Source of the DNA: Paecilomyces variotii
Lineage: Eukaryota
DNA: 53,011 bases
Strand: one strand, 5' to 3'
NCBI GenBank assembly: GCA_004022145.1
Contig: RCNU01000031.1
The number at the start of each line of letters is the position of its first letter. Within the stretch, counting starts at the first letter, position 1. The notes under the pieces are model-generated. The model was not told the origin of the DNA. It saw only the letters and a program-made list of their open reading frames with translations, and searched no databases. The position numbers and the translations under genes were made by a program. Shown here in pieces: positions 1 through 53,011 of the stretch.

Positions 1-2300
1 ATAGAAGGTTTTAGCAGCTACTCTATAGTAATAGTATAATATAAGAAATTTTAGCGGGTTAATCTTAATCAGAATATTATATAATTAAAAAGGTCTATAA
101 TTTAAATATAACTGCAGTAAAGTAATAATACTTAGTAATACTCTTTAGCAGATCTCTTAAGTAATACTATTAAATTTAATAGATTTACTTAAAATATTAG
201 CTTTAAATAAAGCTAATAATTAGTTATTAATTATTTTACTAATTCTATATATAATATTTAAGTTTAGATTACTAGAACTACTCTATAGATATATTTAGCT
301 TATTAAATATATTCCTTAATATATTTCCTTTTAATTTAATTTAGAGATATTAACGTATTTCTTAGCTAACCTAGCTACTCGGGCGACCTAGTTAGTGCTA
401 TATTACATATAAAATAGCCGTTTTTTAAACCTAGATATCTTAACAACTATATATCTAAAGATTATTAAAGAGAGTATATATAAAGTTTATAATATTTAAA
501 ATATATAGGCTGAATTTTAATTATTTAAACTTATTTATTCTCTAGGTATTTTCTAAATAATATAAATACTAAAATTACACTACTTATTTATATTATATCG
601 CGAAAAAATAGTTTTTAGAGTCTGAAATTTTACTATATATATAAGGACTATTCTAAAAAGCTATTTCTTAAATATTATATATGTTAGATCTGTAGTTGTT
701 AAGATATCTAGGTTTAAAAAATAGCTATTTTATATATAATACAGCACTAGCTAGGTTACCCAGGTAGCTAGGTCGGCCGAGAAATACGTTACCCGATACT
801 ATTATTACTTAATAGCTATAATTAGTTTCTCTAGCTTCTTAGCCTATAGAGAATACTATACTAATTATATAGAAGATTTAATAGAGCAGAAATCTATACT
901 ATCTTTCTTTATCTTGAGCTTAATACTATTATCTGGAGAAATTAAATCTGACCGACCCCTAAGATTATATTTATATCTTATTTACTTATTTATCTTAGCT
1001 ATATAGAGGTAGAGATATTAAATCCTTTTTCGGTCGCTTAAAGTCTTAGATTTCGCTAATTTTTAATAATATATTATAATATATTTATAGATAGTTTAAA
1101 AATATAATCTTCTAGTATTTAATATTAACCTATAATTATCTATAATATTACGCTAATACTCTTTAAGTAGTTAGTAATATATTTAATATTTAGGGTTTTA
1201 TTAATAAGACCTTTTAACCTATGTATTAGCCTAGTTAAAATTAATATTTTTTTTATTTTAGCTATAAGAAGGTCTACGGGTTTAAATACTAAGATATTAT
1301 TATACTTAATAGGATACTCTTATTCTATATAAGGCTTTTTAAAGATAAAGCTAATAACTATACTTTATTTAAGAAGTTAAGTATAAAGGAGTAATTTTAA
1401 GATTTATTTTATAACTATTTCTCTATAGAGATTCTGTATATAATGCTATATATTATTATATTACCCTATATAGATAGATTAGATCCTTACCCCTATAGAG
1501 ACTTACTTTAATTTAAAGCTATTATTAGATTAAATATTAATAGAGTAAGTATTTAACATTATATAGACCTATTAATATATAAATACCTTAAATATTAACT
1601 TATTAAGTAGGCAGTTGCTATAATCTATACTATTAGTCTTTTTAACTAATATCTTAATATATCTATATAGTAATATAGCTAGCTCTCGTTATAGAATAAA
1701 ACCTTCTTTATATAATAATTTAGGGGCTATTTTTAATACTACTAAGCTAGTTTATAAGTAGTAAGAAGATTTTAATAAATAAGTCTAGAATTCTTAATTA
1801 ATCTATATAAAATTCCTCTATAGTAGACTTAATCTTATTAAATTCCTTTTTTAAGCTTTTAAACTTCTTAGCTAACTCTTTATTTCTATTAAATCTCTTA
1901 ATATTTTTTTACGCTTTATTAGCTATTTTTTATAGGCTAATAACTATAATATATCTTCGCTAATTATTTATTATAGAGTTACCTTTAGGTTAAGGAGAGA
2001 AATTAAGAACTCTTTAACTTACCTCTATTACCTCTAAAGAATTCTCTAAATTATATATCTTCTATTTAATTAATCTTAAAGTTACTATTAGAATTATATA
2101 GTATTAGTTATCTTTCTTATTATTATCTAGCTTAGCTTAAATCTTAGCTTTAGCTTTAGCTAATTGGCTTTTCTTTAATTCTTTATAATTAATCTACTTA
2201 TTAGTAGCTATATAGAGGTCTAACTATAGCTTAAATTTATTTCCTATTTTATTAAGCTCTAAATCTAATTTTTAAGCCTTTATCTTCTATTAAACTTAAT
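1..2300 (-). pseudogene. RIP-destroyed coding relic of unknown identity, running off the left edge and interrupted by MITE 353-789
   Basis: The minus strand is purine-rich and has a stop-poor frame with a K/E/A-rich, coiled-coil-like N-terminal part (e.g. ELKKSQLAKAKAKI near 2140-2185). No family motif recognised. Boundaries approximate. Confidence 0.35.
353..789. mobile_element. MITE, Tc1/mariner (pogo/Fot1-like) type, 437 bp
   Basis: TA|ACGTATTTCT...AGAAATACGT|TA, with ~105-bp imperfect terminal inverted repeats and TA on both sides (351-352, 790-791). The interior is homologous, in opposite orientation, to the MITEs at 4898, 17807 and 49655. Confidence 0.92.
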
Positions 2301-2967
2301 ACTAGTATAAGATTATATTATATGCTTAACCTATTTTCTATTTAAACATTTTAAATACTTAGAGCTAAAATAATTAACTTAACTTATTAAGATATTATTA
2401 AAATAGCAAGTTATAAATAGTAAAAAGAATAAGCTCTTTATTATTACTTAAGCCCCTCTTTTATAGTATTAATTTATAGTTTACTAGTCTTTAAGTAAGG
2501 CTTAGTAGATTAATACTACTATCTTTAATTAATTCTGCGATATTTAAATCTAGTATTATAGACTATTCTAAGTATTTAGTTAGTACTTTACTTAATATTT
2601 TAGTTAATACCTCTATTAATACTAAGGTTTATAATAGAATTAGCGCTAAAGTTAGTAATAAAAATATTAGTATTACTAGCGTTAATAGGCATAAAAGAGT
2701 AAACTAAAATAAAGATAATTAACCTAGGCGCTTTATAGAATAAGAGATTAAAGGAGTAATTATTTTTGTATAAAACACTAATAATTTATTATATTAATTT
2801 GCTAAAGAATTATTTCTAAGAATAAGATTTTTAAAATCTTACTCTAGCTTAATTTTTATATTACTGCTATATTATATATAATTCGTAGAAATAGCTTTAC
2901 AGTTATTTATTTAAGTAGTATTTATTAAGAGATAAATATCCTATAGTAAGAGGCAGGTATAATAATA

Positions 2968-3132
2968 TAAGTAATATAAATACGAGGTATATAATATTAC
3001 CTTAGCGCTGCCTGCTACCTTAATAGGGCATAGAGGTTTAAGGTATAGAAGCCTTAAACAATAACTTAACTATATAGTTACTTCCTTATATAGCTAATAA
3101 AAGACAACTTCTTTATCCCTTATACTGTATTA
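2968..3132 (+). repeat. 5' LTR of Gypsy A1
   Basis: Matches the LTRs at 18715, 19608, 22493 and 33545 (core GCTGCCTGCTACCTT...TTCTTTATCCC). Confidence 0.85.
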
Positions 3133-4897
3133 ATTTAGTAGTATATTAAGGTTATTTAGAGCCTAATTATTATTAATAGTATTCTAAAAGCTATTATAGC
3201 GAGCTGCTATACTATTTAATTATTATTATTATCTTAAGTTAGCTTCTAATACTAGTAAATTATCTGCAGTCTATTCCCTATTATATATAAAGTCTTTTAT
3301 TATTATTAAAGCCTTTATATTATTTATTCTCTATATTATTTTCTATTAAAATTTATTTTAATAATATTAAGTCTTACCTTTATTAGTCCTAATTTAATAC
3401 CTTTTATTAAATTATTTATATTAAGCTATTTTCTTATATATCCTATGCTTAGGGATATTATAGGTTAGCTAAGAATATTTATATTTAAAGCCTTACTTTT
3501 TTTATTAAAATCCTATATTATATTATTAGTTTTATTATTTTTATCTTTAGTATTATTATAATTTAGCTTTAGTCTCTCTTATTAAATATCTTATCTAGAG
3601 AAGTTAAAATTAAGCCTTTATAATAAGCTAGCCTTTAAAGGAAATAAATTAGAGCTAATATCTTCCTATATTATTTAGAGAGATATTAAAGCTTATATAT
3701 AGTCTAATAATATTTAAAATAATAATTTCTTAGTTTAGGGATTAGTTTAATTATAGGACTATTAATCTTATTAATTTTATCTTATCTTATTATTTAAGAT
3801 ATAACTCCTTAATATATACTTTATTAACCTATATTAAAGTATTTTAAATTAAGCTATAAATATCTCTTTTTTAAATAAGATAATTTATATTTCTTATATT
3901 ATAGGTTATAAATTAATCTATATTCTATAATACTATTAAAGACTTTCTTAAGTTTATTTTAATATTAATAGAATATCTTACTTTCTAAAAATAGCAGATT
4001 AATATAGTAGATTTAGCTAATTTTATAATAGAACTTATATAACCGCTAGGTAAAATATTTTATATATATTTATAATACCTTTATAACTTTATTATTATAA
4101 GATAAATACTAGCAGAAGTAATCTAAGTTATAAATTCTAATTATTATACCTCCTTATTTAGCCTTATTTAATCTAGTTTTTAGATTTTAGAATTCTATTT
4201 TTTAAAGCTAGAGAGCTAAATATTAAAGAGTCTTATTATTTAATCTATTATATTCTTTCTTAAATCTATTATTATATTATTTAGATAAAACCTTAATATA
4301 GCTAGCAGTAAATAGTAATAATATAATAAATATTATTAACCTAATTATACCTCTAGTACTACTAGCTATAGACTCTAATATTATATTAATAGAAATATTC
4401 TAGCAGATAATAGAATTTAATTAGCAAATAATAGAAAATATAAGAGTTATATTAAACTAAAATTGCTAAATAATAAAATACCTTATAAGTTAAAATAATA
4501 TAGCTTAAAATAATATAACTTAAAATAATAGTTAACCTAGCTATTAATAATAATAATACTAATAATAATAGTAATAAGATTAATAATAGCAACTAGTTTA
4601 AAACTAAACTTTTAGCTATAATTCCTTAATAAACCTAAATATTAGATTCGCCTTAGGGATATTAATAAGCACTATAATTAATAGTATACTATAGAAGTAA
4701 ATAAAGCTAAGATACTTTTACTTTAATCTAAGTAATAAAAATTATATTAAGATAGATCCTATTATAATAGTAAAAAGCTATATTTATTATAAAAACATCT
4801 ATATTTTTATTAATTAAATCTATAATTTAGCTATAATAAAAGGAGAACCTATTACATAAAGCTATATTTAAGTATTATTATATAATTTAGCCCTGTA

Positions 4898-5325
4898 ACG
4901 TAATTCTCTACTGACTTAATTACTCGCCCGACCTAATTAGTGCTATATTACATATAAAATAGCCCCTAGATATTTTAATAACTAATTGTTTAATATATAT
5001 AAGATTTAATTTATAGTGTTTTATAATTATAAATTAATATATACTTAAGACTTTAGTCCTAGAAATTGCTTTTTATTTAGATAATATAAATTACAAGTAT
5101 AATTTCAGTAATTATCTTGTATCTTTAATATCTCTAGAAAACTAGAATTTAAATATCTAAAACTTAGCTTAAATATTTCTAATAATCTATATTTTAGATA
5201 TCTATATTCTAAATGCCCTTAAACTACTTCGTTATTAAGATATTTATATTTGAAATTTAGCTATTTTATATATAATACGACACTAATTAGGTTAGGCGGG
5301 TAATTAGGTTAGTAGAGAATTACGT
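4898..5325. mobile_element. MITE (ACGT-ended family), 428 bp
   Basis: TA|ACGTAATTCTCTAC...GTAGAGAATTACGT|TA. The empty site in the paralogous Gypsy copy near 21520 (CCTTATAATAATATATAGC) confirms a TA duplication. Confidence 0.93.
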
Positions 5326-6623
5326 TAATAGTATATAGTTAAGCTATCTAACTATAACTATAAAATATTATATATATATTTTATTAAAGAAGGTTAAATC
5401 CTATAGCTTATAAAATATTTTAAGATTAATACTACAGCTGCTATAAAATAGCTTAAGTCTTTATATTATATAATATAAGATATTATAGCTAGCTAGACTT
5501 CTTAAAGGTTTATTTAGCAAGTATTATATTTATTATATATTATAAAAATAAGAGAAATATATAGTTAACTATCAGCTGTATAGAACAGGTTTTTCTTATT
5601 TTTTAAGTATAATATATAAATATTATAGGAAAATATTATAGTATCTAAATTTATTAAAATAATTAAAAAAGCCTATATAATATAGTAAGAGTAAGTAAAT
5701 AAGAGTTAATATTATTATTAGCAATATAACTATAGTAATATTTAAACCTTTTTTTATTATTTTTTCTTTTTATTAAATTCCCTAAGGCAGAATTAAGGCA
5801 ATACTAATAATATTAATTAGACTAGAAGTAAAGCCTTATAATAGTTTATACAGACTAGAAATTAAGGCTATAATTATACTAACTATATAAATATAATACC
5901 CTACCGATTAAATTAGTCTAATATATAAATATAATAATATTAAATATAGAATATAGACTAACCTCTAGTATAGCTATATTAGTTCTTATAGTATAGTAAC
6001 TAAAACTAGTATTAAGCTTTAAATAGAAACTATTTATAATAGTACAGAAATAATAATTAAGCTCCTTTTTTTTTAGCATAGCCTTAAGCTATAGCTTATA
6101 TAGATATTAAGATAGAGTAAGCTATAAATATTATAGATAGAAACTATAATTAGTAAAATAGCTATTATAATATACCTAGGTTAAAAGTATATAATATAAT
6201 ACCTCCTAATTAAACCTTAGATCTAATTAACTTTAAAGAATATAATAGTTACTATTATTAAGATAGTTACTAAGATAAATATAATAATTCTTAGTATATA
6301 GACTATAGTAAAGATAATTATAATACCTATATTAACTATACTATACTATAGATTACTTTTATATTTAAATATTAGCTATACTAAGTAATCTTCTAGTTAA
6401 ATAATAAGCTCTATAATTATTTATATAATACTAATTATTATTAAAAATTAACGCTATATTCCCTTATTATTAAAGCCTCTAATATTATATTACTTATTAC
6501 TATATATATAATTATAGCTATACTATAATTTATTATTGCTAAGTCCCTAGTTAAATAAACTCCTCCTAGATATATCTTTTACAGATAGTATTATATTATA
6601 ATAAAAATATATATTATTAATAG

Positions 6624-6946
6624 TATAGTAGGGAGAATTAGTTAGGAGAATATAACTAGCTAAAGCAGTTATATATTATTATTAGAAGAGGTAGTTTAAA
6701 TACTTCTAATAAAGTAGTAAGAGGGAGAGATAGATAAGCAAGAATAGAATAAAAAATTTCCCTCTTTTAACTATTATCTAGTATCAGTTTAGTATAAAAA
6801 AAGAATCAGTTTATTATATTATCTTATTATTAGAGCTTCTTCTCTAGTTCTACTTTAAACTCTGAAAATAAGTGCTTCTCTTCCTCTTCTTTATATCTTT
6901 ATGCTTAAAGACTCTATACTAAGTCTTAATATCTTATCCTACAATA
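6624..6946 (+). repeat. 5' LTR of Gypsy B
   Basis: Direct repeat of 16197-16519; ends TA..TA are RIP-altered TG..CA. Confidence 0.92.
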
Positions 6947-7479
6947 AATTAGAGTTAAATATAGGGGGCATTAAAATATTAAGCAAAAATAAGGGAGAAA
7001 GGGGAATTAGAAGTTAAGGTTAAGGCTAAAGCTAAAAAAAAGGATAAAAAGCGGTAAAAAGATAAGTAAAATAACTAAGGGAGATTACCACTATAAATAA
7101 AAAAAAAATAAATATATCTCTTAAATTAGTAGAGACAATAAATATAATATAGGGTAAAAACACACACTAGCAATAAAAAAAAGGAAGAATTACTAAATAT
7201 AAAGAAAAGCTTAATAGATATAAAAGGAAAGCAAAAATTTAAAAAAAATAAAAAATCACTAAGTAAAAACTATTTATTAAAAAATAGAAGAACTTCTTAT
7301 TATTATCTTTATTACTATTCTTTTAAAAAAATATAGAGAAAAATATTAATCTTTTTAGTATTAGTTAAGGAAGAAGGACTTCTAACTCCTTAATATTATT
7401 AGGTCTAAAGATATAGATAGCTTAAGCATCTAAAAATATAGAACTACTAATAATATAATTAATCTAGGTTATATCGGCT

Positions 7480-8900
7480 CTATAAATACTAATACCTAGA
7501 AATCTTAGGGCACTATATTTTAAAAGGGATAATATTACTTATTATTTAAGGCTTTTTAAAAGGCTATATAAAGCGAATTAACTCCTAGAAGAAGAAAAAA
7601 CTAAATAATTTATAGACTATTATAGCCCGTTAGTATTATTATAGATAAATACTTAACCTAAATATAAGAAAAAAACTACTTAAAACTGGTAAAAGCAATT
7701 AAATAAGAATATATCTACTATAATAAGTATTAAAGGAAATATAATATCTAATAGCTAGAAAGGTTTAAAAATATAAAATATAATAGCTCTAAGGACCTAA
7801 AAAAGTATAATTAAGAATATTAAGCTATATTAGAAGCATTAGTAACTTCAGATAAGTTAAGCTAATATTTATAGGGAGTTTAGTATCTTTAGACTTTTAA
7901 AGGAGCTTAAGCAGCAGATAGTTTAGGAGTTAAATATAGATTATTATATCTTATCTATTATTAAATATACTAATTTCTATAAAGAAATAGTAAATAGAGT
8001 AAGAACTATTAAAATCCTTTGCTATCTTAATAATAATAAACTAAAAAAAGATTAAGATATAGTGGCTTTAATAAAGGAAAAAGTAACTAAAGAAGATAAT
8101 ATATAATTTTTTATTAAACTTAATAGAACTTACTTAGATAAGAATAAGAATAGAACTAAATAATAGAGCATTAAAATAAAATTAATAAAATAATTATAAA
8201 TTAATTAGTTAATAAAAGAGTTTAAGAAATTAAAACTATATAATATATAAGAAGGCCTAATAATAGCATACCTAATACTGGCATAAATATATAAACTAAA
8301 GCGCCTTTAGAATTTAACCTAATTAAAAGATTTAAAATACCTCTAAATTTATATAACTTTTACTAGGCTCCTAATTATATTTAATCTTATTACCTAGATT
8401 TAAAAAGCCTCCTAAATTAGAAGCTTATCTATTAAGGAGAAAATTATAAACTTTACTTTAGGCTAAAAAGATAGAATAGAGAAGTTATTTATCTTATATA
8501 AGGAAATATATTATAAAAGAAGATTATTAAATAGAGACTAAAGAAAGAGTAAAGGAATATTAATTTAATTAGATATAATATCTAATTAATTATACTAAAA
8601 TAGCCTAAGGATAACTTAAGCTCTAAGGAAGAAGCTAAAAATATTATAAAAAATTATTACTTTATTAATATAATAGAATTAGATAAGTCTTAAGAAGTAA
8701 AAAAAAGGTAAAGCGGGATTAAATAACTATATAAAGAAAAACTATAGAAAGTAATTAAATAAGAATAGAGATTTCCCTTAGTTAAGATAAATTAATTTGG
8801 CAATTATTAGTCTCTAAATATAACTAAAAGAATAAGGATAATTAAAGAAGAAATAAAAAATATACCTAAGCAGAGTAAAGATAAAAAGATTATTAAAATA
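7480..8900 (+). pseudogene. gag: gag of Gypsy B (RIP-inactivated)
   Basis: PRNLRALYFKRDNIT near 7495 reverts to PGNPGAPHFEGDNVT. YNFY*APNYI*SYY near 8352-8395 reverts to a CX2CX4HX4C zinc knuckle. Boundaries approximate. Confidence 0.7.
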
Positions 8901-9179
8901 AAAAAGAAATAGAAATTAAAGAGATTTAAAATTATAAATAAGCTAAAAGAGACTATTAATATAATAGGGGTTATAAACTAGATACTAAATACTAGAGTTT
9001 AAATATTAATTTGGGACCTTATTTATCTTATAACTATAGTAAGTAATAACTAAGGCAATATTCTATAATACTAAAAGAGTACAGTTTAATACCTTTATAT
9101 TAAATATAGAATATATAATAAATAGTATAGATTAGTATATTTATATATCTTTATAACTTAAGCCTTTTAATAAAGATAA

Positions 9180-12100
9180 GGTGCTATATATAGCTATAAC
9201 TCTAAAGTTGCCGATTAAAATTAATAGTTATAAGAAAGTATAAAATATTATAATAAATAATAGAGCCGAAATTAATATAATATATAAAGATATAGCAAAT
9301 TACTATAAACTTATTATAAGCTAAAAATTTAAAGATAATATAATATCAGCAGATAGCAGGTAGATCTCTTTTATAAGTCTTTATAAAAAAATACCTATAT
9401 AAGTAAGATCTTTCTATTATAAAGTCCCTTTCTTTATAATAAATAATAAGATTAACTATAATTATATTCTAGGATAGCTTTTTAAGCATTAAGTATATTT
9501 ACAGCATATTATTTTATTAGATAGGATAATAGAGAGCATAATTTATTCTATAGACTAAAAGAATTAAGCTATTATTTAGATATTCTTAATAAATAATCTA
9601 TAAAATAAGTTAAGAGAAAAAGTTTTATAAGACCTTTTGTTAAAAATATAAGAATTATTAAACTAAAGCTAAAAAAAAATAATAAATATTAGACTAAGAA
9701 AAGAGAAGACCTATAGGAAGCATATTTAATAAATAATATTAACTTTAGATTAAACAGAAGAATTAAAAAAAAAGATATAGGAATATTTAAACCTATTAAA
9801 TTATAAAAAAAAAATTTATAGGGGTATAAATTATTTAAAAGATATAATCTTTTTACTATAAGAGTAAATTATGCTATTAATACCTAGTATAAAAAGAAGC
9901 ATAAGAAAATTTATCTAGTAAATATAGTAAATAGACCTATAGCAGCATTAAGAGAATTATTAAAATAAAAAAAGATTATCTAAAAGTATTATTACTTAAA
10001 CCCTTAAAAGAATATAAAAAAAATATAGGGAGAATTTACTAATTATATCTAGCTAAAAATATTAGATATAGTAAAAAGAATAAGACTAATCTTAAAATAC
10101 TTAAAGAATCTTATTATAAGGGAAGTCTTATAGCCTAGAGAAAAAAAAATTATTAATAGAAGTGCTCTTCACTAAAAAAGCTATTCTTATATAAACTTTT
10201 AAAGAGATTAGATAAATATATCCTAAAGTAGTATCTCCAGTTATTATTTAGACTATATAATATAAGCTATAATAAGCAAAGAGCTTTCTAATATTAAAGA
10301 TATTTTATAATATAATATAAATAATAATAAAGAAAAGAATAAAAGTTAGAATCCTTAAATAAAGTTAGGGGCCCTATAGGAACCTATAGTTTCTTATAAA
10401 AAAAAATAGCAAATACTAATTAATTAATACAGTAATAAAAATTAACTAAATAATAATAAGAGATATTAATTTACCCCCCTTAGCTAATAAATTCTCTAAG
10501 GAGTTTAGCAGAATATTAGTATCTATATTAATAGATTTATTCTCTAAATATAATCAGTTAAAATTAGCAGAAGAATTATACAACTTAATAGCTTTTTATA
10601 TACCTAGGATTAATTTAGTTTGCTAAGCTAAACTACTATAAAGATAGATTAATATAGTGCTAGAATTTATATATAAGATTATAAAAGTGCTTATTAATAA
10701 TATCCCTAATATCTATAATATATTTTTAGATAATACTCTAATACAAGGTCCTAAGACTAACTATAGAGAAGAGAAAGTACTGCCTAAAATCAGGAGGTTT
10801 ATATTTAAATATATCTAAAATATTAATAAAATACTATATAATTTTAAACTTGCTGGCCTAACTATTACTAAAAAAAAATTATAATTTATAGTTCTAGGGA
10901 TTAAAGTAGTAAAATATATATATAATATAGAAGGGAGGTATCTAAAATCTATAAAAATAATTAAGATTCTAAAATAATTACTCTATTAAAACTTATAAGA
11001 AGCAAAAAGATTTCTAGGGATTATAGTCTATTATCAGATATAGATTAAAAGATATATTACTAAAGCTAAGCCGATATATTTAATACTAAGGAAAGAGTAA
11101 AACTTCCTTTTAAAGACTAGAATAGCAAGACTTAATAAATATTTTAAAAGTAGCCTTAATAACAGCTCTAGCGCTTAAATTAATTAACTATAAAAAAGAG
11201 GGAATAATTATTGTTAATATAGATACTAATAATAATAAATAGAGGGCATAACTTACTTAAAAAAAAAGAATCTAATAAAAAATACCTAGCTAGATATAAA
11301 AGTAGAGTATAGACCTAAATAAAAAAGCAATATAATAAAGGAAAGTTAGAATATAGGGTAATATTAAAGGCTCTCTATAAATTTTAAGTATACCTATATA
11401 ATATATACTTTCAGCTAGAAATAAATATAAAAACTTTAATTATATAATTAAATAAGATAGCTATAGACCTTCTAAGATTAATAATTGCTTACTAAATTGT
11501 TTAGATCTAGTTATTTAACTTTAATATTATCTATATAGTAGGAAGAAAGAACTTAGTTATAAATAAATTATCTTAAAAACTAATAATAAAGTAAGACCTA
11601 AAGGAAGCTAAAGATAATAATATAGAGGAATTCTTAAACCTATAATTTTATACAGTCTATTATATTAGCGTATAAGAAGTAGAATTAGATAATATCCTCT
11701 AATTAATACCTACACTATATTAATTAGAAAAATCTTTACTAATTATAGAATAGCTATAAACTATAATAAAACCAGATAATATAGACTGGGGATAATATAC
11801 TAAATTTAAAAAGGAGGCCGTAAAGTATATAATATAAAATAATATTCTTTTCTAGAGAATATAGCAGAATTAGCCTTATTAAATAATTATTAATAATAAA
11901 AAAAAGTAAAAAAAGATCTTTACTACCCTTTATAAAAAATATAGATATTAGAAATATAAAGCAATATATAGAAAAATAGCTAATTAATATTAGTAGAAAG
12001 GCCTGTATAAGTATATTATTAGATAGGTGAAGATATATAATAAATATTAGAAAGCTAATAAAGAATATATAGAAGAAGCTTTATAGTTAATATTTATTTT

Positions 12101-13100
12101 ATTAAAAAAATTAAAGCTATATCTAAATATCTGCAAGATTATACCGCTTAGTAAGAGAAAAATTTATATTACTATATTTTAAGACAACTTTAGCTAAGTT
12201 AAATATAAAGCCTTTAATAGCCCTACTTTAAGAGCTATTACTAAATTTTTATAAAAAGATTAGATTTATTGCTAAAAAATAATAAAGACTTTTATTAATA
12301 ATAAAGGACTAGAGAATAAAGCCGCAGTTAATATATTAATATAAAAGTATAAGATTAACTATATTAAAGTCTTACTATATAACCCGCAAGCAAATAGAGC
12401 GGTTAAAATTATATATAAATCCTTTATATATAGCATTAGAAAACTTATAAAAAGAATAAGGGTAAATTAAGTAAACTATCTATTAGTAGTAATCTAGGCA
12501 GATAAAAATATAGTTAAGACCTCTACTAATTTAATATTATTTAGAGTAATTATAGGATATAATATAATATTGCCAATTAAATTAGAAATATCTATTTAAA
12601 AAATATTAGTATAAGATAAAGTTAAAACTATAGAAGACCTTCTACTTCTTTATATAAAGCAGATAGAGCTTAAAGATTAGGATATAGAAGAAATATAGCT
12701 TTATATCTAATATATAAAAAAAGCTAATAAGGAAGCCTTTAATAATAGAAAGCAACTTTATAAGAAATAGCTGATTAAAGGATAACTTATTTTACTCTAT
12801 AATATAAAGCTTAAGATATCTTACTTTGCCAAACCAGTATATTACTAGTTTAAACTATATTAAATTAAGGAAGTCCTTTAGAAAGGTTCTTATAAGCTTA
12901 AAGAGTTAAATAATATAGCTTTTTAAGATCTAATCTATAGAAATTACTTAAAAGGCTATTATTTATAAGATAATTAAAAAGATATACTAACAGTAAATAA
13001 TAATATAAAACTTAAGTAAAAAAATTAGCAAATAAATAATAGTAAAGATAATATAAACTAGATATTACTTAGATTAATATATATAGTTATAATTCTAGCA
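9180..13100 (+). pseudogene. pol: pol of Gypsy B (PR, RT, RNase H, integrase; RIP-inactivated)
   Basis: Protease LINNRAEIN (~9250). RT GPYRN (~10370), LPPLANKFSKEF, DLFSKYNQ (from DLFSGYDQ, ~10535) and IFLDN (from FLDD, ~10720). RH end GRKNLVINKLS (from GRKNSVADGLS, ~11540). Integrase YNPQANRAVK (from YNPQANGAVE, ~12378). Confidence 0.9.
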
Positions 13101-13549
13101 TTCTTCTTTTAAAAATATTAGCTTAAAAGAGGGAAAAATAGAAGGCTAGCAATAAAGCAAGCTTAATATTAGATAAGGGTTTAGCTTAAGATAAAAAAAA
13201 ACAGATAAATAAAAGATAAGGATATCTAAATTTTTTTAGAAGAGAAGGGACTTAAAAATAGATAAAATAAAAGAGTATATACAATATTATTAGAAAAATA
13301 AGGCTAGACTCTTCTAATTACTAAAAAAGAAAGATATTAAATAAAGAATATAAAACAATAATAAAAAAATCTCACTTTATATTAAAAACCTTATTTCTTT
13401 ACTTATAAATATTATTTAAAAACTTAAGTCTAATTATTTATTCTATACCCTCTTTCTATATTAAATATTGCTAAACAAAAACTACTACATATTCCTACTA
13501 AACTAAAATAAAAAAAAAATACTCTTTAAATTTAAAATATTATTCTATA

Positions 13550-16150
13550 GAAACAATTACTAAAGTTTAATATAAGTATTTATATAATTATAAGCAAGAT
13601 CTATAATCTTATAAAGAAGGCAATTACTATAATAAAAGATAGACTAGAAAAGATTAAATTTATAGTAGAAATAGCAGTTATTATTATAAAGTTTTAAATT
13701 AAATAAGATAAGGCTATAATAGATTATTATAAGTTTTTATTATAATAAAAGCTTCTAAAAAAAATATAAATAAAAGAAGAAAAAGTAATTAGAGAACTAA
13801 AAAAATTAGTAAAAAGAGTAAGAGAAAATAGGAACTATATAAATAAAGAGTATTTGTTAATAGTAATAGTATAGAGAAAGTAAATAGTTAGCTAATTAAT
13901 AATATTAGCCAGGAAATCCTATTAAACCTTAATAATATTAAAAAAGATTATAAAATAAACTAAAGAATAGAGAGCAATAGCTATTTACTTAATATAAGCT
14001 TAAGTAAACAGATTATTAAATATTGAAAAGCTTAGTATATAACTAAATAAAAGCCTACTATTAATAGATATAAAAAGGACAAAAAATTTATTAAAAAGAA
14101 TAATAAACAGGAGTAAATAGTTTCTATTTAAAATAATAAAAGCAAAGCTTTAATTAATTAACATATAGATTGGGGAAGACTTCTTTTTAAAGGAGATTCT
14201 AGAATATAAAGTAGAAAAAACAATTAAAGACCTAAGAGAGAGTTTATTAATTAATCTTACTATTAGTAATAAGGAAAGTAATAAGATAAAAGAAAAAAAA
14301 AGGATAAAAAGAGAATAAAGAGCCCTAAGAAGCCTAAAGGTAAGAAAAAGATTAAAATATAAGAAAAAGGGAAATAGGCTAAGGAAAGTTATAGATATAG
14401 GACTAAAATAATAAAATTATTTAAAAGAGCTCTCCTTAATTAGGAAGATAAAGAAGTTATAAATAGCTTTTAATAAAGAGGAACTAAAATTAATAAATTC
14501 TATTATAAATATATTAATAAGATTTAAGTAATATTAAGCATATATATATAATAAAAGAAAAATTATTAGAGAAAAGATTAAAAATACTTATTAAAAATAA
14601 TAAAAATCTCTATAACTTAGTAATATATAATAAATATTAGAGGTAGTTAGTTCTAATATAGCTATTGTCTAGATTTATTTTTTAAGAACTATAATTATAG
14701 TAATAAAAAAATCATTAGAATAAAATTAAATTAGCGGCCAATAAATGTTAGAAAAAGATATAGAGGAGATATTATATTAATTAATATTAAAGAGGCTTTA
14801 GAAGATCTGTAACCTCTATATATGCCTTTTAATAGGTATAATAGGAGTAAAAAAAGAGATACCGGTCAGAAATACTCGAGAGATATTAAAGGCAATAAAT
14901 AAGATAATACTAATAATAGTAAGAAAATAGCTAAAGACTCTATTTAAAAGCATATATTACTTATTAAGTATATATTATTAGAAGAGTAGCCGCATTACTC
15001 TTCTAATAATACTAAATCTAGATAAATACCTCTAGTAATTCAGTTTAAAGAACTAGAAGACAAAAAAAATTCTAGCTATACCTTACCTAATTTTATAAAA
15101 ACTAAAGAAGCCGCTAATAATATAAAAATAAAGGAGCCCTCTATTAATATAAACCCTTAAAATAATAATAAATAAGTTAAAAAGCCTTTTAGTAAGATTA
15201 ATAGTAGTATAATTAAAGAAGCCACAGAATTTCTTATAGGGGGAAAAGAATATCTAATCTTTTACCTAAAGCTTACTATAGACTTCTATCTAAGACCTAA
15301 ATATTTTATTTAGTTATATCTATAAAAAAGATATATAGCGCTTAGATTAGCCTTTAATAAAAACCTTATATAATAGGAGCTTATAGGATAATTCTATTCT
15401 TCTATATTTTAAAATAAAGAAGGATTTAATTTATAATATCCTGCGCAGGAAATAAAGATTATACTATATTATAAGAAAAAAATAAATAATAAGGCTATAG
15501 AGGTAAAGAATATATCCTAAAATATTTTATAGAAGATTATTAGATAAGATATAATATATTACCTTATTTAGCTGGCTTTTTTTAGAGAAAAAAAATTATT
15601 ATTTATAAGTTTATTATAAAAGAGAGTATATAGAAGAAAATAAAAAAAATAAAATTATAATCCTAAGAGATATATAAAAATAAAGCCTTATATCTCTGCA
15701 TAATAAAGCTATTATAGGAAAGCCTTTTAAAGGGAGTAATATTACTTTAAAATATAAATAGATATTAATATCTAATAACCAGAGAATAATAATATTAAAG
15801 GGGAGAAGCTCTAATATAGTCGCCATTTATTCCTTTAATTATAAAGAAGTTAGCGAGATATATAAAGACCAGGGAGAAAAAGGCCTGTTTAATCTTTTTA
15901 TCTATAGGGTAACTGCTATTAGGAAGGCTCTTTTTAGGCAGGCTTTATAGGACTCCGCAGAGATATAGGTAAAGTTATATTTTATTCTTACTTAAGATAA
16001 ATAATCTATTAAACTTTTCTTGCAGGATTAATAATAATAGCTTATAAACCTAATAATCACTAGATATAAAATATATAAAATATTAGAACATTCTTATTTT
16101 AAGAGGAACTTATAGTATAAATAGAAGGGGATTAAATAAATTATAGTATT
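13550..16150 (+). pseudogene. Additional ORF of unknown function inside Gypsy B, between integrase and PPT
   Basis: The plus strand is purine-rich, with a K/E-rich tract at ~14270-14400 and a stop-poor frame over ~14760-15310, e.g. KEATEFLIGGKEYLIFYLKLTIDFYLRPKYFI at 15215-15310. Start, end and frame continuity are uncertain. Confidence 0.6.
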
Positions 16151-16196
16151 AAAGAGAAGCAGATAAGGACATCTATATATAAAGGAGGAGAAACTA

Positions 16197-16519
16197 TATA
16201 ATAGGGAGAATTAGTTAGGAGAATATAATTAGCTAAAACAGTCATATATTATTATTAGAAGAGGTAGTTTAAATATTTCTAATAAGGCAGTAAGAGGGAG
16301 AGACAGATAAATAAAAATAAAATAAGAAATTTCCCCCTTTTAACTATTATCTAGCATTAATTTAATATAAAAAAATAATTAATTTATTATATTATCTTGT
16401 TATTAGAGCTTCTCCTTTAGTTTTACTTTAAACTCCAAAGATAAGCGCTTCCCTCCCTCTTCTCTATATTCTCATACTTAAAGACTCTATACTGAGTCTT
16501 AATACCTTATCCTACAATA
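16197..16519 (+). repeat. 3' LTR of Gypsy B
   Basis: Direct repeat of 6624-6946, preceded by the PPT. Confidence 0.92.
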
Positions 16520-16941
16520 ATAGTATTAAGGGAAAGCTAATTTATTTAGATTTAAATTATTCTATAATAATAATTAATAAATTATTTCTTAAGTAAGTTA
16601 TACTGCAAGTAAAAATCTATTATATACCTAAAATAAATATTAATAGGATAAGACCTATAATATATCTTATTAGCCTATATTTAGCTTATCTTAAATTATT
16701 TAGCTATTTATTATTCTGAGCTAATAATGCTTTAGCTTAAAATTAAAGCCTATTTAGTTAATTATTTTAAAGCAAATCTTTTATTTAAAGTTAATATAAT
16801 AAGTTACTATAATATATTAATATACCTTATTACTTTAATCTATACTGCTATTAAAAATATCTATATTCTACTAAAGATTATTATAAAGCTAAATTATAGT
16901 TTACTATAACTAGTTTATTTAATATATAGAATAATAGTGCT

Positions 16942-17604
16942 ATAATATAGTTTAGCCTATAGATATTTATAATTACCCTACTCTTGCAAATTATTTTATT
17001 ATTATATTAAAGAATAAATATAGAATATTTGCTTAGTATATATATAGTAGTATATTTTATTCTTCTTTATTAATACAGCTTATTAAAGGTTTAATTAATA
17101 ACTTTATAATCTTTAGGGCTAAGAGAGTAAATCTTAGTATAATCTAATTATAATATTATTAGCATAATTAATATAATTATTCTCTAATAAAGCTAAGAGA
17201 CTAGTTATTTAGGGTAATAATCTAAGCATTAAAAGAAAACTTAATATTAGTATTATTATTTATAGGCCCCTAGATATTGCTAATAAGCTTAAGAAGGTAA
17301 TTAAAGCTTATAATATTTTGTTAAACTATATATTTACTAATATTCCTCTAGATTAATAAATAATAATCCTATTAAAGGAAGGTTAAGAATTAAATATTCT
17401 TAAGTATACTAAGATTTACTCTCTTAGCCCTAAAGATTATAAAGTTATTAATTAAACCTTTAATAAGCTGTATTAATAAAGAAGAATAAAATATACTACT
17501 ATATATATACTGAGCGAATATTCTATATTTATTATTTAATATAATAATAAAATAGTTTATAAGAGTAAGGTAATTATAAATATCTATAGGCTAAACTATA
17601 TTAT
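16942..17604. repeat. Inverted duplication, ~200-bp arms (16942-17141 / 17405-17604) with ~263-bp spacer
   Basis: The arms are near-perfect reverse complements (e.g. AATCTTTAGGGCTAAGAGAGTAAATCTTAGTAT vs ATACTAAGATTTACTCTCTTAGCCCTAAAGATT). The left arm is absent from the paralog at ~47030-47255. Confidence 0.9.
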
Positions 17605-17806
17605 TAAACTTAATGCTTATCCCCTTTTATTATTATAAGAGGATATTATTATATTTATAATAGGAAAATATATTATTTTAGTATTTAATGCAGTATCCTT
17701 CTAATATTAATAGCATATCTAATATAACTATAGGAACCGCTTATTTATTATATTATATAGAGAATAGGAGATCTTTAATATTATTATTATAGGCTTTTAT
17801 AATATA

Positions 17807-18243
17807 ATATAATTCTCTACTAACTAGATTACCCGCCTAAGCGGATCAGTAGCATATAATATACAGAATAATGTCTTTTAAAACTAAGATTTCTTAACAA
17901 CTATAAGTCTAGTGCATATAATACTTAATATATTGCTTTTTATAATAGTAAACTTTTATATACTAAGATTTTAGGCTCTAAAAATCGCTTATTATTCAAG
18001 TAATATAAATTACTATTATAATTTTTATAATTATATTCTACCTAAGATATTTAGAGAATAGCAAGACTTAAGCAGATAAAATTAGACATATATAATCTTA
18101 ATAATATATATTCTATATATATCTGTTCTAATAACCTTTAAATACTTAGTTATTGAGATATTTTAGTTTAAAAAAGGGCTATTTTATATATAATACGGCA
18201 CTAATCTGCTTGGGCGGGTAATTTAATTAGTAGAGAATTATGT
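17807..18243. mobile_element. MITE (ACGT-ended family), 437 bp, inside RT of Gypsy A1
   Basis: TA|ATATAATTCTCTAC...GTAGAGAATTATGT|TA (RIP-altered ACGT ends). Empty site near 47930. Collinear over its full length with 49655-50090. Confidence 0.92.
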
Positions 18244-18714
18244 TATTAGCATATATTTAGTAATAAATAAATTACTACCTATATGCCTTTTATAAATTTA
18301 TAAGAATATATATTAATAATGCTATAATTGCCTTTAATATAGTTAATAATTATTATATATACCTATATAAGGTCTTTAAGAAAATATAAGAACTTAATAT
18401 TAGGCTTAATCTTAAGAAGTCTTTTATAGGATTTTTTTATACAGCTATTAGATTACTATATTAATTTATTAAGAATAAATATTATTAATAAAAAGGTAAA
18501 GGCTATAATTAATATTTTATTTCCTTTTATAGCCTAGGCCTTAGAGTTATATCTTAACTCAATAAGATAGTTTAAGCAATATATCTCTTAATATATTAAG
18601 ATTATATAGCTATTATAAGATTAAAAAATAATATTCTTTAATAAAGCCTTTATAAAAGATAAGATATAGTAGACGTTTTATAAAGAATATAATTTTAGCT
18701 ATATTTTTATAAGC

Positions 18715-19607
18715 TAAGTAATATAGATATAGAGCATATAATACTACCTTGGCGCTGCCTGCCAGCCGCCTGCTACCTTAATAAAGCATAGAGATGCGAG
18801 ATGCAGAAGCCTTAGGCAATAACTTAGCTATATAATTACTTCCTTATATAGCTAATAGAAGGATAACTTCTTTATCCCCTATATTATATTAATTTAGTAG
18901 TATATTAAGGTTATTTAGGGCCTAATTATTATTAGAAGTATCCTAAAAATTATTATAGTAATCTGCTATATTATTTAATTATTATTATCTTAAGCTAGCT
19001 CTTAACGCTAGCAGGTTATCTATAGTCTCTTTTCTATTATATATTAAGTTATCTGTTATTATTAGAAGTCTTTATATTACTTATTTTATATATTTCCTTT
19101 TATTAAAATTTATCTTAATATTATTAAGTTCTGCTTCTGTTAGTCTTAATTTAATATCTTTTATTAAATTATTTATATTAAGCTATCTCCTTATATATTC
19201 TATATCTAGGGATACTATAGCTTAGCTAGGAATATTTATATTTAAAGCCCTACTTTTATTATTAGAATCCTATATTATATTATTAGTTTTATTATTTTTA
19301 TTATTAGTTTTATTATTTTTATCTCTAGTATTATTATAATTTAGCTTTAATCTCCCTTATTAGGTATTTTATCTAAAAAAGCTAAGATTAAGCCTTTATA
19401 ATAAGCTAGCCTTTAGAGGAGATAAATTAGAGTTAATATCTCTTTATATTATCTAGAGAGATATTAGAGCTTATATATAGTCTAATAACTTTTTAAATAA
19501 TAACTTTTTAATTTAAGGATTAGCTTAACTATAAGACTATTAATCTTATTAATTTTATCTTATCCTATTACCTAGGATATAATTTCTTAAAGTATATTTT
19601 ATTAGCC
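18715..19607 (+). mobile_element. Gypsy family A, copy A2 (5' LTR 18715-18891 plus 0.7 kb of interior)
   Basis: LTR homologous to 2968-3132 with an extra GCCAGCCGCC-type duplication. The interior matches 3133-3830 and is cut by the next LTR. Confidence 0.87.
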
Positions 19608-21934
19608 TATTAACATAGACACAGGGCATATAATGCTACCTTAGTGCTGCCTGCTACCTTAGTGAGGCACAGAGGTTTAAGGTATAGAAGCCTTAAGCAA
19701 TAACTTAGCTATATAGTTACTTCTTTATATAGCTAATAAAAGATAACTTCTTTATCCCCTATATTATATTAATTTGGTAGTATATCTAGATTATCTAAAG
19801 CCTAATTATTATTAAGAGTATTCTAAAAACTATTATAGTAATCTGCTGTACTATTTTTATTATCTTAAGCTAGCTCTTAATACTAGCGGGTTATCTATAG
19901 TCTCTTTCCCTATTATATATTTAGTTATCTTCTATTATTAGAAGTCTTTATATTACTTATTTTATATATCCCCTTTTATTAAGATTTATCTTAATATTAT
20001 TAAGTTCTGCCTTTATTAGTCCTAATTTAATATCTTTTATTAAATTATCTATATTAAGCTATCTTCTTATATATCTTACGCCTAGGGATACTATAAGTTA
20101 GCTATAAATATTTATATCTAAAGCCCTACTTTTTTATTAGAATCCTGTATTATATTATTAGTTTTATTATTTTTATCTCTAGTATTATTATAATTTAGCT
20201 TTAATCTTCCCTATTAGATATTTTGCTTAAAAAAGCTAAGGTTAAGCCTTTATAATAAGCTAGCCTTTAGAGGAGATAGATTAGAGCTAATATCTCCCTA
20301 TATTATTTAAAGAGATATTAGAGCTTATATATAGTCTAGCAGTATTTTAAATAGTAATTTCCTAATTTAAGGATTAGTTTAACTATAAAATTATTAATCT
20401 TATTAATTTTATCTTATTCTATTACCTAGGATATAACTTCTTAAAGTATATTTTATTAGTCTATATTAAAATATTTTAGATTAAGCTATAGATATCTCCT
20501 CCTTAAATAAGATAATTTATATTTTTTATATTATAGGCAATAGATTAATTTTAACACTCTATAATATTATTAAAGACTTTCTTAAATTTGCCTTAATATT
20601 AATAAAATATTTTACTTTTTAGAAATAGCAGACTAATATAATAGACCTAGCTAATTTTATAACAGACTTTATATAACTGCTAGATAGACTATATTCTATA
20701 TATTTTTATAATATCTCTATAGCTCTATTATAAGATAAATACTAATAAAAGTAATTTATGTTATAAATTCTAGTTATTTTATCTCCTTACTTAGCCTTAT
20801 TTAATTTAGTCCTTAGATTTTAGAATTCTATTTTCTAAAGCTAAAAAGCTAGATATTAAAAGATCTTATTATTTAACCTACTATATTCTTTCTTAAATCT
20901 ACTACTATATTATTTAGGTAAAGCCTTAATATAGCTAATAGTAAATATTAATAATATAATAAATATTATTAACCTAGCTATACCTTTAATATTACTAGCT
21001 ATTAACTCTAATATTATATTAATAGAGATATTTTAGCAGATAATAGAATCTAATTAGCAGATAATAGAAAATATAAAGGCTATATTAGACTAAAATTACT
21101 AAATAATAGAATATCTTATAAGTTGGAATAATATAGCTTAAAATAATAGCTAATCTAGCTATTAATAATAGTAATACTAACAGTAATAGTATTAATAATA
21201 ATAAGATTAATAATAGTAATTAGTTTAAAACTAAACTCTTAGCTATAATCTTTTAGTAAACCTAAATACTAGATTTATCCTAGGGATATTAATAAGCGCT
21301 ATAATTAATAATATGCTATAGAAGTAAATAAAGCTAAGATATTTTTATCTTAACTTAAATAATAAGGATTATATTAGGATAGGTCCTATTATAATAGTAG
21401 GAAGCTATACTTATTATAGAGATATCTATATTTTTATTAATTAGATCTATAATTTAGCTATAATAAAAGGAGAACCTGTTATATAAAGCTATATCTAAAT
21501 ATTATTATATGACTTAGCCTTATAATAATATATAGCTAAGCTGTTTAACTATAATTATAAGATATTATATATCTATTCTATTAAGATAGGTTAGATTTTA
21601 TAGCTAATAAAATATTTTAAGATTAATACTATAGCTATTATAAAATAGCTTAAGTCCTTATATTATATTATATATGATATTATAGCTGGCTAGACTTTTT
21701 AAGGGTTTATTTAGTAAATATTATATTTATTACATGCTATAAGAATAAGGGAAATATATAATTAACTGTTAGCCGTATAGAATAAGTTTTCTCTATTTTT
21801 TAAGTATAATATATAAGCGCTATAGGAGAATATTATAATATCCGAATTTATTAAAATAGTTAAAAAAGCCTATAGTATAATAAGAGTAAATAAATAAGAA
21901 TTAATATTATTATTAGTAATATAACTATAATAAT
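19608..21934 (+). mobile_element. Gypsy family A, copy A3 (5' LTR 19608-19771 plus gag portion, 3'-truncated)
   Basis: LTR followed by ATTTGGTAGTA, consistent with a RIP-altered TGGTAGCG initiator-Met tRNA PBS as in Ty1/Ty3. The interior matches 3133-5740 minus the MITE; homology ends near 21934. Confidence 0.87.
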
Positions 21935-22492
21935 ACAAGAACTTAGGCTATATTACGCGTGTCTCGTCCTTAAATCTGATTATTTAAGCTATTATAGTAG
22001 TTACATTCAGATTGCTAATATATATAGATTATAAGGCATAAGTTATTAAAAGACAGCTTTAATAGTTAATTAGAATTAACTAAATAATTATTACTGCCTA
22101 TAGTCGCATTATTATAGATATTATAAAAATAATAGAAAAGAGCTATTTATAATACCTTTTTTATATTATACCCCTAGATAAGACAGCTTTTATACTAGGC
22201 TATATATAATAATCTTAGCTATAGACAGCGGCCTTATTCTTTACTGTATATCTTCTAATTATTAATAATATTATTACTATATTATTATTATATTATTATT
22301 ACTATTATCTTTATCTATCTTAAAATTAGACCTATTCTGATATAGATATAGGTTCCTCCTTAGATCTTTTAGGCTTCTTAGGCTTTAGTATAGATATAGA
22401 TTAGGCCTTTAATTTATCTTTAGCTTAAATAAACTTTAAATAAGATATTAACTTAAAATAAAATAATATCTTAGACTTATCTTTAGGATTAT

Positions 22493-22659
22493 TGTTACAG
22501 TGTGGGGGATAAAGAAGTTATCCTTCTATTAGCTATATAGAGAAGTGACTATATAGCTAATCATTGCCTGAGGCTTCTATACCTTATATCTTTATGCCCT
22601 ATTAAGATAGCAGGCAGGCGATGCTAAGATAGTATTATATACCCGTGTTTATATTAGTA
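22493..22659 (-). repeat. 3' LTR of Gypsy A4
   Basis: Direct repeat of 33545-33711; retains the TGTTACAG terminus; adjacent to the PPT. Confidence 0.92.
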
Positions 22660-22844
22660 TGCCCTCTCTAAGAAAAATATTATTATCCTTAATAATAAAG
22701 TATAGAAATATATATATAGATATAGTATAAGATATAATTAGATATTTTTATAGTTTATCTCCTCCTATGTCTAGTTTGTGGGAACTAATATTATTTATAG
22801 AATTGCCTGCGCTTCTATAGTTCAGCTAGTAATTTAAGATATTA

Positions 22845-23000
22845 GTTATACTCTTAGATAAATTCTTAAGTATTAGCTAAGTCCTTAAAATAATATTATA
22901 TATTATAATAAATACTGTATCCCTTCTAATAGACTAGATATTTAATAATAGTCTTACCTTAGACTTGCCAGATATAATAATTAAATAGTGTCTTAATCTT
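22845..23000 (-). pseudogene. Chromodomain at the C-terminus of Gypsy A integrase
   Basis: The minus strand reads KYLVY*KGY...*YYFKDLANT*EFI*EY, which reverts to the chromodomain pattern YLVxWKGY...W....L.NA.E.I.EY. Confidence 0.8.
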
Positions 23001-25584
23001 ATAATAACTAATATTAATATTATCTATATTAATATATAATAGCAGAATATTATTGGAGGGTATAAGATATTTAAAGGGATTATTTAATATTATAATATTT
23101 CTAATAAGCTAGGATATCTAGCTAATATATAAGATATCTAATCCTGCGCTTAACTATAAGTAGTTTTATATACTATATTAATAACTTCTTGCTGAGGATA
23201 GCTATATTAGGGATATTATATTTATAATATAACCTTAGCAAGACCTTATTATTAAGGATAAAATAGATTAGCCGGTAATTCTTATTATATATATGTTTAG
23301 CATCTATAATAGCTAAATAAAGTGCTTTATATATATTAAGTTATAAGGTAAAGTCTTAGATTTCCTTATTATAGAGATTTGTAGTATTACCTAGTCTAAT
23401 ATTATATATTAAATTATATAGGGATTTTATTATAATAAATAATAGGCTAGAATTTAATATTAGTTATATTAATAGCAGAACCTTAGGTTAAGCTATAATA
23501 TCTTTTAGAATAGCTAGGTAGTATTACAAGATAATCTCAGCTATCTAATTAGTTTATTTTAATTATCTATTAGTCTGCGGGTAATATACTATTAAATAGA
23601 GCAATTTAGTATCAAGATACTTAAATAGGCCTTTTTATAAATCTAATAGAAACTTTAAATTATAATCTAATAGGATTATTAATAGGATACTCTAATTACT
23701 AATCTGGAGTTATTTAAGTAATGCTAATGCCTAGTCTTTAGCTGTCTATATATCTTATCCTAGTATAAATATAACTTACTTCATAAATTTGTAAGTAATA
23801 GTTAAGATTTAGTTATATAGCCCTATATCTAGCAATCCTATAATAAAGTCTATAATAATTATATAAAAAGGGATATTTAATATAAGAATAGGCTAATAGC
23901 TGCTGTAAGGTATATAATAATATATTTAATTTATTTGGTATAAATAGCAATGCTTAATATATATTTTAACTTGCTTTATAAATCTATAAATTATAAAGTT
24001 ATAAATATTAGTAATTATTTAGTGATACCTAGAGTATCCTATGCTATTATAAGCTATTTTAAGAATATTCTTAAGGACTAATTATAGTACACAGAGATAT
24101 TATATATTATTAGTATTAATTATATAAAGGAGTTTATTGCGAATTATAAAAAAAAGATATATAAAGTTTATATTATCTTATAGTATAGTGAGGATTTTAG
24201 ATTAATAAAGATTAGTTTTATAGCTATCTTTTAATTAGGTCTTAAACTTCTTTAATAACTTAATAAAAGTTATATTATATTATAGCTCGTCCTTAGTATT
24301 ATTAATATATATAGTCCTGAGAAATATAGTAGCTAAATAATATTTAATATCTTCTAATATAGGGGTATTTAGCTTAATAGAGAGTAATTTAAGATATAAC
24401 AGCATATCTATAATAATATTATTATATCCTGGCTTATATGTAAATATAAGGTTAAATCTCTATATATATTGCAATACTAAGATAAGGTATAGGTTAGTCT
24501 AATTTGTAGATATTAATTAGAGAGATATTTATTTAGCAATTGTAATTATAATGCTATAATCTATAAAAATAATCGGCGGCTTCTAACAGGTTTTAATAAT
24601 ATAATATATCTTATATAGTGCCTATACTAAATACGCTATCTCTATTTCTATTAGCCAATATAGATATTGTAAGCTCTAACTACCTTTTTAAGCTTATTAG
24701 CGATATCTAAGGGCCTATAAATGGTAATACCAATATTAAGTTTCCTCTTAAAGCTTAGATTATTGCCTTATATAGCTAGTCCCTTAGCTTTATTAGAGGA
24801 TAATAGTGCTAACTATGCTAGCGGTGCTATAATTAGGTTAATATAGAATATATTAATCTCTTTATACTTATTAACTAGACCTAAGTGTATTTTTTATAGA
24901 ATAGTCTATTCCTTATTTATAGTATTAATTGCCTAAATAAAGATAAAGTTAGTATTTATTAAATAGGCATATAGATTTATTCCTTAATAGTTAGGCTTAA
25001 AGAGATAATTATAATCTTCTGCGAGATATTTTTTAAAGTATATTAAAATATATATAGAACTGTTTAGTAGTACTACTATTTTATATATAGAATAGATTAA
25101 TTATAATAAATTATAATTTAATTTTATAGTAATTATTAGTAGGATATAGATATTCTTAACAGTAGTATAGGCTAAAGTAGTAAGATATATTAATATACTA
25201 TAGCAACTTATTATATTAATTTTAAGCAGAAAGTTTACTTTAAAATAATTAACTAAGTAGGCTTTAATTTTAAGTTAAAGTATTATTAGCTCAAAATAAT
25301 AGATAGCTGGATAATCTAATATAAGTTAGATATAGGCTAATAAGTTATATATTATAGGTTTTATTCTATTAATCTTTATTTTAGATATATAATAGATTTT
25401 TGCTTGTAGTATAACTTATTTAAAGAATATCTTATTAATTATTATTATAGAGCAATCTGAATTTAAGCAGATTAGCTTTGCCTTAATACTGCCAGTAATA
25501 TATACTTTTATTATAGTATAATACTATCTATAAAAGATATATCCTAAAGGAGCTTACTTAACTAGGGATTTAGTAATAATAAGT

Positions 25585-25723
25585 TCTTGGAGCTGACGAA
25601 GATGCTTAATTAAGGAAGCTATCTAGGGGGAAGCTGAACTGATCTATCTGGCCACTACTCTGATGACTAAGCTAACTGCTGGCGCGGGCGACTACTACTG
25701 GAGCCCCTAGGGGCACTGAAACA
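25585..25723 (-). repeat. 3' LTR of Copia
   Basis: Direct repeat of 30427-30565; also homologous to 49550-50131. Confidence 0.92.
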
Positions 25724-25783
25724 CCCCCTTTGACTGCGCTAGCAGACAGCCTGATTGCCTAATCAGGTAATTTATTTAACCCT

Positions 25784-28700
25784 TTAAACATCTAGTTTCC
25801 TCAACTTTATAAGCTCCTGAAACTCCTCAAATTTAATATAATCTAGTGGCTTTGTCAGGCTATCCGCTGGATTCATTTTACCGTCAATTTTCTATAGTTT
25901 GATCGTGTTATTAGCTGCTGTAGATCAAATAAAAAAATAGTAATTATTTAGCCATTTAGTAATCAGTTTATAACCCCTATTTCTAATTAAAATCATAGTA
26001 TTTACTGCATTAGTCCAGACGGGTATAGAGATCTCTAGATTTTATTTAAGATCTAGGGCGTAGGCCAGCTTTTTTATAAATATAGCTTCTTTTATTATAG
26101 AATCTAATATACAGAATTTAGCAATTATTATTAATAGAGCTATTATTTGCTGCTTCTTACTAGACTAGCTAATAGATACCCCTTTATATAGGATTATAAA
26201 TACTTTAGTTAAAATCTTGTTGGGGTTATTTTAGTAACTAGTATTTATATAAACTTTAATACCTATATTAGGATCTGCTTCTAATTTAATACTATAGTTA
26301 GAAGCTTGGCAGATATATTATAATAGATATTTTATTATTTTAATATCTTTATTATTTAGATTACTTACCTTTTATTATAAGCGGTTTATAGCTTAGGCTA
26401 GATCTAGCTATATTTTAATTGCTAACTAGCTTAACTTTCTAATAAGGGTTTAATATTTAATTTTAATATCCTTATTAGCTAGTTCCTCTAAAATCTTCGG
26501 TTTATATATTAATATTATAGGGACTTAGATTCTCGTCGGTTTATTATTATAGAAGCCGGAGTCAGTTAAAATAGCTGATATATAGTTAGCTTAGCTTATA
26601 GTAATTATTCTCTATTTCTAATCTTTATTAAGCTTGTAACCTAAGAAGTTAGAGGGTTTATTAAAGATCTTTATATTAAAGTAACTGCTTAAAATTATTA
26701 TAAATATATTAATATCCTCTTTTATAGATGCTGCTACAAGTATATTATTAATATAGATAATAATATACTATTCCCTGTCTAATATAAGAATATATAGATC
26801 TTCTTCTAGTGGCATAAAACCTATATTATAAAATTTATCTATAAGCGTTATATTCTATAGATTAGTAGATTCCTATAGTTTATATAGGGCGCAATAAAAT
26901 AGATAGATTTAATATTTCTTTATAGTAAATCCTATTAGCTATTATATATAGATTTATTTATTATTTAGTAGGGCGTTTAAATAAGCTGTAATAATATTAT
27001 ATTGAATCTAATATAACCTGTGTATAGTAATAAGGGTTAGAAATAGTTTAATAGCTGTCTCGCTTACTACTGGGCTATAGAATTATTTATATCTAATAGT
27101 TTGCTAAAAGTTACTATAAATTATTTATTTAGCTCTATATTCCTTTAGAAAGCTATTAGTGTTAGTCTTAATATTATATACTTATTTCCTTAATAGGATT
27201 TTAATATCTTTATTATTTAAATAAAGGACTAATAATTAGATCTGCTTAGTTTTAAGCTTCTATATTTAAGTCTCTATAGCTTATTGCTAATTATTAGCCT
27301 GCGGGGATTTAACTGCTTATTTATAGATACGGGGGATTTTAACTTTATAAGCTTATATAGGTTGTAGAGCTAGGGCTAAGATACTATAATATTTACCCTT
27401 TTTAGTCTTTATTACTTTCTTTGCTTAAGTTACTTAAATATTATAAGCTTGCTTATCTTTTAGCTAGGTGACTAGCTTTCTATCCTATATTAATTATAAT
27501 ATTTTCTCTATTAATTCTCTTATAAGTTGTAAGCTAATTAGATTAGTATAATTAATATCTTTATATTCCGCAGGATTAGTATTATAGAAATCTTTTTATA
27601 ATAGATTTAGAGAGGTCAGGATATCTTCAGATAGAGCTTAGTTAATTAGCTTATTTATCTAGGCATTTAGATTACCTATAGCAAGTTAGATAATATCTAT
27701 ATTCTTTTATATTTCTAATAATTACTATTTAATCTATTATTTAATCTAGGATATAAACAATAGAGTTCTAATATATTATTAGATAGTATCTTTAACTATT
27801 TAATAGATTAAATCGACTATTTATAGTTAATTCTTAATATATTGTCTTAGAATAGGTATTTCTGCTCTACTAGTAGTAGGCGCTAGACTCTTTAATATAG
27901 GATTTTTTATAATTGCAAGAGTTAATAGATTATTAGGATCTTTAAAAAATATAATATCTTTAGAGTATTTAATCTCTCCTATTTTAGGGATCTAGACCTT
28001 ATAGATATAACTATTATCTCCTTTATATTTGATTAAGTGTCCAATTTAGGCATAAAGTGCTATTTTAAATGCTTGCTTCCTGTCTTTTTTAGGTATATAG
28101 AGATATACTTAATAGCCCTAAACCTGTAAGTATTTTAAGGAGGGGTTTTTATTTAATATATTAAAATATTTCTTCTATTTTATAATAAGAGGTTTAGTTT
28201 TATTTTTTTACAGCAGTCTATTTATAATATAGATAGCAGTCTTAATTATAAATAGCTAGAGGTTTTTTAGGAGTCCTAAAGCTATTATTATTATATAAGC
28301 TAATAAGTTAAGATATCTTTTATAACATTCTAAAGTGCTATTACCCTCTGGGGTTTATAGAGATATTAGTTTAATCTTTAGTCTTTTAGCTTTAGTCTAA
28401 GACTTAAAGTTTAGGAATTCTCTCCTGCTATTAATTCTCTAGTATTATAGGTAATTATCTATTAGTAAGATGTTTTTAATCCCTTTAGCAAAAGAGATTA
28501 TATATTTTAAAGCTTTATCTTTTAATTTTAATATATAGATAAATTATATTCTTATAGCATTATCTATAATAATAAGATAATTAGTATATTCCTGAACTTT
28601 TAGCAGCTTTATAGGCTGGGTATTTATATAGAAAAATTCTGCTAGTTATAATATATAGGACTGGAGATCTCTAAATACTAGTTGCTTTATCTTTACTATA

Positions 28701-30250
28701 TAATATGCTTTATAATAAAAGTCTATATCCTTAGTAAGTTAGATAGCCATAGGGTTTAATTTAGTAATAGCTTTAAGCTTTATAATACTAGTATATCCTA
28801 TTCTCCTATATAGGAGTTCTAATAATATTATTAGTATAGCAATCTATCTGTAGAGCTTAAGCTATAGAATATCTTTATTTTTATATATATATTTAATAAT
28901 CTAATTAATATCTATATCTACTAGTCTATTATTTTGAGAGTTATACTATATTTTATATAGTATTTTGTTTTAGATTATAGAGAATAGATAGTATTTCTAC
29001 TTTAGCGTATATAGGGCGTAAATAAGAATATTATTTATATAACTGCTGTTAAGCTTAAGGTCTAGTCTAATAATATTTTTGCCTTTACTTTTGCCTAGAA
29101 TATTATTAGTATAGTTATATTTATATTATTATTTTTCTTTAGGGGTAAAGTCCCTATATTTAATAAACTAGGACTTATTATTGTATATATTTTTATATGC
29201 TCTTAAATCTACTATCCAGCTAGTTAATAGGACAGGTGTTACTAAAACTATTATCCTTATAAAGCTATTAAAATCTTTTTTTTCTTTATTTTATTTTTAT
29301 AGATTAGAGTTGACTTTTTTTTAATTTAGCAGAGTCTAGATACTCCTTAATAGGTATTATTAATTAGAGACTTTTTTTTAAGGTAATAGCAATCTGCAGA
29401 GTTATATTTAAATATATAGCAATATCTATATTTATCTTTAAAAAATAGCTTCTTCTCACATATCTTATAAGTAAAGTTTAAAGGGTCTTTACCTAAAGAT
29501 AGATTTTTTAATAATTTATTTAACTGCCTGATCTCCTAAATAAGAGTCTTATTTATAGATATAATAAGGACTGCTTAAGTGCTCTTATAAGATCTAGCTT
29601 AATTAATGGCTTTAAAGCTAAGTTATTAGAATTCCTCTATTATTATATCTATTAAGAGTTTATTCTGCTAAGCCTACTTAATATAATAAGAGTTAATCTA
29701 AGCTAATATTTTAGATTTAAGCTATTTAAGCATTAATATTACTGCACTAAAAGGTAAGAGAATTAAGCCTATATTATTTAATTTTATTATGCGATCTCTA
29801 AATTTAGTAATATATTGTTTAATTATTCTATATTAAGATCTGGTTATAATAACAGCTTATTAAAATATAAAGAATCTGCCTAAAGTTAAGCTGTAGTTAA
29901 TAATCTTTTTAATTGCTTTAATATATTTATTTATATAGATTAGTTTATTCAGCATAATTCTAATAGTTTTAATTAGCTTATAGTCTATCTAACCGCTAAT
30001 CTAGCTCTTTACTATTAAGCTAAGCTTCTTCTATATCTTATAGACTTTAGCTCTGTCTTAAAATATAAGTCTCCTAATAAATATATTAATCAGGTCTTTA
30101 TAATCTATAATTTTAAGGACTTCTTTAACTAGCCAGAGCTAGTTATTAAAATTACTGTTATTAATTAAATATTTGGCTATTATAAGTATTTTATCCTATA
30201 TAATCTTTAGCAGCTTTAATCCTTAATAAATTATAATTGCTAGAGCTGTT
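25784..30250 (-). pseudogene. Copia gag-pol polyprotein (RIP-inactivated)
   Basis: Zinc knuckle YRYCYIFKYNSADC (~29390-29430). Protease WIVDLRA (from WIVDSGA, ~29200). Integrase RINSRREF (from RIDGGREF) and TPEGNSTLE (~28330-28440). RT ALYKL*ES (from ALYGLRES, ~26880) and IYINNIL (from YVDD, ~26750). RNase H MNPADSLTKPL (~25845-25878). Confidence 0.92.
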
Positions 30251-30426
30251 GGGAGGGTTAATGCTAGAGATAGGGTTATTATCTTAAAGGATCGGTCTAT
30301 TCAAGGGTAAAGATCTGTTAGTTTAACTCCTTATCTGGGTATTGTTTAATTGAAGTTAAATTAAAGCTCTAAGGTATCCGGCTTGTCTATTTAAAATAGT
30401 AATGAGGCTGAGCCGGGCTTATAACC

Positions 30427-30565
30427 TCTTAGAGCTGACGAAAATGCTTAATTAAGGAAGCTATCTAGGGGGAAGCTAAACTGATCTATCTGGCCACTAC
30501 TCTGCTGACTAAGCTAACTGCTAGCGCGGGCGACTACTACTAGAGCCCCTAGGGGCACCGAAATA
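30427..30565 (-). repeat. 5' LTR of Copia
   Basis: Direct repeat of 25585-25723; the outer 2 nt are ambiguous with the TSD. Confidence 0.9.
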
Positions 30566-33544
30566 AGTTATAATATAGCCGTAGCTATTTATATAATAAT
30601 AGGTAATGCAATATTAGATAATGCGATATTAGATAATATAATATCAGAGGCTTTAATAATAAGAAAATGCGGTATTAATTTTTAATAATAATTAGTATTA
30701 TATAGATGATTATAGAGCTTATTATTTAATTAGAAGACTGCCTAGTATAGCTAGTATTTAAATAGAGGAGTAATTTATGGTGCGGTATAATTAATATAAG
30801 TATTATAATTATTTTTAATATAGTCTATATATTAAGGATTATTATATTTACCTTAGTAACTATTTTAATAGTAATAGCTATTATATTTTTTAAAAAAGTT
30901 AATTAGATCTAGGGTCTGATTAAGAGGTGCTATATTATATACTTCTAAGCTAAGTATATTATAACCTTATTAACTATAATTCTTATCTATAGTATTTATA
31001 GCTTAACCTATTCTAGTGTTTATATAGGCTGCAGCTTGCGATTATATTAAAAAAGAAAGATCTTAATTATTATTTCTATATTATTAGGAGTAGTTTTTAT
31101 TTAGGGCCTAATACTAATTTTAGTTATTATATTATAGGAATTAGCATAGCTATACTAGGGGTTAGCCTGTATTCTATATCTAATATTATTATATTTATAT
31201 ATTAGACTAATTTAGTCGGTAAGGTATTTTATAGCCTTAACTTCTAGTCTTTCTATCTCTAATCTGGTTATTAGTATTAGTATTATATTAGTTCTGCCTT
31301 AGTGCGACTAGAAAGGGAGAATAATAAGAAAAGGGAGTTTTTTAGTTATTATAATTATATTATTAGTAATAATATCTATTCTTATCTGCTTATTTTTACC
31401 AGACAGTATATGCTTTTTTAATATATTTAATAAAGTTAGAGAGTATAGTGTTAAGTTATAGTACCTATATATCTTATTTCAAAGATAGTAAAAATTTATT
31501 TTATGTAACTAAAAGCTAACTATATATCTTAATAAAGCCTGTAGTATGTAATAGTTATAATACTTATTAAATAAACCCTTAGGGTATTTAACCTGCAGCG
31601 ATATCTTACATAATATAGCATAAAGATTCTAATTATCTTATTACTATAGTAGTATTAAGCTTAAAGTGCTTTATTATTATAGAGATCTATCCCTCTTTAA
31701 TTAGGTAATTCTATAGGAAGTTATAATTATTATTAGATAATTCTGCTATATACTATTATAATATAAGGCCTTATAAAAATCTTTAGATATAGCCTTAGAC
31801 TAGGGCTTCTCCTTTTATTATAGTTAAGTTATAAATATAATTAATAAAAATATATATATTCCTATAATATATATAATTACCAACTATAACTATTAGGCCT
31901 ATACTAATATAGTCTATATTGCTAAAGTTAGAATAAAAGTATCTTAGCTCTATCTGCTTCTATAGTATACTATTAATTATAGCGCTTATTAGTATCCCTA
32001 GGGTAAATCTAGTATTTAGGTTTGCTAAAGAATTATAGTAAAGATTTTAATTTTAAACTAGTTATTATTATTAATCTTACTGTTATTAATGCTATTATTA
32101 TTAGTATTAGTATTGCTATTATTAATAGCTGGGTTAGCTATTATTCTAAGCTATATTATTTTGCGCTATATTATTCTAATTTATAAGATATTTTATTATT
32201 TAGCAATTTTAGTCTAATATAACCCTTATATTTTTTATTATTTACTGATTTAATTCTATTATCTGCTAGAATATCTTTATTAATATAGTATTAGAGTTAA
32301 TAGCTAGTAGTGCTAGAGATATAGCTAGGTTAGTAATATTTACTATATTATTAATATTTGCTACTAGCCGTGCTAAGATTTTATCTAGATAATATAGCAG
32401 TAGATCTAGGAAAGAATATAATAGGTTAAATAAGGCCCTTTAATATCTAGCTCCCTAGCTCTAGAAAATAAAATTCTAAAATCTAAGAATTAGATTAAGT
32501 AAGGCTAATTAAGGGGATATAGCAATTAGAATTTATAACCTAGATTACTTCTATTAGTATTTATCTTATAATAAAGTTATAAAGATGCTATAAAAATATA
32601 TAGAATATAGTTTACCTAATAGCTATATAAGTTCTAATATAAAGTTAGTTAAGTCTACTATAGCAGATTACTATTTTTAAAAAGTAAGATATTCTATTAA
32701 TATTATTATAAATCTGAGAAAGTCTTTAATAGCACTATAAAGGATAAACTGATCTATTACCTATAATATAGGAAATATAAATTATTTTACTTAAGGAGGT
32801 AATACCTATAGCTTAATCTAAAATACCTTAATATAAGCTAATAAAATATACTTTAAAAAATTATATCCTAGATAATAGGATAAAATAAAATTAATAAAAT
32901 TAATAGTTTTATAGTTAAGCTAATCCTTAAACTAAGAAGTTATTATTTAAAAAGCTGCTAAACTATATATAAGCTCTAATATTTCTCTAGATAATATAGG
33001 GAGATATTAGCTCTAATTTATCTCTTCTAAAGGCTAGCTTATTATAGAGGCTTAATTTTAGCTTTTCTAGGCGAGATACCTAATAAGAGAGATTAAAACT
33101 AGATTATAATAATACTGAAGATAAAAATAATAAAACTAATAATATAATATAGGATTCTAATAAAAAAGGTAGGGCTTTAGATATAAGTATTCTTAGCTAA
33201 CCTATAGTATCCCTAGGTGTAGGATATATAAAGAGATAGCTTAACACAAATATTTTAATAAGAGATATTAATTTAGGGCTAACGGAGGCAGAACTAGATA
33301 ATATTGAGATAAATCTTAATAAAAAGGATAGGTAATATAAAGACTTTTTAATAAAAAGGATAAGTAATATAAAGACTTCTAATAATAATAGATAACTTTA
33401 TATATAATAGGGAAGAGACTGCGGATAACTTACTAGCATCAGGAGCTAGCTTAATAATTAAATAATATAATAGATTACTATAATAGTTTTTAGGATACTC
33501 CTAATAATAGTTAGGCCCTAGATAACCTTAATATATTACTAAAT

Positions 33545-33711
33545 TATTATAGTATAGGGGATAAAAAAGTTATCCTTCTATTAGCTATATAAGGAAGTAA
33601 CTATATAGCTAATTATTGCCTGAGGCTTCTATACCTTATATCTTTATGCCCCATTAAGGTAGCAGGCAGGCGACGCTAAGGTAGTATTATATACCTATGT
33701 CTATGTTAATT
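33545..33711 (-). repeat. 5' LTR of Gypsy A4
   Basis: Direct repeat of 22493-22659, followed on the minus strand by the PBS relic and an interior matching A1/A3. Confidence 0.92.
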
Positions 33712-36700
33712 ATTATAGGCCTTATACTTTAGTTCTTTATTAGAGGCTCTTCTAAATATATTAAAGCTATTATTATTCTTAGAGTTATTATTAGCGCTAG
33801 AGGCATTTGCAAAATTTTTAAGTTTTTTCTTTACTCTTAACTATAAAAGAGAATAATAGCTTTAGTCTTTTAAGGGGTTTAAGTCTCTTAAGGAAGTTCT
33901 TATATTTAGTTCTAGCATTAATTATAAATAAAGCTAGTTAATTATTAATTACTTTTTAAGGGCTTAAAAAGATATTTATAAAGGTATTAGACCTTATTAA
34001 TTATTATAAGCCTTAAAAAGATAGGTCTTAAACTAGCAGTCTAGGGGAAATAAAATATTATAATTCTTTTACTGCGCTAATTACTACCTTATACTTATAT
34101 TTTTAAAGTAAGATTAGATAATTAATTAGCTGCGATATTACTATATTATCCCTAAAAATTTAGAGAAAAGATAGCGAGGTAATAGTAATATAAAGCTAGG
34201 GATTACTTAAGTATAAATAATAATTAATAACCTTGCTATTAATTTATATAATCTGCCTAATATTTAAGGCTTAGATATTAATCTAATATTTATTTTAAGG
34301 AATATTGCAGGCAATATAAAAGGTATTATAGATTATTTAATTATTAACCTTATTATTATATATAGTAATCTTAATAAAAAAGATTAAATATTTGCTATTA
34401 CTATTAGGGGTTAGGTCTATAACTTAGCCTATAACTTACCTACTGAAAAATAGCGTTGGCGGTATTAATTAAGGGATTAAATTAGTATACTTTTTAGAGT
34501 TAAGATTGCCTTTATAAGGAGAATATAAATTAGCCTTAATTATAATCTTAGGAGGGTTTAGCTTATTCTGCCTTAATATTAAGATCCCTAATATTATAGC
34601 GATAGCATTAATATAAAACTAAATATTACTATTAATATAATAATTAGTTATAAAATTAATTATATCTATATAGATTAAGTTCTTAAGAAATATATAGTCT
34701 TTAACTATTATATAGATATTAAAAATCTAGTTTATAGCTTATAATATAAGCAGATAAATATATAGTAGTATAATAATGCCTGTAATAGAGCAATAATTAA
34801 TATTAATAGAGCTAAATATAATAAAGAATATAATAGAATATAGTATAAAGATAATAAAAAAGACTAATAGTATTATAATCTTAAGAGAAAATAATATATA
34901 TTAGAATAAAATAATAGCAGGTAAAATATCTCTTATATATAGTAATTAGTAAGTATAATCTTAGAGAGTTATAATCTTAAGCTATAATTTTAATTTTAAG
35001 CGCTATAATTTTAATAGTATAGCCTTATACTCCTTATTATTTTATATTAATAATAAGGCCCTAATATCTTTTTTATAGCAGTATTATTTAATTTAATAAA
35101 GTTTAATTCTATTAAATTTAATAGCGCAGTCCTTATTAAGGGTAATAAATCTAAGGCTAAAAAATATAGCTAATAATAGATTTAACTATATAATAGAGAA
35201 GTACTAAAAAATCTTTAGATAGACTTTATTTATAATAACTTAAGCTTTATTATTTAGAAAAAAGAGTACTAATAAATTCTAAGCTTAAGTTATTTATAAT
35301 AGAGTAATATAAAACTGATTATAGATAAAGATAAGGATATATAAATTAATCCTAATATATTAAAAAAACTATCTTTAAGACTTATTAATAGTTATAGCAA
35401 ATGCTAAGTATATAGAGAACTAAAGATAATATAATATAAAGTAGAACTCCTTTAGAGCAGTTATTAGCTTTATTAAAAAATAAGGTAAGTCTCCTTATTA
35501 AATTTACTACTATTAAGCTAAATCTTAAGATAATAAATAATTATATATAGTAGGGTTAAGCAGGTATTATTATAGAGTCCTTTTAGGGAATTTATATTAT
35601 ATATTAGAATAAAAGAAGTCTCTATCTTTATTTATAGCTTATCTAAAGAGATCTTTAAGGAGATAATATTATAAAGGGTTTTAATACTAATCTTTTTATT
35701 AGGGAGATTATTATTAAGATTATAAGTATCTATAGAATATAATATAATTATATCCTTAGGGAATTAAGCTAATAAATAAGCATTAATAGATTTAATATCT
35801 ATATTCTAAGAGGTTAAGATAGCATAGCTATAGAAGAAATCTAGATTTTAAGAGATAGTCTATAAGTAATCTAGTAAGTAGATATAATTAATAAATTTAT
35901 CTATATTAATAGTCTAGTAAATAAAGAATAGTAGTAAGATATTATTAATAAACTGGGGCTTATAATTAAGCTAAGATAATTACTTAACTAACTAATAATT
36001 TTTAGGGTTAGTTATCTTTAGCTATATATTCTCTATAAATAATAATACCTGGGACTAATTAAAGATCTAGCTATATTAAAGATTTATTCTTATAATCTCT
36101 ATCTAATTATTATAGGGAATAATAGGTAGAATTTATTAGAAGTTACCCTTTAAGATAATTAGAATATTACTAAAAGGCTTCTTATATCTAGGCAGATTAT
36201 AGTAAAGGTCTTAAAAGGTTTAATTTATAATATTATAAATATAACAGTATATTATAGTTATCTTATTCTAAATAATTAAAAATATTATCTAGATTAACTC
36301 TGCTAAATAGGTGCTATAGTTAATAAAATAGGTTAATTATTTATTAATATTAATAAGGATATAAAATTATTTATAAGTAATATAATTCCCAGAGAGAAAT
36401 AATATAGTAATCTCTATTAAGGCAATATATAAAATAATCTTATCTTAAGATTATAGATAGCAATATAATATAATATAAAAAAAGATTTTCCTTATACTTT
36501 TAAGGCTATAAAAAAAGAAGTAAGTATTAGTTAAGGTATTTATAATAGCCTTTATAATTATATTAAAAGCCTAATATTAGTTCTAATTTAACTATAGGAT
36601 AAAGATTTTTACCTGTTAAATCTGCTAAATATAATTATAATTAGTCTTATATAAGATCTCTAGATTTAGAGTAGTCTAGTTTTAATTATTAAAATAGGAA

Positions 36701-36924
36701 GTTAAAAATCCTATAATATCTTTTTTTCTCCTTTAAGATTATTTATTATAAGGAAGAGGCTATAATTATAATAGGAAATATAGTCTAGGGTAAAATTATA
36801 TTATAATTAATTGCGCTTAATCTAATACTAGAGATTATTATAGATATTATTCTTATATTTCTCCTAGAGCCTATTAATATTAAAAAGGTCCTTAAAAGTT
36901 ATAACTATAAAAAGTAACTGCTAA

Positions 36925-37167
36925 TGTTATAGCGCTAACCTAGCACTTATATAGTAAGGAGACGGAGCGGGAAATTAACCGGCAGAACTCTTAACTGCTT
37001 ATACTATTTAAAAGTAGTTAGGAAATAAAAGATCTTATAAATAAAAGAATTAAGATTCTTTCTCTAAATTCTTTTTTTTTTCTCTCTCTAGCTTAAAGTT
37101 CTCTATTATACTATTTTACTAGATTAAAAGCTTTAATAAATCTAATTTAATCTGCTTAAGCATAATA
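36925..37167 (+). repeat. 5' LTR of element F
   Basis: Direct repeat of 39719-39961; TATA-like TATAAATAAAAG at ~37036. Confidence 0.92.
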
Positions 37168-39718
37168 TTATTTTAAGCTTATTCTATTATCTTATTTATT
37201 TTATTTTTATAAGGTTTTTTACTTAAGTATACTTTACTACTTATAAAATCTATCTAATATTAAATATTAGACTCTAAATTAGGCCTTATTATAGTAAAGC
37301 CTACTAATAAATTTAAATACCCCTAGGGTAATCTTAAGGATTATAATATATAGCTTAATTAAGAACTAAAGAAAAAAACTAATAATTATTATATCTTATT
37401 TTATTAAAATAATAAACTAATTAAGCTCTCTTAGGATAAGTTCTAAAAGCTCCTTAAAAAAAACCCTATTAAAATCTAGGATATATAGTATTATACTGCT
37501 ATTATTCTCCTAAAAAAGATTAATAATTTAAAATATATTAAATACCTAAACTAATATAAAATTAAATATAATTATAACCTTGCCCGATAAATCTATTAGG
37601 AGAAATATTATATAATAAAGGTAGAATAATAAATTGTAGAACTTATCTAAAAATAAAAGAAATATAAAGAGGCTCTTATTAATATAGCCCTTTATCTTAG
37701 ATATAAGAGTACCCTAAGACTTAAAGGTAAATAGCCTTAATATTCTATTAAGCTGCCTAACTCTCCCCTTCTTATTAATAGAAAAGATCTTAAGTTTAAT
37801 AATTAGTTATTATAGATTAAAAATAAGCTAAGAATAAATGCTGACTATTATAGAAGTAAATATTTTTATATTATATATATTTAAAGCCGCCTGGGTAAAA
37901 AGATTATAGCTTATATATCTTTAAGATTCTATAAAAATTTAAACCTCCCTTTTTAGACTACTGAACAAATATTTAACTATCTTTAAGCTATATTTTATAA
38001 CTTAAATTAATAATAGATTATAAGATATTAATTTATTAATCTATATATAAAAATATATTAAAAGTATAATAGTTTCCTTATAGAGTTTATAAGGCTAATA
38101 GAAGAAATAGGTATCTACCCTAATAATTACTAACTTAAGATATATAATAAGATTACTCTATTTCTTAGAAGTCTTATTATTAGCCAGTATTATTAAATTA
38201 AGGACTTTAATAATTTTAAAGATATTTATTAAAGCTAGTTAAACTAAGAACTTAAATATAAGAACTTTCTCCTAGACTTTATCTAACTAACTAGTAATAG
38301 TTTATCTATCCTTAAAATTAATACCAGAACCTCTATTGCCGATTATAAGACTTTTATAAAGAAAAAAAAAGTACTTTTTTTATAAAGCAAAGGGGTATCT
38401 TATTATTAATTGCTTATTTAAGAAAGTAATAATAGATATTAAAAATCTAGAGATTAAGAAGAAGGAGAATAAATAGGACTTAGAAAAAGCTAATCTCTAG
38501 ACTAAGACTCTAACCTAGGGGTTAATAGGGAATTAGCAGAGATTAATCTTAATCGCCTCTTAGATAGTAATTACCTTATTAAACCTAGCTTAATTTATAA
38601 AAATAGATATAATATTAAGCTCTTTACCCTATTAGATTTTAGAGCAAATAAGCTCTGTTTTTTTAATAGCTTATTAGTCCTATTAATTATTTAATTCTTA
38701 AATATCTCTTTAAAACCTCTAAGCCGACCTACATTTATTAATAGCTATAATAATAGAACTAAAGAATAAATAGGCTATATATTTATTATTAACTTAAAGA
38801 TTAATAAAAGAATCTATTTAAACTTCCTAATACTAGTTACTGACCTAGGTTATTATAATTTAATCCTTAGATAAAAATAGATAGCTAAAGAGTTTATTCT
38901 TTTAAACACTTAAAACTAATAATTAATTTAGCTGTATAATAATCTATAAACTTATTAATTTTAATAAGAGCTAATTGCTATAAAGAAGGATCTAATAAGA
39001 TTACTCTTAAACCCTAAATATTAATAAGATACTAATAGAAGAGACTAATAGATAGAGAAATAGATCTAGATTTTAAAATAAAAGAATTCTCCCTATTACT
39101 AGCTGCTATAAACTAAATAAGTTAATATTTAATTAGCTTTAATAAAAATATAATATAAATTAAGAGACTAATCTAATCTCCTGCCTTTAATAATTATAAA
39201 ACTATATCCTCCTATAATAAATATAGGGAAAATACTAGATATTATATATATAGAAGTTAAGGGGTTTTAATAAGTATTATATAAGAAGGATATAAAAGTC
39301 TTTATTATTAGCTTATATAAGATTAATAAGATTATTAAATAGAAGTCCCCGATTATATAAGAAGAATAGGAACTCTTAAAGCTAATCTATAAATATCTTC
39401 CTATAGTCTATAAGGACTTCTTAGATATTTTCTCTAAGCAAGCATTAAACGAATTGCCTCCTTACCGGCCCTACGACTACAAGATAGAACTTAAAGGGGA
39501 AATCCCCCTAGGATATTAACCTCTCTATAAACAATCGCTGCAAGAGTTACAGACGCTGAAGCTCCGGGATTTTCACGACGAATTCCCTAATAAACCCGGG
39601 CCGCAAGCTAATCTAGACTATTAGATCAACTGCGCTAATAAAGATCTTAATCTAGAAGACCGATAGGATAATAATTATCTTGCCAATTTAGGGACGAATC
39701 GGCCTAAATAGGGGGTAA

Positions 39719-39961
39719 TATTACGGCGCTGACCCAGCGCCTATATAGTAAGGAGATAGAGTAGGAAATTAACCGGCAGAACCCTTAACCGCCTATACTA
39801 TTTAGAAGCAGTTAGGAAATAAAGGATTCTATAAATAAAAGAATTAGGATTCCTTCCTTAAATTCTTTTCCTTTTCTCTCTTTAGCTTAAAGTTCTCTAT
39901 TATACTGCCTTACTAGATTAGAAGCTTTAATAAATCTGATTTAGTCTGCTTAAGCGTAACA
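39719..39961 (+). repeat. 3' LTR of element F
   Basis: Direct repeat of 36925-37167; ends in CA followed by the TSD. Confidence 0.92.
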
Positions 39962-42142
39962 GCTAAAGCTAATAGTTAATATCTATAAAATATATCTTTT
40001 TAAAATATAGCTTCTATTTATCTTTATTTTATAAGATCTTATAGATATAGCAGGCTTTATAAAAGGTTAAGTAGATATAACTATTTATTATATAAAGATT
40101 CTTAAAGCTTATAGATAATTATATTACTATAAGAAGATAATATAGAAAATATATCTCCCTATAGAATAATAATACTTATATTATATAATTAATCTAAAAG
40201 GCGCTAGTTATATAATATAATTACTTCTTATTTTTATTGCTCTAGATAAAATAATAAAAGAATTTATAAAATAGTAATAGTCTAAGATTTAATTATAAAG
40301 GCTATAACTAGTATAAGATTATATATTATAATAAAAGCATACCTACCCTTTTATTAATATTATACTTAAAAATACTAATAGATATAATATTACCCTCTTT
40401 ATATAATTAGCAACTTAACTAAAGATAGCCTCTATATTATAAGTTATAGAATAGTTATTTAGGAAATAAATATAAAGGGCTTATATATTAGGGTTAATCT
40501 TATAGGTTAAGAATTTAAATAGATATTATATAGCCTTTAATGCTTTAATATAATAGCTATTAATATAGTCTTAGATCTTATTAATACTTATATTTAATTT
40601 AATAATAGTATAATTAGGCCCCTTATAGATATATTTATATAGATATTTAATTGCCTTAATATTATTATAGATCTCTATATTAATATAAGCCTTATACTAC
40701 TAGGTTAGGTAAAGGTTATAGGGAATAACTTATTTATTACTAATCTCTAGGAAGTTATTTACTTAGATAGGATCTTTAATCTTAATATAGGCTATATTCT
40801 ATTAATAATATTTTAAATAAAAGTTATTAATTAGAGAAGTTTCTTAAGTATTTTAGCATTCTATTAATCTCTTTTATATAAAATACTTTAAGATTATAAT
40901 AATTATATAATTAATAAATAAGATTAGTAATTATAAGATTATAGAGATTAAGAGTTTATTATATCTAGGCTTTTATTTAAGCAGTAGTTGCAATATTATT
41001 AATAATAGGCCTAAGAAATATAATATTAAGAATCTCTATAAAAACTAACTTATTAATATATTTAATAGTTAAAGACTTAAAACTACTCTTTATTTAAAGA
41101 AGGAAATAAGTATAAGAAATATACTTCTAGTATTTAATTACTTAAATATTACTAATATATTCTCTAAAAATATTATCTTTTTATAATTTATTTATAAGCT
41201 CTTAGAATTTAAAATAAAAATATTATTATTATCTCTAATAAGTTTAGCCTTAATTTTATCTTAATAAGAGTTAGTAATAAATATAATAAATAGATAAAAC
41301 TTTTTAAACTCTTAAACTATAGCTATAAAGTCTTAATAATATTAATATATAAAGTAATTACTATTTATAAAATATAATAAAAAGATATATAGTTTATTTA
41401 TAGCAATAGGATTAATGCCTATAATAATAATAAAGGCTATCTTAATAATATTATACTTTTTAGCCTAAAGTTATTTCTAATTTTACTTAAATTAATTTAG
41501 CTTATATTATTTTAAAGCTAATTAAAGATTTATAATAAACTGCTAGAATAAATAATTATTATAATATAAAAGATTAAAGCTTTTAGTCTATTAAAATATA
41601 AAGAAGTAGTAATAAAGTTATAATATTATTTATATTTATTTATGCTCTGCGCCGCTCTAAATAATATCCTTAAGCTTAAGCCTCTAATACTAGCCCCTGC
41701 CATCTTAAAGGAAAAAAAGAATATATTAAAGGGAGATATATAAAGGATATAAATAATAGATAGTAATTAAATATTGCCTTATATTAACTTAGCGAGTAAT
41801 AGAGAAATCTTTAAGGGCTACTATAATTTAGTCCTTATCTTTAAATATATTATTTAAATATAATACTAAATCGCGTTTAAAAATAATATAGGGCATATTA
41901 TTATTATCTCTAGAGATATTATTATTTTAATTCCTAGAAGAGGTAATATTTAAATTATTATTTTATTTATTTACTATTAGCTATTGCGTAAAGGGAGATT
42001 TATTAAGATAAAGGCAGATATTATAAAAACTTGCTTAATTATACTCTTTAGCAATATTAGAGATAAAGCCTATTAACTTTATTTAAGCACTTACTAAATT
42101 ATAGGGATATTTACTATCTATATTAGGGATTAATTATAACTA

Positions 42143-42437
42143 ATCGGCCCTTTATTAAGACCGCGCGCAGCGTAATCTCGCTATCTTAACGCTACCAACT
42201 ATCTCAATACAAATTTCTGTAAATATTATTATTTTTTAGTTTTTAATTAACTAGATATTGTAGAACTAGTATTTTAGATCTAGTTTCCGATATTTCTTTA
42301 AGAATTTAGCATTGTGGTTAATTAGGAGCAATCTGGAAAGATTTAAAATAATGCATTTTTATATAGTATTCGTTAAGATAGTTAGTAGCGTTAAGATAGC
42401 GGGACCGCGCTGCGCGCGGTCTTAATAAAGGGCCGAT
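42143..42437. mobile_element. MITE, second family, ~295 bp with GC-rich ~65-bp TIRs
   Basis: TA|ATCGGCCCTTTATTAAGACCGCGCGCAGCG...CGCTGCGCGCGGTCTTAATAAAGGGCCGAT|TA. The first 30 bp are perfectly inverted and each TIR carries two CTATCTYAA sub-repeats. The TSD is TA or CTAA/TTAA. Confidence 0.88.
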
Positions 42438-45400
42438 TAAGGGGTAAGATATAGATATTATAATCTATAGCTAGTATAATATTAAAGAATATTATAGGCA
42501 TATTAAAAAACTTTTTAAAAGAGATTAATTCTGCGTAATAATTAATCTAAGTTCTATATTATTTTAATATATAATTAAGATAATAATATATATTACTAAT
42601 ATATTTACTCTATCTTTATAGGATTTAAAAAATAAAGCTATATAAAGGAAAGAGAAGTTCTACTTAAAGGGCTAATTTAATAATAGATTATACTCTATAA
42701 CTAGAAGATCTATTAGTATTATTATAAGGCTAAATACTAATTACTCTTATAAGATAAAGATATAAAGGCTAATATTATATTAATAATATAAATATCCTTA
42801 TAGAATATAATTATATTAAGATTATTAATATTAAAATACTCTCTTAATAATATAAGCAGTTCTTATATAGGCTCTATATTAATACTTAATATTATACTAC
42901 TATTCTTATAGTAATAGTTAAAGATTATATAGCCTTAAGTAATCTTATTTTACTAAAATAAGATATAGTAATATTAATATATAATATCTATATATTTAAA
43001 GTATAGAGATTATATTTAAGTAATAAGAAATAAAAGGTAATAGAGATATTTTTAATTATTATATACCTTATACTATTAGTTATATTAGGGGGTCTGCTTT
43101 ATAAGGCTTATATATAATTATTATAAATATTATAGGCAGAATTCTTAATAAGATAATTCTAATATTATCTGTATATATAGTATAAAGGTTAATATATTAA
43201 TTATATAGGCTTAAGAGTAGAGAGTAAAAGCCGCTTATAAATACTATAGAATTAATAGTTTAAAGATTAGGATTAAGATTAAGACTTTTTATACTAATAT
43301 GCTTAGGCGCGTAAAAAGATCTTATAGTATACTTTTTATACTAGTATATATAATAGATTAAAGGTTATAAAAGTAGTTTACAGAGAGGATTTAATTAAGA
43401 AACTTATTAATTTTAACCTAGATTTATTTAATATTAGGGTTTTTAATATAAGATTTTTTATAAGAATATCTATTAATAATAGTAAAGGTAATAAAGGCGA
43501 TTATTTTATTAATACTATAGAAAGTACTAGAGAAGATATATAAAGTATTAAAGCTGCTTTAATTTATTAATAAAAATAGCTAATAGAGGTAAAAGATATA
43601 AGTTAAGGTTTTATTATTATAGGGCTTATAGCTAATATATATTATTATTATATATATATAATAATAGATTTATTTAAGACTTATATATATATTATAACTA
43701 TAATATATATAATACTTATAATTATTAATTTATCTTAATTCTCCTACTATAAGATAATATTTATAGCTATTATATATATATTTAAGAGAAAAAAAACTAT
43801 AATAATTATATTAAATATAATATAAAGATATAGCCTAAGTAAATATAATAAATAATTAGTATATAAGCCTATATAAAATATATATTAATATACTATAAAT
43901 GCCTTATATAAGCATTTTAATAAATCTCCCTTAATTATAATCTCTATTATAATCTCTCTAAATATAGATTAATAGATTAAAACAATATATAATACTACTA
44001 ATAATTGTTAAAGATAGCCCGGGCAATATTTAAAGCATAATCCTTATTTTAATATTAAGATAAATAGAATAATAATATAGTAATATAATAAGATAATAAA
44101 ATAATTAAAAAATAAGGTAAAATATTAAAACAAGGTAAGATATTATTATAGAAAACCTAGAGAATCTTATATTAGCACTTATAGATAATAAAAAATAGGT
44201 TAATATTAGTATTTATAAATAATAGAAAAAGGAGGTAAATAATCTTAAGAGTAATTTAAAAAATTAGACTTAATATATTATAAGTAATATTTTACTTCTC
44301 TGCTAGAAAGCTTTATATTAATATCTTAATATCTTACCGATATATTTTATTTCTCTAAATCTTATATTATAAATAGATTATGCTAAAGCATTATAGAAAA
44401 TATTATAGGTTTATTTATTTAGCCTTTATTAAATATTATTAATATTAAATATTATTAAGTAAAAATAGCTATATTAATAATTTATATAATAATTTAAGGT
44501 AATATCTTAATATAATAAGAGAACTTATTATAAGTTACCTCTACTATTATAGTTAAGGCTTAATAAAGGCTATATTAAAAAATATAATTAGTAAAGAGCT
44601 AGCTTATATAATAAATATCTCTTTTTTTAAATATAATTAACTACTTACTAATCTTTAACTTATATAGCTTAATAATAGTATTAATATATCTTATTTTTAG
44701 CCCTTAAATTAAGTAATATTAAAGACTTAAAGAGTAATATTAAAGACTTAAAGATACTTAAGTTATTTAATAATATTAATAATTATTATAATAAGGTAAT
44801 ATAATTAAAGTAATTAAGAAAGTCTCTCTTTAAAGTATTAAAAAGGTATTATTATAATAAGACTTATTATAATAATAGTTCTTAAAGAGTACTTATATTA
44901 AGATTTATACTTTTTTTCTCTATATTTAAATTAGCCTCTAATAGTTATATTATAATTAAGACCCAGATTATTAATAATAAGATATAGGTATTTATAGATA
45001 AAGGTAACTTAAAGATAGTATTAAATATATTATATTAGTTTAAAAAAGAAAGTCTTAAAATAGGCTATAATATCTGCCTCTAGTAATACTACTATTAATA
45101 TTATATAAGATATTTTATATTTAATTATAGTTTCCTTTATTATTAGTTAGTAGTTTATACTTAGAAATAAATAGAAGAATTAAATAGAATAAGAACTTTA
45201 ACCTAAATATAGTATTATATTATAATATATATATTTTTAATATATAGATATAATAATAGTACTAAGTATAAAAAAAATTAATATTTATATAAATAATTAT
45301 TATATGTAATTATATTATAATATTATAATAAATAAAAAGGCTTAAAAGTTAATAAGTTTAAAAGTTTTAATATTTTTACAAGTAGTAGTTTTATTTAATT

Positions 45401-45546
45401 ATACTATAGTATACTTAGTAATTTAATAAATAAAAAGGCTAAAGATATAGTTTTTATATATATAATGCTTTAATAGGTTAAATCTAAGCTAATAAGAGAC
45501 TTAAATAATACTGCGCGCTTAAAGTTTTATATTATTTACTTAGATT

Positions 45547-48500
45547 AAAACCTTTTCTTATTATTCTCTTTTCTTATTAAATTCTTTCTTATTAAATTCT
45601 TTAAGGTAGAATTAAAGTAATATTAATAATATTAACTAGACTAGAGGTAAAGCCTTATAATAGTTTATTTAGACTAAGAATTAAAGCTATAACTATTTTA
45701 AGTATATAAATATAATGCGCTATTAATAGAACTAATTTAATATATAAACCTAATAATATTAGACTTAAAATCTAGGCTAACTCTTAATATAACTATACTA
45801 GTTCTTATAGTATAATAATTAAAACTAATAATATTAAGTATTAAACTAGTATAGAAATAATAATTAAAGCTCTTATCTTTTAATATAGTCTTAAGCTATA
45901 GTCTATTTAAATGCTAAAATAGAGTAAGTTATAAATATTATAGATAGGAACTATAGTTAGTAAGGTTATAATATATTTAGGTTAAAAATATATAATATAA
46001 TACCTTTTAATTAAACCCTAGATTTAATTAATTTTTCTAATAAATATAATAATTATTATTATTAAGATAGTTATTAAGATAAATATAATACTTATATTAA
46101 TTATATTATATTATAAATATTATAGATAGAAACTATAGTTAATAAGATTATAATATATTTAAGTTAAAAATATATAATATAATACCTTTTAATTAAACCC
46201 TAGATCTAATTAATTTTTCTAATAAATATAATAATTATTATTATTAAGATAGTTATTAAGATAAATATAATAATTCTTAATATATAGATTATATTAAAGA
46301 TAACTATAATACTTATATTAATTATATTATATTATAGATTACTCTTATATTTAAATACTAGCTATACTAAATAATCTTCTAATTAAATAATAAGCTTTAA
46401 TTATTTATATAATACTAATTATAATTAAAAATTAATACTATATTTCTTTATTATTAAAGCTTCTAATATTATATTATCTATTAATATATATATAGCTATA
46501 GCTATATTATAACTTATTATTATTAAGTCTCTAATTAAATAAGCTTCTTTTAAATATATCTTTTATAGATAATATTATATTATAGTAAAAATATATATTA
46601 CTAGTAATATTAAGGCAGAGCTAATTTATTTAAATTTAAGTTATTCTATAATAATAATTAATAAGATATTTCTTAAGCGAGTTATATTATAAGCAAAATT
46701 TTATTATATATTTAAAATAAAGATTAATAAGATAAGATCTATAGTATATAACTTATTAACTTATATTTAACTTATTTTAAATTATCTAGCTATTTATTAT
46801 TTTAAGCTAATAATATTTTAGTTTAAAATTAAAGCTTACTTAATTAATTATTTTAAAATAAATCTTTTACTTAAAATTAATATAATAAATTACTATAATA
46901 TATTAATATACTTTATTATTTTAACCTATATTACTATTAAAGATATTTATATTTTATTAAAGATTACTATAAAATTAAACTATAGTTTATTATAATTAGT
47001 TTATTTTATATATAAAATAATAGTATTATTAAATAATTCTATATATATCTTAATATATTTTAAAGAATACTTTATAAAAGATTATAATTATATTTTTAAG
47101 CCTAATTATTAAGGTATAAATCTCTATACCTATTTAGTAAATACTAACTTTATCTTTATTTAGGCTATTAATATTATAAATAAAGAATAGGCTATTCTAT
47201 AGAAGATATACTTAAGTCTAGTTAATAAGTATAAGAAGACTAATATATTCTATATTAATCTAATTATAATACTGCTAATATAGTTAGCGCTATTATCTCT
47301 TAATAAAACTAAGAGATTAGCTATTTAAAGTAATAATTTAAGCCTTAAGAAAAAACTTAATATTAATATTATTATTTATAGACCCTTAAATATTATAAAT
47401 AAATTTAAGAAAATAATTAGAGCTTATTTATCTAGTTAAACTATAGATTTACTAATATTCCCTTAGATTAATAGATAATAATCTTATTAAAGGAAGGTTA
47501 AGAATTAAATATCTTTTAAGTATATTAAGATTTACTCTCTTAGCCTTAAAGATTATAAAGTTATTAATTAAACCTTTAATAAGCTATATTAATAGAGAAG
47601 GATAAAATATACTATTAATTATATACTAAGCGAATATCTTATATTTATTATTTAATATAATATTAAATATAATAGTAAAATAATTTATAAGGGTAAAGTA
47701 ATTATAGATATTTATAGTCTAAATTATATTATTAGACTTAATACTTATTCTCTCCTATTATAAGAGAATATTATTATATTTATAATAAAAAAATATATTA
47801 TTTTAATATTTAATATAGTATCTTTCTAGTATTAATATTATATTTAATATAATTATAGAAACTAACTATTTATTATATTATATAGAGAATAAGAGATCTT
47901 TAATATTATTATTATAGGCTTTTATAATATATTAATATATATCTAGTAATAAATAAATTATTACCTATATATTTTCTATAAATTTATAAAGATATATATT
48001 AATAATATTATAGTCGTCTTTAATATAGTTAATAATTATTATATATATTTATATAAAGTCTTTAAGAAAATATAAACTAAATATTAAGCTTAATTTTAAG
48101 AAGTTCTTTATAAGATTTCTCTTTATATAACTATTAAGTTACTATATTAATTTATTAGGAATAAATATTATTAATAAGAAGATAAAGACTATAATTAATA
48201 TCTTATTTCTATATAGCTTAAGCCTTAAAGTTATATCTTAGCTTAATAAAATAGTTTAAATAATATATTCTTTAATATATTAAGATTATATAATTATTAT
48301 AAGATTAGAAGATAATATTTTTTAATAAAGCCTTTATAAAAGTTAAGATATAGTAGAGTTTTATAAAGAATATAATCTTAGCTATATTCTTATAAGCTAA
48401 GATAAATATTTATAATATTATTTAAAAATATTTTAATAATTTATTCTTTTTTATATATTATAACTTAAAGCGCTAGCTTTACTTTAATATTAATACTAGT

Positions 48501-49549
48501 ATCTCTAGCTTTAATATTATATTATACTATCTTTATAGTAATATTAAGGCTTAATTAAATAATTACTATCTCTTAGTAGTTTATAAATCTCTTAAAACTA
48601 TATTTAACTAATTAAAAGTTTAGCTAATTATATTCTTTTTAAAATAATTTAATATAGTTAAAAAAAGATATTAGCTAATAAAAATAAAGATAATATATTT
48701 AATATAGGCACTATATAAGATATATTATATTATTAAAACCTATTAAATACTACTAATTATTTTTATAAATTATAGTATTATAATTATAATTATTAAGCAG
48801 ATATCTTTTTAATTAATATTTATAAATTAAATTAATCTATACCTTATCTTAATATCGCAATATATATAGAGATTTAACCTTATATTTATATATAAGTTAA
48901 GATATAATAATATTGTTATAAATACCCTATTATATCTTAAATTATTTTTTATTAAGCTAAATATTTTTCTATTAAAAAATATTAAATATTATTTAGCTAT
49001 TATATTTTTTAAGACTATATATATTAATAATATTAAAGATAAGCTATAGTATAATATAACTCTTATTAAGTTATTAGAAAAATTTAAAATCTAATTAAAA
49101 GAGGGCTATAAAACTAATTCTTATTAGTTTAAGGTCTTTATTATATTATAGAATAATATAAATTTTATATATTTCCTTTTTATAATTTATAATAAACTCC
49201 TTTATATAGTTAATATTAATAATATATAATATCTCTATATATTATAGTTAGTTCTTAAGAATATTCTTAAAATAGCTTATAATAATATAGAATACTTAAG
49301 TATTATTAAATAATTATTAATGTTTATAATTTTACAATTTATAAACTTATAAAGTAAGTTAAAATATATATTAAATATTGCTATTTATACTAAATAAACT
49401 AAATATATTATTATATATCTTATAGCAGCTATTAGTTTATTTTTATATTAAATATCTCTTTTTATATAATAATTATAGACTTTATTATAAGATTACTAAA
49501 TATAAGGCTATATAATTAAATCTTAACTATTACTTATAAATTTATAAAA
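45547..49549 (+). mobile_element. Gypsy family A, internal fragment A5 (gag end, PR, RT, RH, start of IN; no LTR)
   Basis: Collinear with 5745-6623 + 16520-18714 and with 23780-25584 (-). RT GKVIIDIYSLN (from GRVVVDIRGLN, ~47692) and IYINNIIV (from YIDD, ~47995). Cut by the Copia LTR at 49550. Confidence 0.87.
45931..46272 (+). repeat. ~160-bp tandem duplication (45931-46090 / 46113-46272) with a ~22-bp spacer copied from downstream
   Basis: The unit ATAAATATTATAGATAG...AAGATAAATATAATA occurs twice but only once in paralog A1 (~6124-6285). The spacer CTTATATTAATTATATTATATT matches 46312-46333. Confidence 0.8.
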
Positions 49550-51764
49550 TCTTAAAGCTAATAAAAATACTTAATTAAGGAATTATCTAGGGGCTTAATT
49601 AAGCTAAACTAATTTATTTAGCTATTACTCTATTAATTAAGCTAGCTACTAGTAATATAATTCCTTACTAATTAAATTACTCGCCTAAGTAAATTAATAC
49701 TATATAATATATAAAATAATCTCTTTTTAAACTAAGATTTCTTAATAACTATATATCTAATATATATAATATTTAGTATATAGCTTTCTATAATAGTAAA
49801 CTTTTATATACTAAAATTTTAAGCTTTAAAAATTATTTATTATTTAAGTAATATAAATTACTGTTATAATTTTTATAATTATATTTTACTTAAAATATTT
49901 AAAGAATAATAAGACTTAAACAGATAAAATTAGATATATATAATCTTAATAATATATATTTATATATATTTATTTTAATAATCTTTAAATACTTAATTAT
50001 TAAGATATTTTAGTTTAAAAAAGGGCTATTTTATATATAATATAGTATTAATCTACTTAGGCAGGTAATCTAGTTAATAGAGAATTATATTATAGGCGAC
50101 TATTACTAAAGCTCTTAGAAGCATTAAAATACTTCTTTTAACTATACTAGTAAATAGTTTAATTACTTAATTAAGTAATTTATTTAACCCTTTAAATATT
50201 TAGTTTCTTTAATTTTATAAGCTCTTAAAACTTCTTAAATTTAACTTAATTTAATAGCTTTATTAAGCTATTTACTAGGTTTATTTTACTATTAATTTTC
50301 TATAGTTTACTTATATTATTAGCTACTGCAGATTAAATAAAGAAATAATAATTATCTAGCTATTTAGTAATTAGTTTATAGCCTCTATTTCTAACTAAAA
50401 TTATAGTATTTACTATATTAATCTAGACTAATATAAAGATTTCTAGATTTTATTTAAGACTTAAAGTATAAGCTAGTTTTCTTATAAATATAGCTTCTTT
50501 TATTGCAGAATTTAATGCGCAGAATTTAGCAATTATTATTAATAGAGCTATTATTTACTATTTCTTATTAAACTAGCTAATAAATACTCCTTTATATAAG
50601 ATTATAAATATTTTAATTAAAGTCTTATTAAAGTTATCTTAATAATTAGTATTTATATAAACTTTAATACTTATATTAAGATTTACTCTTAGTTTAATAT
50701 TATAGTTAAAAGCTTAGCGAATATATTATAGTAAATGTTTTACTATTTTAATATCTTTATTATTTAAGTTATTTACCTTTTATTATAAGTAGTTTATAGC
50801 TTAAGCTAAGTTTAGCTATATTTTAATTATTAATTAGCTTAATTTTTTAATAAGAGTTTAATATTTAATTTTTATATTCTTATTAGCTAGTTATTTTAAA
50901 ATCTTTAGTCTATATATTAATATTATAAGAACTTAAATTCTTATTAGTTTACTATTATAAAAGCCGGAGTTAATTAAAATAGCTAATATATAGCTAGCTT
51001 AGCTTATAGTAATTATTCCCTATATTTAATCTTTATTAAGCTTATAACCTAGGAAGTTAAAGAGTTTATTAAAGATCTTTATATTAAAGTAATTGCTTAA
51101 AGTTATAATAAATATATTAATATTTTCCTTTATAAATATTATTATAAGTATATTATAAATATAAATAATAATATATTATTTTTTATTTAATATAAAGATA
51201 TATAGATTTTCTTTTAGTAGTATAAAACCTATATTATAAAATTTATTTATAAGTATTATATTTTATAAATTAGCGAATTCTTATAGTTTATATAGAGTAT
51301 AGTAAAATAGGCAGACTTAATATTTCCCTATAATAAGTTTTATTAGCTATTATATATAGATTTACTTATTATTTAATAAAGTATTTAAATAAGCTATAAT
51401 AATATTATATTAAATTTAATATAACCTATATATAATAATAAGGGTTAGAAATAGTTTAATAGCTATCTTACTTACTATTAAGCTATAGTATTATTTATAT
51501 CTAATAGTTTATTAAAAGTTACTATAAATTACTTATTTAACTTTATATTTCTTTAAGAAGTTATTAGTATTAGTCTTAATATTATATACTTATTTCCCTA
51601 ATAGAATTTTAATATCTTTATTATTTAAATAAGGGATTAGTAATTAAGTCTATTTAGCTTTAAGCTTCTATATTTAAGTCTTTATAGCTTATTACTAGTT
51701 ACTAGTATATAAAGATTTAATTACCTATTTATAAGTACGGGAGATTTTAATTTTATAAGCTTAT
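49550..51764 (-). mobile_element. Second copy of the Copia (3' LTR, RH, RT; 5'-truncated), nested in Gypsy A5
   Basis: 3' LTR 49550-50131 is split by a MITE. 50132-51764 is collinear with 25724-27355 but more heavily RIP-mutated. Confidence 0.9.
49655..50090. mobile_element. MITE (ACGT-ended family), 436 bp, inside the Copia LTR
   Basis: TA|ATATAATTCCTTAC...ATAGAGAATTATAT|TA. Collinear with 17807-18243; removing it restores the LTR. Confidence 0.9.
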
Positions 51765-53011
51765 TATTATAAAATAGCAGTTAAAACTAGTAGATTTTAA
51801 TATAATAAAGATTTTACTTTAAGAAAATCTTTAGGAATAATTTTATTTTAGTAAAATTAGGCAGCTTAAAGAAACTACTTCTTAAATTCTTTATAAAATC
51901 TATTACTCTAACTAAAAATATATAGATATATATTTTATATCTATTATATATGCTAATACTCTTTTTTCTTAAATATTATTAGCCCTTTAAGCTATTAAAT
52001 TAATCTAGGAAATTCTATTTAAATCTATTTTTTTTAACTAGTTATAAGCCTAAGTTTATAATAATTTAGGAGAAATAGCTATATAATAAAAACTTTTTTA
52101 TTCTAAATATTTAAGTTTAAACTAGTAATAATAAGCTATTTTTATATAAGAGAATCTATAATAAGACTATTTAATATTATATTAAATACTAAATCTAATA
52201 AGGGTTAAATCTTATTAAAGGTTAAAATATTAATCTACTATTATTATATTCTTAATAAATAGTATTAAAAATAAAAAAAAATTTATTTTTATCTTTTTAA
52301 AAAAGAATTATAAGAAATAGTTTATTTATATAAAAAGATAGTTTATTAATAAAGATTATTAGAGAGTTATTAAATTTATTAAAAGGCTAAATAATAATTA
52401 ATTTAATAAGGCTAATATAGTTATTTAATACTAGATTATTAAATATTTATTTAAAGATAATTAAGATAGATTTATTAACTTTAATAATATATATATATTA
52501 TAAGAGGTTCTGCGAGTAAAATATATAAAAACTCTTTTTAATTAAAAGCACTAACTTATTTAGTTATTTATATATTTTTAAATAATTTCTAAATAAATAA
52601 TCTTAGATACTTAGATTTAATTATAATAGATAAAAAAGAGAATTATAATATTTAATAGTATAATATCTTTTTTAATTAAGCTTAAAATTAAAATATAATA
52701 ATTATTTTAATATTATTTAAAGAATATATTATAATTAGGGCAATAATTAATATATATAAAAATTTAAAAATAGATAATATTCTAGCTATTTTAAAAGAAA
52801 TAGAGACTTAATTTTAAATAAAACTAATTATTATATTCTTAATAAAAAATAAGTAAATTCTTATTAAATATTATATTTATAAGGAAGATTATTATATTAA
52901 AAATTACTTATTTCTATTTATTATTTAAAAAGTATAAGAGATAATTAAAGATAGAGAAAGAAGTCTCTTAAATAAATATTTAATAATCTTATTATTTAAG
53001 ATAAGATAATA
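51765..53011. other. Unidentified heavily RIP-mutated sequence truncating the second Copia
   Basis: Abrupt loss of Copia homology at ~51764. I saw no match elsewhere in the window and recognised no motif. Confidence 0.3.

Follow-up and report, generated by a model that had tools for sequence, protein, structure and literature searches.

The window analyzed here is a 53,011-nt stretch of Paecilomyces variotii DNA in which positions 6624–16518 are a single 9.9-kb LTR retrotransposon, and this element probably belongs to a Ty3/Gypsy-type lineage. Between the end of its integrase and its 3′ LTR lie three parts, namely a spacer of about 520 nt, an open reading frame termed ORF3, and 41 nt that separate the 3′ end of ORF3 from the polypurine tract (PPT). 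The features of the element are as follows:

6619–6623, no strand: target-site duplication AATAG, 5′ copy, identical to the pentamer at 16519–16523
6624–6945, + strand: 5′ LTR, 322 bp, 88% identical to 16197–16518
6946–9449, + strand: leader and gag-like region, about 2.5 kb (unusually long), frames 1/0/1, + strand favored by the RIP-aware codon model, boundaries putative
9450–10100, + strand: presumed protease region, frame 0, coding-like signal only, placed by domain order
10200–10950, + strand: putative reverse transcriptase (RT), frame 1, coding signal reached by 0 of 500 shuffles
11250–11411, + strand: RNase H, frame 0, Pfam RT_RNaseH_2 with E 3.7e-4 and 20.9 bits (cut-off 29.8 bits)
12141–12980, + strand: integrase core (12141–12486) and C-terminal module to about 12980, frame 0, end of pol
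12990–13507, + strand: non-coding spacer, about 520 nt, from pol to ORF3, no 3-periodicity, no homologue aligning
13508–16139, + strand: ORF3, about 877–880 codons, RIP-killed, delimited by the P0009 alignment and the codon model
16181–16196, + strand: PPT, a purine run adjoining the 3′ LTR
16197–16518, + strand: 3′ LTR, 322 bp, repeat of 6624–6945
16519–16523, no strand: target-site duplication AATAG, 3′ copy, identical to the pentamer at 6619–6623

It was found that the LTRs are direct repeats with mismatches at 38 of 322 positions, 37 of which are transitions, that the AATAG duplication flanks them, and that the PPT lies directly upstream of the 3′ LTR, which are the characters by which an LTR retrotransposon is recognized. 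The first-pass annotation had placed the PPT and the start of the 3′ LTR at 16181–16197, and repeat comparison agrees, with the PPT at 16181–16196 and the LTR from 16197. Five contigs of the same species, from three runs, carry the empty site; in these, 6620 is joined to 16521 and exactly 9900 bp are skipped, and the joints 6620 to 16521 and 6623 to 16524 have 6 or 3 ambiguous letters in common. Since exactly 9900 bp are skipped, the whole unit, including ORF3, is one insertion.

The element is heavily affected by RIP and has a GC content of about 20%. RIP is indicated by a TA/AT index well above 0.89 and a (CA+TG)/(AC+GT) index well below 1.03; the values for the element are 1.36 and 0.36, respectively, and differences between copies are dominated by transitions, as in a RIP-affected repeat (in run X1, transitions occupy 2611 of 2838 variant places). 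The copy in the window is dead: by hand count, about 60 codons of its ORF3 have been turned into stops by RIP, and frameshifts also appear to be present, as the alignment of ORF3 to the intact protein P0009 requires about 8 of them between 14296 and 14720, part of which may be alignment artefacts. Because the LTR differences are almost all transitions, the element was young when RIP struck and by then already 9.9 kb long.

Within gag-pol, the order RT, RNase H, integrase agrees with Gypsy elements, while no domain exceeds its curated threshold owing to RIP. Pfam was run on read-through translations, both whole and as 60 overlapping pieces; these scans returned only the sub-threshold RNase H and nothing within 13100–16196, and they gave no family match for the gag-like region 6946–9449. 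By eye, RT motifs including a mutated YxDD box are recognizable in the translated stretch 10200–10950, where Pfam and PDB phmmer searches gave chance-level matches at best; the PDB phmmer search likewise returned nothing relevant for the protease region. The best two PDB matches of the integrase core 12141–12486 are retroviral integrases, with E values of only 1.1 and 2, and over 11250–12950 none of 500 shuffles reaches the observed coding score. No chromodomain was matched by Pfam after the integrase, in scans that also miss the RT and the integrase core. The C-terminal module of the integrase ends near 12980, as read by eye from motifs in the frame-0 translation, so that the earlier placement of the pol end near 13100 holds to within about 120 nt.

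ORF3 is very likely a real third gene of the element, located downstream of pol and with intact relatives known as proteins. A sense-strand ORF of several hundred codons had been proposed between pol and the PPT, and the intact 941-aa protein P0009 does align collinearly to 13512–16127; in a RIP-aware protein-to-DNA alignment, its residues 2–483 match 13512–14963 (score 391) and residues 667–938 match 15323–16127 (score 174), compared with a maximum of 32 for 8 shuffled sequences. Plain tblastn of P0009 on the window gives an E value of 1.6e-28. The Met of P0009 coincides with the onset of ORF3 homology and coding signal, and its stop coincides with the TAA at 16137–16139. No in-frame start codon survives in the ORF3 of the window copy; the original ATG may have become the ATA at 13508–13510, which by eye lies one base outside the frame. 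One long ORF, the test set beforehand, is found in the un-mutated relatives.

The coding signal was assessed by a RIP-aware (transition-tolerant) codon model against 500 dinucleotide shuffles. The observed score is reached by 0 of 500 shuffles over 13450–14350 and by 3 of 500 each at 14650–15150 and at 15550–15950, and by the same model there is no coding signal in 14350–14650, in the tail 15950–16196, or in the LTR; on the + strand, the ORF3 signal equals that of pol in strength. In the spacer, 434 of 500 shuffles reach the score of 12990–13440. The first-pass annotation marked the extra coding-like stretch from 13100; coding instead begins near 13508, and 12990–13507 is spacer. Other observations of the first-pass annotation are borne out: the gag/pol-like sense-strand purine bias after pol is seen in positive skews across 13–16 kb (GC +0.10 to +0.32, AT +0.14 to +0.25), the K/E-rich tract lies at 14274–14400 and corresponds to residues rich in Lys in the un-mutated homologue, and the stop-poor frame at 15215–15310 (coordinate mod 3 = 2) is the frame of the RIP-aware alignment at 15323–15599. 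The integrase and the first block of ORF3 share a frame (coordinate mod 3 = 0), as they would if ORF3 were a C-terminal extension of Pol within a single gag-pol-X polyprotein. This is exceedingly improbable, given the 520 nt of spacer devoid of coding signal and the position of the P0009 Met exactly at the onset of homology and coding signal; a weak further point is that, among the matches listed, no homologue of P0009 is longer, as a fused protein would be, or of similar length, and only P0001 and P0014 are shorter.

A phmmer search with the stop-read-through translation of ORF3 against 1.84 billion proteins gave 8 matches at E ≤ 0.001 (best 3e-24); five of the 8 clusters are named, every name being Paecilomyces variotii "hypothetical protein", and P0009 (KAJ9246654.1/KAJ9396751.1) is a member of one of the 8. 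Because this exhaustive search used a mutated query, its reach is confined to close relatives. Scanning metagenomes with P0009 produced no match, and scanning with the alignment produced a single contig of 1.5 kb (L001) that resembles P0007 and is degraded on its upstream side; no ORF3 relative was found in viral contigs. P0002 (XP_028486980.1), a RefSeq gene model, is placed on a contig of 4.5 Mb and P0009 on one of 231 kb, both being annotated as ordinary genes. P0008 (KAJ9227068.1), a P. variotii gene model, runs from the 5′ LTR end and 20 nt of leader (6816–6965, score 111) directly into ORF3, its ORF3 part matching 13719–13865 at 53% identity; judged by its sequence, it is an un-mutated, internally deleted element in P. 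variotii. In P0006, an ORF3 fragment is joined to reverse transcriptase.

These gene models, on contigs of such size, together with a gag-pol core far deeper in contigs than ORF3, would also fit a reading of ORF3 as a captured (transduced) host gene or part of one, a passenger without service to the element, with P0009 and P0002 as the cellular originals or paralogues. Such a capture is unlikely, as the relatives are found only in P. variotii, Logan assemblies and one metagenome contig (by the mutated-query search, which reaches close relatives, and by the scans), the ORF3 paralogues fall into several diverged lineages at 31–60% identity, which is typical of transposon genes, and parts of ORF3 occur fused with an LTR (P0008) and with reverse transcriptase (P0006). 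In addition, ORF3 occupies exactly the interval from pol to the PPT, in sense orientation and with its own start and stop.

The segment is also present in other genomic copies, as had been asked of it: at least seven of the contig pieces listed are other DNA copies of ORF3, at about 82–86% identity, while nucleotide and purine/pyrimidine self-comparison shows no second copy within the window. The summed depth of the gag-pol core is roughly 5–10 times that of ORF3 or the LTRs, so that in the majority of related copies ORF3 may be missing or less than 80% identical. Depth falls about 5–10-fold directly after pol, in bin 13106–13479, and in each of three runs one contig departs from the window sequence at 13412; both observations would suit a later nested insertion or local rearrangement confined to a few copies rather than an ancestral segment. 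That reading is nevertheless very improbable: the summed depth of ORF3 (1100–3600) is similar to that of the LTRs (800–2650), P0008 shows ORF3 linked with this LTR family in a different genome, and the nearly transition-only LTR divergence marks a young element that was already 9.9 kb at RIP. Moreover, the segment has the strand of gag-pol and the position expected of a third gene, and repeat comparisons, even in purine/pyrimidine space, reveal no termini of its own, that is, no terminal direct or inverted repeats and no target duplication bounding ORF3.

The ORF3 product is predicted to be a soluble protein of about 880–940 aa, with the following layout:

13512–14264, + strand: N-terminal helical domain, an unbroken 251-codon block in frame 0
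14268–14400, + strand: Lys-rich, nuclear-localization-like tract, aligned to P0009 aa 253–300 (K+R 32%)
14721–14963, + strand: second helical module with conserved Cys-x2-His (P0005 alignment; pLDDT 66–88)
14964–15322, + strand: variable linker, not alignable, counterpart of P0009 aa 484–666
15323–16127, + strand: C-terminal domain with conserved DQGG-G-FD / GVTAIGKA motif (P0002 and P0009 alignments)

In the N-terminal domain, the pLDDT averaged over blocks of 10 residues is 68–97 across P0009 residues 21–140, and a long helix is modelled at 45–151; a canonical coiled coil is not supported for this helix, which shows no consistent heptad register (the observed value is attained by 229 of 1000 shuffles). 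The product has two helical modules of roughly 50 aa with conserved Cys/His; the internal repeat of P0009 scores 49 (26.5 ± 4.7 in shuffles), and P0005 residues 1–68 match 14745–14948 at 44% identity (E 1.5e-16). The linker counterpart, P0009 aa 484–666, is 38% S/T/P/G with a net charge of −21 and is modelled without structure. The C-terminal domain is alpha/beta with an invariant DQGG...GVTAIGKA motif; it has 17 invariant columns in 5 sequences, including the mutated copy in the window, and P0002 residues 175–246 match 15780–16028 at 59% identity (E 1.4e-20).

The structure models are poor, with a mean pLDDT of 47.3 for full P0009 and 38.4 for the P0007 core. No PDB entry was matched by Foldseek at E ≤ 0.001, VIA-align on the models gave generic long-helix matches only (best Z 7.5, rmsd 3.8, 112 aligned), and the ESM Atlas model of P0002 is likewise poor (pLDDT 0.31) and gave no usable matches. 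The P0009 sequence has no match in the PDB, the ORF3 frames gave only chance-level matches by PDB phmmer, and no Pfam family is found in P0009 or in the ORF3 parts of P0001–P0008. A Tat/aRNH-type additional RNase H is rejected, as Pfam detects no RNase H in these same sequences.

Athila elements of plants and errantiviruses of insects carry an env-like third ORF whose product has a signal peptide and transmembrane segments. Their arrangement resembles that of the window element, with a third ORF in sense orientation after pol and ahead of the 3′ LTR, presumably served by a subgenomic RNA, but P0009 has neither a signal peptide nor a membrane segment by a simple hydropathy heuristic (not a dedicated predictor): the maximum 19-aa Kyte–Doolittle mean is 1.27, 0 windows exceed 1.6, and the N-terminal 30 aa are hydrophilic, with a mean of −0.71. 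The env-like option raised earlier is thus rejected for ORF3, which is not envelope-like because signal peptide, membrane segment, Pfam family and PDB match are all lacking. Env-like ORFs of Athila and errantiviruses are mentioned in PMC2864245 and in the entry for 10.1101/2023.08.03.551782.

To say that Gypsy elements of fungi possess only gag-pol proved too strong. Published drawings of some include an "add. ORF" without known function (Novikova et al. 2010, PMC2864245, Fig. 3 legend), a precedent for an extra ORF whose position, size and sequence are not given in the text of that paper. Boty/BcGypsy1 of Botrytis cinerea, like the window element a fungal Ty3/Gypsy with a gene besides gag-pol, carries brtn, which is antisense by the title of the paper (Zhao et al. 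2011, cited in PMC8365987); by this description it is set apart from ORF3, which is sense, downstream of pol and about 900 aa long. A Boty/brtn-type antisense gene is rejected, all ORF3 homologue alignments and the coding signal being on the + strand.

Judging from these sequence features, the ORF3 product would most likely be a soluble, probably nuclear, accessory protein. Its translation would rely on a transcript that is subgenomic, spliced or started inside the spacer. The Lys-rich tract would carry it into the nucleus, and it may serve the element in trans as an accessory factor, for instance by helping to import the pre-integration complex into the nucleus or to target it, or by counteracting silencing by the host. 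This nuclear-accessory mechanism is proposed tentatively, as possible rather than probable. It is quite unlikely that ORF3 is specifically a nuclear counter-defence factor, shielding new copies from RIP or heterochromatin silencing, or an integration-steering factor, which arose de novo in a Gypsy lineage of the Eurotiales and has a fold absent from databases.

Extra genes are a route by which LTR retrotransposons gain new abilities, such as an envelope, an extra RNase H or demethylase domains; to our knowledge, only a few examples have been described from fungi, and for none of them is a role known. ORF3 is a large orphan gene, intact copies of it exist, and its host is genetically tractable; the annotation of the "hypothetical proteins" P0009 and P0002 can also be changed to probable transposon genes, so the function of this extra gene becomes directly testable. 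P. variotii can be transformed and crossed, and RIP has been shown in it experimentally (PMC6300479). RIP-ruined coding DNA can, moreover, be recovered without a genome through transition-invariant statistics and exhaustive protein search.

It has been reported that P. variotii CBS 144490 contains Tn123, a 7,091-bp "Tf2-type" LTR retrotransposon (Urquhart et al. 2018, PMC6300479), RIP-mutated copies of which form AT-rich regions. Tn123 shares with the window element the species (that of the best protein matches), the LTR retrotransposon type and the RIP-mutated copies, but at 7.1 kb it is too short for gag-pol plus a 2.6-kb ORF3, and the passages describing it mention no third gene. By arithmetic, with Tn123 taken from its description only, subtracting spacer and ORF3 from the element in the window leaves about 7.1 kb, near the length of Tn123.

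With a GC of ~20% and extreme RIP indices (TA/AT 1.35; (CA+TG)/(AC+GT) 0.34), the window holds a single open frame of at least 90 aa, located on the wrong strand. RIP changes are transitions only, and the purine/pyrimidine sequence is therefore untouched by RIP; in it, a constant three-base purine phase (~0.68/0.52/0.68) runs from 13425 to ~15225 and is absent over 12750–13400. A codon model that assigns every ancestral C or G a mutation probability of 0.6 returns coherent frames for reverse transcriptase (RT, frame 1) and RNase H–integrase (frame 0); 13500–14300 scores as high as pol, and the highest 600-nt windows across the whole window are those of pol and 13500–14300. When 500 dinucleotide-preserving shuffles per region were counted for reaching the observed score, none did so for 13450–14350 or for the positive controls RT and RNase H–integrase, and 3 did so for each of 14650–15150 and 15550–15950; no coding signal was found by this test in the spacer 12990–13440 (434/500), 14350–14650 (315/500), the tail 15950–16196 (328/500) or the 3' LTR (78/500). 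ORF3 is a discrete sense-strand gene located between pol and the polypurine tract. That the stretch is an extension of Pol is very unlikely next to the silent spacer; like the two other alternatives weighed below, this reading is at odds with at least two independent observations.

Most detectable similarity in the element has been wiped out by RIP. With stop-read-through translations as Pfam queries, entire and as 60 pieces, the sole match was RT_RNaseH_2 at 11250–11411 (E 3.7e-4; 20.9 bits versus a cut-off of 29.8), and a PDB search with 11700–12989 matched only two retroviral integrases (E 1.1 and 2) over 12141–12486. What we take to be integrase C-terminal motifs reach ~12980 in the frame-0 translation, and presumed RT motifs occur in the frame-1 translation of 10200–10950, both read by eye against consensus motifs. 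Since a genuine integrase reaches only E ~1, family-search negatives on this DNA are weakly informative. Un-mutated relatives of ORF3 were recovered by phmmer with 12990–16196 (frame 0, stops as X) against 1.84 billion representative proteins: 8 proteins (P0001–P0008) matched at E ≤ 0.001, and three, P0001 (E 3e-24) and P0002 (E 2e-14, 62% identity) among them, also passed E ≤ 1e-10. Five of the eight clusters are named, every one as 'hypothetical protein [Paecilomyces variotii]', and the remaining three come from Logan assemblies only. P0009, an intact 941-aa member of the P0001 cluster, has two NCBI accessions and lies on a 231-kb contig. Both plain tblastn and a RIP-aware protein-to-DNA alignment, in which each codon is scored by its best RIP-compatible ancestor and an offset makes random scores negative, place these relatives on the window.

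Matches of ORF3 relatives, + strand
13512–14387: P0009 aa 2–292, plain tblastn, E 1.6e-28
14730–14951: P0009 aa 406–479, plain tblastn
15738–16121: P0009 aa 809–936, plain tblastn
15780–16028: P0002, plain tblastn, 59% identity
14745–14948: P0005, plain tblastn, 44% identity
13512–14963: P0009 aa 2–483, RIP-aware alignment, score 391
15323–16127: P0009 aa 667–938, RIP-aware alignment, score 174

The maximum among eight shuffled controls of the RIP-aware alignment was 32. Raw identity between P0009 and the window copy is 135/481 and 79/265 in the two aligned blocks, and the 67% obtained by best-case de-RIPing is, by the way it is computed, an upper limit. P0009 aa 484–666, which is unaligned, is a low-complexity linker, shorter in the window copy. 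The coding signal begins right at 13512, corresponding to P0009 residue 2, and a TAA at 16137–16139, three codons past the alignment end, occupies the position of the P0009 stop. The window copy carries ~60 in-frame stops (counted by hand from the alignment) and requires ~8 frameshifts within 14296–14720 and one at 15599; other ORF3 copies in same-species contigs have indels at 14540 and 14644. The third ORF after pol, suspected by the first-pass annotation, is thus borne out by the coding signal and by P0009 aligned over 13512–16127.

The ends of the element are defined by the following features.

Ends of the element
6624–6945, + strand: 5' LTR, 322 bp, from self-comparison
16197–16518, + strand: 3' LTR, 322 bp, from self-comparison
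Both element ends: target-site duplication, AATAG pentamer
16181–16196, + strand: polypurine tract, a purine run adjoining the 3' LTR

The LTR pair differs at 38 positions, 37 of which are transitions. When public sequencing runs of the same species (~31–37 Mb of contigs) were compared with the window, the listed joints included 6620→16521, with exactly 9900 bp missing, in one contig of run X1, three of X6 and one of X11, as well as the empty-site joints 6623→16524 and 6616→16527; the contigs carrying them stem from paralogues of the flanking repeat that lack the insertion. Another 53 joints exist beyond those listed, and a clean joint from pol to the polypurine tract may be among them. Because the empty-site joints skip 9.9 kb, the 3 kb in question was inserted together with the rest, as one unit. 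No direct or inverted repeats were found at the borders of the ORF3 segment, nor any likeness to it elsewhere in the window, purine/pyrimidine space included in both cases, and a separate nested insertion at this place is very improbable. In addition, at least seven contig pieces from X1, X6 and X11 are further ORF3 DNA copies with ~14–18% differences, and 2611 of the 2838 variant places in X1 (92%) are transitions. The P. variotii gene model P0008, for which several NCBI accessions exist, joins the 5' LTR end and 20 nt of leader (6816–6965) straight to ORF3 (13719–13865), an arrangement suggestive of an un-mutated element that has lost its interior. Capture of a host gene is an unlikely origin for ORF3.

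At a read/contig comparison threshold of 80% identity, X1 summed depth, which does not equal copy number, is 1100–3600 over ORF3, comparable to the LTR bins (800–2650), and 7000–22000 over the gag-pol core (6748–13105), ~5–10x that of ORF3 and the LTRs (13106–16471); a depth dip over RT (9740–11235) lies within the core. As the core is far deeper than ORF3, most core relatives may be without ORF3, or have one that is less than 80% identical. The depths suggest a much more abundant relative with a common gag-pol and a different 3' part and LTRs, which is possibly the published 7.1-kb Tn123.

The ORF3 product is predicted to be a soluble orphan protein of several domains. P0009 lacks any hydrophobic stretch (its 19-aa hydropathy peaks at 1.27), and its N-terminus is hydrophilic; the envelope-like role offered as one option in the first-pass annotation was rejected on these grounds.

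Segments of P0009
aa 251–300: Lys/Arg-rich tract, 32% K+R
aa 481–666: acidic Ser/Thr/Pro/Gly-rich linker

Two related ~50-aa helical modules share a conserved Cys-x2-His (repeat score 49 versus 26.5 ± 4.7 in shuffles, shuffle maximum 45), and the C-terminal domain has 17 columns that stay invariant when the mutated window copy is aligned with four un-mutated relatives. No Pfam match was found in P0009 or the relatives' ORF3 parts, and the PDB sequence search gave none below E 0.18. The AlphaFold2 model of P0009 (mean pLDDT 47.3) is confident only at aa 21–140 (10-residue block means 68–97) and ~420–470, and that of the C-terminal core is unusable (pLDDT 38.4); fold searches returned generic long-helix proteins only (Z ≤ 7.5) or no match. 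The model contains a long helix at aa 45–151, for which a coiled coil is not supported, the heptad register being inconsistent. The Lys-rich tract suggests that the product may be imported into the nucleus, and its likeliest role would be that of an accessory factor whose target is either the element's nucleoprotein complex or host silencing. As in other three-gene retroelements, expression of ORF3 would presumably need a subgenomic or spliced transcript, or internal initiation in the spacer.

No description of the ORF3 gene was found in a literature search. The one P. variotii element found described is Tn123 (7,091 bp, 'Tf2-type'), whose RIP-mutated copies make up AT-rich regions (PMC6300479). 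An extra antisense gene, brtn, in the fungal Gypsy element Boty is cited in an extract of PMC8365987, and the Fig. 3 legend of PMC2864245 marks an 'add. ORF' of unknown function in fungal Gypsy elements; in excerpts of PMC3248453, the sole mention is of elements that are complex and nested and carry additional domains. Extra fungal Gypsy ORFs thus have precedent and the kind of feature is already known; what appears to be new is the ORF3 gene family and where it sits in a Eurotiales element.

Several minor observations concern relatives and surroundings. In the P. variotii gene model P0006, the N-terminal half matches ORF3 (13680–13934) and the C-terminal half matches an RT fragment at 18264–18504 (+; score 135), the element's own RT being unmatched; this fragment belongs to a different retroelement in the flank, 1.7 kb past the 3' LTR, so the model is chimeric, with ORF3 followed by flank-type RT in window order. 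The 1.5-kb metagenome contig L001 encodes at 1068–1511 a P0007-like version of the C-terminal domain of ORF3, 52% identical to P0009 aa 744–893, with no matching long open frame in its upstream part; relatives are therefore present in environmental DNA. Upstream of the protease, 6946–9449 is, at ~2.5 kb, unusually long for a Gypsy gag, and shows a coding-like signal in alternating frames without a Pfam family match. Long direct repeats, 74–88% identical, lie on both sides of the element (2972–5625 and 18754–21822, also 19611–20429); it is nested in another repeated sequence, which also occurs elsewhere in the genome without the insertion. RIP-aware coding signal also occurs at 24900–29700 (−), in a second block that is presumably another dead retroelement, and the GC of 46000–53011 is 11–16%, far below the rest of the AT-rich window.

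Follow-up and report, generated by a model that had tools for sequence, protein, structure and literature searches.

Introduction

Between positions 21,935 and 45,546 of the window (the whole stretch of Paecilomyces variotii DNA analysed here, 53,011 nt long and identical with the complete contig C25; the assembly, G000, comprises 30.1 Mb in 86 contigs) three younger insertions lie within an older sequence, and the question raised by this locus is what that host element was and what it encoded. The earlier note had left it unclassified or possibly new. Its termini, its AT target and its RepHel gene identify it as a Helitron, almost certainly an RIP-inactivated, autonomous-type element of the Helitron1 type, i.e. 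a rolling-circle transposon, on the minus strand (21936-45544). As such it belongs to an ordinary transposon class that is unreadable by eye after RIP, and its value lies in a second gene, ORF2, behind RepHel. The whole best reading, a dead Helitron1-type element with ORF2 as its own ssDNA-binding protein, is given a probability of roughly 0.85; the superfamily is known and the SSB-like second gene is what is new, so that the element represents a modestly new variant.

Helitron1 elements are defined, in the accessible parts of the papers cited here and below, by a 5' TC, a 3' CTRR, a subterminal hairpin, insertion into an AT target without duplication, and a gene that combines Rep and PIF1 (PMC5148889; PMC4289320). 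That ascomycetes harbor Helitrons is common knowledge in the parts of the literature consulted (PMC13535494; PMC13004909; bioRxiv 10.1101/2025.11.13.688278).

Nested insertions and element limits

The nesting described in the earlier note was confirmed. An LTR retrotransposon at 22493-33708 (Gypsy A4 of the earlier reader) is flanked by the duplication ATTAT at 22488-92 and 33709-13; an LTR element termed F (36925-39961, plus strand, LTRs of ~240 bp) is flanked by GCTAA at 36920-24 and 39962-66; and a MITE at 42143-42437, of which other copies were found, has long inverted arms and TA on both sides. Cutting out all three rejoins a single sequence of 9,049 bp, which is colinear with two sibling copies on another contig (C67; 139616-148696 and ~961748-971300). 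The siblings are free of the F and MITE inserts and continuous across the LTR site. Together with the termini and an empty site, this colinearity sets the element limits at 21936 and 45544, within 2 bases of those proposed before (21935-45546).

The LTR retrotransposon itself contains an LTR-bounded insert at ~25579-30563; no Pfam family was found in six frames of 22493-27500, and the Gypsy label is the earlier reader's call plus motifs judged by eye. Element F is an internally deleted copy of a ~5.85-kb family.

Termini and target site

A search for termini in 20 fetched loci plus the window gave 11 distinct 5' ends and six distinct 3' ends. The 5' terminus lies at 45533-45544 (minus strand), where the target A is followed by the TC start (A|TC). 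The 5' search gave 12 rows, two of which represent the same place; A precedes all 11 distinct ends, and the element starts with TC in ten of them (window included) and with TT in one. The 3' terminus (21936-21975, minus strand) comprises a GC hairpin, a 9-nt spacer, CTTG and the target T. Four of the six distinct 3' ends read CTTG and two CTTA, each followed by T (the window end was located by direct look). The hairpin is intact in siblings A and B, 9 nt before CTTG as expected for the GC-rich hairpin of Helitron1, and degraded in the window; the last 45 nt fold with -11.6 and -14.9 kcal/mol in the siblings and with -0.8 kcal/mol in the window.

Subterminal tandem repeats of ~98 bp (45100-45410, approximate limits) are clear in the siblings (three copies at a spacing of 98 in sibling B; TRF period 90 in sibling A) and degraded in the window, of which positions 45206-45406 match the siblings in this area. 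Another copy of the target repeat, at 5715-5775 of the window, is unbroken across the A|T junction and represents the empty site; by this comparison the insertion point lies between A and T and no target bases were duplicated, as in Helitron1 elements. Terminal inverted repeats were not seen at the element ends.

The element thus resembles Helitron1 in its 5' TC, its hairpin ~9 nt from the 3' end, its AT target, the lack of a duplication, and Rep and PIF1 in one gene; it differs in its 3' CTTG (or CTTA) for the strict CTRR and in a separate ORF2 that matches no Pfam family. It is counted as a variant of Helitron1 despite this end because CTTG is a reported fungal variant, i.e. that of HELPO2 of Pleurotus ostreatus (PMC4289320), and the intact metagenomic Helitron L115 (below) terminates in CTTG as well. 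HELPO2 carries RepHel only, as far as the accessible text describes it (PMC4289320), in contrast to the window element with its ORF2. With the Helitron2/Helentron element FoHeli of Fusarium oxysporum, as described in the available part of PMC5148889, the element shares a RepHel gene and a filamentous ascomycete-type host; unlike FoHeli it has an AT target rather than a T-rich one, and neither asymmetric terminal inverted repeats nor an endonuclease domain was found, the latter in a Pfam search of low power. A match to a known transposable element, which the earlier note had named as evidence against its own proposal, is therefore present at the superfamily level.

RepHel gene

The RepHel gene (Rep + PIF1) occupies 42886-35210 on the minus strand, and is read in the 5'-to-3' direction of the element with Rep (HUH/Y2) and PIF1 in one gene, as in Helitron1. 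With the helicase half of a sibling as query, 79 protein matches were obtained among 4,438 candidates (best: 34% identity, E 1.5e-127), with PIF1 in all and Helitron_like_N in most of them; the nearest are RepHel proteins of fungi, plants and animals. A profile built from the top 35 of these 79 matches is colinear with the window across the MITE and F. The N-terminal part is found at 42440-42886 (minus; profile positions 36-175, iE 3e-7), and the start of the gene is probably further upstream, near 43200. The Rep (HUH/Y2) region (39967-42142, minus) is broken by stops and frameshifts; alignment to intact RepHel places its motif 1 near 41338-41228, motif 2 near 41219-41031 and the tyrosine motif near 40786-40532, all on the minus strand. 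The HUH histidines appear as tyrosines in the aligned copies, as a C-to-T change would yield. The PIF1-type helicase and C-terminus follow at 35210-36924 (minus), with a Pfam PIF1 match at 36010-36591 (E 3.4e-17; 7e-17 in a second search). Helitron_like_N stays below the cut-off in the window (E 0.021) and is over it at the matching place in the siblings (1.1e-17 and 1.7e-9). Of the families that the earlier note had proposed to search for, RepHel was recovered, as PIF1 and, in the siblings, Helitron_like_N.

The strand assignment was examined by a codon-phase test on 25 gap-free blocks. Four RepHel blocks gave p<=0.0014, all in favor of the minus frame; the stops common to the three copies number 5 v 15, 9 v 23, 18 v 33 and 7 v 10 in the minus versus the plus frame. 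Four further blocks gave p 0.03-0.05, among them the ORF2 block (34592-34066), which does not favor the right frame.

ORF2, a second gene behind RepHel

ORF2 is located on the same strand as RepHel and behind it (34819-22215, minus; start and stop approximate). Its folded part (34043-34819) comprises two predicted beta domains, of which the second is a putative OB fold, and requires no intron. The low-complexity tail follows after one frameshift; its first part (33714-34041) and last part (22215-22492) are in frame with each other across the LTR insert, and all three parts are on the minus strand. The acidic minus-strand frame of the earlier note therefore exists, and does run across the insert; however, it is only the tail of this longer gene.

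A profile of the stretch behind RepHel in the three copies gave one match among 1.84 billion representatives (E 3.2e-29), namely P0080 (KAJ9223012.1), an intact hypothetical protein of Paecilomyces variotii with 386 aa and three cluster members. Its D/E/S-rich tail corresponds to the acidic frame, and its end matches the end motif of the ORF2 tail. P0080 aligns to 34807-34043 of the window in one frame at 40% identity (41%, E 4.1e-47, in the search of G000), and sibling A aligns to its residues 77-383 in a single frame; a profile without the Paecilomyces row still matches ORF2 in the window (iE 4.9e-7). Searched against a 5.8-billion set, P0080 retrieved only itself among 2,489 candidates, and against metagenome contigs none of 138 pattern matches was confirmed; a search with a four-row alignment found eight proteins, including seven further intact relatives (P0097-P0103).

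In G000, five of 11 candidates match P0080, and each of the five is interrupted by stops; four lie within the three long Helitron copies and one in a fragment on C8, and the single match of P0097 lies within sibling A. ORF2 in G000 is thus element-borne.

A metagenome scan with related RepHels gave 79 loci, of which L115 is closest to the RepHel of sibling A (505 bits; next 456). L115 is an intact Helitron with the same layout as the window element, i.e. RepHel, ORF2 and hairpin-CTTG|T; it encodes an open RepHel of 1,418 aa and, 66 bases behind, a 330-aa relative of ORF2 (E 7.9e-24 among 2,398 ORFs; 26% protein identity), and so supplies an intact RepHel-ORF2 pair with a 3' end that is usable for a direct test. 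Of the 79 loci, 41 include the RepHel end, and in 20 of them the sequence continues for 900 nt or more beyond it; L115 is the only one of these 20 testable loci with a clear ORF2 relative, and intron-split relatives could be missed in this count. A weak lead was noted at another locus, L180 (hhalign probability 3.3%, E 0.013).

Predicted fold of ORF2

None of the eight family members matched a Pfam family at E<=1, neither the SSB family (PF00436) nor RPA70 being recognized by sequence, and the best sequence match in the PDB had E 0.19. AlphaFold with the eight-row alignment modelled P0080 at a mean pLDDT of 48.6, of which residues 101-218 only are usable (~53-87 per block); the first domain (1-100) was modelled at pLDDT <50, and the single-sequence fold (pLDDT 36) is unusable. 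In Foldseek, the second domain retrieved SSB and PriB structures first (best: D. radiodurans SSB, E 7.3e-6), with 85 matches at E<=0.001. VIA-align placed two RNA-editing OB proteins on top (Z 9.6 and 9.3), followed by mitochondrial SSB (Z 9.0, rmsd 3.3, 93 aligned), PriB (Z 8.6) and archaeal RPA (Z 8.5), with tRNA-synthetase and archaeal RPA domains within 1 Z; these rows are near ties, and chance alone often gives a Z of 7-8.

The Atlas comparison was made through intact relatives, the ORF2 of the window being broken. For the model of the L115 protein (pLDDT 0.57), the closest entries are large unnamed clusters from basidiomycetes and mucoromycetes (TM 0.67-0.72), and SSB-family clusters of 200-304 aa come next, with TM 0.54-0.62 over residues 4-235, i.e. 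both domains. Atlas feature scores are 0.90-0.91 for the former and only 0.76-0.77 for the SSB clusters.

On these models an OB fold is supported for the second domain, with high probability, and likely for the first. OB folds serve other jobs as well. Since the predicted OB fold is nearest to SSB and PriB and the same layout is present in the intact L115, ORF2 is probably an element-encoded ssDNA-binding helper, which would correspond in fungi to the RPA genes that plant Helitrons carry. Helitrons with their own RPA, an OB-fold ssDNA-binding protein, are described from plants, cnidarians and fish in the accessible text of PMC6431247. For the RPA-like genes of plant Helitrons, coating of the displaced strand is the proposed role. 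ORF2 would share with these an OB-fold protein of the element's own, predicted to bind ssDNA, but differs in the lack of an RPA sequence match, in being a stand-alone gene of 330-386 aa, in its fungal host, and in structural matches that are best to SSB/PriB-like proteins, with archaeal RPA tied within 1 Z. No report of a fungal Helitron with an SSB or OB-fold gene was found in the portion of the literature that lies outside subscription journals and Repbase.

It is unlikely that ORF2 is instead host cargo, captured through 3' read-through and without a role in transposition, as the cap genes of HELPO1 are taken to be. The position would suit such an origin, since ORF2 follows RepHel and precedes the 3' end, the interval in which captured genes are located according to the accessible text of PMC4289320; furthermore, 19 of the 20 testable related loci are without it, and an intact annotated gene (P0080) exists in P. 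variotii. However, there is no intact ORF2 copy in G000, and the relative in L115, 26% identical in protein sequence, is placed likewise. G000 also contains a more distantly related Helitron family, on C1, C8 and C9, in which N-terminal traces of the gene follow RepHel (iE 6.6e-6 to 3.7e-4). That the gene has kept its place for so long is consistent with its serving the element.

In HELPO1, genes of unknown function lie behind RepHel, and relatives of capB occur with RepHel in other basidiomycetes; the cap genes are called captured, with no domain assigned, in the accessible part of the paper (PMC4289320). The window element is like HELPO1 in its extra gene behind RepHel; ORF2 and capA/capB are set side by side here by description and position only, as a term search of seven readable supplements of PMC4289320 found no cap protein sequence. 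More tentatively, fungi may harbor a Helitron lineage in which a tandem-OB ssDNA-binding protein, invisible to Pfam and of the SSB/PriB rather than the RPA70 type, is the fixed second gene; this accessory gene could then also account for the large clusters without a name in basidiomycetes and mucoromycetes and, perhaps, for what has been described behind fungal RepHel as 'captured genes of unknown function'. If this is true, part of fungal 'gene capture' is core transposition machinery. If ORF2 binds ssDNA and aids transposition, a family of fungal hypothetical proteins receives a name, and some 'captured' genes are to be re-read.

Proposed mechanism

The rolling-circle steps used here are established Helitron biology in the accessible parts of PMC5148889 and PMC6431247. 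Rep would nick the 5' end of the element (TC), where single-strand transfer would begin; the helicase would peel one strand away, the 3' hairpin would signal the stop, and the freed strand would be joined into an AT elsewhere. ORF2, with two putative OB folds and a disordered, partly acidic tail, may coat and protect the displaced strand. In bacterial SSB, the acidic tail acts in partner binding, and by analogy the acidic tail of ORF2 might do so as well. At this locus, the Helitron entered an older repeat, and two LTR elements and the MITE inserted afterwards; RIP destroyed all copies found.

Search for other genes

The earlier note had seen several kb of plus-strand coding-like DNA (~34200-43600), divergent from the acidic frame. 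A plus-strand gene in this stretch was rejected: no Pfam family was found in six plus frames of 33710-36925 and 39960-45600, the codon phase favors minus, and the stretch is the reverse of RepHel and ORF2. RepHel and ORF2 are tandem genes on the same strand, not divergent, because both match on the minus strand and the codon-phase blocks favor minus.

At 43200-45100, towards the 5' end, lies a region of ~1.9 kb that is common to the window and the siblings, and no coding signal was found in it: there was no Pfam family in six frames of sibling A, no block with p<0.05 in the codon-phase test, and no match from 544 ORFs of related loci. Certain frames in this region appear protein-like by eye; a third gene here is at most a tentative candidate, as neither a Pfam family, nor a codon-phase signal, nor an ORF match in related loci stands behind them.

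This unexplained region, and the RIP damage that shortens the reach of family searches, are what speaks for a large DNA element with divergent genes that is new or belongs outside the Helitrons (Starship-like, Academ or CACTA/Plavaka). Such an element is highly improbable, as the ends carry no terminal inverted repeat, the target is not duplicated, RepHel fills the middle, and there is no plus-strand signal; the Pfam matches in 12 frames of 33710-36925 and 39960-45600 include neither a tyrosine recombinase nor a DDE, RecQ or Plavaka family, such as would be expected for Starships, CACTA/Plavaka, Academ or other DDE elements, at a sensitivity lowered by RIP. Of the earlier inference of a large, repeated DNA mobile element, which had listed Helitrons among its candidates, that part stands, and the Starship-like, Academ and CACTA/Plavaka-like options find no support in the termini, the AT target or RepHel.

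RIP and copies in the genome

The window has 11-31% GC, a composite RIP index that is positive in every full kilobase, and only one stop-free frame of at least 100 codons. Siblings A and B are 82% identical, with a transition/transversion ratio of 7.4; the C positions that differ between them are 342/404 in CpA, 151/187 in CpG, 693/1,589 in CpT and 214/630 in CpC, with the dinucleotide contexts taken from neighbors already mutated. This bias to CpA and CpG fits RIP, and agrees with the earlier description of the element as RIP-saturated and repeated. Every Helitron copy found in G000 is broken.

The window copy, being rich in transversions relative to the siblings, belongs to a separate subfamily. 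Its identity of only 68-71% to the siblings, with ~12% transversions, would also suit leakage of RIP into single-copy host DNA, or a mosaic of fragments without relation to each other. This reading can be dismissed because two further full-length copies are colinear with the window copy and share its ends, one of them lying in GC-normal DNA near DBF4-like and NmrA-like genes, and because of the numbers of distinct 5' and 3' ends given above. Taken together with RIP, these neighboring genes suggest a filamentous fungus as host. The second C67 copy (~961748-971300) is flanked on both sides by DNA of 40-55% GC.

Short elements with the same ends, of ~770 bp, were observed on C28; short elements of this kind were probably mobilised by this RepHel.

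Related Helitrons in the genome

Two short non-autonomous Helitrons, on contigs C28 (L067:5479-6246, ~770 bp) and C56 (L065:1624-8347) of the Paecilomyces variotii assembly G000, have the same 5' end as the Helitron in the window and a matching 3' end; the C56 copy resembles the one on C28, but is interrupted by an insert of ~5.9 kb. More distant RIP-hit Helitrons are found at L061 (C8:263000-269500), L031/L032 (C1:3899000-3906000), L035 (C9) and L075 (C1:4208696), which are ~65% identical to the window Helitron over the helicase, and weak traces of ORF2, the second Helitron gene, are present downstream of RepHel in distant copies on C1, C8 and C9. Sibling B, one of the two Helitron copies on C67, contains a 320-bp piece of a different repeat close to its 5' end (L058; C67:970556-970878).

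RepHel in metagenomic data

In the metagenomic locus L180, a multi-exon gene (7900-8974) lies downstream of RepHel on the same strand and carries a motif resembling the second domain of ORF2; the similarity of this gene to ORF2 is below significance. Candidate Helitron 3' ends were located in L185, 327 nt behind RepHel (hairpin-CTTG|T), which leaves too little space for a second gene, and in L126, 1,947 nt behind RepHel (hairpin-CTAG|T), where an unrelated ORF of 219 aa precedes the candidate end. Two RepHel proteins in the cluster of P0004, P0083 and P0086, are catalogued under a Bacteroidetes MAG; they probably come from misbinned eukaryotic contigs.

Nested elements and other repeats

The copy of element F nested in the Helitron (window 36925-39961) is internally deleted: its relatives on C1, C33, C22 and C27 are ~3-4 kb longer between query positions 2625 and 2630-2676. 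The GC content at the deletion (window 39530-39720) is unusually high for this contig. A 90-kb stretch of C67 (23506-112459) contains at least eight copies, each in plus orientation, that match just the initial 1.1 kb of element F; these may be a tandem array or the LTR-like termini of some larger element.

The nested Gypsy-like element itself contains an LTR-bounded insert (window 25579-30563), the minus-strand frames of which show what we take, by eye, to be motifs like those of Copia RT and RNase H; a six-frame search covering window 22493-27500 gave no Pfam match. The same LTR family interrupts a further Helitron copy, on C30. Among 25 inverted repeats listed, the best preserved is a 660-bp element at window 16942-17604, with 200-bp arms that are 97% complementary.
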